A stretch of DNA of 64,000 nucleotides from Pristiophorus japonicus (Eukaryota). A program made the translations under genes and the position numbers. Shown here in pieces: positions 1-64,000 of this stretch (its first letter is position 1; each line of letters begins with the position of its first letter). Where the stretch lies: assembly GCF_044704955.1 (NCBI RefSeq), contig NC_091999.1, positions 46,500,001 to 46,564,000 on the forward strand. Reading direction: 5' to 3'. The notes under the pieces were generated by a model. That model worked only from the letters and a program-made list of their open reading frames with translations. It ran no database searches and had not been told where the DNA came from.

Positions 1-2259
1 CAGTTAATTCAGAGACCATGGTCCAGAACTTAAAGAAGGGTAACTTTGAAGGTATGAGGCGTGAATTGGCTAGGATAGATTGGCGAATGATACTGAAGGG
101 GTTGATTGTGGATGGGCAATGGCAGACATTTAGAGACCGCATGGATGAACTACAACAATTGTACATTCCTGTCTGGCGTAAAAATAAAAAAGGGAAGGTG
201 GCTCAACCGTGGCTATCAAGGGAAATCAGGGATAGCATTAAAGCCAAGGAAGTGGCATACAAATTGGCCAGAAATAGCAGCGAACCCGGGGACTGGGAGA
301 AATTTAGAACTCAGCAGAGGAGGACAAAGGGTTTGATTAGGGCAGGGAAAAAGGAGTACGAGAAGAAGCTTGCAGGGAACATTAAGACGGATTGCAAAAG
401 TTTCTATAGATATGTAAAGAGAAAAAGGTTAGTAAAGACAAACGTAGGTCCCCTGCAGTCAGAATCAGGGGAAGTCATAACGGGGAACAAAGAAATGGCG
501 GACCAATTGAACAAGTACTTTGGTTCGGTAATCACTGAGGAGGGCACAAACAACCTTCCGGATATAAAAGGGGTCGGAGGGTCGAGTAAGGAGGAGGAAC
601 TGAGGGAAATCCTTATTAGTCGGGAAACTGTGTTGGGGAAATTGATGGGATTGAAGGCCGATAAATCCCCAGGGCCTGATGGACTGCATCCCAGAGTACT
701 TAAGGAGGTGGCCTTGGAAATAGTGGATGCATTGACAGTCATTTTCCAACATTCCATTGACTGTGGATCAGTTCCTATGGAGCGGAGGGTAGCCAATGTA
801 ACCCCACTTTTTAAAAAAGGAGGGATAGAGAAAACAGGGAATTATAGACCGGTCAGCCTGACATGGGTAGTGGGTAAAATGATGGAATCAATTATTAAGG
901 ATGTCATAGCAGTGCATTTGGTAATAGGTAATATAACAAGTCCAAGTCAGCATGGATTTGTGAAAGGGAAATCATGCTTGACAAATCTTCTGAAATTTTT
1001 TGAGGATGTTTCCAATAGAGTGGACAAGGGAGCACCAGGTGATGTGGTATATTTGGACTTTCAGAAGGCTTTCGACAAGGTCCCACACAAGAGATTAATG
1101 TGCAAAGTTAAAGCACATGGGATTGGGGTAGTTTGCTGACATGGATTGAGAACTCGTTGTCAGACAGGAAGCAAAGAGTAGGAGTAAATGGGGACTTTTC
1201 ATAATGGCAGGCAGTGACTAGTGGGGTACCGCAAGGTTCTGTGCTGGGGCCCCAGCTGTTTACACTGTACATTAATGATTTAGATGAGGGGATTAAATGT
1301 AGTATCTCCAAATTTGCGGATGACACTAAGTTGGGTGGCAGTGTGAGCTGCGAAGAGGATGCTATGATGCTGCAGAGCGACTTGGATAGGGTGGGTGAGT
1401 GGGCAAATGCATGGCAGATAAAGTATAATATGGATAAATGTGAGGTTATCCACTTTGGTGATAAAAACAGAGAGACAGACTATTATCTGAATGGTGACAG
1501 ATTAGGAAAAGGGGAGGTGCAAAGAGACCTGGGTGTCATGGTACATCAGTCATTGAAGGTTGGCATGCAGGTACAGCAGGCGGTTAAGAAAGCAAATGGC
1601 ATGTTGGCCTTCATAGCGAGGGGATTTGAGTACAGGGGCAGGGAGGTGTTGCTACAATTGTACAGGGCCTTGGTGAGGCCACACCTGGAGTATTGTGTAC
1701 AGTTTTGGTCTCCTAACCTGAGGAAGGACATTCTTGCTATTGAGGGAGTGCAGCGAAGGTTCACCAGACCGATTCCCGGGATGGCGGGACTGACCTATCA
1801 AAAAAGATTGGATCAACTGGGCTTGTATTCACTGGAGTTCAGAAGAATGAGAGGGGACCTCATAGAAACGTTTAAAATTCTGACGGGTTTAGACAGGTTA
1901 GACGCAGGATGAATGTTCCCAATGTTGGGGAAGTCCAGAACCAGGGGACACAGTCTAAGGATAAGGGGGAAGCCATTTAGGACCGAGATGAGGAGGAATT
2001 TCTTCACCCAGAGAGTGGTGAACCTGTGGAATTCTCTACCACAGAAAGTTGTTGAGGCCAATTCACTAAATATATTCAAAAAGGAGTTAGATGAAGTCCT
2101 TACTACTAGGGGAATCAAGGGGTATAGTGAGAAAGCAGGAAGGGGGTACTGAAGTTGCATGTTCAGCCATGAACTCATTGAATGGCGGTGCAGGCTAGAA
2201 GGGCCGAATGGCCTACTCCTGCACCTATTTTCTATGTTTCTATGTTTCTATGTTTCTAT
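1..2259 (+). mobile_element. CR1 LINE, 3' part of ORF2 (RT), 3' UTR and (TTCTATGT)n tail; disrupted
   Basis: ORFs 18-1139/1214-1912/1913-2152 contain KSPGPDG, NYRPVSL, YLDFQKAFDKV, GVPQGSVLGP, KFADD; frameshift near 1130 and stops; 8-bp tail repeat at ~2228-2259. Confidence 0.97.
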
Positions 2260-2455
2260 AATGGAAGAGCGGCAGTGGAGTGAGGAACAGTGAGAGGTTG
2301 CTGAGAGTGATTAACATAACACAAAATATACATTGAAAGTCCAATTAAAGATCAAACTAATACTTTAAGGTGAAAAAAAGAGAATATAAAATAATAGTAT
2401 GATACCCGGGATTAATAAACGATCTGAATATATTTCCTCCCCTACATCCCCGTAG

Positions 2456-2583
2456 ATTCCTCAGACCACATCTGGAATGAAGACTATGAGGACGAGAGCG
2501 TCAACATCTGGACAACAGCTTCCACATTCATCATCCTGTTCTTCCTGAGCATTTCCTACAGCGCTGCCGTCACGCTCGTGAAG
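2456..2583 (+). CDS. Immunoglobulin heavy-chain membrane exon TM1 (IgM/IgNAR-type, cartilaginous fish)
   Basis: Pyrimidine-rich acceptor ...cccgtag|, 128-nt phase-1 exon translating (D)SSDHIWNEDYEDESVNIWTTASTFIILFFLSISYSAAVTLVK, then AAG|GTGGGA donor; WTTASTFI.LF.LS..YS..VTL.K is the conserved IgH TM (CART) motif preceded by an acidic spacer. Confidence 0.93.
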
Positions 2584-2723
2584 GTGGGAAGATTCAATCC
2601 GCTCACACTTCCATCTGACTGAAGCCGTTTGACAAATCTCTGGATGTTTCATTAATATAAACCCTGAGATAAATGCCCCAGACCATTAAACCTCCGCTTC
2701 ATTCTTTTATCCCTCTTTTACAG

Positions 2724-2732
2724 CTCAAATGA
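2724..2732 (+). CDS. IgH membrane exon TM2 (L-K-stop)
   Basis: ttcttttatccctcttttacag|CTC AAA TGA, 140 nt after the TM1 donor; matches the two-codon TM2 architecture (normally V-K-stop). Confidence 0.85.
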   Translation, partial: LK

Positions 2733-2974
2733 TGGTCTGAATTTCGGCCGCCGTGGATGTTCCTCATCTGTTTATCATCCCTGTGTCACTAAAAATAAAA
2801 TATATCCTCTTGGTGATTCTCAGAGTAAACTACCTTCAGTTACTAGATCCGAATCAGTCGCTGAGAAATATATAACTGGGATTTCCGTCTTTCTGTTTGA
2901 AATGTGTTCGATAATTGTGGCTGTAATGTAACTGCATCTCAGAGTTTCACCGTGCCTTGTACATTTCATGTGTA

Positions 2975-2980
2975 AATAAA
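2975..2980 (+). terminator. Probable polyadenylation signal of the membrane IgH transcript (alternative AATAAA at 2794-2799)
   Basis: AATAAA followed by T/GT-rich sequence ~245 nt after the TM2 stop. Confidence 0.6.
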
Positions 2981-3085
2981 TAACTTTTCTCATTCTTATT
3001 CACAAGTGTTCCCTTCCCTTTATGCTGAGCCCCTGTTCACTCGCTCTGATGTCTGTCACAACTGTGCAGATAGCGGCAGCTCCGA

Positions 3086-3465
3086 CATAAGAACATAAGA
3101 AATAGGAGCAGGAGTAGGCCCTACGGCCCCTCGAGTCTGCTCCGCCATTCAATAAGATCAGGGCTGAACATCGACCTCAACTCCACTTTCCCGCCTGATA
3201 GCATATTCCTTGCTTCTCCTAGGTTCCAAAAATCTAACTATTTGAGTCTTGAATATATTTAGAGACTCAGCATCCACAGCCGTCTGTGGCAGGGAATTCC
3301 AAACATTCACAACCCTCTAAGTGAAGAAATTCCTCCTCATCTCCGTCTTAAATGGCGGGGTAAACAAACCTTCTGCATTTAACTTGTCAAGCGCCCTCAG
3401 AATCTTATGTTTCAATCAGATCACCTCTCATTATTTTAAATTCCAAAGAGTATAGGCCCAATCCG
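3086..3465 (-). mobile_element. CR1 3'-end fragment
   Basis: cataagaacataagaaataggagcaggagtaggcc is the reverse complement of a CR1 3' tail, followed by the reverse of the ORF2 C-terminus. Confidence 0.85.
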
Positions 3466-4036
3466 CCTGTGTTCGGTTCTCAATGTATTGCTCAGTTATA
3501 TTCACTTTGTGTTCACGTTTTTACACTTCCCTGTAAATTGTTTTCCGTGAAATTGTTAATAAATCTGGAATGACAAATTGAAGTAACTTGGATTTTCTCC
3601 ATGGCTCCTGTACACCGCTCCATTTTTCCTGTCACACTGTGTTTTATTTGCCTGACAGGTATATTTCACCCGTCCTGTCTGGGTTGTGATTGAACCCAAG
3701 TCCCGTTGGTGAAGGACCCACGGGACCACCCAGTGTCCCATCGGATTAAAGACACCTCTACCACTGCCTTGTTGTATCCGGTTCCAGAGGCGGAATTACG
3801 GCACAACGACCAGGTGCACCATGCAGTCTCCTCTAATATTATGGTCTGTCACAGTCACATGGCAGGTTCTATTAAAAAACAGCACTCCGTTCCGTCACAG
3901 ATTGTCACAGTTCAGTACACGGCAGAGTAAGTCTACCTTTCACTGTCCCATCAAACTCTCCCAGGGCAGGTACATTACGGGTTAGAAATCTGATACAAAC
4001 GCTCAAGGTAGCACAACACCGGAGAATGGCCCCCAA

Positions 4037-4758
4037 GAGGGTGAGCCTGTGCTGGCGCAATAGGGTGAGCCTGTGCTGGCCCAATAGAATGAGCCAGGCT
4101 TGCCCAATAGGGTGAGCCCGAGCTGGCCGAACAGGGTGAGCCCGGGATGGCCCAATAGGGTGAGCACATGCTGGCCCAATAGGGTGAACCCATGCTGGCC
4201 CAATAGAGTGAACCGGGTTCGTCCAATTGGGCGAGCCCGGGCTGGCTCAATATGTCGAGCCCAGGCTGGCTCAACAGGGTGAGCCCAGGCTGGCCCAATA
4301 GGGTGAACCCGTGCTGGCCCAATAGGGTGAGACGGGCCTGCCCAATAGTGTGAGCCCTGGCTGGCCCAATAGGGTGAGCCCGAGCTGGCCGAATAGGGTG
4401 AGCCCGGGCTGGCCCAATAGGTTGAGCACATGCTGGCCCAATAGGGTGAACCCATGCTGGCCCAATAGAGTGAACCGGGTTGGTCCAATTGGGCGAGCCC
4501 GGGCTGGCTCAATATGTCGAGCCCAGGCTGGCTCAACAGGATGAGCCCAGGCTGGCCCAATAGGGTGAACCCATGCTGGCCCAATAGGGTGAGACGGGCC
4601 TGCCCAATAGTGTGAGCCCTGGCTGGCCCAATAGGGTGAGCCAGTGCTGGCACAATAGGGTGAGCCCAGGCTGGCCCATTAGGGTGAACCCGTGCTGGCC
4701 CAATAGGGTGAGACGGGCCTGCCCAATAGTGTGAGCCCGGGCTGGCCCATTAGCGTGA
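4037..4758. repeat. 24-bp minisatellite (GCTGGCCCAATAGGGTGAGCCCGG), ~30 units with an internal ~260-bp higher-order duplication
   Basis: Direct reading; variant aatatgtcgagc recurs at 4249 and 4511. Confidence 0.95.
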
Positions 4759-4759
4759 G

Positions 4760-5190
4760 ACAACAATCAGCACAACAAGGCTCCCTGTCAGGGGCTACTG
4801 ACCTGGTCACAAACATGTGTCCAATCAAACTGACAGACATGCTGAAGCCCCGCCCATCCATTATCCCTGCCCAAAGGGCCGCGCATGCGCCCCGAGACCC
4901 ACCCTAACCAAGATGGCGACCACTGAGCCCTCTCCCCCAACCTGACCAAGATGGCGGCCGCTGTGCCCGCTCCCCCGGGCGCTCACTGACTGGGCCTGGA
5001 ACCGGCCTGTGCTTCGGTTCTTGGTGACGAGCCCGGGTGTGTGTGAAGATGATGGTGCGGATTTTTGTCTCTCGGGCCTGGGCCCGCACTCTTGCTGTGT
5101 GTCCCGCCCTGGGTTTATTAACGCAGGGAACTATTGGTTCTGCACTTTGTGACTGACAGGCGACAAGCCCCGCCCCATCCGGGCCCGAAT
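4760..5190 (+). promoter_or_regulatory. CpG-rich promoter-like module (CCAAT, GC box, NRF1, two YY1 motifs)
   Basis: CCAATC ~4821, CCCCGCCC ~4848, GCGCATGCGC 4881-4890, AAGATGGCG ~4910 and CAAGATGGCGGCC ~4947; high CpG density. Confidence 0.7.
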
Positions 5191-5221
5191 CATTCCATGC
5201 ATGTGGTGCAGTGAAATAAAA

Positions 5222-6050
5222 CTGGCACTTCGGCTGGGGGAGGCATACACTGGGACTGGGGTAAGGCACTTCGAATGGGGGAGGCATGCACTGGGATTGG
5301 GCTAAGGCACTTCGGCTGCGCGATGCATACACTGGGACTGGGGTAAGGCATTTCAGATGGGGAGGCATGCACTGGGACTGGGGTAAGGCACTTCGGCTGG
5401 GAGAGGCGGGCACTGGGACTGCGGTAAGGCACATCGGCTGGGGGAGGCATGCACTTGGACTGGGGTAAGACACTTCAGCTGGGGGGGCATACGCTCGATC
5501 TGTGGTAAGGCACTTCAGCTGGGGGAGGCGTGCCCTGGGACTAGGGTAAGGCACTTGGGCTCTGGGAGGCATGCATTGGGAAAGGGGAAGGCACTTTAGC
5601 TGGGGTGGGGGCATGCACTGGACTGAAGTAAGGCACTTTGGCGGCGGGATGCATATACTGGGACTGGGGTAGGGCACTTCGGCTGGGGGAGGCATGCACT
5701 GGGACTGGTGTAAGGCACTTCGGCTGGGGACAGAATGCACTGGGACTGTGGTAAGGCACTTCGGCTGGAGGAGACTTCCCCCGCGACTGGGGTAAGGCAC
5801 TTTGGCTGGGGGTGGCATATACTGAGGTAAGGCACTTCGCCTAGGGGAGGCATATACTGGGACTGGGGTAAGGCACTTCGGCTGGGGGAGGCGGGCACTG
5901 GGACTGCGGTAAGGCACTTCAGATGGGGGAGGCATGCACTGGGACTGGGGTAAGGCACTTCGGCTGGGGGAGGCCTGAACTGCGACTGGAGTAAGGCACT
6001 TCGGCTGGGGAGGGGTGCACTGGGATTGGGGCAAGGCACTTTGGCTGGCA
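5222..6050. repeat. ~41-bp G-rich minisatellite (GTAAGGCACTTCGGCTGGGGGAGGCATGCACTGGGACTGGG), ~20 units
   Basis: taagg period of 41 nt (5262, 5303, 5344 ...). Confidence 0.93.
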
Positions 6051-6219
6051 GTCGCTGTCTTCTGGGAGCTCTGCCTCTGTTGTTTCAGGAAATTAAAGTG
6101 GATCAAGTTACAATTTGCAAGTCAGTGATACGTTGGGATGGGTGTTTTCAGTTACACATTCGAGTGAAACCTCAGGCTTTGGCTCATCCTCCAAAGGAAC
6201 CAATCATGGAAAATGGTTG

Positions 6220-6446
6220 GAACATGGCGGCCATTTTTGCAGTACAAATAAGCGCGTCCTTTATTAACTCGCTGCCTCCCTCCACCCATCTCTGACCCCC
6301 TGTCTCGCCCACTGAGCATGCTCAGCTCACACTGCCTGGCTGATTGATGGCAGCTCCCGACCAATAGGGAAAGCAGTTGAGGAGCTGGAGGACTGGGTGA
6401 GCGGTTAGTCTTCCAACCAATCGGCGTGTGCAAGTGGTGCGGCCCC
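6220..6446 (-). promoter_or_regulatory. ZNF-family CCAAT promoter module, copy 1, abutting the ERV 5' LTR
   Basis: catgctcagctcacactgcc..gattga..CCAATAG..ggaggac..CCAATC aligns with 51240-51370 and 23450-23580; overlapping YY1 sites aacatggcggccatttt at 6221. Confidence 0.65.
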
Positions 6447-6977
6447 TGTATTGTATAGGGTTAATCACATAGGGTTAATTATGATATTTCGACATTTACA
6501 GTGTGTTTCTGCTTCATGCCGAGTGGAATGTTGTTGATGCAGAGAGAGAGAGAGAGAACTTGATGCACACACCATCTTGTTTATGGGACGGTCGGCGCCT
6601 CGAGGTCTCATGCTTTGTGGAAGAACAGCTGGGGCCTTACTGATTAGGAGTTGGCCATAAGCCACATGCACCCATGTTTGTTCAATAGTATAAAGGAATG
6701 GAACTGTCCAGTAGCTCTTTTAACTTCAACTTGGACCGTGATTCGCGAGCGGTGCCGGGACCCCCAAGGCTCCAGACCAGCCATCGTTGTGGAGTTCCCG
6801 ATGGGCCGAAAGCTGTGAGCTTTGTTGCATCTTATCATACTTCTCTTTTCTTTGTAAACTGTATTATGTTTCTTTTCCCTCAGTAAACGGTGTTTTATCT
6901 TTACTTCATTTGTCGTGTCTCTTATTTAACATCCATCCAGATCCCGAACCTAGGTCTATTATTATCGATCCAAAAAA
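6447..6977 (+). repeat. ERV 5' LTR
   Basis: Begins TGTATTG; TATAAA ~6688; AGTAAA polyA-like ~6882; aligns end to end with 12294-12829. Confidence 0.93.
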
Positions 6978-7006
6978 TGTTGGTGTCATGAACAGGATCT
7001 GGTAAA

Positions 7007-8590
7007 ATGTTTAAGAGAAAAGACAAGGAGCAGTCTCCTCCTGCGGGAGAGAAGTATAGAATACCAGGGTGGAGCACGAGGGATGAGTGTTTTGGCTCTC
7101 TTGCCAATGTGCTAGCCCAGTTTCCACCCCTGCAACATTGGGATATGCAGTTATTGGAACAGAGCAAAGATAGAACCGTACCCCACGTGGTACTGTCTCT
7201 CCTGGAGGAAGCGGGCTTCCCACAGGAGAAAAGTAATCCCCCACAAATGGGATGGATTTTGTTGACAGCATTAAGGACGATGTGTAAACAACTTAAGGAA
7301 AGTGAGGCAGAAAACCTAGAGTTAAAAACAGCTGTTAAGTTTTTCGAAAATCAAAACTCGACTCTCACTGAAGCGGTCCGCAATGCACAACAACAGGTGG
7401 ACAAGCTCAATGAACAATCAGAAACTTTAATATGCCATCTGGTGACAGTACAACATTATTAAAAAGCCAGATGACGGAAATTACAGATAGATCGGTCAAA
7501 GGTACGTGCATTGGTAGCTGGACCCACTTGGGATCCGGCTCATTGGGAAGGAGACATCTGGTAATCCTCTGACTCAGAATATGAATGGTCAGATGGAGAG
7601 GGGGGGGAACGGGAGGAAACTAAAAACCCTCCCCCATATGATCCGAGCACGAAAGCTAAACCCTTATGATAAATAAGGCGAAACAGCAAGATGGGGAACA
7701 GCCGGTAACCACTAGAGGGGTGCGTGACTTCACCACTAGTGAGTTACAAGAAATAGGATCTCGATTTCGCCAAAAACCCGGGAATCATTGTCAGAATGGC
7801 TAACCCGGATTTGGGATCAGGGAGCATCAGGCGTAATATTTAACCCTGAAGAATTAACAAAAATGAGGACTATGATTACGGACCACCATATCACAGCAAT
7901 GCTACGGAATGTCCAGGGCACAAGTTCGCTATGGGACATGGTTACTATAGGGGTCCAGAAAAAAAATCCCTCCGCCATTGATTGGGAAGGGAAGGTAAAA
8001 CCTTGGAGTACTGTGCTGGAGGGTGTGATACAATTGTGCAAGATGGCAACACAGGGAAGAATATATCACCAACAATATGGGGGGCCAGATCAGGAGCTCT
8101 TTACGGCAGGAATGCGGAGCAGGCTGATGAAGAGGGATGCGCTACGTGCATTATTGGGACCAGCCCAAGAGAAGCGGGTGGGGGACGCTTTCCTGTTGTT
8201 AGGACAGTTAGAGGATGTCGAAGATAGTGTGCGAGAGTCGAGAACGGCTAATGTAGAGGGGAATCGGGACCAGCGACAAGGTTCGACCTCTGGGAAAGAT
8301 ATAAGGTCAGGAAAGACAAAAAAAAAAATTGTGCGGAGGGACATGTACGCGGCTTTACTGAAAGCAGGGGTCCCCAAGGAAAAAATTTATGGAATCCCAA
8401 CAGGAGCAATGTATTCTATGTGGAAGCAACACTGCGTCCCGGGAACAGGGAAGGTTAAAAGGAGGGAGGTAAGGGCGACTAAGTCGGATAGCGATAATCT
8501 GTGGATGCGGAGAAACCACCTCCCACTAGTCTATACCCCAGCGTAGAAGAGCTGTGGAAGGCTAGTAATCCCCTCGACTGGGTTGTGACT
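7007..8590 (+). pseudogene. gag: ERV gag, interrupted by stops and frameshifts
   Basis: ORFs 7007-7462 and 7788-8546; PPPY late-domain-like motif near 7627; RDFTTSELQEIGSRFRQKPG/EWLTRIWDQG resemble ERV-L Gag. Confidence 0.8.
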
Positions 8591-8599
8591 GGGATCCGG

Positions 8600-11500
8600 G
8601 AGTACTCCCTGTTAGAACCACGTCAACCCAAGTTCCCGGGGATCTGAGGCCACACATTCCAATTATGATACATTGGCGGGACGGGGGGGAACATACAAAG
8701 AGATGTTGCTTTACTAGACACAGGGGCAGAAGTTACTATTATCCATGGAAATCCTAGGAAACACACAGGGACCTGTATGATGATTAATGGGTTCGTGGGG
8801 CAGAAACGCCCGCTGTCCAAACAACTTTCAGAATGGCGGTGGGAAATTGGTCTCTGCGCTGGGTAACGGTATTAATATCGGCAGTAAAGGAACATATTAT
8901 TGGGATGGACCTTTTAAAGGGAACCACACACAACACCTCGTTCAGGCAATTTTCATTCGGGATACGGGCGAACACTGAGATTGCAGGGGAAGCAAAGTGG
9001 GAACAAGTGGTAATACCACAGCCATTGCATATAGTTACAATGAAACAGTACCAAATACCTGGGGGACACAAAGAAATAGAGGAAACCATACAAGGGCTCT
9101 TGGAGGCGGGAATCATTAGACATGTGGTGTCCCCCTACAATAGCCCTGTTTGGCGTGTGCAGAAACCCAACAAAAGTTGGAGGATGACTGTGGATTACCG
9201 ACAACTGAACAAATGTGCCCCTCCCCTGGCAACCGCTGTCCCAGATGTAGTAACTATAACAGAGCGGCTGTCTCAAGAAGTTGCGGAGTGGTATGCGGTA
9301 ATCGACCTGGCCAATGCCTTTTTCTCCATTCCAATAGCGGAAGAATCCCAGGACCAGTTTGCATTCACTTGTGAAGGGAGGCAATACAAGTTTAAAAGCC
9401 TACCTCAAGGTTACCTACATAGCCGTACCCTATGCCACGGATTGGTGGCCCGGGACCTGGTTGTGCACGTTGGCTCCTAATGTCTCACTGGCACAATACA
9501 TCGATGATGTACTAATGAGAAATCCCACCGAGGCTGTGGTGTCAGAAGCCCTAGCTACTTTAGTCCAACACATGTGAGATATGGGCTGGGAGATAAATCC
9601 GAAGAAGGTGCAGGGCCCTAGCCAGATTGTCCAGTTTCTGGGGATCCAATGGTCTCGGTGTGAGCGCATCATACCCGAGCCTGTGAAGAATAAAATTCAA
9701 GAAATGGCCACCTCCACGAATAAAGCTGAGGCACAATGGTTCGTGGGACTATTGGGTTACTGGAGGAGACATATACCTCACCTCACGATGCTTTTAAAAC
9801 CGTTGTATGCCGTAACACGAAAAAAGGCCCACTTCGAGTGGGGAAAGGAACAACAGGTGGCTTTTGATGCAGCCAAAGAAGCCGTAGCTCAAGCTTTACC
9901 CCTAGCCCCACGAGTGCCTGGACAGCCTTTTGAGTTACAGGTATCCGTTACCAATGATACTGCAGTATGAAGTTTGTGGCAGGTTCAACATGGCACTCGT
10001 ATACCGTTAGGGTTCTGGTCTAGAAAATTGACAGATGCTGCTGCTCGTTACACTCCATTTGAGAAAAAATTATTAGCGTGTTATTGGGCCATTACAAAAA
10101 CAGAAGGACAGACAGGGGACGACAAAGTCAATTTAAGACCAGACCTACCCATTTTATCGTGGGTTCTCTCAGAAAATGGGACACACAAGATCGGGCGAGC
10201 GCAGCAAAGCTCCATAGTGCGCTGGAAATGGTATATCGCAGACAGAGCAAGTAAAGGGAAAGAAGTAATCACCCGACTACATGAGCATGTGGCTGGATAC
10301 CCACAAACAGCTGAGAGTGAACTTACGCAGTCGTCTGTCAGTTTAAGCAAAGAGTCACCGATCCCCTGGGGCGTGCCTTTTGAACAGTTAACACCCGAAG
10401 AACGTAGCCATGCCTGGTTCACAGATGCCTCAGCGGTCTGGCGAAATGGCCTTCGGCGATGGCGAGCCACTGCCTTCAATACAAAAACCCAGACAATTGT
10501 GCATGATGAGGGCGTGGGAGGCTCCAGCCAGCAAGCCGAACTAGCAGCTGTAGTCCTTGCGTTAGAAGAGAAACGGCAACACGTACACATATATACTGAC
10601 TCAGGGGCAGTAGCCAATGGCATGGCGGGCTGAATGCGAAACTGGCATGAACATAACTGGCAAATAACGGGGAAAGACTTGTAGGGAAAGTACCTATGGG
10701 AACAAATATGGTCCAAAGCCCAGGAGATGAAAATAACTGTATATCATGTGGACACTCACATGAAAAACACTTCAAAGACCTCTGAATATAATAACACCGT
10801 TGATAATATAGCCCGGGTACGGGCTATCAAACAGGCGGAAGAGGAAGAATATGGCACAGGCAAGTGGGCCCACTACAAATCTAGACATTTGGGCATTCAG
10901 GGTACGATACAGTGGGCACGAAATGGGGGGGTTACATTTGACTACGGACGGTGTTAAATAGATCATAAATACCTGTGAAATGTGTCAAAAGGTGAAGCAT
11001 TTCCCCCTACAACGACAACCCGGTGCCATATTAAGAGAGGGACTCAACCAGCAGAAACATGGCAAGTTGATTATGTAGGACCTTTACCATTGCAACAACG
11101 GTTCCAATATTTGCTCACTGTTGTTGATACCTATTCTACATTTTTGATCGCTTAACCAGTGACTAAAGCGAATCAACAAAGTATGATTAAAGGACTGGAG
11201 AATTTAATCACATACTACGGTGAGCCAGCAGAAGTACAATCCGATAATGGGTCGCACTTCACAGGTCAAACAGTGCAACAGTGGGCGGTAGACAACGAGA
11301 TCTATTGGATGTTTCACATACCTTACTATCCGCAAGCTGCAGGGTTAATAGAACGCATGAATGGATTACTTAAGCAACAGATTAAAATATTAACTACCAC
11401 TAACACATTGCAAGGATGGTTAAAGGTCTTCCCACAAGCAGTGCGCAATCTGAATCACCGACCATTGTGGGGGGGAACTCCATAAGCCACATGTTAGGCA

Positions 11501-11706
11501 AAGTTAGTGTCCCTACTATTGAAAAAGGAAATCAGACTCAGGACACAGTTTGTGAAGGAGGAAAAGTGTGGGTGCAGTACCTCCAGAAACGCTTACAAGC
11601 AGGGGAAATCTTAGCGAAAGGAGAAGGAAACACTTATTGGGTGCTCCTGACCGGTCAATACATTCCTCTCTCTGTTGACAAGGGTAAATTGACTAAACGG
11701 GGCTGA
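8600..11706 (+). pseudogene. pol: ERV pro-pol (protease, RT, RNase H, integrase), multiply disrupted; no dUTPase seen
   Basis: LLDTGA at ~8711; ORF pieces 8833-9480, 9581-9970, 9974-10633, 10727-10957, 11159-11485; RNase H WFTDASA/SSQQAEL/HIYTDS; HHCC and DDE motifs. Confidence 0.93.
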
Positions 11707-11734
11707 ATTAATATAATTATGCTTCCTCCCACAG

Positions 11735-12269
11735 GAATTCTGCCCAAAATGGCGACCTACCAACTCGTGCTGGCCAGCATCTGTGTCTCGTTATCTGTGA
11801 CTGTGCTACTTCCATCCTCAAACCCAGCATCAAATGGCCATAAAGGGTGACGGTTAGGCTAACACTGATCGTACGCAAGACAATTACTAACCTTCCTCCC
11901 ATTGTAGACCTAACTCGTTAAGCTCAATTTCTAAAAGATAATCAAAAGGTTACTGACGAATTGAGCAAACGAGGGCGTACTCTTCATACTCTGCAAGTTG
12001 CTATGAGTTACAGTGAAGGCACCTTGGTCAGAGTTGCGACAACGATCACTGACCTTACAGTACACCATTGGTGGGACATCTTTTAAGGATGGTCCCCAAA
12101 AACATCCGCCACTTTGAAGCTGTTAATACATCCTATTGTTGTTTTACTCGTCCCGTTATTACTGATATTACTGCTTGTATGTATTCTTTGGTGTAGATTG
12201 CGGGCGTTGCTTGCGCATACACAACATGTAACTGATGCATTACGCCTTCAACTCGATTATAATACTTAG
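11735..12269 (+). pseudogene. env: ERV env remnant (internally deleted; TM anchor retained)
   Basis: Acceptor cttcctcccacag| at 11734, ATG 11749 with a hydrophobic leader; downstream frame reads ...VHHWWDIF*GWSPKTSATLKLLIHPIVVLLVPLLLILLLVCILWCRLR...*. Confidence 0.75.
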
Positions 12270-12293
12270 AATGTCTAAATTTCAAGGGTGGAT

Positions 12294-12829
12294 TGTATTG
12301 TATAGGGTTAATCACATAGGGTTAATTATGATATTCCGACACTTATAGTGTATATTCTGCTTCATGCCTCGTGGAATGTTGTTGATGCAGAGAGAGAGAG
12401 AGAGAGACCTTGATGCACACACCATCTTATTTATGGGACGATAAGCGCCTCGATGCTTCATGCTTTGTGGAAGAACAGCTGGGGCCTTACAGATTAGGAG
12501 TTGGCCATAAGCCACATGCACCCATGGTTTGTTCAATAGTATAAAGGAACGGAACTGTTCAGTAGCTCTTTGAATTTCACCTTGGACCGTGATTCGCGAG
12601 CGGTGCCGGGAGCCCCAAGGCTCCTGACCAGCTGTCGTTGCGGAGTTCCCGACGGGCCGAAGGCTGTGAGCTTTGTTGCATCTTATCATACTTCTCTTTT
12701 CTTCGTAAACTGTATGATGTTTCCTTTCTCTCAGTAAATGGTGTTTTATCTTTACTTCATTTGTCTTGTCTCTTATTTAACATTCATCCAGATCCCGAAC
12801 CTGGATCTATTATTATCAATCCAAACACA
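12294..12829 (+). repeat. ERV 3' LTR
   Basis: TGTATTG...ccaaaca(ca); roughly 90-93% identical to the 5' LTR by eye. Confidence 0.93.
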
Positions 12830-15339
12830 TGCTAGCACAAGTCGTTTACACAGGTTATACAATACAAGCAGCTTGTTGGAGCATAAAATGTTTCTGGCTT
12901 TCTCAAAAGCAATTACTTGTTTTATCCCCCCCATACCCAGTTCTCACTTTTACGCAATAACACATGTAGGGGCTCTAAGAGGGTGCTTAACCCCGATAGG
13001 AAGTTACCAAAATAGTTGAGGAGTCCCAGGAACGACCGCAGCTCCATGACGTTCTGTGGCCTGGGCGCGTTCCTGATAGCCTCTGTCTTGGCGTCTGTGG
13101 GCCGAATGCCGTCCGCCGCGATCTTTCTCCCCAAAAACTCCACTTCTGTTGCCATGAAGACGCATTTCGACCTCTTCAGCTGCAGCCCTACGCGATCCAG
13201 TCGCTGGAGGACCTCCTCCAGGTTTTGTAGGTGCTCGATGGTGTCCCGACCCGTGAACAATATGTCGTCCTGAAAAACCACCGTGCGTGGTACCGACTTG
13301 AGTAGGCTCTCCATGTTTCACTGGTGGATCGCTGCAGCCGATCGAATTCCAAAAGGACATCTGTTGTAGATGAACAGTCCCTTGTGCGTGTTAATGCAGG
13401 TGAGGCACTTCGAAGACTCCTCAAGCTCCTGCGTCATGTATGCCAAAGTCAGGTCGAGCTTGGTGAACGTCTTGCCTCCTGTCTGCGTCACAAATAGGTC
13501 GTCTGCCTTAGGTAGTGAGTATTGGTCCTGTAGCGAGAAATAATTAATAGTTCCTTTCTAATCGCTGCAAATCCTGACCGTGCTATCACTTTTGAGTACT
13601 GGAAAAATCGGGCTGGCCCACTCACTGAATTCCACTGGAGAGATGATGCCCTCACGTTGCAGCCTGTCCAGCCCGATTTCCACTCTCTCCCTCATCATGT
13701 GAGGTACCGCTCGGCCTTGTGGTGAATGGGCCGTGCCTCTCGGACCAAGTGGATAAACACCTTCGCCCCGGAAAAGTTTCCAATGCCTGGCTCAAAAAGG
13801 GAAAGACATTTTTAAGAACCTGGGTACACGAGGCCTGATCGACATGTGATAGCGCTCGGATGTCACCCAGTTCCAGCGGATTTTTCCCAGCCAGCTCCTT
13901 CCAAGCAGTGTGGGGCCATCGCCCAGGACAATCCAGAGTGGCAGTTCGTGCACCATGCCCTCGTTGGTGACCTTGACTATGGCACTGCCCAGGACAGTGA
14001 TGAGCTCTTTGGTGTACGTTCTCAGTTTCGTGTGCATGGGGCTCAGGGTTGGTATGAGTGCCATATTGCACCACAGTCTCTCAAACATCTTTTTACTCAT
14101 GATGGATTGGCTAGCACCAGTGTCCAGTTCCATGGCTATGGGTAAGCCATTGAATTTTACATTTAACAATATAGGTGGACATTTTGTCGAAAATGTGTGC
14201 AGCCCGTGTACTTCAGCATCTGCCTCCTCTCTCTGAGGCTTGAAATTGCTTTGTTCCACCATGGACCGATATTCCTCTGCCACGTGGTGGTCAGCAGGTT
14301 TAGCTGAACTTGCAGATCGTCTGCAAGCTCGTTGGAGGTGCCCCATTGTTCCACAGCTGTTGCAAACATACCCTTTGAACCGGAATGAATAGGCAGAATG
14401 GAAGCCTCCACAATGCCAACAAGGTGTTAATTGCCTTGCGGACTCTGAGTCATCTTGGTCACCTGAGGCTTGCTGGCAGTTGCAGACTCATGGTTTCTGC
14501 CCTGTACATTTCTGCTCGCAAACCCAGTTCCAGTTATGTATGAACATTGCTAGCACTTGTGTGCTGAGAGATTTGTTTGTTGTTATCATTGGTGGACATA
14601 AACGCCTGTGCTATTTCAATGGCATTACTAATGGTCGGTGTCTCTACAGTAAAAAGTTTTCATAGGATGGTCTCTTGGCCAATGGCCAGTAAAAAAAATT
14701 CTCTGAGCATCTGCTCCAGGTAGCCATCAAACTCACATTGTCCTGCAAGTCGCCTTAGCTCGGCGATGTAGCTCGCCACTTTCTGACCTTCAGATGGCTG
14801 GCACGTGTAGAACCGATACCTTGTCATCAGCACAATCTACCTCGGGTTAAGATGCTCCAGAACCAGTGTACACAGCTCCTCATATGACTTGTCTGTGGTT
14901 TCACTGGAGCCAGAAGATCCTTCATGAGGCTGTAGGTCGGTGCCCCGCAGACCGTGAGGAGGACGTTTCTCCTTTTTGCAGTGCTTCCTTCTCCGTCCAG
15001 CTCGTTGGCTACAAAGTACTGGTCTAGCCGTTCGCCATAGGCTTCCCAGTCCCCACTCTCCGAGCTCTGCTCCAGGATGCCTACAGTTTGCTGCATCTTT
15101 GTGTTGGATTCGTATTCTCGTCGCCAGTTATTGTGTTCCAAACACAGATGGGACTGCACACAGGGAGGTGAAAGTAATAGTGACCTCAGTCTTTATTAAG
15201 ACACTCCAGAGTGAGGAACAGACCGTAGGGGCCGGCTTATATACAGTGCTCCCAAGGCATGTTGGGATCCATTGGGATTTCAGGGGATGTGCTCCCTGGT
15301 GGCGAAGCATGGGAGTTCATGCTTTATAGATACACAACA
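12830..15339 (-). mobile_element. Ty3/Gypsy LTR retrotransposon, 5' half only (LTR, PBS, gag, protease, RT, start of RNase H); decayed
   Basis: ~210-bp LTR 15339-15128 (TGTTGTG..., TATA, AATAAA) then PBS TGGCGACGAG (tRNA-Ser-like); Gag DWEAYGERLDQYFVANEL; protease MELDTGAS; RT FQDDI, LRSFLGLLNYF; ends at KRLVLA. Confidence 0.9.
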
Positions 15340-16386
15340 ATCCCCCTCCCCCAATTCGGTCTTCCACACCTCCCACCCAACTCGGGTTCCCTCCCCTCCC
15401 ACACACCACCCCCGGTTTCGGGCTCCCTCCACTCCCGACTCGGACTCCTCCACCCTCCCCTTCCCCCGATTCGGGTTACTCCACCCTCCCCTCCCCCCCG
15501 ACTCTGGCTCCTCCCCTCCGCCCCAACTCGGACTCCTCTCGTTCCCCACAACTCAGGCTCCTCCCCTTCCCCTCCCCCCAAAAAACTCGGGCTCTCCACT
15601 CCTCCCGAAATAACTCGGGCTCTCCCCCTCCCCTCAAACTCGGGCATTCCCCCTCACTCTCCCTCTCCCCCAACTCGGTCTCGCCCCGTTTCCCTCTCCT
15701 CAACTCAAAATCTCAGCCTCCCCCTCTCCCTCAACTCTGGCTCGTCCCCTCCCTCTCTCCCCCAACTCGGGCTCTCCCCCTCCCACTCCCTCTCCCCCAA
15801 CTCGGGCCCCCCTCCCCCTCTCCCCCAACTCAGAATCTCACACTCCCCCTCTGCCTCAACTCGGGCTCTCCCCCTCCCTCTCTCCCCCAACTCGGGCTCT
15901 CCCCCTCCCTCTCTCCCCCAACTCAGGCTCTCCCCCTCCCTCTCTCCCCCGACCACGTCTCTCCCCCTCCCCCTCAATTCGGGCTCTCCCCCTCCCCCTC
16001 AATTCGGGGTCTCCTCCTTCCCCTCTCCCCAACTCGGGCTCTCCCCATCCCCCCGCCCCCAACTCGGGCTCTCCCCCTCTGCGGGCTCTCCCTCTCCACC
16101 CCTCTCCCCTCCCCCAGCTCGGTCTTTCTCCTTTCCTCTCTCCCCCATCTCGGGCTCCCCCAACTCGGGCTCCCCCAACTCGGGCTCTTCCTCTCCCACA
16201 ACCCGGGCTCTCCCCCTCCCCCTCTCTCCCAACGACATCTTTCCCCCTTCCCCAATCCCGGCTCTCCACTTCCCCCTCTCTCCCAACCCCGTCTCCCCCC
16301 CTCCCCCAACCGCGGACTCTCCCCCTCCCCCTCTCTCCCAACATGGGCTCTCCCCCTCCCCCAACTCGGGCTCTCCCCCTCCCCCC
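15340..16386. repeat. Degenerate pyrimidine-rich tandem repeat (CCCCAACTCGGGCTCTCCCCCT core)
   Basis: Direct reading; strong strand asymmetry. Confidence 0.9.
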
Positions 16387-16915
16387 TGAAGGTGCTGACT
16401 CTGGCTGGGTTCAGTTCTACACTCACTGGTTCCCCTCCCCTGAAGTGCTGACACTGGTTGGGTTCAGTTCTACACTCACTGGTTCCCTTCCCCTGAAGGT
16501 ACTGACTCTGGCTGTGTTTAGTTTTACACTCACTGGTTCCCCTCCCCTGAAGTGCTGACACTGGTTGGGTTCAGTTCTACACTCACTGGTTCCCTTCCCC
16601 TGAAGGTACTGACTCTGGCTGGGTTCAGTTCTACACTCACTGTTTCCCCTCCCCTGAAGTGCTGACACTGGTTGGGTTCAGTTCTACACTCACTGGTTCC
16701 CCTCCCCTGAAGTGCTGTCTCTAGCTGGGTTCAGTTCTACACTCACTGGTTCCCCTCCCCTGAAGGTACTGACTCTGGCTGGGTTCAGTTCTACGCTCAC
16801 TGGTTCCCCTCCCCTGAAGTGCTGTCTCTAGCTGGGTTCAGTTCTACACTCACTGGTTCCCCTCCCCTGAAGGTACTGATTCTGGCTGGGTTCAGTTCTA
16901 CACTTCCTGGCTCCC
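16385..16915 (-). repeat. 53-54-bp ZNF-associated minisatellite, ~10 units
   Basis: CTGACTCTGGCTGGGTTCAGTTCTACACTCACTGGTTCCCCTCCCCTGAAGGT. Confidence 0.95.
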
Positions 16916-17139
16916 CACTGTTTGTGAAGTGCTCATGGCACTTTATTAAACACACACAGCAGAAGCACATTAATATGATGGGAGATAACTGACTAATGAG
17001 CAGCCAGCAGCGTGGAGCCTCCTCAGAATACCATTCCTTTACAGCCAGTACTTACAGGAGCTGGGACACGCGAAGTGTTCCATTAATTCACTGATACATT
17101 TGTTCACTAAAAATAGTAATTTCTACTTAAATTACAGAA

Positions 17140-17345
17140 AGTCCCAGACCAGTCCCCATTTCTCCTCCATTTACAGACGTTCCCTGACCAATCCCCATTT
17201 CTCCTCCATTTACAGACGCTCCATGACCAATCCCCATTATTCCTCCATTTACAGACGCTCCCTGACCAGTCCCCATTTCTCCATTTACAGACACTCCCTG
17301 ACCACTCCCCATTTCTCCTACATTGACAGACATTTCCTGACTCGC
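17140..17345 (+). repeat. ~39-bp minisatellite, ~5 units, same family as 47580-47985
   Basis: CCATTTCTCCTCCATTTACAGACGCTCCCTGACC. Confidence 0.9.
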
Positions 17346-17569
17346 TGGAGATTTCCCAGCACTTCCTGGTGGTCCTGGAGTCTGTGTCTGTAACTGGCAG
17401 GTCGTTGTGGAACGGCGGATAATGCAGAGTGTTGTCTCTCAAACTCCAGGAAGAAACGGGATTTTGTGTTATGGCATGAAACAGATGGAACCCTGTGGAG
17501 TGGATCAAACATTGCAGCATTTGGTAGTGAAATGGATTCATTCAGGACAGGCAGCAGGGTTTCAGGAAA

Positions 17570-19410
17570 TCACACAGTGCAGTGAGAAAGGAAATAAATG
17601 TTGTGCAGATGGATTGTCAAAAGGTGTTTGATAAGATGCCGGACAGGAGGCTTGTTGATCAAATTAAGGCTTATAGTATTAAAGGGAGTGGGGCAGCGTA
17701 GAGAGGAATTTGGGTCAAGGGCAGAAAACAGAGAGTGGCGGTTAATGGAGGTTTTTCAGACTGGGGGGATGTAAACAATGGTGTCCCCAGGGTCAGTGTT
17801 GAGACCATTGCTCTGCTTAATATAGAGAAATGATCTGGGCTTGGGTATATGCGGCACATGATCAAAATCTCCAGGGAACGCCAAAAAGGGCCCATGGCCA
17901 ACTGTGAAGAGGACTTTAAGTGCCTTCATTGTCAATACACAGGTTAGTAATTGGGCAGGTAGATGTGAAATGAAATTTAATGCAGAGAAATGTGCTGCGA
18001 TAGATTTCGGGAGGAAGAAAAAGGGAGGCAATATATATTAAATGGTAAAACTTTCAATGGAGTAGAGGAGCAGAGAGATTTAGGGTTGTAAGATTCTAGC
18101 TAATTCCTTATTTTATTGAGGATCGAGAGACGAGTGTTATAACACGAGAACATAAGAAATAGGAGCAGAAGTACGTCATCTGGTTCCTCGAGCCTGCTCC
18201 GCCATTCAATAAGATCATGGCTAATCTGATCCGGGCCTCAACTCCACTTCCCTGCCCGCTCCCCATAACCCTTCACTCCCTTATCGCTCAAAACTCTGTA
18301 TATCTCCACCTTAAATATATTCAATCATTATTATTAGAAACATTAATATTTTAAGAAATATAATTTGAGCAGATTCTCTGTGCTCTACCACATCAGAGTA
18401 AAGATGCAAGTCCCGCGTGTCCACAGTACCTGACACCAGGTCAGCCCACTGGATGGAACCTCGGGTGCCCTGAGCTTGATCTCCGGTGTCTCCAGTCCCC
18501 ACTGCCCCCTTACATCAGTCTCCCCTCACTTTTATACCCTGCACTGATTCACCTCTGACACCGGAGTCTTCTTTGTCTTCTCTGCTGGGTTTGGGCATGA
18601 AGCGAGGAAAAGACAGCTGGAACTTCTTTAATCCGTGATTTACAAGGACACTTTTCCTGGTTCCCAGCAGTTACTTTTCTTCAGTAATATTCTCATTGTC
18701 CCTAAACTCCCCTGCCTGCTATTAGTTGTTATGTTTTATAGTTTCACAATTATAGGTATCAGCATCACGCATTATAATCTAATCTATTGTGTTACTCACT
18801 CTGGTTTAAGCTTACATTGTGGTTACTAACAGACAAACCCTGTTCTTTCCCCTGATCTGATTATAGATTGCAACAGTGGGTTCAGCGAATGGAATGTCTG
18901 ATCAGTGTTGCCATGGTGACCTGTCTGCAGCGAATCGATTGTTTGCGTTTCTAACTCAGCCTAAACTTATCTTTCCCATGATGCATATTTAAGTCGAAGT
19001 CAATGTATTTTAGCCATTTTATGTTGATAAAGTCGTTAAAGAAGCACATGGGGTCCTACGGTTTATAAATAGGGGTGTGCAGTACAAAAGGGCAGAGGTC
19101 ATGTAAACTTGCATAAATCATTGGTTAGGCTACAGTTCGAATATTGTGTCAGGTTTTGGGGAACTTACACCAGGAAGGATGTGGAGGCCATGGAGAGGGT
19201 GCAGAGAGATTCACTGAGATGATACGAGGGAAGAGAGGCTTTAGTTATCAGGGGAGATTGGAGAAACTGGGACTCTTTTCATTAGAACAAAGGGTCATTG
19301 GAGATCTGAGGGAGGTATTCAAAATTTGATCGGTAAATGAGGAAAAACTATTTCCACCAGTCGGTGAGTCAGTAATTCGAGGGCGTCAAATTCAAACCAT
19401 CAACAAAAGG
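17570..19410. mobile_element. Three old CR1 fragments (17570-18110 +, 18146-18325 -, 19030-19410 +) around unique sequence
   Basis: Degenerate RT and C-terminal motifs (RLEKLGLFSLEQR); reverse tail gaacataagaaataggagcag. Confidence 0.7.
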
Positions 19411-19604
19411 CTCAGACCCAGGGTGAGCTATCGAACACACTGTACAACAATGTCCGGGACACTCACTGTCCCTCCGGACCTGTGTCCAGGGGAGGAACTG
19501 ATGGGTTTTCCTTATCTTTGGGTTAAATGATGTTCTCATCGAGGTGATGGATGTCAGTGTTTGGGAATGGGTCATTCGGAGCACCTTGTGTCAGCCTAAT
19601 GCAC

Positions 19605-19890
19605 TTCCAGGGCAGGTACAGCACGGGGTTAGATACAGAGTAAAGCTCCCTCTACACTGTCCCAACAAACACTCCCAGGGCAGGTACAGCTTGGGTTAGA
19701 TACAGAGTAAAGCTTCCTCTACACGGTCCCATCAAAACTCCCAGGGCAGGTACAGTACTGGTTAGATACAGTGCAAAGCTCCCTCTACACTGTCCCATCA
19801 AACACTCACAGGGCAGGTACAGCACGGGTTAGATGCAGAGTAAAGCTCCCTCTACACTGTCCCATCAAACACGCCCAGGGCAGGTACCGC
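19605..19890. repeat. ~65-bp tandem repeat (CCCAGGGCAGGTACAGCACGGGTTAGATACAGAGTAAAGCTCCCTCTACACTGTCCCATCAAACACT), ~4.5 units; a single degenerate unit also at ~3940-4005
   Basis: Direct reading. Confidence 0.9.
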
Positions 19891-19894
19891 ACAG

Positions 19895-20150
19895 GATTGC
19901 TGCACTGTCAGTGTTGCCATCTTTCAGGTGAGTCGTTCAACTGAGGCCCCATCAGCTCTCAACAAATATCACTCAAACAGATTATCTGGCCATTGCTGTT
20001 CATGGCAGCTTGATGTGTGCAAAGCATCTGCTGCATTTCCTATACTACAATAGTGAATGCACTTCAAATGTACTTTGGTGTTGTTGCACTTCATTGGCTG
20101 TAAACATTTTGAGGTCATGTGAGGCGCTGCATAAGGACAGGTCTTTGTTA
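19895..20150 (+). mobile_element. Partial Deu-domain SINE
   Basis: gctgcactgtc..gccatctttcag..agattatctggcc matches the copies at 22470 and 44597. Confidence 0.65.
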
Positions 20151-20384
20151 AATGAAGGAGAAAAGTTCCAAAAAAGGAACAATTAGTAACAGGACAACAA
20201 TTAGACTCCTCTTATATTGGAGAAGTCACGCAATCTACACAGTGTGTGTTGGAACCAAAGCTGATTTATTTGTCAGATATCCAGAACATTAAATCCAGCC
20301 CAGTTACAGGGGAAACACAGCCCGACTGTCAGAATTAACACGATTCAGGCCTGATGTGATTCACAGCAGAATCCAACCCTGCAG

Positions 20385-21335
20385 TCACTTGTGAACTCGC
20401 AGGTGTCTGAGCAGGTTGTATGGGGCAGTGAATCCCTTCCCACAGACGGAGCAGGTGAACGGCCTCTCCCCAGTGTGAACTCGCTGGTGTGTCAGCAGGT
20501 TGTATGGGGCAGTGAATTGCTTCCCACAGATGGAGCAGGTGAACGGCCTCTCCCCAGTGTGAGCGCGTTGGAGTTTCCTCAAATCATTTCTGCTTTTAAA
20601 ACTCTTCTCACAGTCAGAACATTTAAACGGTTTCTTATTGGTGTGAACAAGTTGGTGTGCCAGCAGGTTGGATGAACAAGTGAATCCCTTCCCACACACG
20701 GAGCACATGAATGGCCACTCCCCAGTGTGAGGTGGCTGGTGTGTCAGTTCGCTGGATGAATCACTGAATCCCTTCCCACACATGGAGCAGGTGAACGGCC
20801 TCTCCTCGGTATGTACTCGCTGGTGTCTCAGCAGGTGGGATGGCCAATTGAATCCTTTCCCATACTCTGACCAGGTGAACGGCCTCTCCCCAGTGTGATT
20901 GCGCTTGTGAATTTCCAGCTCAGACGGGTAACTGAATCCCTTCCCACAGTCTCCACATTCCCACGGTTACTCCATGGTGCTGGTATCCTTGTGTCTCTCC
21001 AGATTGGTTGATCAGTTGATGCCTCGCCAACACACAACACGTTTACAGATTCTCTGCGCTGTGAATGGTGCGCTGTTTTTTCAGGCTATGTAACTGGTTA
21101 AAGCTCTTTCCAAAGGCAGTGCACGGGAACACTTTCACTCGTCTGTGTGTGTCTCGGTGCTTTTGAAGTCACACTGATGTTTGAAATATTTGCCCACAGG
21201 CAGAACAGACAAACATTTCTCCTTCCACATTCAAAGGCCGATGATATTCATGTTGCGGTGGATCAAGTGACTCTGTGAGATCTTGGTGATGTTTGGTTCC
21301 AGTTTCTCATCTGCAAATCCTTCCCTTCTAATACC
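20385..21335 (-). pseudogene. C2H2 zinc-finger exon A (7 fingers, some degenerate); family ATG at 20975 followed by GAG TAA
   Basis: Acceptor aaactcctttttcag| at 21336; TGERPF linkers; ORF 20385-20783 from an internal ATG. Confidence 0.88.
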
Positions 21336-21529
21336 CTGAAAAAGGAGTTTACAAAAGTCATCTCTGTAAGGACAGGATATAAATTCAGAACAGTCAATTT
21401 TGGTTTCTGTGGTACACATATTCCTCTCTAGTTTCCCCACAAATGTAAATCCCTAACCCACACACTATCCCTACTCCCCATGCTGAAATCCAAACCCATT
21501 ACATCATCACCAACATTTTTTCCTTCTTG

Positions 21530-21995
21530 CTGAAGGTGCTGACTCTGGCTGGATTCAGTTCTACACTCACTGGTTCCCCTCCCTCTTCTCCGCTGAAAGT
21601 GCTGACACTGGCTGGGTTCAGTTCTACACTGACTGGTTCCCCTCCCTCTCCTCCCCTGAAGGTGCTGACTCTGGCTGGGTTCAGTTCTACACTCACTGGA
21701 TCCCCTCCCTCTCCTCCCCTGAAGGTTCTGACTCTGGCTGGGTTCAGTTCTACACTCACTGGATCCCCTCCCTCTCCTCCCCTGAAGGTGCTGACTCTGG
21801 CTGGGTTCAGTTCTACACTCACTGGATCCCCTCCCTCTCCTCCCCTGAAGGTGCTGACTCTGGTTGGGTTCAGTTCTACACTCACTGGTTCCCCTCCCTC
21901 TCCTCCCCTGAAGGTGCTGACACTGGCTGGGTCAGTTCTACACCCACTGGTTCCCCTCCCTCTCTTCCCCTGAAGGTGCTGGCTCTGGCTGGGTT
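21530..21995 (-). repeat. 63-bp variant of the ZNF-associated minisatellite, ~7 units, ~200 bp upstream of the ZNF-A acceptor
   Basis: 21-aa periodic ORFs 21499-21885 and 21527-21973. Confidence 0.95.
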
Positions 21996-21999
21996 CTAA

Positions 22000-23020
22000 T
22001 TAGGCCACAGCTAGAGTACTGTGTGCAGTTCTGGTCACCACATTACAAGAAAGATGTGATTGCACCACTCAGGTTACAAAGATTTACCAGGATGTTGCCT
22101 GGACTTGAGAATTTTAGCTATGAGGACAGATTGGATAGGCTGGGGTTGTTTTTTTAGGAAAAGAGGACGTGTGGAGAGACCTCATTGAGGTGTATAAAAT
22201 TATGAGGGGCCTAGATAGAGGGGATAGGAAGGACCTATTTCCCTTAGCAGAGGGTCAATACCTGGGGGTGCATAGATTTAAAGTAATTGGTGAAAGGTTT
22301 AGATGGGATTTGAGAAGTTTTTTCACCGAGAGGATGGTGGGAATCTGGAACTCGCTGCCTGAAAGAGTGGTAGAGGCAGAAACCCTCATAACATTTAAAA
22401 GTATTCTGATATGCACTAGAGGGGACTAGATAGAGTGGATAGGAAGGACCTATTTGCCTTAGCAGAGGTGTTAGCTGTGGCTCAGTGTGTCAGAAGGTTG
22501 TGGGTTCAAGTCCCACTCCAGAGACTTGAGCACAAAAAATCTAGGCTGACACGCCAGTGCCACTGCACTGTCGGAGGAGCCATCTTTCGGATGAGGCTTT
22601 AAACCGAAGCCTGGTCAACTCTCTCTCTGGTGGACGTAAAAGATCTCATGGCACTATTTCGAAGAAGAACAGGGAAGCTATCCACGACGTCGTGGCCAAT
22701 ATTTATCCTTTAACCAAAATAACAACAACAATTTATCTGGTCATTATCACATTGCTCTCTGTGGGAGCTTGCTGGGTGCAAATTAGCTGCCGTGTTTCCC
22801 ACATTACAACAGTGACTACACTCCAAAAGTACTTCATTCTCTGTGAATAGCTTTGAGACGTCCGGTGTTCGTGAAAGGCGCTATATAAATGTAAGGCTTT
22901 CTTTTTTGTGCCGTAACCTACAGAGCTACAGACGAAGAGCTGTACAGTGGGATTAGGCTGGAGAGCTCTGTGCCGGCCAGCAGGGACACAATGGGCTAAA
23001 TGACCTCCTTCTGTGCTGTC
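22000..23020 (+). mobile_element. CR1 3' fragment interrupted by a SINE
   Basis: RPQLEYCVQFWSP, RDLIEVYKIMRGLDR, IWNSLPERVVEAE. Confidence 0.85.
22470..22907 (+). mobile_element. tRNA-derived Deu-domain SINE (SacSINE1-like)
   Basis: A box tggctcagtg, B box ggttcaagtcc, central Deu-like core, L2-like tail gaaaggcgctatataaatg plus T-rich end. Confidence 0.8.
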
Positions 23021-23039
23021 AATGTCTGGGATTCGATGA

Positions 23040-23660
23040 TGTCACAGGTCTCACCAGCAGCTGCGCTGCCTGATGGGTGATTGACAGCCGACAGTCTGCG
23101 CATGTGCACCGATAACCATGTCCGGCACAGCACCCCATCTCGGTCGATATCGGTAATAACCGCGCATGCCCAGGGGACACCAACCGCCGCCTCCCCCCCA
23201 CACTCGGAGCTGCGCCTGCTCACTCGGATCCTGTGGTGTGGAGTCAGCACAGCACCTTCCGGGGAAAGGCGTTTGTGTCTGTTAAGAGCCATGAGCGGTG
23301 ATGCAAAGTAAGTTTTCTCCGCTCCGATTGTGTAGGGAATTGCACGGGGGGGATAGGGAGAGAATAGAGGGAGATCCAAACCCGAGAGTCCGCCCATCCG
23401 GGTCCCCGAGAACAGTTTCCACCAGTTTGGCGGAGCGCGCTTGAGGGACACGTGACCCGGGCCTGATTGACAGGAGCTTCCGACCAATGCGGAGCGAGTG
23501 GGGCGGGGCTGGAGAAGCGAGCTGGCGGAGGGTCCTCCAACCAATCGGGGAGCCCGAGAGGCGGGATTTGTGCCGCTGATTGTCTGAGCCGCAGGGCACG
23601 ACCTTGTGCAGTCCCTTGTTCAGGGCCTGGGGCCAGGGGAGGCGATGGGCCTTTATTGTG
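23040..23660. promoter_or_regulatory. CpG island, candidate bidirectional promoter, includes promoter-module copy 2
   Basis: NRF1-like ctgcgcatgtgca (~23096) and cgcgcatgc (23161), CACGTG, CCAAT boxes, GGGGCGGGGC; + strand donor AAA|GTAAGT ~23308, - strand donor G|GTGAGA ~23054. Confidence 0.65.
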
Positions 23661-23673
23661 GGCCCTTTTGGAC

Positions 23674-24030
23674 ACATCATCATCATCATCATCATCATAG
23701 GCAGTCCTTCTGAATCGAGGAAGACTTGCTTCCACTCCTGAAGTGAGTTCTTTGGTGGCTAAACAGTCCAATACGAGAACCACAGACTGTGTCACTGGTG
23801 GGTAGGACAGGTTTGTCGCACACTCCTTCCACTGCCTGCGCTTAACCTCTTCATGCACTCGGCATTGAAACTCGAGGCGCTCAGTGCCCTCCTGGATGCC
23901 CTTTCTCCATCCAGGATAGTCTTTGGCCAGGGACTCCCTGGTGTCAGTGGTGATGTCGCACTTTATTAGAGAAGCTTTGAGGGTGTCCTTGTAACATTTC
24001 TGCTGCCCACATTTGGCTCGTTTACCATGG
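23674..24030 (-). mobile_element. RTE-clade LINE 3' end with (ATG)n tail
   Basis: Reverse strand reads QKCYKDTLKASLIKCDI..ESLAKD..GWRKGI; (CAT)n at 23674-23698. Confidence 0.8.
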
Positions 24031-24154
24031 ACACAAGGCTCTGGGGCTCACAACCCACTGGCTCACATTTTAATGAAGATTTTTTAAATTTAACATTTTA
24101 ATATAGACTTGTTAAATTCATGGATAAAAGCAGACAAACCCCCTGCTTCTGCGG

Positions 24155-25027
24155 AACAGTCTGGAGGAGGCCAGCATCGTGAGACCTGAGCGAGCACGGG
24201 AGTACAAAGGGCAGCAGTCAGGAGGAGGCCAGCATCATAAGACCTGAGCGAGAGCGGGAGTACAAAGGGCCACAGTCTGGAGGAGGCCAGCATCGTGAGA
24301 CCTGAGCGGACGCGGGAGTACAAAGGGCCACAGTCTGGAGGAGGCCAGCATCGCGAGACCTGAGCGGACATGGGAGTACAAAGGGCCACAGTCTGGAGGA
24401 GGCCAGCATCATGAGACCTGAGCGAGCGCGGGAGTACAAAGGGCGGCAGTCAGGAGGCCAGCATCACAAGACCTGAGTGGACGTGGGAGTACAAAGGACT
24501 GCAGTCAGGAGGCCAGCATCGTGAGACCTGAGTGGACGTGGGAGTACAAAGGGCAGCAGTCAGGAGGCCAGCATCACAAGACCTGAGTGGACGTGGGAGT
24601 ACAAAGGACTGCAGTCAGGAGGCCAGCATCACAAGACCTGAGCGAGCGCGGGAGTACAAAGGACTGCAGTCAGGAGGCCAGCATCACGAGACCTGAGTGG
24701 ACGTGGGAGTACAAAGGACTGCAGTCAGGAGGCCAGCATCACAAGACCTGAGTGGACGCGGGAGTACAAAGGGCCACAGTCTGGAGGAGGCCAACATCAC
24801 AAGACCTGAGTGGACGCGGGAGTACAAAGGGCCACAGTCTGGAGGAGGCCAACATCACAAGACCTGAGTGGACGCGGGAGTACAAAGGGCCACAGTCTGG
24901 AGGAGGCCAGCATCACAAGACCTGAGTGGACGCGGGAGTACAAAGGGCCACAGTCTGGAGGAGGCCAACATCACAAGACCTGAGTGGACGCGGGAGTACA
25001 AAGGGCTGCAGTCAGGAGGCCAGCTTC
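24155..25027 (+). repeat. ~57-60-bp tandem monomers (~14) at the 5' end of a CR1
   Basis: GGAGTACAAAGGGCCACAGTCTGGAGGAGGCCAGCATCACAAGACCTGAGTGGACGCG. Confidence 0.93.
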
Positions 25028-28000
25028 ACCAAAAACATAAAGTAAAAAAAAAAAGTTGAAATCGAAGTGTGACGTCACAGCCAAGCAGGTAAGTGATTGG
25101 CTGGTGGATTGATGAGTATTTTTTTTCTTTAAGAAATCTTTGGTTAGGAACTGCAATTAAATATTTGTGATCTTTTTTATCTGAGGAGAACCAGTTAATT
25201 AAATTGGCTCTGTGCTGAAACAGTTTGGGTGGAAATAATGAATAATAAAGGCAAACCCCACAGATTAAAAGGGTACAGGAGGATAGGGAATTGGTGACCG
25301 TCGCGCACAAGAGTATGGCCAGGCAGGTTGTGCAGAAGTCCCCTGAGACTATCCCGCTCTCAAACCGGTACTCTATTCTGACTACTGGCGATGGCGGTGA
25401 TGACTCTGGGGAGTGCAGCCAGGGCCAAGTCCACAGCACCGTGGGTGGCTCAGCTGCACAGGGGGGGAGGAAGAAAACGGGAAGGGCTATAGTGATAGGA
25501 GATTCAAGAGTTAGGGGAGCAGATCGGCGCTTCTGCGGCAGCAAAAGTGACATCAGGATGGTGTGTTGCCTCCCTGGTGCAAGGGTCAATGATGTAACTG
25601 AGCGACTGCAGGGCATTCTGGGGAGGGAAGGGGAATAGCCAGTGGTTGTGGTCCACATTGGTACCAACGACATAGGTAGAAAGAGGGGTGAGGTCCTGAA
25701 AGCTGAGTTTAGGGAGCTAGGGGTAAGATTGAAAGCAAGGACCTCAAAGGTGGTAATCTCGGGATTACCACCAGTGCCACGTACTAGTGAGGGTAGAAAT
25801 AGGAAGGCTAGTCAGATAAATACGTGGCTGGGGCATTGGTGTAGGAGGGAGGGCTTTAGTTTCCTGAACAATTGGGACCGCTTCTGGAGTAGGTGTGATC
25901 TGTACAAGTCGGACAGGTTACACCTCAAGAGAGACGGGACCAATGTTCTCGCGGGTGGTTTTGATAGTGCGGTTGGAAGGGCTTTAAACTAGCTTGGCAG
26001 GGGGATGGGAACCCAGGAGAGGGCTCTGAGCTAGTTAGAGTGGTTGAGAGCTCAGATGAACAGAACCCCAAGAAAGGATGCAAAAGGCAGGCGGCAACAG
26101 AGCAGAGCAGCACTGGAGTAAGTGTAAACCACAAGGTGATAGGAAGGGACAATATGAATGAATATAAAGGGGTTGCAGGAGGGGTCAAAACTTAAAATCA
26201 TGGTTTTAAAACGAGTATTAAAACGCTTTACCTAAACGCACGCAGCATTCGAAACAAAGTAAATGAGTTGATGGCACAAATCATTACAAATGGGTATGAT
26301 TTGGTGGCCATCATAGAAACGTGGTTGCAGGGTGGCCAAGACTGGGAATTAAACATGCAGGGGTATCTGACAATTCGGAAAGATAGACAAGAAGAGAAAG
26401 GAGGTGGGATAGCTCTGTTAATAAAGGATGATATCAGGGCAGTTGTGGAGACGATATTGGCTCTAATGAACAAAAAGTTGAATCATTGTGGGTGGAGATT
26501 AGAGATAGTAAGGGAAAAAAGTCACTGGTGGGCGTATTTATAGGTCCCCAAATAATAACTTCACGGTGGGGCGGACAACAAGCAAGGGAATAATGGAGGC
26601 ATGTGAAAAAGGAACGGCAGTAATCATGGGGGATATTAACCCACATATCGATTGGTCAAATGGGGTAGCCTTGAGGAGGAATTCATAGAATGCATATGGG
26701 ATTGTTTCTTCGAACAGTATGTTAGAGAAGCAACAAGGGAGCAAGCTATCTTATATCTGGTCCTGTGTAATAAGACAGGAATAATAAATGATCTCCCAGT
26801 AAATGATCCTCTTGGAATGAGTGTTCACAGTATGGTTCAATTTGTAATACAGATTGAGGGTGAAGAAGTAGTGACTCAAAGGAGCATACTATGCTTAAAC
26901 AAAGGGGACTATAGTGGGATGAGGGCAGAGTTGGGTAAAATAGACTGGGAACACAGACTAAACGGTGGCACAATTGAGGAACAGTGGAGGACTTTTGAGG
27001 AGCTCTTTCATAGTGCTCAACAAAAATATATTTCAGTGAAAAAGAAGGGCGTGAAGAGTAGGGATAATCAGCCGTGGATAACCAAGGAAATAAAGGAGAG
27101 TATCAAATTAAAATCCAATGCGTATAAAGTGGCCAAGGTTAGTGGGAAACTAGAAGATTGGGAAAATTTTAAATGACAGCAAAGAATGACTAAGAAAGCA
27201 ATACAGAAATGAAACATAGATTACGAAAGTAAAATTGCGCAAAACATAAAAACAGATAGTAAAAGCTTTTACCAATATATAAAACGGAAAAGAGTGACTA
27301 AAGTAAATGTTGGTCCGTTAGAAGATGAGAACGGGGATTTAATAATGGGAAATGTGGAAATGGCTGAGACCTTAAACAATTATTTTGCTTCGATCTTCAC
27401 AGTGGAAGACAAAAAAACCATGCCAAAAATTGATGGTCACGGAAATGTGGGAAGGGAGGACCTTGAAACAATCACTGTCACTAGGGGGGTAGTGCTGGAC
27501 AGGCTGATGGATCTCAAGGTAGACAAGTCCCCTGTTCCTGATGAAATGCATCCCAGTGTATTAAAAGAGATGGCGGAAGTTATAGCAGATGCATTCGTTA
27601 TAATCTACCAAAATTCTCTGGACTCTGGGGAGGTACCATCGGATTGGAAAGCAGCTAATGTAACGCCTCTGTTTAAAAAAGGGGGCAAACAAAAGGCAGG
27701 TCACGATAGGCCGGTTAGTTTAACATCTGCAGTGGGGAAAATTCTTGAAGCTATCATTAAGGAAGAAATAGGGGGACATTTAGATCGGAATTGTGCAATC
27801 AAGCAGACGCAACATGGATTCATGAAGGAGAAATCATGTTTAACTAATTTACTGGAATTCTTTGAGGATATAACGAGCATGGTGGATAGAGGTGTACCGA
27901 TGGATGTGGTGTATTTAGATTTCCAAAAGGCATTTGATAAGGTGCCACACAAAAGGTTACTGCAGAAGATAAAGGTACGCGGAGTCAGAGGAAATGTATT

Positions 28001-29097
28001 AGCATGGATAGAGAATTGGCTGGCTAATAGAAAGCAGAGAGTCGGGATAAATGGGTCCTTTTCGGGTTGGAAATCGGTGGTTAGTGGTGTGCCACAGGGA
28101 TCGGTGCTGGGACCACAACTGTGTACAATATACATAGATGATCTGGAAGAAGGGACAGAGTGTATTGTAAAAAAATTTGCAGATGACACAAAGATTAGTG
28201 GGAAAGCGGGTTGTGTAGCGGACGCAGAGAGGCTGCAAAGAGATTGAGATAGGTTAAGCGAATGGGCTAAGGTTTGGCAAATGGAATACAATGTCGGAAA
28301 ATGTGAGGTCATCCACCTTGGGGAAAAAAAAACAGTAAAAGGGAATATTATTTGAATGGGCAGAAATTACAAGATGCTGTGGTGCAGAGGGACCTGGGGG
28401 TCCTTGTGCATGAAACTCAAAAAGTTAGTTTGCAGATGCAGCAGGTAATCAGGAAGGCGAATGGAATGTTGGCCTTCATTGCGAGAGGGATGGAGTACAA
28501 TAGCAGTGAAGTGCTGCTGCAACTGTACAGGGTATTGGTGAGGCCGCAGCTGGAGTACTGCGTGCAGTTTTGGTCACCTTAGTTAAGGAAGGATGTACTG
28601 GTTTTGGAGCGGGTACAGAGACGATTCATGAGGCTCATTCTGGAGATGAGGGGGTTACCTTATGACGATAGATTGAGTAGACTGGGTCTTTACTCGTTGG
28701 AGTTCAGAAGGATGAGGGGTGATCTGATAGAAACATTTAAAATAATGAAAGGGATAGACAAGATAGAGGCAGAAAGGTTGTTTCCACTGGTCAGGGAGAC
28801 TAGAACTAGGGGGCACAGCCTCAAAATACGGGGGAGCCAATTTAAAACCGAGTTGAGAAGGAATTTCTTCTCCGACAGGGTTGTGAATCTGTGGAATTCT
28901 CTTCCCAAGGAAGCAGTTGAGGCTAGCTCATTGAATTTATTCAAGTCACAGATAGATTTTTAATCAATAAGGGAATTAAGGGTTATGGAGAGCGGGCGGG
29001 TAAGTGGAGCTGAGTCCACTGCCAGATCAGCCATAATCTTGTTGAGTGGCGGAGCAGGCTCGAGGGGCCAGATGGCCTACTCCTGTTCCTAATTCTT
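24155..29097 (+). mobile_element. Near-full-length CR1 LINE (5' monomers/UTR, ORF1 esterase, ORF2 APE-RT), disrupted
   Basis: ORF1 pieces 25291-25992 (IVIGDS, HIGTND, D.LHL: SGNH esterase); ORF2 pieces 26228-28990; 3' end cctactcctgttcctaattctta. Confidence 0.93.
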
Positions 29098-29099
29098 AA

Positions 29100-29855
29100 A
29101 AAGTCACTTGGTGGGTGTAGTCTATAAGCTCCCGAACAGTAGCAACTCTGTTGGTCGAAGTATAAATCAAGAAATAGTGGGGGCTTGCAAAAAGGGAACA
29201 GCAATAATCATAGTTGATTTTAACCTCCATATTGATTGGACAAATCAAATTGGTCAGGTAGGCTTGAGGAAGAGTTCATAGAGTGCATAATGGATGGGTT
29301 CCTTGAACAGTATGCAATGGAACCAACAAGGAGGCAGGCTATCTTAGATATGGTCCTGTGTAATGAGACAGGATTAATAAACAATCTCCTTGTAAAGGAT
29401 CCCGTTGGAATGAGTAGCATGATTCAATTTCAAATTCAGATGGAGGATCTCTAACCAGCGTACTCGGCTTAAATAAAGGAGACTATGAAGGGGTGAGGGC
29501 TGAGTTGGCCAAAGTGGACTGTGAAAATAGATTAAAGTGTAGGACGGTTGGTGTACATTTAAGGAGATATTTCACAACTCTCAAGAAAAATATATCCCAG
29601 TGAGGAGGAAAGCGCATAAGAGAAAAGATAGCCATCCGTTGGTAACTAAAACTGTTTCAACATCCTGATCATTTGAGCCAATATCGTTTCTCACTGTGGC
29701 AGTGATTCCATCCTTTATCATCAGAGCTACCCCACCTCCTTTTCTTTTCTGTCTGTCCCTCCGGATTGTCAAGTACCCTGAAATGTTAAGTTCCCAGTCT
29801 TGATCACCTTGCAACCACGTCTCTGTAATGGCTATCAGATCATACCCATTTGTAA
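29100..29855. mobile_element. Two CR1 endonuclease fragments in opposite orientation (29100-29645 +, 29645-29855 -)
   Basis: VYK/RPPNS, EEEFIECIMDGFLEQY; reverse QGDQDWELNISGY..RKGGGVAL. Confidence 0.8.
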
Positions 29856-29869
29856 CTGGTGTTGGTGGT

Positions 29870-30152
29870 AAACCCTGACTAAGAACCTAGAGCTCTCACG
29901 TTTGCAGCTCCGGGACATTTCACAGGAACAGGCCCAGGTTGGCCGCCTTTGTAAAGGAACGCCGCAAGTTTGTGCATCGCTATCGCTGTTCATCGAGCTG
30001 CAGAGCGCATGTGTGGCCATCTTTGTAAATGAACACAGAGTGCTTGGGTCTTCAGGGTCCCAGTGAGTATAGAAGTGAACCCAGCCAGAGTCAGCACCAT
30101 CAGGGGAGGAGAGGAAGGTGAACCAGTGAGTGTAGAACTGAACCCAGCCAGA
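29870..30152 (+). promoter_or_regulatory. Candidate promoter/first exon of ZNF-B ending at donor CCA|GTGAGT (30063), which is the first unit of the 54/63-bp repeat
   Basis: gcgcatgtg, YY1 GCCATCTT at ~30016, then ~1.5 repeat units in sense orientation. Confidence 0.6.
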
Positions 30153-30351
30153 GTTGCTGGGGAAAACTGGGAGTGGAGGATAAAATGTCTTGAGACGTGC
30201 GATGGGTTTGGATTTCAGCACAGGGAGGAGGCAGCGATTTACAGCTTTGGAGGAGCAAGAGAAGAAAAAATGTTCCATCGAAACTAGAATTTACTGTTTT
30301 GAATGTTTTTCCTGTACTTATGGTGATGAGATCTGTAAACTCCTTTTACAG

Positions 30352-30870
30352 GGTATTCAAAGGATTTGGAGACGGAAAACTCAAACCAAACATCACACCA
30401 AGATCTGACGGAGTCACTTGATTCCTCAGGACCTGAATATCATCGGCCTTTTAATATAGAAGGAGAAATATTTGTCTGTTCTGCCTGTGGGAAAAATTTC
30501 AAATATCAGTGTGACTGGAGAAGCACTGAGACACACACACCCAAGTGAGTGTTCCAGTGCACTGACTGTGGAAAGAGCTTTAACCAGTTACACAGCCTGA
30601 AAAAACATTTTACCATTCACAGCGGGGAGAACCGTACACGTGGTGTGTGTGGACCAGGCTTCAACTGATCATCCAACCTGGAGAGACACAAGGATACCTG
30701 CACCATGGAGAAACCGTGGAAATGTGGGGACTGTAGGAGGGGATTTAGTTCCCCATCTAACCTGGATATTCATCAGCGCAGTCACACCAGGGGAAGGGAT
30801 TCACTTGGTCATCCCACCTGCTGACACACCAGCGATTTCACACTGGGGAGAGGCTTTCTGCTGCTGAACT
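30352..30870 (+). pseudogene. C2H2 zinc-finger exon B, truncated/frameshifted after the first finger
   Basis: Acceptor aaactccttttacag| at 30351; ATG 30705 [27 protein letters not shown] then a deletion and frameshift. Confidence 0.88.
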
Positions 30871-32467
30871 TAGCGTGTGCCCCACAGCATCTCGCTCACC
30901 TTCGATGTGTGAATGGAGCATCATGGCTGCAAAACTGGTTTTAATTTTAATTTGAATCCACTCAGGAAATGTATTTAACAAAAGATGAACAAGTAAACCG
31001 ATTACATCAATTAATTAATTAATTGGCAAAGCTTTAGAGTCACCAAGATGAACAAGTAAACACATCACAGCCCAATCGTCCAGCTCTGTATTCACAGGAG
31101 AATGTCTGTTTTCTAACTGATCACGTGAACAGAATATAGGAAGACCATAAGTTTAAGAACCTGTAGAATCTGTTGTAAATATCTTTCAAATCCTGACTGG
31201 TACAATCTCTCGGTTTCCTTTCAATTGAAATGAATGGAAGATGAGAGGGGTTTAAGAGGAGGGGTAAGTGAGGGTGGAGAATAAGGGTGAAACGAGTTGG
31301 GATGAAGATGGTTGGAGAGCAGAGGAGCAAGAGGAGTTGGGATGAGGGTTTTGGTGAATAGTAGTCTCTCAATTTCACTGAATAAAATATAATTATTGTC
31401 ACCAATATGAGTTAAGTCAAAGCTTTCTGAACTTAGGCGTGAAAGGGTTAATTGGCACAGACCCAAAAACTCAACAAATTGACTTGACGGATAGTAATTA
31501 ATCAACATTTTGTTCAGTGGAACTGGGGTCCGGAGATCTGTGGCCAATTAGTTTTACTTGGCCAGGCTATCAATCCAGGATGGAGAATCTCTGGGAGATG
31601 GACGACTAATCTCCTACCAGTAGTTGAGCGATGGGTTTGCTAAGCATGGCTAACCTAACAGAACGTGCCAGGGACAATGAACATGGGAAGCTGCTCCCTA
31701 CCACTCACTTGCCATCATTCCTCGCGAGTCCACAAGGTGACTCATACCGAAAGCGGTCGATTGGGTCCAGAGTCAAATTGACGAGGGCAAGTCCCAATTT
31801 GACAAAGGGAAGCTTATATTGGCTTATGCAACCCACCTCTGCGCACAGACTTGAGAAATTAACAGGTGAGAGAGGAGAAGCATAAGGAACAGGCGAGACA
31901 GAGAGGGAAAAAGATCTAAGCTGCAAGTTAACCCAGCCGAGAACTCAGCAAAGGAAGGAAAAAACAGAATGAGGGAATAAGTTGCTCAGATGACAATTTA
32001 AAAGGCGAAAAAAGGAAACTTGAAGTTGAAACCAACACTGAATCTGTCAGTTTCTGTGCCGAGAAAAATAAAGCACAAGATTACTGAGTGAAAGGAACCT
32101 GAAAGGATGCTGGAATTTCAGTTTGTGTGAATTGTATTAGAGTGGAAGTTTTCCTGACCATGAATGTTTAAGAATTTACAGTATTCCTTTTGTCTGAAAG
32201 TCTGTCTTTGAAAAAAGCGTCTGTTATGTTTGTTTTAGCTTCACCCACTTTTCTCTGCATGGAGCTAAAAGCCGTTTAACCCTTTGTTGTCTTGGATGTT
32301 GGGAGTTTTAAGCAAGTGTGGATATGTTCAGTATGTTCATTTCAATTCAGATTGTGGAACTAGTAGCAGGGGATCTTTATGATTTACATTTTGAAGTTAA
32401 AGACGCTGTTGGTATATTTTGACTGGGGCAAGCTGTGCAACACTGAAAGTCAGGCGAGTTTGTTTTA

Positions 32468-35400
32468 CATAGAAACATAGAAACATAGAAACATAGAAAA
32501 TAGGTGCAGGAGCAGGCCATTCAGCCCTTCTAGCCTGCACCGCCATTCAATGAGTTCATGGCTGAACATGAAACTTCAGTACCCCCTTCCTGCTTTCTCG
32601 CCATAACCCTTGATCCCCCGAGTAGTAAGGACTTCATCTAACTCCCTTTTGAATATATTTAGTGAATTGGCCTCAACTACTTTCTGTGGTAGAGAATTCC
32701 ACAGGTTCACCACTCTCTGGGTGAAGAAGTTTCTCCTCATCTCGGTCCTAAATGGCTTACCCCTTATCCTCAGACTGTGACCCCTGGTTCTGGACTTCCC
32801 CAACATTGGGAACATTCTTTCTGCATCTAACCTGTCTAAACCCGTCAGAATTTTAAACGTTTCTATGAGGTCCCCTCTCATTCTTCTGAACTACAGTGAA
32901 TACAAGCCCAATTGATCCAATCTTTCTTGATAGGTCAGTCCCGCCATCCCGGGAATCAGTCTGGTGAACCTTCGCTGCACTCCCTCAATAGCAAGAATGT
33001 CCTTCCTCAAGTTAGGAGACCAAAACTGTACACAATACTCCAGGTGTGGCCTCACCAAGGCCCTGTACAACTGTAGCAACACCTCCCTGCCCCTGTATTC
33101 AAATCCCCTCGCTATGAAGGCCAACATGCCATTTGCTTTCTTAACCGCCTGCTGTACCTGCATGCCAACCTTCAATGACTGATGTACCATGACACCCAGG
33201 TCTCGTTGCACCTTCCCTTTTCCTAATCTGTCACCATTCAAATAATAGTCTGTCTCTCTGTTTTTACCACCAAAGTGGATAACCTCACATTTATCCACAT
33301 TATACTTCATCTGCCATGCATTTGCCCACTCACCTAACCTATCCAAGTCACTCTGCAGCCTAATAGCATCCTCCTCGCAGCTCACACTGCCACCCAACTT
33401 AGTATCATCCGCAAATTTGGAGATACTGCATTTAATCCCCTCGTCTAAATCATTAATGTACAATGTAAACAGCTGGGGCCCCAGCACAGAACCTTGCGGC
33501 ACTCCACTAGTCACTGCCTGCCATTCTGAAAAGTACCCGTTTACTCCTACTCTTTGCTTCCTGTCTGACAACCAGTTCTCAATCCACGTCAGCACACTAC
33601 CCCCAATCCCATGTGCTTTAACTTTGCACATTAATCTCTTGTGTGGGACCTTGTCGAAAGCCTTCTGAAAGTCCAAATATACCACATCAACTGGTTCTCC
33701 TTTGTCCACTTTACTGGAAACATCCTCAAAAAATTCCAGAAGATTTGTCAAGCATGATTTCCCTTTCACAAATCCATGCTGACTTGGACCTATCATGTCA
33801 CCATTTTCCAGATGCACTGCTATGACATCCTTAATAATTGATTCCATCATTTTACCCACTACTGAGGTCAGGCTGACCGGTCTATAATTCCCTGTTTTCT
33901 CTCTCCCTCCTTTTTTAAAAAGTGGGGTTACATTGGCTACCCTCCACTCCATAGGAACTGATCCAGAGTCAATGGAATGTTGGAAAATGACTGTCAATGC
34001 ATCCGCTATTTCCAAGGCCACCTCCTTAAGTACTCTAGGATGCAGGCCATCAGGCCCTGGGGATTTATCTGCCTTCAATCCCATCAATTTCCCCAACACA
34101 ATTTCCCGACTAATAAAGATTTCCCTCAGTTCCTCTTCCTTACTAGACCCTCTGACCCCTTTTATATCCGGAAGGTTGTTTGTATCCTCCTTAGTGAATA
34201 CCGAACCAAAGTACTTGTTCAATTGATCCGCCATTTCTTTGTTCCCCGTTATGACTTCCCCTGATTCTGACTGCAGGGGACCTACGTTTGTCTTCACCAA
34301 CCTTTTTCTCTTTACATACCTATAGAAACTTTTGCAATCCGCCTTAATGTTCCCTGCAAGCTTCTTCTCGTACTCCATTTTCCCTGTCCTAATCAAACCC
34401 TTTGTCCTCCTCTGCTGAGTTCTAAATTTCTCCCAGTCCCCAGGTTCGCTGCTATTTCTGGCCAATTTGTATGCCACTTCCTTGCCTTTAATACTATCCC
34501 TGATTTCCCTAGATAGCCACGGTTGAGCCACCTTCCCCTTTTTATTTTTACGCCAGACAGGAATGTACAATTGTTGTACTTCATCCATGCGGTCTCTAAA
34601 TGTCTGCCATTGCCCATCCACAGTCAACCCCCTAAGTATCATTCGCCAATCTATCCTAGCCAATTCTCGCCTCATACCTTCAAAGTTACCCTTCTTTAAG
34701 TTCTGGACCATGGTCTCTGAATTTACTGTTTCATTCTCCATCCTAATGCAGAATTCCACCATATTATGGTCACTCTTCCCCAAGGGGCCTCGCACAATGA
34801 GATTGCTAATTAATCCTCTCTCATTACACAACACCCAGTCTAAGATGGCCTCCCCCCTAGTTGGTTCCTCAACATATTGGTCTAGAAAACCATCCCTTAT
34901 GCACTCCAGGAAATCCTCCTCCACCGTATTGCTTCCAGTTTGGCTAGCCCAATCTATGTGCATATTAAAGTCACCCATTATAACTGCTACACCTTTATTG
35001 CATGCACCCCTAATTTCCAGTTTGATGCCCTCCCCAACATCCCTATTACTGTTTGGAGGTCTGTACACAACTCCTACTAACGTTTTTTGCCCTTTGGTGT
35101 TCTGCAGCTCTACCCATATAGATTCCACATCATCCAAGCTAATGTCTTTCCTAACTATTGCATTAATCTCCTCTTTAACCAGCAATGCTACCCCACCTCC
35201 TTTTCCTTTTATTCTATCCTTCCTGAATGTTGAATACCCCTGAATGTTGAGTTCCCAGCCCTGATCATCCTGGAGCCACGTCTCCGTAATCCCAATCACA
35301 TCATATTTGTTAACATCTATTTGCACAATTAATTCATCCACCTTATTGCGGATACTCCTTGCATTAAGACACAAAGCCTTCAGGCTTGTTTTATTAACAC

Positions 35401-36292
35401 CCTTTGTCCTTTTAGAATTTTGCTGTACAGTGGCCCTTTTTGTTCTTTGCCTTGGGTTTCTCTGCCCTACACTTTTCCTCCTCTCCTTTCTGTCTTTTGC
35501 TTTTGGCTCCTTTTTGTTTCCCTCTGTCTCCCTGCATTGGTTCCCATCCCCCTGCCATATTAGTTTAAATCCTCACCAACAGCACTAGCAAACACTCCCC
35601 CGAGGACATTGGTTCCAGTCCTGCCCAGGTGCAGACCGTCCGGTTTGTACTGGTCCCACCTCCCCCAGAACCGGTCCCAATGCCCCAGGAATTTGAATCC
35701 CTCCCTGCTGCACCACTGCTCAAGCCACGTATTCATCTGCGCTATCCTGCGATTCCTACTCTGACTATCAGGTGGCACTGGTAGCAATCCCGAGATTACT
35801 ACTTTTGAGGTCCTACTTTTTAATTTAGCTCCTAGCTCCTTAAATTCGTTTCGTAGGACCTCATCCCTTTTTTTGCCTATGTCGTTGGTACCAATGTGCA
35901 CCACGACAACTGGCTGTTCTCCCTCCCATTTCAGAATGTCCTGCACCCGCTCCGAGACATCCTTGACCCTTGCACCAGGGAGGCAACATACCATCCTGGA
36001 GTCTCGGTTGCGGCCGCAGAAACGCCTATCTATTCCCCTCACAATTGAATCCCCTATCACTATCGCTCTCCCACTCTTTTTCTTGCCCTCCTGTGCAGCA
36101 GAGCCAGCCACGGTGCCATGAACTTGGCTGCTGCTGCCCTCCCCTGATGAGTCATTCCCCTCAACAGTACCCAAAGCGGTGTATCTGTTTTGCAGGGGGA
36201 TGACCGCAGGGGACCCCTGCACTACCTTCCTTGCTCTACTCTTCCTGCTGGTCTTCCATTCCCTATCTGGCTGTGAACCCTTTCCCTGCGGT
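32468..36292 (-). mobile_element. Young CR1 LINE, 5'-truncated within ORF1; ORF2 has one nonsense codon near the C-terminus
   Basis: ORF1 35560-36222, ORF2 35374-32891 (827 aa, GAG>TAG) continuing 32881-32576; (ACATAGAA)n tail at 32468. Confidence 0.97.
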
Positions 36293-37299
36293 AAAGATAA
36301 ACTTCAGCCTTGAAGTTACGGTTGCCATGTGCCTGATACTTGGTTTGAAATTTCTCAAAGCACTTTGTTTTTTCACATTTAAGCAAATTGAATCAATGTT
36401 TCTCCACTCATATTCAGTATTTTTAGTCATTTGGAAAAACACCTGAAGGTAACAATGATGTAATTTACTGTGTTCTGTAAGCATGTGCTACTTTGTTTTA
36501 TTTTATCTGTTCTGTATTGTTTAGTTAATAAAATATTGTTCCGAATTAAATAGGAGCTATTGAAATGAACTAAGCTATGTTTTATTCAAGGTTAATAATG
36601 ATAGCTTTTCGAATGATTTCAGCTGTTTTGACGGATTTTTAATTCCTAAGGAAGTTTTGAATTTCCAAACTTCAAAAAAAGAACCAAGTGTTGATTTAAA
36701 ACAAACTTCTGTTTGTTCACTTGAGTCGTAACGAATTAAATCTTCTGTTTCTAATCAATTTACAAGTGGAGTATAGTCACAGATGGAGCACGTGTAACCA
36801 GGCATGGGTATCTCCACGCTAACGAACAAAGGAAAAAGCTTACATTTATAGACTATTTTCTTATCAAACTGGAGCCGGCTTTGCCAAATATGGTAGTCTC
36901 TGGCTACTGCATCTTACAGAGACACAAGTTTACATCAGCAACACATTTAGAAGCATTGTGGCCTGCTATGGTGATCATAAACCACTAGTTCTGGACTTTT
37001 CTTATCCAAACAATATTTCTAATCCATTCTATTATGAATATCGAAGCCTGGTTGATCGCAAAACACCAGCTGTTGCTAAGTGAAATCTGTCACTCTCTCC
37101 CTAATAATACGAACCACATTTTCCCTCTATTGAATGAATGAAACATAAACCCCTTTCAGAAGCTGAATTAACCAGGGTCCACATGTCAACCTGTCCCACA
37201 GGTTTTTTTATGGGTTACATTACCTGTTGACAAAGTGTTTTATATCCTTCTTTGTCTTTACTAATCCCAGTTTCGTCTCAGCGTCCTTCCCTTCCCTTA

Positions 37300-38290
37300 T
37301 ATTTTCAATGTCCCTTATTGACTTCCTTACAGCATAATGCAATGACCATAATCCCTGAAGCTATGATCCGTGCTATCACCAATCCCAGCTGGAACAATCT
37401 AACTAGATACTACTTTCCACCATTCCTGATTCTCAAGTCTTGGGATTGCCTGTTCTGTCTCTCTCTTCCTCTATGATTTGCACTGTGTGTTTCTGGGATG
37501 ACCTAATTCGCTGAATTATGAGCTTTAAAGCCAGAAACAGGGAGAATATAGTGTCCTATATGTGGAATGACTTGAATGGCTTCATCCTCCAGAGGCAGCC
37601 TTGTCTGCAGATAAGTTGCGTTATGATGATGTACCAGAATCAACGTTTAGCACTGATACATGTGTTCCTCGGTGGAATCAAGCTAAAGTGATGTTCCAGT
37701 CTGGGGCATCGGGTTGAACCCACAGTCATATACGTGACAGTAGTAGTCACACAATACTGTCCTTTTCCTTTATACATGGTATTAGTTTGGCCTTCGCCCC
37801 ATTTATTTATTTCAATCTGGCATTCTGGAGATTCCTTGTCGAGGGTGAACCCACAAGCTGGAACAGCTACAAACCCATGTTGTCCCTTTCAGAGTACAAC
37901 ACTGCATATCTGGTGCTATCCAAGTTACTCCCTTCTTAATCAGATATCTTGGATATTCCTCATACTGTTTATGGATCGGACCTAGCTCAGTCTTCCATCC
38001 TTGCAAACGGTTCTACCCTATACACCGTCCAAGGTTTCGTTTCATTTCCATTTTTCCTTAGCAAAAACAAGACTAGTCCCACTGGTCTAATATCTTCACT
38101 TCTTTCTCCTTCCCTCGGGGACAAAATCCCCATTCCTATTGGCTGCATCACATCAAAGCATATGACTTGGTTCCCCTAAACCATTTTCTCAGTTGTTCTT
38201 CATGAATAAACAAAGGGATTTGATTAGTCTCTCTCTTGTCCAGTCCCTTCTGCACTACATTCATCATAAATGTCAGAGGCTACACATGAT
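37300..38290 (-). pseudogene. Decayed envelope/fusion-glycoprotein-like coding sequence
   Basis: Frameshifted pieces QIPLFIHEEQL / RPVGLVLFL..PWTVYRVEP / YPRYLIKKGVTWIAPDMQCCTLKGTTWVC / CGFTLDKESPECQIEI..TMYKGKGQYCVTT, then hydrophobic LVRLFQLGLVIARIIASGIMVIALCCK next to the left repeat. Confidence 0.6.
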
Positions 38291-40285
38291 ACCTCCAGTA
38301 AGCCACATCATGTTCCCATTCACTTTCTATATCTATTCTGTTCACTCCTGCTAACCTTGCTGTGGCTCATATTCTGAGCTATCCTGTCAGCTCTCACTTT
38401 CCTTGTGATTTAAACTGATTCTCCTTGTGTTCCCCATCTTCCTCATCCCTTGGTTCCTGTTTTCTTTTCTTTACAAACACATCCTTTACTATTTCTCTTC
38501 CCATTTTGTCTATTAATTGTGAATATCTCCCTTCACATAATCTAGTTGATAGATTCAAGCTCATGTTTAAATCTTTTGATTTCAATGTACAATTTAAAAA
38601 CACACATTGTTATATAATACATTTCCTGATTCAGTTACTTCTAGTCCATTACATGTGGGTTCTTTTACTGGATGGGACAGGTCGAGTTCTTTTTGTGAGG
38701 TGGGATGTCATTTTATTTAAGTCCCACATATGATGATCACTATCAGCGTTTGTACTTGGCAAACCAATAGTAAACATTACTGATCAACATACGACATTTC
38801 TTACTTTAAAATAACCTGCCGTCATTACATTTTAAGTTTGTATTGAAGTATTTTATTATGGTCTTGAATTACTTATTGTCCTGGTGTGATACTAACTCTT
38901 TAAGTGAACACTATTAATTTAGTGTTTCGGGTCAGGATGTGTCCCAACCCACCTGGTTCAGGGGAGTCTTCCTGGTCTCCCAATCTTCCCAAGGAGCAGG
39001 CTTTAGGGTTCTTTCTCTATTACCACCAAAATTATGCTTTTGAGGATCTATACCTCGGTTTATCACGGATTCCAAAACTAACCCTTTTGAGGTCCTCTGC
39101 TTCCTCCTGGAGATCGCCTCTCACTTGGATCCATGTTTTGTTATGGAGCCTGTAAGGTCTGGCCTCCTTCTCTCCCACCTTCAGCTTGTAGCTGATCTGT
39201 ACACAGCCATGGCCACCTTGTCCAGACAGAAACAGGCTGACTTTTTTTATTTTTAGCCTCTCTACAAGCTTTCTTTGTTCAGTACTTAGTGGCAGCATTG
39301 AAACTGACAACCATTCTAGCTGTAAGGAAATCCGAATTTGATCAGCATTCTCGCTACTGTTAATTCTAACGCCTCTGACAGGTAGCAGTGTGTTTAACTC
39401 CATCCTGATTATTTCAAAGTCGGTTTCTCTATGGAGAACGTGTCACGGCCTTGACGGTTTAAAAAGTTCTCTCACTCTCCTGAGCCACATTAGCCATTTC
39501 ATGTTGTGCTGTTGTCGATAACTGAGCATGCCTGAGACTCGTTCACACACACACACAGCGGTATCCCAATATCATGCCACATGTGACATCTGACCCAAGC
39601 CATTTGAGGTGATCTTATCAAAAGATCGTGGGGTGTCTGAAGATCTTTGCTCATCTCCCTCTGCACGGTCCTGATGTCTCGGGTAGGGGCCAGGCGATCA
39701 AATTCAGTTTTCTTATTGTTCAGTGTAGGCAATGACACAAACATCTCAGAGAAATCTTAGCAATTTCCTACACTTCCCTGACTTTAACAAGAATTTACAT
39801 TAACACCAGATTGTACCCAGGTGATTTATGACAATTCACCCAGGAACAATTAGTGAAGAAACATTTCTATTTGGAGGTGTAACTTTCCTGTTTTCCTCTT
39901 ATATCCTCACTCATTTCCTCTCATTACATTTTATACAGTGTTCACCATTTCATTCATGAGCCCAGAGGAACTTTACTGTCGCATACAATATTATCATACT
40001 GTCTTTAAACATCGATCAAACATTCCCACTTGCTCCAAGTTTTGACCCAGTTTCTTTGTTTAATTTTATTTAACCGAACCTCTTCTTGGACCTTTTATTC
40101 TCCAAAATATGCCACGAGGAAGGGTGTTAGTTACCTTTAGCATAACAGTCGCCCCAAAAAACTTATTTCTGAATACATAGTTTGGACAGAACCACAGAGA
40201 CGGGACTTTTTCAAAAATAAAACTTAATTATCTCAATTTTCAGCTAAATTTTCCTTCCCATGTGTTTGACCAGCGACGCTTAGCA

Positions 40286-40317
<32 letters not shown>

Positions 40318-40439
40318 AGTTTTAATTTCACAAACAAATTATGCCCAGACTTTGTCATTTTACAAAGAAGACAAAAGTAACAATCGCGTTTGGATGCAAG
40401 TCATTTATCTTCTCCTTCGAGCAGTGTGTCTTGGACAAT

Positions 40440-41020
40440 AGGATTACATCGGATATAGGACCCAGAAACAGGCCATTCGGCCCAACCAGTCCATGCCGGC
40501 GTTTATGCTCCACTCGAGCCCCCTCCCTTCTTTCCTCATCTAACTATATCCACATAGCCCTCGATTCCCTTTTCCCTCATGTTTCTCTAGCCTCCCCTTA
40601 AATGCATCGATACTATTCGCTTCAACCCCTCCCTGTGGCAGTGAGTTCCACATTCTCACCACTCTCCGGGTAGAGATTTCTTCTGAATTCTCTATTTCAT
40701 TTCTTGGTGACTATCTTATGTTGATGGCCTCTAATTATGCTGGTCCCCACAAGTGGAAACACTGTATCTTCTCTATCATAATCTTTCATCATTTTAGGTC
40801 ACCCCTCAGCCTTCTTTTTTCAAGAGAAGAGAGACCCGGCCTGTCCATCCTTTCCCGATAGGTATACGGTCACCTTTCTGGTATCATCCTTGTAAATCTT
40901 CTCTGCACCCTCTCCAGTGCCTCCATATCCTTTTTATAATATGGTGACCAGAATTGCACACACAAAGTCTAACCAAGGTTCAATACAAGTTTAGCATAAC
41001 TTCACCACTTTTCCATTCTA
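40440..41020 (-). mobile_element. CR1 3' fragment
   Basis: ggccattcggccc tail; reverse C-terminal ORF2 motifs. Confidence 0.75.
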
Positions 41021-42291
41021 TAACAATTCAATTCTATAACAATCAATCCCAATAATTTAACTCAATACTTTAAATTCTTAAGTCCAACTTTGTCAGCATG
41101 CTGCGACATTCGATGTCTGCAGATAACTGGAGATAATTTTGTTTTAACTGCTGGATCTTTTGCTATGCCATCAACCTCTTATCCAACTGGAACTGGCATT
41201 GCCTGATATGGTAGTCTTTGGCTACGGCATAGTCCAGAGACACAAGTCTGCATTTTCTTCAACATTCATCAACAATGTTGGAAGCACTGGTCTTCCTGTG
41301 ACAAGCACAAACCACTAGTCTCTGAACTTTTCTTATTCTAACATAATATTTCTAATCTAAACATTCTATGAAGAAAATATCCTCAGCCAGTTGGTTGCAA
41401 ACACCAACTGTTGCTCAATGAAATCTCTCTTTAATGATAACAACCATATTTTCGCCGCTATGGAATGAACTAAACATGAACACCTTTCAGAAGCTGAATT
41501 AACCGAATTCCCGATGCCAATACCCCTCTCATCTTCCATTCACTTCAACTGAAAGGAAAACGCCAGATTGTATCAGTCGGGATTTGAAAGATATTTACAA
41601 CAGATGCTAGATATTCTTAGAGTTAGCATTGTTCTCTATTCTGTCTACTCGAGGAGTTTGATAACAGACTTTCTCCTGTGAATGCAGAGCTGGAATATTG
41701 GGCCGGGATGTATTTACTTGTTCATCTTGTTGACTCGAAACCATTGGCAATTATTTGATGTGATCTGTATTTTCTTAAATACATTTCCTGAGTGGATTCA
41801 AATTTAAATTGAACCCAGGTTTGCAGGCGTGATGCTCCATTCACACATCGAAGGTGAGAGAGATGCTGTGGGACACACACTAAGTCCAGTATCTGAAAGT
41901 GATTCACAGACTGGGTTTTGTGTTCAGGGCTCCCAGTCATGTTACCGACACCTTCCCACAATACCAAGGCTAGGAGAGGCACTCTGGAAGGTAAGGGGAA
42001 CTGGCATTTGTCCACGAGAGTAACCGAAGGTATGAGAACTGAAATAATCCAGAGTTAGAAAGGAGAAAAGGCCCCAAAATGGTGCAGTCAGTAACAGGAC
42101 ATTAATTAGTCTCCTCTTATCTTGGAACATTAAATATCGACACACTCTGTTATTGAAACATCTAAATATTATATTCCAGCCCAGTTATAGGGGTTATTTT
42201 CATCAGAAACAAACTTCAACTGTCGGAATGGACACGATTCAGTCAGGATGTGATTAACAGCTGCAATAACAGCAGAATCCAACCCCTGCAG

Positions 42292-43073
42292 TCACTTGTG
42301 AACTCGCTGGTGTGCCAGCAGGTGGAATGACCGAGTGAATCGCTTCCCACACTCCGAGCAGGTGAACTGCCTCTCACCAGTGTGAACCCGCTGGTGTGTC
42401 AGCAGGCAGGATGACACACTGAATCCCTTCCCACACTCAGAGCAGATAAATGGCCTCTCCCCAGTGTGAACTCGCTGGTGTATCAGCAGGTTGGATGACC
42501 GAGTGAATCCCTTCCCACACACGGGGCAGGTGAATGGCCTCTTCCCAGGGTGAACTCGCTGGTGTATCAGCAGGTCGGATGACCGAGTGAATCCCTTCCC
42601 ACACACGGGGCAGGTGAACGGCCTCTCCCCAGTGTGACTGTGTTGATGAATTTGCAGTGCAGATGGGTAGCTAAATCCCTTCCCACAGTCCCCACATTTC
42701 CACGGTTTCTCCGTGGTGCGGGTGTGGTTCTGTCTCTCCAGGTTGGATGATCAGTTGAAGCCTCCTCCACACACAACACGTTTACAGTTTTCCCCGCTGT
42801 GAATGGTACGATGGTGTTTCAGGCTGTGTAACTGGTTAAAGCTCTTTCCACAATCAGTGCACTAAAACACTCTCAATCGGGTGTTTGTGTCTCTGCTTTT
42901 TCAGTCACACTGATGTTTGTAATCTTTCCCCACAGGCAAAACAAAAAAACATTTCTCCTTCCACATTCAAAGGCCGATGATATTCAAGTCCTGATGAATT
43001 GAGTGACTCTATCAGATCTTGACGTGACGTTTAGTTTGAGTTTCCCTCCTTCAAATCCTCCCCTTCTAACATC
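42292..43073 (-). pseudogene. C2H2 zinc-finger exon C: five intact fingers, but the family ATG is ACG (42714)
   Basis: Acceptor cactttttgcag| at 43074; GCACC-ACG-GAG AAA CCG TGG; frame open to TGA at 42292. Confidence 0.85.
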
Positions 43074-43199
43074 CTGCAAAAAGTGTTTACAAAAGTCATC
43101 ACTGGAAGTGCAGGATCGAAATTCAACAGAGACAATTCTAGTTTCTATGGAACATTCTTTCCTTCTGCTGTGTGGTTTTAAGTATTGACTTAATAAAAA

Positions 43200-44500
43200 T
43201 AATAAAGAGGGAAAAGGTAGATTGAGAGTAAACTGGCAAGAAATATAAACACAGTCAGAGCTTCTACAGGTATATAAAAAGGAAGAGATAGCTAAAATAA
43301 ACGTTGGTCCCTTAGAGGATGAGATGGGGAATTAATAATGAGAAACAGGGAAATGGCAGAGTCTTTAAACAAATATTTTGTGTGGTCTTCACGGTGGAAG
43401 ACACTAAAAGCACCCCAATAATATTAATGAAGGGGTCACAGGGAGTGAGGAACTTAAAACAATCATTATCACGAGAGAAAAAGTACTAGACAAACTATTG
43501 GGACTAAATGTGGACCTCCCTAGGGTCTTAAAAGAAGTGGCTGCAGAGAAAATGGATGGATTGGTTGTAATCTAACAAAATTCCCTGGATTCTGGCAAGG
43601 TCCCAGTGGATTGGAAAACCTCGAATGTAACACCACTATTCAACAAGGGAGGGAGGGAGAGAGAAAGCAGGAAACTATAGAGCAGTTAGCCAAACATCTA
43701 TCATTGGAAAAATGCTGGAGGCCATTATTAAGGAAATAGTAGCAGGACATTTAGAAAATCATAATAGTCAAGCAGAGATGGCATGGTTTTATGAAAGGGA
43801 AATCAGGTTTGACAAATTTGCTGGAATTCTTTGAGGATGTAACGAGCAGGGTGGATGAAGAGGAACCAGTAGCAGTTGTGTATTTGCATTTCCAGAAGTC
43901 ATTCGATAAGGTGCCAGATAAAAGGTTACTGCACAATATAAGAGCTCACAGGGTTGGGGGTAATATATTAGCATAGATGTAGGATTGGCAAACTAACAGA
44001 AAAAACAGATAAATGGGTCATTTTCAGGTTGGCAAACTGTAACTAGTGGGGTGCCACAGGGATCAGTGCTGGGGCCTCAACTATTTACAATCTATATTAA
44101 TGACTTGGATGAAGGGACGGAGTGCACTGCAGCCAAATATGCTGCTGATACCAAGATAGGTGGGAAAGCAAGTTGTGAGGAGACAAAGACAAAGAATCTG
44201 CAAAGGGTTATGGACAGGCTCAGTGAGTGGGCAAAAATTTGGCAGATGGAGTATAATGTGGGAAAATGTGAGGTTATGCACTTTGGTAGGAAGAATAAAA
44301 AGGCAAATTATTATTTAAATGGAGACTACAAAATGCTGCGGTACAGAGGGATCTGGGGGTCCTTGTGCATGAAACACAAAAAGTTAGCATCAGGTACAGC
44401 AAGTAATCAGGAAGGCAAATGCAATGTTGGCCTTTATTGTAAGGGGAATGGAGTATAAAAGTAGAGAAGTCTTGCTACAACTGTACAGGGTGTTCGTGAG
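43200..44500 (+). mobile_element. CR1 ORF2 internal fragment, decayed
   Basis: LTNLLEFFEDVT, PQGSVLGPQLF. Confidence 0.9.
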
Positions 44501-44596
44501 ATGATTTTGAGGAATAGACAAAATATCTAAGCATTGATAAATGCATCATCTAACATCTCCAACTGAGCTAACCTGCTGTAACTATGTCAGTATTTG

Positions 44597-45030
44597 TGTC
44601 AGCTGTGACTCAGTGGGTAACACACTTGCCTCTGGGTCACAAGGTTGTGGGTTGATGTCGCACTCCAGAGACATGAACACAAAAATCTCGGCTGATGCTC
44701 CAGTGCAGTGCTGAGGGACTGCTGTACTGTCGGAGGTGCTGTCTTTTGGATAAGATGTTAAATCGAGGCCCCGTCTGCTCCCTCAGGTGTACGTAAAAGG
44801 TCCCATTGCACTATTTCAAGCAGAACAGGGGAGTTATCCCCGATGTCCTGGCCAATATTTTCCCTCAACATCAGTAAAGCAGATTATCTGGTCATTATCA
44901 CATTGTAAATTGGTTGCTGCGTTTCCTACATTATGATAGAGACTACACTTCAAAAATAACTTAATTGACTGTGAAGGGCTTTGGGGCATCTGGTGGTGGT
45001 GAAAGGTGCAAAATAAATGCAAGTCTTTTT
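44597..45030 (+). mobile_element. tRNA-derived Deu-domain SINE
   Basis: Homologous to 22470-22907. Confidence 0.8.
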
Positions 45031-45299
45031 ATTTTCTATATGTCTTTTATTACTCTCCCTTCTCCCATTGTGCCTCCTTTTGTCTGCTGTCACTTCCCCA
45101 CTTCCTCTTCCCCACCCAACTTTACAGTTCATGTCTTGTGTACATGGTCTCTCTCTCTCTCTCTCCTTTCCCTCACTCTATCGCTCCCTTTAAGCTGTCC
45201 ATCTGCCATATCTCCCAGTTCTGATCAAATGCTCTCCCTGACCCATCACCATTTCTCCTTCCTCTATAGACAACAACAACTTTCATTTATATAGCACCT

Positions 45300-47370
45300 T
45301 TAAGAACATAAGAGTTATGAGCAGGAGTAGGCCATACGGCCCCTCGAGCCTGCTCCACCATTCAATAACATCATGGCTGATCATCAACCTCAACTCCACT
45401 TTCCCGCCCGATCTCCATATCCCTCGATTCCCCAAACACCAAAAATGTATCTATCTCAGCCTTGAAATAACTCTGTAAAATGTCCCCTGGTGCTTCACAG
45501 GAGCATTATCAGATAAAATTTGACACCGATGGTCAAAGAGGCACATTTTAAAGAGGGTTAAAAAGGAAAAGAGTGGCTCAAGTAAATGTTGGTCCCCTGG
45601 AGGATGAGACTGGGGAATTAATAATGGAGAACAGGGAAATGGCAGAGACGTTGAATAAATATTTTGTATCGGTCTTCACGGTAGAAGACACTAAAAACAT
45701 CCCAATAGTGGATAATCAAGGGGCGATAGGTAGGGAGGAATTTAATACAATTACTATCAGTAATGAAGTGGTACTAGGTAAAATAATGGGACTAAAGGTG
45801 GACAAATCCCCTGGACCTGATGCCTTACATCCCAGGGTCTTAAGAGAAATGGCTGCAGAGTGGATGCATTGGTTTAAATCTACCAAAATTCCCTGGATTC
45901 TGGGCAGTCCCAGCAGACTGGAAAACCACAAATGTAACGCCCCTATTTAAAAAAGGAGGCAGACAAAAAGCAGGAAACTATCGACCAGTTAGCCTCACAT
46001 CTGTCGTTGGGAAAATGTTGGAGTCCATTATTAAGGAAGCAGTAATGGGACATTTGGAAAACCATGATTCAATCAAGCAGAGTCAGCATGGTTTTATGAA
46101 AGGGAAATCATGTTTGACAAATTTGCTGGAGTTCTTTGAGGATGTAAAGAGCAGGATGGATAAGGGGGAACCAGTGGATGTGGTGTATTTGGATTTCAAG
46201 AAGGCATTCGATAAGGTGCCACATAAGAGGTTACTGCACAAGATAAAAGCTCACTGGGTTAGGGGCAATATATTAGCATGGATAGAGGATTGGCTAACTA
46301 AGAGAAAACACAGTCGGGATAAATGGGTCTTTTTACAGTTGACAAACAGTGATTAGTGGAGTGCCGCAGGGATCGGTGCTGGGTCCTCAACTATTTACAA
46401 TCCATAGTAATGACTTGGATGAAGGGACAGAGTGTAATGTAGCCAAGTTTGCTGATGATACAAAGATGGGTGGGAAAGCAAATTGTGAGGAGGACACAAA
46501 AAATCTGCAAAGGCTCAGTGAGTGGGCAAAAATTTGGCAGATGGAGTATAATGTGGGAAACTGTGAGATTATCCACTTTGCCAGAAATAAAAGAAAAGCA
46601 AATTATAATTTAAATGGAGAAAAATTGCAAAGTGCTGCAGTACAGAGAGACCTGGGGGTCCTTGTGCAAGAAACACATAAAGTTAGTATGTAGGTACAGC
46701 AAGTAATCAGGAAGGCAAATAGAATGTTGGCCTTTATTGCAAGGGGAATGGAGTATAAAAGCAGAGAAGTCTGCTACACCTGTACAGGGTATTGGTGAGG
46801 CCACACCTGGAGTACTGCGTACAGTTTTAGTCTGCTTATTTAAGGAGGGATATACTTGCATTGGAGGCTGTCAGAGAAGGTTCACTAGGTTGATTCCGGA
46901 TATGAGGGGGATGTCTGGTGAAAATAAGTTGAATAGGTTGGGCCTATACTCATTGGAGTTCAGAAGAATGAGATGGGATTTTGTTGAAACATATAAGATA
47001 ATGAGGGGGTTCGAAAAGGTGGATGCAGAGAGGATATTTGCATCCACTCATAGGGGAAACTAAAACTAGAGGACATAGTCTTAGAATAAGGGGCCGCCCA
47101 TTTAGAACTGAGATGAGGAGAAATTTCTTCTCTCAGAAGGTTGTTAATCTGTGAAATTCTCTGCCCCAGAGAGCTGTGGAGGCTGGGTCATTGAATATAT
47201 TTAAGGTGCAGATAGACAGATTTTTGAACAATAAGGGAATTAAGGGTTATGGGGAGTGGGGAGGGAAGTGGAGCTCAGTCGATGACCAGATGAGCCATGA
47301 TCTTATTGAATGGTGGAGCAGACTCGAGGGGCCAAATGGCCTACTCCTGCTCCTATTTCTTATGTTCTTA
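45300..47370. mobile_element. CR1 tail fragment (45300-45470 -) and 5'-truncated CR1 (45560-47370 +)
   Basis: ORF pieces 45573-47379; tail cctactcctgctcctatttcttatgttctta. Confidence 0.9.
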
Positions 47371-47579
47371 GGGTCTTAAAGGAGGAGGGAGAGGTGTAGG
47401 GAGGGAATTCTGGAGCTTAGGGCCTAGCCACCAATGGTGGTGAGATTAAAATCAGGAATGTGCAGGATGCCAGAGATCCTGGAGGGTTATAGGGCTGGAG
47501 GAGGTTACAGAGATAGGGAGGGGCGAGGCCACGGAGGGATTTGAAAACAAGGATGAGAATTTTTTAATTGAGCTTCGTG

Positions 47580-47985
47580 CCCAGTCATCATTTCTCCTTC
47601 CTTTACAGACGCTCCCTGACCACTCTCCATTTCTCCTTCCTTTACAGACGCTCCCTGACCACTCTCCATTTCTCCTTCCTTTACAGACGCTCCCTGACCA
47701 CTCTCCATTTCTCCTTCCTTTACAGACGCTCCCTGACCACTCTCCATTTCTCCTTCCTTTACAGACGCTCCCTGACCACTCTCCATTTCTCCTTCCTTTA
47801 CAGACGCTCCCTGACCACTCTCCATTTCTCCTTCCTTTACAGACGCTCCCTGACCACTCATCATTTCTCCTTCCTTTACAGACGCTCCCTGACCAATCTC
47901 CATTTCTCCTTCCTTTACAGACGCTCCCTGACCACTCCCCATTTCTCCTTCCTTTACAGACGCTCCCTGACCACTCTCCATTTCT
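47580..47985 (+). repeat. 39-bp minisatellite, ~10 units
   Basis: GACGCTCCCTGACCACTCTCCATTTCTCCTTCCTTTACA; further degenerate units at ~45232-45270 and 48690-48790. Confidence 0.95.
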
Positions 47986-48009
47986 GCTACATTTTTTGAA
48001 ATATTTAAA

Positions 48010-48688
48010 GAGTTTAATAAATCTTTGAAGGTCGCAGGACAGGTTAACAAAGCTGTTAATAAAGCGTAAAGGATCCTGGGCTTTATAAATCGAGGCTCAG
48101 AGTACTAAAGCCGGGAAGTTATGCTAAAGCTATATAAAACACTAGCTCAACCCCAGCTGGAGGGTTGGGTCCAATTCTGGGCACACTTCAGGAAGGACAC
48201 AAAGGCTTTGGAGAGGGGACAGAAGAGATTTACTGGAATGGTGCCAGGGATGAGGAACTTCATTTATGTGGAGACTGGAGAAGCTGGGATTGTTCTGCTT
48301 GGAGCAGAGAAGGTTAAGACGAGATTTGATAGAGGTGTTAAAAATCATGAAGATTAGATAGAATAAATAGAGACACTGTTTCTATCGGCTGATAACCAGA
48401 GGGCACAGATTTGAGGCGATTGGCAAAAACAGAGGTCACATGAGGAAAACCATTTTCCCACAAGGAGTGGTTAGGGTTTGGAATGCACTGCCTGACGGAG
48501 CGGTGGAGACAGAGTCAATCGTAGCCTTCAAAAGTGAATTGGACAAACACTTGAAGCAGAATGATATTGCAGGGTTTTGGGGAAAGAGCGGGGGAAGCGG
48601 GATAACCGGATTGCTTCCCGAAAGTATCGGCACAGACTCGATGGGCCGAATGGCCCCCTTCTGTGCTGCAATATTCTGTGATTCTAGA
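48010..48688 (+). mobile_element. CR1 3' fragment
   Basis: LKLYKTL..PQLE..VQFW; VWNALPDGAVE; gatgggccgaatggcc. Confidence 0.85.
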
Positions 48689-48861
48689 ATTCTTTACAGA
48701 CGCTCCCTGCTCAGTCACCATTGAACCTTCATTTACAGACGCTCCCTGGTCCATTACTATTTCTCGTTGATTTACAGACACTCCCTGAGAGTTTGACGCA
48801 GACACAGCGCATGCACTGACCGCTCCTTCGGGCTGGAGCGGACCCAGGACCCGGCAGGCAG

Positions 48862-51138
48862 GTGGAGAATGTTCCCCGGTTTATATCCCCCCCGGTGTGG
48901 GGAGAATGTTCCCCGGTTTATATCCCCCCTCCCCGGTGTGGGGAGAATGTTCCCCGGTTTATATCCCCCCCCCCGGTGTGGGGAGAATGTTCCCCGGTTT
49001 ATATCCCCCCTCCCCCCGGTGTGGGGAGAATGTTCCCCGGTTTATATCCCCCCCGCCCCCCCCCGGTGTGGGGAGAATGTTCCCCGGTTTATATCCCCCC
49101 CCGGTGTGGAGAGAATGTTCCCCGGTTTATATCCCCCCTCCCCGGTGTGGGGAGAATGTTCCCCGGTTTATATCCCCCCTCCCCCCGGTGTGGGGAGAAT
49201 GTTCCGCGGTTTATATCCCCCCTCCCCCCGGTGTGGGGAGAATGTTCCCCGGTTTATATTCCCCCCCCGGTGTGGGGAGAATGTTCCCCGGTTTATATCC
49301 CCCACCCGGTGTGGGGAGAATGTTCCCCGGTTTATATCCCCCCCACCCCCCGGTGTGGGGAGAATGTTCCCCGCTTGATATCCCCCCCCCGGTGTGGGGA
49401 GAATGTTCCCCGGTTTATATCCCCCCCACCCCCCGGTGTGGGGAGAATGTTCCCCGGTTTATATCCCCCCCCGGTGTGGGGAGAATGTTCCCCGGTTTAT
49501 TTCCCCCCTCCCCCCGGTGTGGGGAGAATGTTCCCCGGTTTATATCCCGCCCCCCGGTGTGGGGAGAATGTTCCCCGGTTTATATCCCCCCCCTCCCCCG
49601 TTGTGGGGAGAATGTTCCCCGGTTTATATCCCCCGGTGTGGGGAGAATGTTCCCCGGTTTATATCCCCCCCCTCCCCCGGTGTGGGGAGAATGTTCCCCG
49701 GTTTATATCCCCCCCCTCCCCCGGTGTGAGGAGAATGTTCCCCGGTTTATATCCCCCCCGGTGTGGGGAGAAAGTTCCCCGGTTTATATTCCCCCCCGGT
49801 GTGGGGAGAATGTTCCCCGGTTTATATCCACCCCCCCGGTGTGGGGAGAATGTTCCCCGGTTTATATCCCCCCCCGGTGTGGAGAGAATGTTCCCCGGTT
49901 TATATCCCCCCTCCCCGGTGTGGGGAGAATGTTCCCCGGTTTATATCCCCCCTCCCCCCGGTGTGCGGAGAATGTTCCGCGGTTTATATCCCCCCTCCCC
50001 CCGGTGTGGGGAGAATGTTCCCCGGTTTATATCCCCCCTCCCCCCGGTGTGGGGAGAATGTTCCCCGGTTTATATCCCCCCCACCCCCCGGTGTGGGGAG
50101 AATGTTCCCCGGTTTATATCCCCCCACCCGGTGTGAGGAGAATGTTCCCCGGTTTATATCCCCCCACCCGGTGTGGGGAGAATGTTCCCCGGTTTATATC
50201 CCCCCCACCCCCCGGTGTGGGGAGAATGTTCCCCGCTTGATATCCCCCCCCCGGTGTGGGGAGAATGTTCCCCGGTTTATATCCCCCCCACCCCCCGGTG
50301 TGGGGAGAATGTTCCCCGGTTTATATCCCCCCACCCGGTGTGGGGAGAATGTTCCCCGGTTTATATCCCCCCCCCGGTGTGGAGAGAATGTTCCCCGGTT
50401 TATATCCCCCCCCGGTGTGGGGAGAATGTTCCCCGGTTTATTTCCCCCCTCCCCCCGGTGTGGGGAGAATGTTCCCCGGTTTATATCCCGCCCCCCGGTG
50501 TGGGGAGAATGTTCCCCGGTTTATATCCCCCCCCTCCCCCGGTGTGGGGAGAATGTTCCCCGGTTTATATCCCCCCCCTCCCCCGGTGTGAGGAGAATGT
50601 TCCCCGGTTTATATCCCCCCCGGTGTGGGGAGAAAGTTCCCCGGTTTATATTCCCCCCCGGTGTGGGGAGAATGTTCCCCGGTTTATATCCACCCCCCCG
50701 GTGTGGGGAGAATGTTCCCCGGTTTATATCCAGCACCCCGGTGTGGGGAGAATGTTCCCCGGTTTATATCCCCTCCCCCCGGTGTGGGGAGAATGTTCCC
50801 CGGTTTATATCCCCCCCCTCCCCCGGTGTGGGGAGAATGTTCCCCGGTTTATATCCCCCCCCCCGGTGTGGGGAGAATGTTCCCCGGTTTATATCCCCCC
50901 CCTCCCCCGGTGTGGGGAGAATGTTCCCCGGTTTATATCCCCCCCCCCGGTGTGGGGAGAATGTTCCCCGGTTTATATCCCCCCCCCGGTGTGGGGAGAA
51001 TGTTCCCCGGTTTATATCCCCCCCCCCGGTGTGGGGAGAATGTTCCCCGGTTTATATCCCACCCCCCGGTGTGGGGAGAATGTTCCCCGGTTTATATCCC
51101 CCCCCCCGGTGTGGGGAGAATGTTCCCCGGTTTATATC
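48862..51138. repeat. Minisatellite of ~55 units: conserved CCGGTGTGGGGAGAATGTTCCCCGGTTTATAT core plus variable C-tract
   Basis: Direct reading; variants recur at ~860-bp offset. Confidence 0.97.
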
Positions 51139-51139
51139 T

Positions 51140-51375
51140 GGGCCCGGGGGCTGCACTCGGTGTTGTTGTCCCCAGCGTTTCTTTAACCCGCTCCCTGGAT
51201 CTCGCTCACCTCCTGCGTCAGCGTCTGTCACCGCCGCCTGCACATGCTCAGCTCACACTGCCCGGGTGATTGACGGCAGTTCCCCACCAATAGGAAGAGT
51301 GAGGCGGGGCTGGAGGACCGGATGGGCGGTTGGTCCTCCAACTAATTGGAGTGTGTGAGGGGCGGGGCTTCCGGC
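51140..51375 (-). promoter_or_regulatory. Promoter-module copy 3 plus short first exon (donor GAG|GTGAGC ~51209), probably for ZNF-C
   Basis: CCAAT and GGGGCGGGGC boxes, CTTCCGG ETS site, homology to 6300-6446. Confidence 0.65.
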
Positions 51376-51377
51376 AG

Positions 51378-53325
51378 GCTGTAACTAGTGGGGTGCAGCA
51401 AGGATCAGTGCTGGGGCCTCAGCTATTTATAATCTATATTAATGACCTAGATAAAGGGACCCAGTGTAATATTTGCTGACGATACAAAGCTCGGTGAGAC
51501 AGTAAGCTGGGAGCAGAACACAAGAGTGCAAAGATATATAGACAGACGATGTGAATGGGCAGTAAGGTGGCAGATTGAGTATAATGTCGGGAAATGTGAG
51601 GTTATTCACTTTGGTAGGAAGAATAGAAAAACAGAATATCTTTTAAATGGTGAGAAACTTTAAATGTTGGTGTTGAGAGAGATTTGGGTGTCCTTGTGCA
51701 AGAAACACAGAAAGCGAGCATGCAGGTACAGCAAGCAGTAAGGGGGTGGAGTATAAGAGTCAGGATCTATTGCTGCAATTGTACAGGGCCTTGGTGAGAC
51801 CACACCTGGAGTACTGGGCAGTTTCAGTCTCCTTATCAAAGGAAAGATATACTTGCCTTGGAGATGGTGCAATGGAGGTTCACAAGATTGATTCCTGGTA
51901 TGAGAGAGCTGTCTTACGATTGAGAGATTGTGTAGAATGGACCGATACTCTCTGGAGTTTAGAAGAATGAGAGGGGATCTCATTGAAACATACAAGATTC
52001 TGAAGGGTATTGACAGGGGAGATGCTGAGAGCTCGATTTCCCCGGGATGGAGTGACTAGAACTCGGGGGCTCAAGATAAGGGGCAGGCCATTTAAGACAG
52101 AGATGAGAAATCTCTTCACTCAGAGGGTTGTGAATCTTTGGAATTCTCTGCCCCAGAGGGCTGTGGATGCTCAGTCTATTCAAGGCTGAGATAGATAGAT
52201 TTTTGGACTCTCGGGGAATCAAGGGATATGGAGATCAGGTGGGAAAGTGGAGTTGAGGGCAATGATCTTGTTGAATGGCGGAGCAGGCTCGAGGGGCCGT
52301 ATGACCTACTCCTGCTCCTATCTCTGATATTCTAATATTGACATTTGAGGGGCTCTAGATTTATTAGTCCCACCCTTTATCTTAAGGGAACATAGTTGCT
52401 CTGAACCCTCGCTATCTCCTCCTTGAATGTCTCCCACTGCTCTGACACTAATTTACCTTCAAGTAGCTGTTTCCAGTCCACTTTGGTTAAATCACATCTC
52501 TGCTTAGTAACATTAGCTTTACCCCAATTGAGAACTTTTATTCCTGGTCTATCTTTGTCCTTTTCCATAACTACCCTAAATCTAACTGAATTATGATCAC
52601 CAGCACCAAAATGCTCTCCCACTGATACCCCTTCCACCTGCCCAAGCTTCATTCATTAAACCTAAGTCCAGAACCACCCCCTCTCTTGTTGGGCTTGCTA
52701 CGTAATGGCTAAAAAAGTTCTCCTGAATGCATTTTAAGAATACTGCTCCTTCTATATCTTTCACACTAATTCTATCCAAGTTAATATTTGGGTAGTTGAA
52801 ATCCCCGACTATTACTGCCCGATTATTTTTGCTCGTATCAGAAATGTGCCAACATATTTGCTCTTCTGTCTCCCTCTGACTGTTTGGGGGTCTATAGTAC
52901 ATCCCCAGCAGTGTGATCGCCCCTTTTTCTGTTCTTCACTTCTCCCATGTGGCCTCATTTGATGATCCTTCGAACATATCATCCCTCCCCACAGCTGGAA
53001 TTGTTTCTTTAATCAACACTGCGACGCGCCCGCCTTTTTTTATCCCCATTTCTATCTCGTCTTAAAACCCTGTAACCAGGAATGTTGAGCTGCCATTCCT
53101 GCAGTTCTTTTAGCCGTGTTTCACTAATAGTTACAATATCATACCCCCACATGTCTGTCTGTGCCCTCAGCTTATCTGCCTTAATCCCCAGACTCCTTGC
53201 ATTGGCATTGAAGGATTTCTAGATTGATTCCTGTGATGAGAGGACTGTCTTATGATGAGAGTTTGTGGAGAATGGGCCTATACTCTCTGGAGTTTAGAAA
53301 AATGAGTGATCTCATTGAAACACAC
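51378..53325. mobile_element. CR1 fragments: 51378-52335 (+, RT to 3' end), 52340-53205 (-, endonuclease), 53210-53325 (+)
   Basis: LLQLYRALVRPHLEY; YYRPPNS, IVGDFN, GDHNSV. Confidence 0.85.
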
Positions 53326-53429
53326 TGGCACTGGCATTTAGCGCTGCCAAACTCCCTTATTGTCTATTTTCTAGCCTTTGTTTCCTCTGCCTTCCAAACA
53401 GTATACCTACTGTCCCTGCTCTCTAGCCA

Positions 53430-56025
53430 TACTGTCCCCTCTATCCATCCGCACTGTCCCCTCTCTCTCTCCATCCGCACGGTCCCCTCTCTCTCTCCAT
53501 CCGCACGGTCCCCTCTCTCTCTCCATCCGCACGGTCCCCCCTCTCTCCGTCCACACTGTCCCCTCTCTCTGTCCACACTGTCCCCTCTCTCTGTCCACAC
53601 TGTCCCCTCTCTCTGTCCACACTGTCCCCTCTCTCTGTCCACACTGTCCCCTCTCTCTGTCCACACTGTCCCCTCTCTCTGTCCACACTGTCCCCTCTCT
53701 CTGTCCACACTGTCCCCTCTCTCTGTCCACACTGTGTCCCCTCTCTCTATCCACACTGTCCCCTCTCTCTGTCCACACTGTGTCCCCTCTCTCTGTCCAC
53801 ACTGTCCCCTCTCTCTGTCCACACTGTCCCCTCTCTCTGTCCACACTGTCCCCTCTCTCTGTCCACACTGTCCCCTCTCTCTGTCCACACTGTCCCCTCT
53901 CTCGGTCCACACTGTCCCCTCTCTCTGTCCACACTGTCCCCTCTCTCTGTCCACACTGTCCCCTCTCTCTGTCCACACTGTCCCCTCTCTCTGTCCACAC
54001 TGTCCCCTCTCTCTGTCCACACTGTCCCCTCTCTCTGTCCACACTGTGTCCCCTCTCTCTATCCACACTGTCCCCTCTCTCTATCCACACTGTGTCCCCT
54101 CTCTCTGTCCACACTGTCCCCTCTCTCTGTCCACACTGTCCCCTCTCTCGGTCCACACTGTCCCCTCTCTCTGTCCACACTGTCCCCTCTCTCTGTCCAC
54201 ACTGTCCCCTCTCTCTGTCCACACTGTCCCCTCTCTCTGTCCACACTGTCCCCTCTCTCTGTCCACACTGTCCCCTCTCTCTGTCCACACTGTCCCCTCT
54301 CTCTGTCCACACTGTCCCCTCTCTCTGTCCACACTGTCCCCTCTCTCTGTCCACACTGTCCCCTCTCTCTGTCCACACTGTCCCCTCTCTCTGTCCACAC
54401 TGTCCCCTCTCTCTGTCCACACTGTCCCCTCTCTCTGTCCACACTGTCCCCTCTCTCTGTCCACACTGTCCCCTCTCTCTGTCCACACTGTCCCCTCTCT
54501 CTGTCCACACTGTCCCCTCTCTCTGTCCACACTGTCCCCTCTCTCTGTCCACACTGTCCCCTCTCTCTGTCCACACTGTCCCCTCTCTCTGTCCACACTG
54601 TCCCCTCTCTCTGTCCACACTGTCCCCTCTCTCTGTCCACACTGTCCCCTCTCTCTGTCCACACTGTCCCCTCTCTCTGTCCACACTGTCCCCTCTCTCT
54701 GTCCACACTGTCCCCTCTCTCTGTCCACACTGTCCCCTCTCTCTGTCCACACTGTCCCCTCTCTCTGTCCACACTGTCCCCTCTCTCTGTCCACACTGTC
54801 CCCTCTCTCTGTCCACACTGTCCCCTCTCTCTGTCCACACTGTCCCCTCTCTCTGTCCACACTGTCCCCTCTCTCTGTCCACACTGTCCCCTCTCTCTGT
54901 CCACACTGTCCCCTCTCTCTGTCCACACTGTCCCCTCTCTCTGTCCACACTGTCCCCTCTCTCTGTCCACACTGTCCCCTCTCTCTGTCCACACTGTCCC
55001 CTCTCTCTGTCCACACTGTCCCCTCTCTCTGTCCACACTGTCCCCTCTCTCTGTCCACACTGTCCCCTCTCTCTGTCCACACTGTCCCCTCTCTCTGTCC
55101 ACACTGTCCCCTCTCTCTGTCCACACTGTCCCCTCTCTCTGTCCACACTGTCCCCTCTCTCTGTCCACACTGTCCCCTCTCTCTGTCCACACTGTCCCCT
55201 CTCTCTGTCCACACTGTCCCCTCTCTCTGTCCACACTGTCCCCTCTCTCTGTCCACACTGTCCCCTCTCTCTGTCCACACTGTCCCCTCTCTCTGTCCAC
55301 ACTGTCCCCTCTCTCTGTCCACACTGTCCCCTCTCTCTGTCCACACTGTCCCCTCTCTCTGTCCACACTGTCCCCTCTCTCTGTCCACACTGTCCCCTCT
55401 CTCTGTCCACACTGTCCCCTCTCTCTGTCCACACTGTCCCCTCTCTCTGTCCACACTGTCCCCTCTCTCTGTCCACACTGTCCCCTCTCTCTGTCCACAC
55501 TGTCCCCTCTCTCTGTCCACACTGTCCCCTCTCTCTGTCCACACTGTCCCCTCTCTCTGTCCACACTGTCCCCTCTCTCTGTCCACACTGTCCCCTCTCT
55601 CTGTCCACACTGTCCCCTCTCTCTGTCCACACCGTCCCCTCTCTCTATCCACACCGTCCCCTCTCTGTATCCACACCGTCCCCCCTCTCTGTCCACACCG
55701 TTCCCCTCTCTCTGTCCACACTGTCCCCTCTCTCTGTCCACACTGTCCCCTCTCTCTATCCACACCGTCCCCTCTCTCTATCCACACCGTCCCCTCTCTC
55801 TATCCACACCGTCCCCTCTCTCTATCCACACCGTCCCCTCTCTCTATCCACACCGTCCCCTCTCTCTATCCACACCGTCCCCTCTCTCTATCCACACCGT
55901 CCCCTCTCTCTATCCACACCGTCCCCTCTCTCTATCCACACCGTCCCCTCTCTCTATCCACACCGTCCCCTCTCTCTATCCACACCGTCCCCTCTCTCTG
56001 TCCACACCGTCCCCTCTCTCTATCC
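53430..56025. repeat. 22-bp minisatellite (CTGTCCCCTCTCTCTGTCCACA), ~115 units, homogeneous centre
   Basis: Direct reading; variant units are confined to the ends. Confidence 0.98.
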
Positions 56026-56027
56026 AG

Positions 56028-56860
56028 TGAGGATATTGTCCGGTCCTGTTGACGTGCAACCTGTCCGGCTTATACTGGTCCCACCTCCCCAGAAACGCTC
56101 CCAATGCCTCAGGAATCGAAAGCCCTCCCTCCTGCACCAAGCTCCAGCCATGCATTCATCTGCTCTATCCTCTTATTTCTGTACTCACCAGCACGTGGCA
56201 CCAGGAGTAATCCGGACATTACTACCTTTGAGGTCCTGTTTTTTAATCTCTTTTCTAGCTCCCTAAAATCTGCCTGCAGGATCTCATCCCTCTTTCTACC
56301 GATGTCATTGGTCCCGATATGGACCACAACCTGTGGATGTTCATCCTCCCCCCTCAACAATGTCCTGCAGCCGCTCAGTGACATCCTTGACCCTGGCACC
56401 AGGGAGGCAACATACCATCCTGGAATCATGTCTGTGCCTGCAGAAGCGCTTGTTTGTTCCCCTAACTATCAAATCCACCACCACTATTGCTCTTCCACTC
56501 TTCTACCTCCCCGCCCTGTGCAGCTGAGCCACCCACGGTGTCGTGGACATGGCTCTGGCTGCACTCCCCAGAGAAACCAGCAGTATCCAGAACTGAAAAC
56601 CGGTGAGCGAGCGAGATGCACTCAGGGGACTCCTGTCCTACTCTTGCCCCATAACGCTGAAAATTTTTTCAACTCATGTTTATCTCTTTCGAAAGTTACA
56701 AGTGAATCTGCTTCCAGCACCCGAACAGGCAGTGCGTTCCAGGCCAGAACATCTCGCTGCTTCATTAGTCCCCTCATGTAGCATCTGGTTCATTTACCAA
56801 TCACATTAAATCTGAGCCTCTGGTCACTGAACTTTCTGACACTGAAAATTGTTTCCCCTT
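56028..56860 (-). mobile_element. CR1 ORF1 fragment (56028-56635) and an old CR1 3' fragment
   Basis: VVVHIGTNDIGRKRDE..RTSKVVMSGLL. Confidence 0.85.
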
Positions 56861-57714
56861 ATTAAGAGGATTGGCGGGCTGGAGGAGGTTACAGAGATAG
56901 GGAGGGGTGAGGCCTTGGAGGGATTTGAACAAGAGGATGAGAATTTTAAAGCCTGAAGCGACCAGCTGTCTCCCCCAGTGCAGAATGTGACTCACTGCTA
57001 ACAGAAAGGATTTTTGTTTACTTACAAAAGATGCATAATGAAGGGAAATCAATCTCTGTATCTTTAACTAACAGCGACATGAGGGAAATGAATGACCTTT
57101 AAACACCTGGTTCACTTTTTTGGCACTGAAGAGTTTGAAACTCATAATAGGAACTCCAGGGAAATAAAATACTGACAAATGTTCAAGTGTTTTGCTGACA
57201 AAAGAAATCTCGATTTAACTTTAAAAAATAAATTGTTTAACAGGGGTTCACACAGACCCACCTGATAGGCCGACTCAGGATCCACCCCTCAAGCACCGCG
57301 ATTGGTTGCAGAACACGCTGCTCACTGGGCCCTCCGGCCTCTGACCTCTCTTCCTGTTGGTTCCCAGGGCAATCAATCACCACTCGCCAACATTACGCTG
57401 CCACATTAAGTTGAGGGGCTCGGAGGAAGAAATAAAATGGGGCCGTGAATCTGAGTTCAGAAATAAAATTAAAGAAGCATAATTAAATTTATAAACAAAA
57501 CTATTTAAAGTAAAATCAAATTAATTGTTGCATTTAATACATCCTTCTGGGCCAAGTGGGAAACAAGTGATGTGTGGGCTGTGCAGAGTGTCTGTTCCCG
57601 GTTACACAGCGTGTCCCTGGCTCCCCACTCCAAGTGCACATGTTTCAGCTCACATCCAACTGACTGGATAAACCTCGCCCGTCTAAACCCCATCACACAA
57701 ATAGCAGCATTTGA

Positions 57715-58292
57715 TGTTTAGTTCTGCTCAACCTTTATAAACACTGGTTAGGCCTCAGCTGACACATTGTGTTCAATTCTGGGCACCACACTTTCAGAAG
57801 GGTATCTACATCTTCGAGAGGGACCAGAAGAGATTTACTAGAATGGTACGAAGGAGGAGGGACTTCAGTTATGTGGAGATACTGGAGAAGCTGCGGTAAT
57901 TCTCCTTGGAGCAGAAAAGGTTAAGAGGAGATTTGATAGTGTTCAAAATCATGAACGGTTTTAATAGACTAAATAAGGAGAAACACTTTCCAGTGGCAGA
58001 AGGGTCGGTAACCAGAGGACACAGAGTTCAGATGATTGGTAAAAGAAGCAGAGGCGACATGAGGAACCATTGTATAAGCAGCGAGTTGTTGCAATCTGGA
58101 ATGCACTGCCTGATAGGGCGGTGGAAGCAGATTCAATAGTGGCTTTCAAAAGTGAATTGGATAAATACTAAAGGGGCAATATTTGCAGAGCTATGGGGAA
58201 AGAGCAGGGGAGTGGAACTAACTGGATAGCTCGAACATAGAGCCAGCACAGGCACGATGGGCCGAATGGCCTCCTGCGCTTTCATTCTATGA
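57715..58292 (+). mobile_element. CR1 3' fragment
   Basis: EQKRLRGDLIVFKIMNGF..TRGHR. Confidence 0.85.
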
Positions 58293-58329
58293 AAATGGCG
58301 GATGATCTTATCCAGAATGCTGCGACCAC

Positions 58330-58830
58330 ATATCCCCAGAAAACCAAGACCGCCTATTTCCACCTGTGTAATATCGGCCGTCTCCATCCCTGCCTCAGCT
58401 CACCCTCTGCTGAAACCCTCGTCCATTCCTCGGTTACCTCTAGACTTGACTATTCCAACACACTCCTGGCTGGCCTCCCACATTCTACCCCACGTAATCT
58501 TCACCTCATCTAAAACTCGGCTGCCCGTGTCCTAACTCGCACCAAGTCTCGTTCACCCATCACCCCCTGTGCTCACTGACCTACATTGGCTCCCGGTTAA
58601 GCAACGCTTCGATTTCAAAATTCTCATCCTTATTCACAAATCCCTCCATGGCCTCGCCCCTCCCTATCTCTGTAATCTCCGCCAGCCCCACAACCCCCAG
58701 AGATGTCTGCGCTCCTCAAATTCTGCCCTCCTGACCATCCCTGATTATAATCGCTCAACCGTTGGTGGCCTTGTCTTCTGTTACGGAGGCCCCAAGCTCT
58801 GGAACACCCTCCCGAAACCTCTGTGCCTCC
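58330..58830 (+). mobile_element. L2-clade LINE ORF2 C-terminal fragment (shorter - strand pieces at 47375-47570 and 56865-56950)
   Basis: SRLDYSN.LLAGLP, LTDLHWLPVKQRFDFKIL..KSLHGLAPPYL, PKLWNTLP. Confidence 0.85.
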
Positions 58831-58832
58831 TC

Positions 58833-59472
58833 CTTGAAAGCACTGACTCTGGCTGGGTTCAGTTCCACACTCACTGGTTCCACTCCCCTGAAGTTACTGA
58901 CTCTGGCTGGGTTCAGTTCTACACTCACTGGTTCCCCTCCCCTGAAGGTACTGACTCTGGCTGGGTTCAGTTCTACACTCACTGGTTCCCCTCCCCTGAA
59001 GGTACTGACTCTGGCTGGGTTCAGTTCTACACACACTGGTTCCCCTCCCCTGAAGGTACTGACTCTGGCTGGGTTCAATTCTACACTCACTGGTTCCCCT
59101 CCCCTGAAGGTGCTGACTCCGGCTGGGTTCAGTGCTACACTCACTGGTTCCCCTCCCCTGAAGTTACTGACTCTGGCTGGGTTCAGTTCTACACTCACTG
59201 GTTCCCCTCCCCTGAAGGTACTGACTCTGGCTGGGTTCAGTTCTACACTCACTGGTTCCCCTCCCCTGAAGGTACTGACTCTGGCTGGGTTCAGTTCTGC
59301 ACTCACTGGTTCCTCTCCTCTGAAGTTACTGCCTCTGGCTGGGTTCAGTTCGACACTCACTGGTTCCCCTCCCCTGAAGGTGCTGACTCTGGCTGGGTTC
59401 AGTTCTACATTCACTGGTTCCCCTCCCCTGAAGGTACTGACTCTGTCTGGTTTCAGTTCTGCACTCACTGGT
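58833..59472 (-). repeat. 54-bp ZNF-associated minisatellite, ~12 units
   Basis: 18-aa periodic ORFs. Confidence 0.95.
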
Positions 59473-59474
59473 TA

Positions 59475-60152
59475 ACATACGATATCGGAGCAGCAGTAGG
59501 CCATGCGGCCCCTCGAACCTGCTCCGCCATTTAATACGATCGTGGCTGATCCGATCATGGACTCGGGTCCCCTTCCCTGCTCGCTCCCCATAACCCCTTC
59601 TCGTTTGAGAAAGTGTCTATTTCTGATTTAATTTATACAATGTCCCAGCTTCCACAGCTCTCTGAGGCAGTGAATTCCACATCCACAACCCTCAGAAGAA
59701 ATTTCTCCTCATCTCAGTTTTAAATGGGGACTCCTTATTCTATGATTATGCGCTCTAGTTCTACTCTCCCCCATCAGTGAAACATCCTCTCTGCATCCAC
59801 CTTGTCACGCCCCCTCATAATCTTATATATTTCGATAAGATCACTTTTCTATCTTCTGAATTCCAATGAGTAGAGACCCAACATATTCAGCCCACTTATC
59901 TCCAGAATAAACTTTGTGAACCTTTTCTGAACTGCTTCCAAAGCAAGTATATCCTTTCGTAAATACAGAAACCAAAACTGTTCGCAGTATTCCAAGTGTG
60001 GCCTCACCAATACCCTGTACAACTGTAGCAAGACTTCCCAGCTTTTATACTGCATCCCCTTTGTAATAAAGGCCAAGATTCCATTGGCCTTCCTGATCAC
60101 TTGCTGTACCTGCATACTGATCTTTTGTGTTTCATGCACAAGTACCCCCAGG
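59475..60152 (-). mobile_element. CR1 3' fragment
   Basis: ORF 59849-60139. Confidence 0.88.
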
Positions 60153-60154
60153 TA

Positions 60155-63100
60155 AAAAACCGGAGTCCCTGACGATTACGTGTGCGGGAAGTGTATCCGC
60201 CTCCAGCTCCTGACAGACCGTGTTGCGGAGTTGGAGCTGAGGGTGGATTCACTCTGGAGCATCCACGATGCTGAGAATGACGTGAGTATCACGTGTAGCG
60301 AGTTGGTCGTACCACAGGGAAAGGGTCCACTGCCAGATAGGGAATGGAAGACCAACAGGAAGAGCAGTGCAAGGAAGGTAGTGCAGGAGTCCCCTGTGGT
60401 CATCCCCCTGCAAAACAGATACACTGCTTTGGGTACTGTTGAGGGGGATGACTCATCAGGGGAGGGCAGCAGCAGCCAAGTTCATGGCACCGTGGCTGGC
60501 TCTGCTGCACAGGAGGGCAGGAAAAAGAGTGGGAGAGCAATAGTGATTGGGGATTCAATGGTGAGGGGAATAGATAGGCGTTTCTGCGGCCGCAACCGAG
60601 ACTCCAGGATGGTATGTTGCCTCCCTGGTGCAAGGGTCAAGGATGTCTCGGAGCGGGTGCAGGACATTCTAAAAAGGGAGGGAGAACAGCCAGTTGTCGT
60701 GGTGCACATTGGTACCAACGACATAGGTAAAAAGAGGAATGAGGTCCTACGAAACGAATTTAAGGAGCTAGGAGCTAAATTAAAAAGTAGGACCTCAAAA
60801 GTAGTAATCTCGGGATTGCTACCAGTGCCACGTGATAGTCAGAGTAGGAATCGCAGGATAGCGCAGATGAATACGTGGCTTGACCAGTGGTGCAACAGGG
60901 AGGGATTCAAATTCCTGGGGCATTGGAACCGGTTCTGGGGGAGGTGGGACCAGTACAAACCGGACGGTCTGCACCTGGGCAGGACCGGAACCAATGTCCT
61001 AGGGGGAGTGTTTGCTAGTGCTGTTGGGGAGGATTTAAACTGATATGGCAGGGGGATGGGAACCAATGCAGGGAGACAGAGGGAAACAAAAAGGAGGCAA
61101 AAGCAAAAGACAGAAAGGAGATGAGGAAAAGTGGAGGGCAGAGAAACCCAAGGCAAAGAACAAAAAGGGCCACTGTACAGCAAAATTCTAAAAGGACAAA
61201 GGGTGTTAAAAGAACAAGCCTGAAGGCTTTGTGTCTTAATGCAAGGAGTATCCGCAATAAAGTGGATGAATTAACTGTGCAAATAGATGTTAACAAATAT
61301 GATGTGATTGGGATTACGGAGACGTGGCTCCAGGATGATCAGGGCTGGGAACTCAACATCCAGGGGTATTCAACATTCAGGAAAGATAGAATAAAAGGAA
61401 AAGGAGGTGGGGTAGCATTGCTGGTTAAGGAGCAAATTAAGGCAATAGTTCGGAAGGACATTAGCTTGGATGATGTGGAATCTATATGGGTAGAGCTGCA
61501 GAATACCAAAGGACAAAAAACGTTAGTGGGAGTTGTGTACAGACCTCCAAACAGTAGTAGTGATGTTGGGGAGGGCATCAAACATGAAATTAGGGGTGCG
61601 TGCAACAAAGGTGCAGCAGTTATAATGGGTGACTTTAATATGCACATAGATTGGGTTAACCAAACTGGAAGCAATACGGTAGAGGAGGATTTCCTGGAGT
61701 GCATAAGGGATGGTTTTTTAGACCAATATGTCGAGGAACCAACTAGGGGGGAGGCCATCTTAGACTGGGTGTTGTGTAATGAGAGAGGATTAATTAGCAA
61801 TCTCGTTGTGCGAGGCCCCTTGGGGAAGAGTGACCATAATATGGTGGAATTCTGCATTAGGATGGAGAATGAAACAGTTAATTCAGAGACCATGGTCCAG
61901 AACTTAAAGAAGGGTAACTTTGAAGGTATGAGGCGTGAATTGGCTAGGATAGATTGGCGAATGATACTGAAGGGGTTGACTGTGGATGGGCAATGGCAGA
62001 CATTTAGAGACCGCATGGATGAACTACAACAATTGTACATTCCTGTCTGTCGTAAAAATAAAAAAGGGAAGGTGGCTCAACCGTGGCTATCAAGGGAAAT
62101 CAGGGATAGCATTAAAGCCAAGGAAGTGGCATACAAATTGGCCAGAAATAGCAGAGAACCTGGGGACTGGGAGAAATTTAGAACTCAGCAGAGGAGGACA
62201 AAGGGTTTAATTAGGGCAGGGAAAATGGAGTCCGAGAAGAAGCTTGCAGGGAACATTAAGACGGATTGCAAAAGTTTCTATAGATATGTAAAGAGAAAAA
62301 GGTTAGTAAAGACAAACGTAGGTCCCCTGCAGTCAGAATCAGGGGAAGTCATAACGGGGAACAAAGAAATGGCGGACCAATTGAACAAGTACTTTGGTTC
62401 GGTATTCACTGAGGAGGACACAAACAAACTTCCGGATATAAAAGGGGTCGGAGGGTCTAGTAAGGAGGAGGAACTGAGGGAAATCCTTATTAGTCGGGAA
62501 ATTGTGTTGGGGAAATTGATGGGATTGAAGGCCGATAAATCCCCAGGGCCTGATGGACTGCATCCCAGAGTACTTAAGGAGGTGGCCTTGGAAATAGTGG
62601 ATGCATTGACAGTCATTTTCCAACATTCCATTGACTCGGGATCAGTTCCTATGGAGTGGAGGGTAGCCAATGTAACCCCACTTTTTAAAAAAGGAGGGAG
62701 AGAGAAAACAGGGAATTACAGACCGGTCAGCCTGACATCGGTAGTGGGTAAAAAGATGGAATCAATTATTAAGGATGTGATCGCAGTGCATTTGGAAAGA
62801 GGTAATATGATAGGTCCAAGTCAGCATGGATTTGTGAAAGGGAAATCATGCTTAACAAATCTTCTGGAATTTTTTGAGGATGTTTCCAGTAGAGTGGACA
62901 AGGGAGAACCAGTTGATGTGGTATATTTGGACTTTCAGAAGGCTTTCGACAAGGTCCCACACAAGAGATTAATGTGCAAAGTTAAAGCACATGGGTTTGG
63001 GGGTAGTGTGCTGACATGGATTGAGAACTGGTTGTCAGACAGGAAGCAAAGAATAGGAGTAAATGGGGACTTTTCAGAATGGCAGGCAGTGACTAGTGGG

Positions 63101-64000
63101 GTACCGCAAGGTTCTGTGCTGGGGCCCCAGCTGTTTACACTGTACATTAATGATTTAGACGAGGGGATTAAATGCAGTATCTCCAAATTTGCGGATGACT
63201 CTAAGTTGGGTGGCAGTGTGAGCTGCAAGGAGGATTCTATGAGGCTGCAGAGCGACTTGGATAGGTTAGGTGAGTGGGCAAATGCATGGCAGATGAAGTA
63301 TAATGTGGATAAATGTGAGGTTATCCACTTTGGTGGTAAAAACAGAGAGACAGACTATTATCTGAATGGTGACAGATTAGGAAAAGGGCAGGTGCAAAGA
63401 GACCTGGGTGTCATGGTACATCAGTCATTGAAGGTTGGCATGCAGGTACAGCAGGCGGTTAAGAAAGCAAATGGCATGTTGGCCTTCATAGCGAGGGGAT
63501 TTGAGTACAAGGGCAGGGAGGTGTTGCTGCAATTGTACAGGGCCTTGGTGAGGCCACACCTGGAGTATTGTGTACAGTTTTGGTCTCCTAACCTGAGGAA
63601 GGACATTCTTGCTATTGAGGGAGTGCAGCGAAGGTTCACCAGACTGATTCCCGGGATGGCGGGACTGACCTATCAAGAAAGACTGGATCAACTGGGCTTA
63701 TATTCACTGGAGTTCAGAAGAATGAGAGGGGACCTCATACAAACCTTTAAAATTCTGACGGGGTTAGACAGGTTAGATGCAGGAAGAATGTTGCCAATGT
63801 TGGGGAAGTCCAGAACCAGGGGACACAGTCTAAGGATAAGGGGGAAGCCATTTAGGACCGAGATGAGGAGGAATTTCTTCACCCAGAGAGTGGTGAACCT
63901 GTGGAATTCTCTACCACAGAAAGTTGTTGAGGCCAATTCATTAAATATATTCAAAAAGGAGTTAGATGAAGTCCTTACTACTAGGGGAATCAAAGGGTAT
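60155..64000 (+). mobile_element. Young CR1 LINE: ORF1 (zinc-finger/leucine-zipper plus esterase; 5'-clipped) and ORF2 apparently open to the window end
   Basis: ORF1 60180-61043; ORF2 starts ~61229 (LCLNARSIRNK) and no stop-terminated + ORF is listed in that frame; near-identical to the copies at 1-2259 and 32468-36292. Confidence 0.95.

Follow-up and report, generated by a model that had tools for sequence, protein, structure and literature searches.

Judged by their sequence, the two short exons at positions 2456-2583 and 2724-2732 of the window (by which we mean the whole 64-kb stretch of DNA analysed) are the membrane-anchor exons of a complete IgM mini-cluster. We consider it highly probable that they form the membrane end of an intact, partly pre-joined cluster which is one of 25 sharing a single fusion to zinc-finger-array DNA, likely multiplied as blocks of more than 100 kb in which the zinc-finger DNA travelled along passively. 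The IgM gene is of a known kind and mostly ordinary, being in itself textbook shark immunology; its zinc-finger genomic setting was not found in print.

The membrane exons and the 3' end of the gene

The 3' end of the gene comprises the following features of the window:

1-2259, + strand: 3' part of a LINE, presumably of the CR1 type, in the CH4-TM1 intron (Pfam endonuclease and RVT_1)
2456-2583, + strand: TM1 exon of IgM with acidic spacer, transmembrane helix and first cytoplasmic Lys (frame, splice sites, homology)
2724-2732, + strand: TM2 exon of IgM, Leu-Lys-stop (AG acceptor behind a pyrimidine tract, two codons, stop)
2794-2799, + strand: first AATAAA, membrane-form 3' UTR
2975-2980, + strand: second AATAAA, membrane-form 3' UTR

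TM1 has a length of 128 nt, is entered in phase 1 and left in phase 0, and contains an open frame of 43 residues. It is bordered by an acceptor AG at 2454-2455 and a donor GT at 2584, and an intron of 140 nt (2584-2723) separates it from TM2. Its transmembrane helix is the one conserved in antigen receptors, and in translation the tail of the membrane form reads Lys-Leu-Lys. An earlier reading of this DNA from its letters alone (the sequence-only reading) had described an intact TM1, a two-codon TM2 and good splice sites, all of which is borne out by the AG/GT borders and the open frames. It had also described one AATAAA; the signal is present, but there are two, at 2794 and 2975.

The heavy-chain similarity expected for the TM1 peptide was found. 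All seven PDB matches at E<=0.0015 (9 were listed) are membrane immunoglobulin heavy chains, the best of them membrane IgM mu (E 6.9e-7), and the peptide shares 31 of 42 residues (74%, E 3e-15) with the Ig heavy C region of the horn-shark membrane form. The 5.9-Gb assembly searched contains 109 matches to the TM exon at E<=2.3e-4 (112 were listed, the 3 weakest were dropped), 79 of them on C23, the contig of the window. The TM2 acceptor and codons are preserved in 28 of the 30 best genomic copies. Pfam gave no model match for the TM peptide, and Rfam none across the 64-kb window at gathering thresholds.

The LINE in front of TM1 begins about 850 bases 5' of the window, has an 8-bp tandem tail at 2225-2259 and fills the CH4-TM1 intron in the window copy and in the one sister measured. 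CH4 and TM are 6.27 kb apart in these two; the distance is 3.0-3.2 kb in seven further clusters of C23 and 5.4 kb in another.

The complete gene and its identity as IgM

An upstream scan covered the 100 kb 5' of the window on the + strand of C23. The parts from leader to secretory tail were found 3.4-15.9 kb 5' of the window (C23 coordinates):

46,484,096-46,484,141, + strand: leader
46,484,269-46,484,586, + strand: V-D1
46,484,966-46,485,013, + strand: J
46,491,425-46,491,724, + strand: CH1
46,492,674-46,492,991, + strand: CH2
46,494,951-46,495,259, + strand: CH3
46,496,179-46,496,508, + strand: CH4
46,496,509-46,496,570, + strand: secretory tail

With V-D1, J, CH1-CH4, secretory tail and recombination signals all found upstream, the proposal of the sequence-only reading that this is the 3' end of an IgH cluster holds: it belongs to a complete IgM cluster and is no orphan TM module. 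All ten exons and segments are in frame, the intron borders are AG/GT and the phases agree; the spliced constant region comprises 464 aa (membrane) or 439 aa (secreted) and has no internal stops. Pfam detected one V-set domain and four C1-set domains, CH1 included, the latter 3' of V and J. CH4 carries a secretory tail with penultimate Cys as well as an internal donor for the membrane form. Together with its tail it aligns with the human IgM tailpiece and exhibits 86% identity to Triakis IgM, 80-81% to nurse-shark Ig heavy/mu and 82% to the horn-shark membrane form. The gene was overlooked solely because its exons are short.

The two exons have next to no probability of being an orphan TM module or of terminating an IgW or IgNAR gene. 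Upstream there are a V, a J, four constant exons, CH1 among them, and a tail of the IgM type, and the top named matches of the constant region are IgM, no IgW- or IgNAR-named record being among the matches for direct scoring.

In its layout the gene is like the elasmobranch IgM mini-cluster known from nurse and horn shark (VH-D1-D2-JH-Cmu1-4-Sec-TM), with one V, one J, four C1-set exons, a tail on CH4, and TM1 plus a two-codon TM2. As in these clusters, segments are a few hundred bases apart, and CH1 lies 6.4 kb behind J; for shark IgM, passages of PMC2435157 give segment gaps of about 400 bp and a J-CH1 distance of 6.3-6.8 kb. Unlike the nurse- and horn-shark mini-clusters, the window family has no D2 (30 of 30 loci), a pre-joined V-D1 and a Lys-Leu-Lys tail, and 72 of its contig's TM exons are interleaved with zinc-finger DNA over 53 Mb.

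Rearrangement state of the V, D and J segments

V continues directly into a D1-like stretch, which is followed by a 22-bp signal. J stands 380 bp 3' of V-D1 and is preceded by a 12-bp signal, and D2 is absent. Since J lies directly behind the 12-bp signal of D2, one 22/12 RAG step would remain, and from its signals the window's clade can be read as VD1-[D2]J with this single step left. Two-D clusters with the canonical V-D1-D2-J layout exist in the genome (L092, L093). The window gene does not have the two free D and the 23-bp signal before J of such a canonical cluster. It corresponds to a partial germline join of the VD-DJ type, as signals and spacer are gone at the joins and unjoined relatives are present in the same genome.

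Over its full length, the spacer in front of J aligns with the D1-D2 spacer of L092 and L093 (scores 172-189); against the D2-J spacer it reaches scores of 26-36, and shuffles reach 39. This correspondence with the D1-D2 spacer suggests an ancestral germline loss of D2 in the family, and on the same ground the family was rejected as a primitive one-D cluster. A search for the J-signal pattern gave 42 matches, 34 of them of the window family's type, and in all 30 loci read (all on C23) the J Trp codon follows 14 or 16 nt after the signal, without D2.

The V-D1 join is common to nine copies. V and D1 are free in the sister clades, compared to which the join shows a 4-nt overlap and no added bases. 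On the D2-J side, 0-2 nt are retained where the 13-nt D2 would be. A trimmed coding joint would explain this, but equally well would a RAG hybrid joint or the loss of the DNA between the two identical heptamers. Among 50 V loci we saw 2 fully unjoined clusters and roughly a dozen junction sequences that differ from one another; the sample is biased, the loci having been picked by likeness to the window V. Two clades of the V/J tree, VD1 with 9 rows and V-DJ with 7, are supported at 100/99 or better, and several distinct V-D-J junctions each mark a duplicated clade.

The germline states VD-J, VD-DJ and VDJ are known in shark IgH from passages of PMC5192425, and in those of PMC2193156 germline joins are ascribed to RAG in germ cells, in several independent events. 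Compared to the partly joined shark IgH genes known, the present ones are distinguished by the 0-2 nt kept of D2 on the DJ side and by the dozen or so junctions among the 50 V loci. As a germline-joined IgM the gene is like the nurse-shark subclass IgM1gj, but IgM1gj is fully joined and without CH2 in the description given in parts of PMC5192425, whereas the window gene has CH2 and one open step.

Following established shark immunoglobulin biology, RAG in a B cell would join the 22-bp signal that follows VD1 to the 12-bp signal preceding J and remove about 380 bp, and VD1-J joining would leave a single junction to diversify. The transcript would either end at the secretory tail or be spliced from the donor within CH4 over the 5.9-kb intron to TM1 and TM2. 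The membrane form would then be the B-cell-receptor chain with its Lys-Leu-Lys tail.

Junction with zinc-finger-array DNA and co-duplication

Downstream of the gene, the window contains a junction and several elements of zinc-finger arrays:

4028-4036, no strand: junction of IgM 3' flank and zinc-finger-array DNA (homology on the IgM side stops at 3986-4036, that on the array side begins at 4032)
4032-4759, no strand: 24-bp CCAAT-containing tandem repeat, 30.6 copies
4750-5230, + strand: GC-rich promoter-like module 1, with copies in zinc-finger arrays of C9 and C23 that contain no Ig (motif and homology)
5224-6048, no strand: 41-bp tandem repeat, 20.3 copies
6050-6445, no strand: promoter-like module 2 (role suggested by position)
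20388-21243, - strand: C2H2 zinc-finger exon carried with the IgM cluster, with a stop two codons past the usual Met
30354-30901, + strand: broken C2H2 zinc-finger exon, frameshift after the first finger
42295-42888, - strand: C2H2 zinc-finger exon, five fingers, usual start Met absent

For the following counts of places only the best candidates were scored, secondary pieces being dropped. The junction point is spanned by 25 of 40 scored places, all of them at most 2 kb from a TM exon and 21 on C23. For module 1, too, 40 places were scored; the best 25 are each located 2.0-2.6 kb downstream of a TM exon and point the same way, where chance would give 0.3% per random site; the other 15 lie far from any TM match (C23, small contigs, C9). 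Of the 40 places scored for the zinc-finger exon at 20.4-21.2 kb, 23 follow a TM exon at 17-19 kb (chance 1.7%), and the exon at 42 kb is found at a like distance from a TM exon in 6 of 40, the window included. Between the window and its sister at C23:59.2 Mb, collinearity extends from -66.6 to +74.6 kb at 95.7-98.8% identity, giving a block length of at least 141 kb as measured on this one pair. The shared junction argues for a single origin of the 25 clusters; the V/J tree leaves the junction-bearing clusters as an open fork, unresolved as one clade.

Ten clusters of other lineages share the 3' UTR, but none of the ten has the module or the zinc-finger exon within 20 kb downstream. At the IgM copies on C19, zinc-finger-array DNA was found in none of 10 stretches of 10 kb. 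A general unit of Ig and zinc-finger genes was rejected on account of these two results. The interleaving and co-duplication of Ig clusters with zinc-finger units, put forward in the sequence-only reading, was thereby found in one lineage, with 25 clusters carrying one junction and a block of at least 141 kb; as a fixed adjacency it does not extend to the ten other clusters over the 20 kb covered.

Among 13 samples of 10 kb from C23, two contain a C2H2 exon and six any array marker, compared to none of 10 controls on other large contigs (a small sample). The zinc-finger pattern has 3214 matches in the genome, and positions were taken from 100 listed, all on C1-C5; the lone C3 copy of the IgM cluster stands in a 2.3-Mb stretch with 40 of these 100. 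This copy (L091, C3:330.68-330.70 Mb), situated near the end of C3 inside a zinc-finger array, has D1 and D2 apparently germline-joined (V-D1D2-J), a 9-finger open frame 32 kb downstream and a related LINE that occupies another position within the TM intron. Two clusters on C27 have a C2H2 exon between them, 56 kb past the TM of the first and about 10 kb ahead of the V of the second.

The sequence-only reading had placed zinc-finger-type promoter modules within about 2 kb of the membrane exons. A GC-rich module does begin about 2 kb downstream, and its role as zinc-finger promoter is putative, resting on position and homology. Module 1 contains words which we take to be YY1-like (4948) and NRF1-like (4881). 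Homologues of module 2 at 23463-23548 and 51232-51368 stand 5' of minus-strand zinc-finger exons. In all four Ig-free copies of module 1 read, a C2H2 exon lies 7-16 kb away on the opposite strand, so that in these arrays the module is faced, rather than followed, by nearby intact finger exons. By motif and position, both modules are candidate promoters. Eight copies of module 1 were seen at C9:201-228 Mb, on a contig without TM match, and two module copies 16 Mb apart on C9 show the same finger arrangement over 40 kb.

The fusion might have a regulatory role. In that case the GC/CCAAT modules, 1.8-3.5 kb past the poly(A) sites of IgM, would hold the cluster in an open state, either in B cells or, for access by RAG, in germ cells, and the lineage would thereby stay intact and be amplified. 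We judge this decidedly improbable. Both modules are about 80-84% identical even in copies on another contig, and on C3 and C27, too, zinc-finger exons occur 10-56 kb from IgM copies; but the ten other clusters mentioned above, the two-D family among them, showed neither module nor zinc-finger exon over the 20 kb downstream, and the ten C19 stretches contained no such DNA. The junction is present in 8 of the 9 free-D1 clusters seen in the family, yet germline joins are at least as common without the junction, so that a promotion of germline joining by the module is unsupported. Finally, stops or frameshifts in V, CH4 or TM are found in many of the clusters that lack the junction, but better preservation is also expected of a lineage that is simply younger. 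A wider and rather improbable proposal is that zinc-finger arrays act as amplifier and opener of shark IgM. Fusion to CpG promoter modules would give open chromatin and entry into the duplication cycle of the arrays; one germline D2 loss would have made most IgM loci one-D (V23-12D22-12J), and the copies would record about a dozen later germ-cell joins.

According to the passenger explanation, which we prefer, the germline loss of D2 in the family founder would have come first. It would have been followed by fusion to the array through a rearrangement at tandem-repeat-rich DNA, and then by separate V-D1 or D1-J germline joins in sub-lineages which were afterwards multiplied. Segmental duplication would have spread the fused cluster.

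Selection on the IgM gene and decay of the zinc-finger exon

The carried zinc-finger exon is broken or truncated in all 24 copies, none having a Met-initiated frame with more than 4 fingers, and in 9 of 9 members of the window's clade a stop follows right after the usual start. A short zinc-finger product may be made from an inner Met, as far as the frame indicates. The corresponding exon at Ig-free module copies encodes 8-12 fingers (4 of 4). By this decay the carried exon looks like a passenger, not a partner. CH1-4 and tail are intact in 12 of the 15 junction-bearing clusters translated. Pooled pN/pS values, obtained from 6 representatives in 15 non-independent pairs, are 0.32 for the constant exons, 0.84 for the zinc-finger exon and 0.87 for V. 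Selection preserved the antibody constant region, not the finger.

These values also bear on the rather unlikely case that the cluster is in frame but silent, its last rearrangement failing and the cluster persisting solely through recent copying. The J-side nonamer is weak and the LINE ends about 200 bp before the TM1 acceptor, as would suit such a cluster; both heptamers of the window gene, however, match those of the two-D clusters. Copying was indeed very recent, with 9 copies about 99% identical over 3.1 kb, but the constant exons are intact in all five members of the window's clade translated, and CH1-4 of the window gene has a dN/dS of 0.31-0.44 compared to the other sub-lineages. A precedent for silence is the horn shark, for which passages of PMC2193156 report joined H-chain expression as undetected. 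We regard the window gene as an intact cluster with one joining step left.

Number and arrangement of copies

On C23, 72 TM exons lie within 13.8-66.7 Mb (53 Mb), on both strands and with a median spacing of 0.5 Mb. Shark IgM clusters are 120 to more than 200 kb apart in passages of PMC5192425. Up to 100-200 IgM clusters per species are given in parts of PMC12227049 and PMC5192425, and the copy number found here is within this published range. In having many IgM clusters over megabases of one chromosome, C23 is like the elasmobranch antigen-receptor complex (IgM, IgW, IgNAR and TCR alpha/delta) as described in parts of PMC12227049.

In the V/J tree many copies form near-identical pairs, and 4 of the 25 junction copies are on small contigs, so the copy number may be inflated by haplotypes. 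It is very improbable that most of the repetition is an assembly artefact, with both haplotypes or duplicated reads placed on one contig. The identical pairs, the small-contig copies and the mirrored pairs of TM positions, e.g. around 27.7 and 49.2 Mb, would fit such an artefact, but the main sub-lineages differ at 9-15% of synonymous sites and in their V-D-J joins and private LINE insertions. With these differences haplotypes could at most about halve the count, and we hold to a genuine multiplication of the fused lineage.

The mirrored opposite-strand pairs of TM exons occupy C23 at about 25.8-29.7 and 47.9-50.5 Mb, which suggests megabase inverted duplications or haplotype duplication. CH4 exons without nearby TM match were also seen on C23 (e.g. 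60.17, 40.67, 48.84 and 26.62-26.90 Mb), some in 140-kb tandem steps; these are truncated or secretory-only clusters and stand outside the count of 109. Dozens of V-like exons, about 30-34% identical to the window VH, occur on C1414, C2932, C3833, C2571, C3961, C9:4.4-6.1 Mb and others. One of them lies inside a 3056-aa open frame, and they form a separate, much amplified Ig-domain family. Furthermore, a 742-bp contig of an Aeromonas veronii record (P0011) contains a shark-like IgM fragment of 85% identity, likely a host contamination of the record.

Zinc-finger DNA and shark immune genes in the literature

Shark and ray immune genes (MHC-Ia-like) are embedded among multiple zinc-finger gene copies according to passages of PMC10751288. 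Unlike the present case, these passages describe no shared junction or co-duplication unit. An account of Ig-zinc-finger co-duplication was not found in the literature searched with zinc-finger terms, which includes few subscription journals, nor in passages from the main texts of PMC8692893, PMC7677710, PMC2435157, PMC8455134 and PMC10751288. In PMC12227049, 'zinc' and 'ZNF' are absent from the main text, and 'zinc finger' and 'znf' from both supplements.

The mapped junction and the block of at least 141 kb indicate how one IgM lineage multiplied inside zinc-finger arrays, and the germline V-D-J joins in its copies form a series to which places on a tree can be assigned. They offer a system for asking how the numbers of shark Ig clusters expand, whether RAG or ordinary deletion is the source of germline joins, and what use is made of partly joined clusters.

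Other elements of the window

An LTR retroelement with broken gag-pol-like frames (RVT_1, RNase H) adjoins module 2 at 6447-12827. Between its two LTRs, 37 of 528 aligned bases are different, and a target-site duplication was not evident; the element recurs in both other junction-bearing sub-lineages read and thus predates their split. A second broken LTR-retrotransposon-like stretch, with protease- and RT-like frames recognised by eye, lies at 12900-15200 on the - strand. Long simple tandem arrays at 48800-51200 and 53400-56050 contain spurious open frames of up to 963 aa. Young LINEs, 95-97% like the LINE in the TM intron, are located at 32470-36293 (- strand) and 61022-64000 (+ strand); the one at 32.5-36.3 kb has an 893-aa open frame and is absent from the sister at 59.3 Mb.

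Follow-up and report, generated by a model that had tools for sequence, protein, structure and literature searches.

A broken two-LTR provirus of the ERV-L/ERV-S group in the genome of the shark Pristiophorus japonicus

Introduction

Does a shark chromosome carry a genuine two-LTR member of the ERV-L/ERV-S group of class III retroviruses and, if so, does it extend the host range of that group? The question is raised by a locus within a 64-kb stretch of Pristiophorus japonicus contig NC_091999.1; this whole stretch is called the window below, and all coordinates are positions in it. A first-pass annotation, made from the sequence alone, had read the locus as a class III provirus resembling ERV-L in Gag, reverse transcriptase (RT), one tether word and the polypurine tract (PPT). 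It differed from ERV-L, on that reading, in showing no dUTPase after integrase (IN) and in keeping an env remnant. The lineage was taken to be best known from amniotes, and a shark copy was accordingly thought to widen its host range or raise its age, or to indicate transmission between vertebrate classes.

Provirus structure

The element and its immediate flanks contain the following features:

6299..6443, + strand: left flank, CCAAT-rich dispersed repeat with paralogs near 51225-51368 and 23463-23548
6447..6976, + strand: 5' LTR, 530 nt, TG start, terminal CA decayed; TATAAA at 6689, polyA-like AGTAAA at 6882, (GA)n tract
6981..6998, + strand: primer-binding site (PBS) of the HERV-S (serine) type
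7007..8645, + strand: gag, ERV-L/Fv1-like, broken; ATG at 7007, 3' end uncertain
8647..9048, + strand: protease (PR) region; DTG at 8717-8725
9049..9907, + strand: RT; LPQG at 9400, YIDD at 9497-9508
9908..10840, + strand: tether (degenerate RNase H) and RNase H; AQQSSIVRWKWYI at 10199-10237 in the tether
10841..11706, + strand: IN; HHCC at 10868 and 10974, D-D-E at 11063, 11240 and 11348
11707..12283, + strand: predicted short env-like remnant, 577 nt, with signal-like and anchor-like stretches
12284..12293, + strand: PPT with T spacer, ERV-L type
12294..12827, + strand: 3' LTR, 534 nt, TG...CA; TATAAA at 12540, AGTAAA at 12733
12828..14487, - strand: Gypsy retrotransposon (gag-PR-RT), cut at its RT/RNase H junction exactly at the 3' LTR

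Alignment of the two LTRs gives 493 identical positions, 37 mismatches, of which 25 are transitions and 7 lie at CpG, and 4 gap columns. They are about 7% apart (K2P = 0.074), and TATAAA and AGTAAA lie at equivalent places in both. The simplest end of the 3' LTR is 12827, against 12829 in the first-pass annotation. Pfam identified PR, RT, tether, RNase H and rve domains between the LTRs, the protease match being weak (E 0.004), and the domain order is PR-RT-tether-RNase H-IN. The acidic motifs of RNase H are at 10418, 10532, 10592 and 10796, and the C-terminal tail of IN adjoins the core directly. Gag carries PPPY at 7628 and LYPxV at 8531. Searches with Rfam and ARAGORN gave no match within the 64-kb window.

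The coding regions are interrupted throughout. Stops occur in gag at 7460, 7472, 7562, 7667 and 7670, with frame changes near 7680, 7780 and 8500; the protease region changes frame near 8685 and 8790, and RT changes frame near 9460-9487 and has a stop at 9575. The tether and RNase H contain stops at 9968, 10631 and 10682, while IN changes frame near 10955, 11025 and 11480 and has a stop at 11153. With stops and frame changes in every gene, this copy is unable to encode a working virus. We conclude that the locus is a broken fossil retrovirus, a real two-LTR provirus of the ERV-L/ERV-S group, and in this respect the first-pass annotation was correct.

Insertion context and copy number

No target-site duplication (TSD) was detected: among 7 x 16 choices of end, no exact match of 4-6 nt occurred; the missing 5-bp TSD is read as a later rearrangement of the window copy. 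The 5' LTR begins 3 nt past the end of the CCAAT-rich repeat, which is perhaps a promoter unit of zinc-finger genes. On the other side, the Gypsy element abutting the 3' LTR is very high-copy in 4 of 4 runs, and its other half (RNase H and IN) is not in the 64-kb window. Because there is no TSD and the LTR ends lie in different contexts, the window copy is probably a recombinant of two insertions. It is somewhat unlikely that the flank mismatch reflects an assembly join or a one-sided deletion instead. Satellites, LINE copies and duplicated zinc-finger genes abound in the window, and among the contigs listed no piece covers the whole element, but both junctions fall exactly at LTR ends, as expected of recombination within proviruses and rare for random deletion.

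The window as a whole looks like a duplicated zinc-finger cluster. Paralogous C2H2 pieces at 20385-21636, 30060-30854 and 42292-43166 are 77-81% alike, with a first-finger pattern that we take to be common in shark genomes. Young CR1-type LINEs at 32603-36293 (- strand), 60310-64000 (+) and 1-2259 (+) are 95-97% alike and include an 893-aa open ORF2 stretch; older copies lie at 26295-29098 and 43218-47366. Minisatellite arrays occupy 4008-4831, 5173-6092, 15338-16400, 48864-51138, 53400-56050 and 58832-59473, with units of ~24, 41, 31, 22 and 27 nt among them.

The family is multi-copy. In one run, 10-52 different contigs were found at the listed internal positions of the element and 3 at one post-pol position, numbers to be read with the proviso that summed contig depth does not equal copy number. 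Long contigs from another sample and under a second organism label differ from the window copy by ~4-5% (51/1308; 76/1686). The LTR distance was dropped as a direct date owing to the missing TSD. Taken together, the 7.4% between LTRs and the ~4% to other contigs suggest that each copy has decayed by roughly 4%. With the rate of 2.2e-10 assumed by Han (2015; PMC4422223) this would amount to ~170 million years, with faster rates to tens of millions, and the age is only loosely constrained.

Class III features

The PPT word occurs a single time in the 64-kb window, at 12284, abutting the 3' LTR. It differs by one G from that of four MERV-L loci, with the T spacer and the TGTA start of the LTR alike, so the ERV-L-type PPT of the first-pass annotation is upheld. 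The PBS agrees at 16 of 18 letters with a HERV-S PBS typed 'S' in Table S1 of Vargiu et al. (2016; PMC4724089), the two differences falling at one CpG-type site, and it differs from the MERV-L PBS. Of the 20 rows compared, 9 contain a counterpart of the tether word AQQSSIVRWKWYI; these are all ERV-L-like (mouse MERV-L, stingray, lizard, frog, caecilian, bichir and seahorse), and the class I, class II, Gypsy and duck rows of the set lack it. Element gag matches MERV-L gag by tblastn (E 2e-12 and 3e-15; 25-31% identical), and no CCHC-finger word was found in the three gag frames scanned. The claimed likeness to ERV-L is thus borne out by gag, YIDD and the tether word.

Pfam found no dUTPase in the element, in agreement with the first-pass annotation. 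The spacer between IN core and tail measures ~25 aa in the element, 29 aa in two stingray rows and 145-159 aa in 13 other rows, which take in the dUTPase-bearing MERV-L. A 1308-nt contig from another sample covers the dUTPase site without insertion (51 differences, 3 gap letters), so the absence is not private to the window copy. The missing dUTPase does set the element apart from MERV-L and HERV-L, but as a trait it was already known from HERV-S; the retrieved part of Vargiu et al. (2016; PMC4724089) gives HERVS, HERVL32 and HERVL66 as lacking one.

Comparison with named elements gives a mixed picture. MERV-L and HERV-L share YIDD, the tether word, the IN tail, the PPT and the lack of a Gag zinc finger with the element, but have a dUTPase, no env and mostly a leucine or methionine PBS; the Pol parts of MERV-L are 47-56% identical to those of the element. 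HERV-S and ERV-S share the serine-type PBS, the missing dUTPase and, putatively for the element, an env. The HERV-S env, as given in the retrieved text, is class I with an ISD, whereas none is visible in the element remnant, from which most of an env-length gene is missing. Frog XtERV-S, described by Yedavalli et al. (2021; PMC8278194), is likewise of class III and from outside the amniotes, with ERV-L-like gag-pol, a serine PBS and YIDD, but it encodes a dUTPase and a gamma-type env, is flanked by a 5-bp TSD and has its genes intact; the retrieved part of that paper does not mention sharks. In its markers the shark element is ERV-S-like; the serine PBS, the env-like tail and the lack of a dUTPase set it apart from ERV-L proper.

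Phylogenetic placement

A read-through of RT-C/RNase H (X at breaks) returned ERV-L-like Pol proteins as 9 of 23 matches in the longer length class, at 45-51% identity and E below 1e-124, and named vertebrate class III rows as 9 of 13 matches in its own length class. A foamy virus RT in the PDB scored only E 2e-19. Related Pol proteins came from stingray, bichir, mudskippers, seahorse, toadfish, frog, caecilians, lizards, turtle, birds and mouse. The nearest overall is a family of the stingray Hemitrygon akajei (RT-N 70%, RT-C/RNase H 51%, IN 58%, gag ~31%); the highest RT-N identity, 72%, is to a row that groups with lizards. The Hemitrygon cluster has 13 RefSeq members (P0004, P0024-P0035), several of them gag-only models of 214-549 aa that carry the automatic name Fv1-like, and P0066 represents a further family of the same stingray.

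Two trees were built, with class I, class II and Gypsy row labels assigned from Pfam domains and tree position, and with rows that include no labelled HERV-L, HERV-S, XtERV-S, SnRV, foamy or Rh_ty_ERV3 Pol. For a quick tree of 59 rows and 287 columns, 107 proteins matching both RT halves were reduced to 58 by length filters and removal of 13 near-duplicates. It recovered a clade (SH-aLRT 94) of the element with MERV-L, amphibian rows, one further row and two stingray families, in which the element is sister to the stingrays (84). A careful tree of 32 hand-picked rows and 593 columns (LG+G4) recovered an ERV-L-like clade at 90/98 and joined the element to the two stingray families at 81/87, unstarred. 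The element is not nested among the amniote rows and lies far from class I and Gypsy; its nearest row over 576 columns is a stingray (58%). Placement with Gypsy, epsilon/gamma or class II elements was ruled out by the trees.

AU tests, on groups chosen after the tree was seen, rejected the element with class I (p-AU 3e-9). Its grouping with avian class III was borderline (0.041), and grouping with a teleost/amphibian clade (0.064) or with MERV-L (0.073) was not rejected. A tetrapod clade was rejected (2e-8). Teleost rows (mudskipper, seahorse, toadfish) and amphibian rows form a 100/100 clade contrary to the host tree (P0051, P0053, P0054, P0056, P0002, P0008 and P0050, most with dUTPase), which likely reflects a fish-amphibian host switch. 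On these placements the element is assigned to the ERV-L/ERV-S group of class III (HSERVIII; clade Huo of Xu et al.), as first annotated. By the same protein relationships the lineage is not amniote-centred, its relatives being spread over teleosts, bichir, amphibians, squamates and turtles.

Published relatives

A close published relative is also from a shark and, with the stingray elements, points to a cartilaginous-fish host. In S2 Fig of Xu et al. (2018; PMC6001957), the tips at the head of clade Huo, retrieved as label order and not as branching, are Rh_ty_ERV3 (whale shark), No_fu_ERV1, HERVL, Nan_par_ERV9, Murine_ERVL and HERVS. The comparison with Rh_ty_ERV3 covers the gag part in the first 400 letters of its S2 Data record. 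Aligned by eye to the window gag from ~7780, 53 of 116 residues are identical, ungapped, with identical runs of up to ten, as are 32 of 39 bases at the record start. This gag is closer than any protein from the searches, but ~46% identity in the visible part points to the same lineage and a distinct family. The Hemitrygon akajei families, nearest in both trees, share the missing dUTPase, the domain order and a gag named Fv1-like; they differ in that Pol parts are only 51-70% identical and that they are known here from proteins alone. According to the retrieved text of Xu et al. (2018; PMC6001957), clade Huo infected all major vertebrate lineages with frequent host switches, and Rh_ty_ERV3 is not discussed in the retrieved main text. 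In the retrieved part of Han (2015; PMC4422223), elephant shark yielded only SnRV-like and epsilon-like lineages.

No published description of the family was found in the literature searched, for stingray and whale shark class III or ERV-L elements among others, nor in the retrieved parts of PMC4977317, PMC8922424, PMC8672886, PMC12690878, PMC13524379 and PMC10536682. The same holds for the retrieved part of bioRxiv 10.1101/2021.11.23.469661, whose supplements may list chondrichthyan elements. The viral contigs searched contained no relative of the element. Metagenomes gave 5 loci, four of them MERV-L (99.7% to P0006) and one a 1.6-kb fragment, and an env for comparison was absent from all 5.

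The element probably represents a new family. Since a whale-shark relative is already published, it does not extend the host range, and RefSeq members from stingray, bichir, teleosts and amphibians likewise run against the extension first proposed. Prior description, one of the two outcomes that the first-pass annotation had named as counting against its reading, thus applies in large part to the lineage through Rh_ty_ERV3; the other, RT grouping with epsilon, SnRV or Gypsy clades, is contradicted by the trees as far as epsilon and Gypsy are concerned.

Region downstream of pol and origin of the lineage

The stretch from pol to PPT is 577 nt long in the element, against ~138 nt in MERV-L. It opens with a pyrimidine tract and AG at 11720-11734 that is acceptor-like, followed by an ATG at 11749 and a signal-like hydrophobic stretch from 11764. 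Near its end an anchor-like stretch at 12135-12191 reaches KD 3.39, a value attained in 0 of 500 Markov nulls. The reading is interrupted by stops and one frame change. Most of an env-length gene is missing, and no CX6CC, CWLC-type, furin or ISD-like words were found in the post-pol frames. These frames gave no relevant Pfam match, 0 matches among 210 proteins and 0 of 1154 candidates in a weak word-based search; four short words taken from them likewise had no match in supplementary records of 400 letters, a comparison that carries little information. Post-pol length varies among copies, as shown by contig joints and ends that concentrate at 11884-11941. One contig under a second organism label matches the window as far as 11885 and then continues with ~108 letters that do not align there; others jump from 11884 or 11941 toward the PPT. 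In anatomy alone, the stretch is laid out like an env from which most of the middle part has been deleted. The env remnant of the first-pass annotation therefore stands as probable, by anatomy and not by homology. Comparable tails may be present in avian class III elements.

The remnant might represent what survives of a native class III envelope. The fuller proposal, that sharks and rays own an old dUTPase-less ERV-L/S branch which co-diverged with its hosts and retained its native class III envelope of non-gamma type, now a deleted relic, is unlikely as a whole. It is consistent with the single group of shark-type and ray elements (81/87), both without dUTPase, and with the missing gamma-type words. 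It also fits the retrieved part of Vargiu et al. (2016; PMC4724089), in which the class III envs found were all class I and the original HERV-L env was unidentified. Against it, shark-ray support is modest and the wider tree contradicts host relationships, as seen in the amphibian-teleost clade and the rejected tetrapod clade; in a remnant this short gamma motifs were possibly deleted, and none of the 1154 candidates was a homolog.

A distinctly improbable reading is that the stretch is a captured or decayed fragment of an unrelated membrane protein in a family that was always env-less, like ERV-L. The failure to match any env family agrees with this, as does the sole Pfam match in the post-pol frames, TMEM169 (sub-threshold, hydrophobic, E 5e-4). 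The stretch nevertheless has the layout of an env: it lies in the expected place and orientation, opens with an acceptor-like tract, an ATG and a signal-like segment, and ends in an anchor-like segment just ahead of the PPT. It also exceeds its MERV-L counterpart in length. Highly improbable is a cross-class jump of an ERV-L from an amniote (mammal or squamate) into the shark: the PPT close to MERV-L, the HERV-S-like PBS, the 72% RT-N match and the host switching reported for clade Huo are in its favor, but the best tree joins the element to stingrays and does not nest it in amniote rows, gag is less similar to MERV-L than to whale shark, and nearby amniote rows have a dUTPase.

Conclusions

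We conclude, with a probability of roughly 0.85, that the locus is one copy, inactivated by mutation, of a multi-copy class III ERV family in a dUTPase-less elasmobranch sub-lineage that includes Rh_ty_ERV3 and two stingray families. In the predicted life cycle, transcription would start in the 5' LTR, priming would occur on serine tRNA, Gag and Gag-Pol would be made from one RNA, plus-strand synthesis would be primed at the ERV-L-type PPT, and env would come from a spliced message. Most likely the family reached the germ line as an enveloped virus, then lost most of env by deletion and spread within the genome by retrotransposition; the window copy has decayed by ~4% since and is probably a recombinant between two insertions.

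The finding adds a two-LTR, multi-copy family to a shark ERV-L/S branch published so far only as one tip of a supplementary tree. By combining a HERV-S-type PBS and a MERV-L-type PPT with a short env-like tail and no dUTPase, the element helps to establish the order in which dUTPase was gained and env lost in this group. The finding would be weightier if the tail were a non-gamma envelope. If sharks and rays do own such a branch with its native envelope, the element would reveal the look of the exogenous ERV-L ancestor, and the lineage might then be dated to the divergence of sharks and rays.
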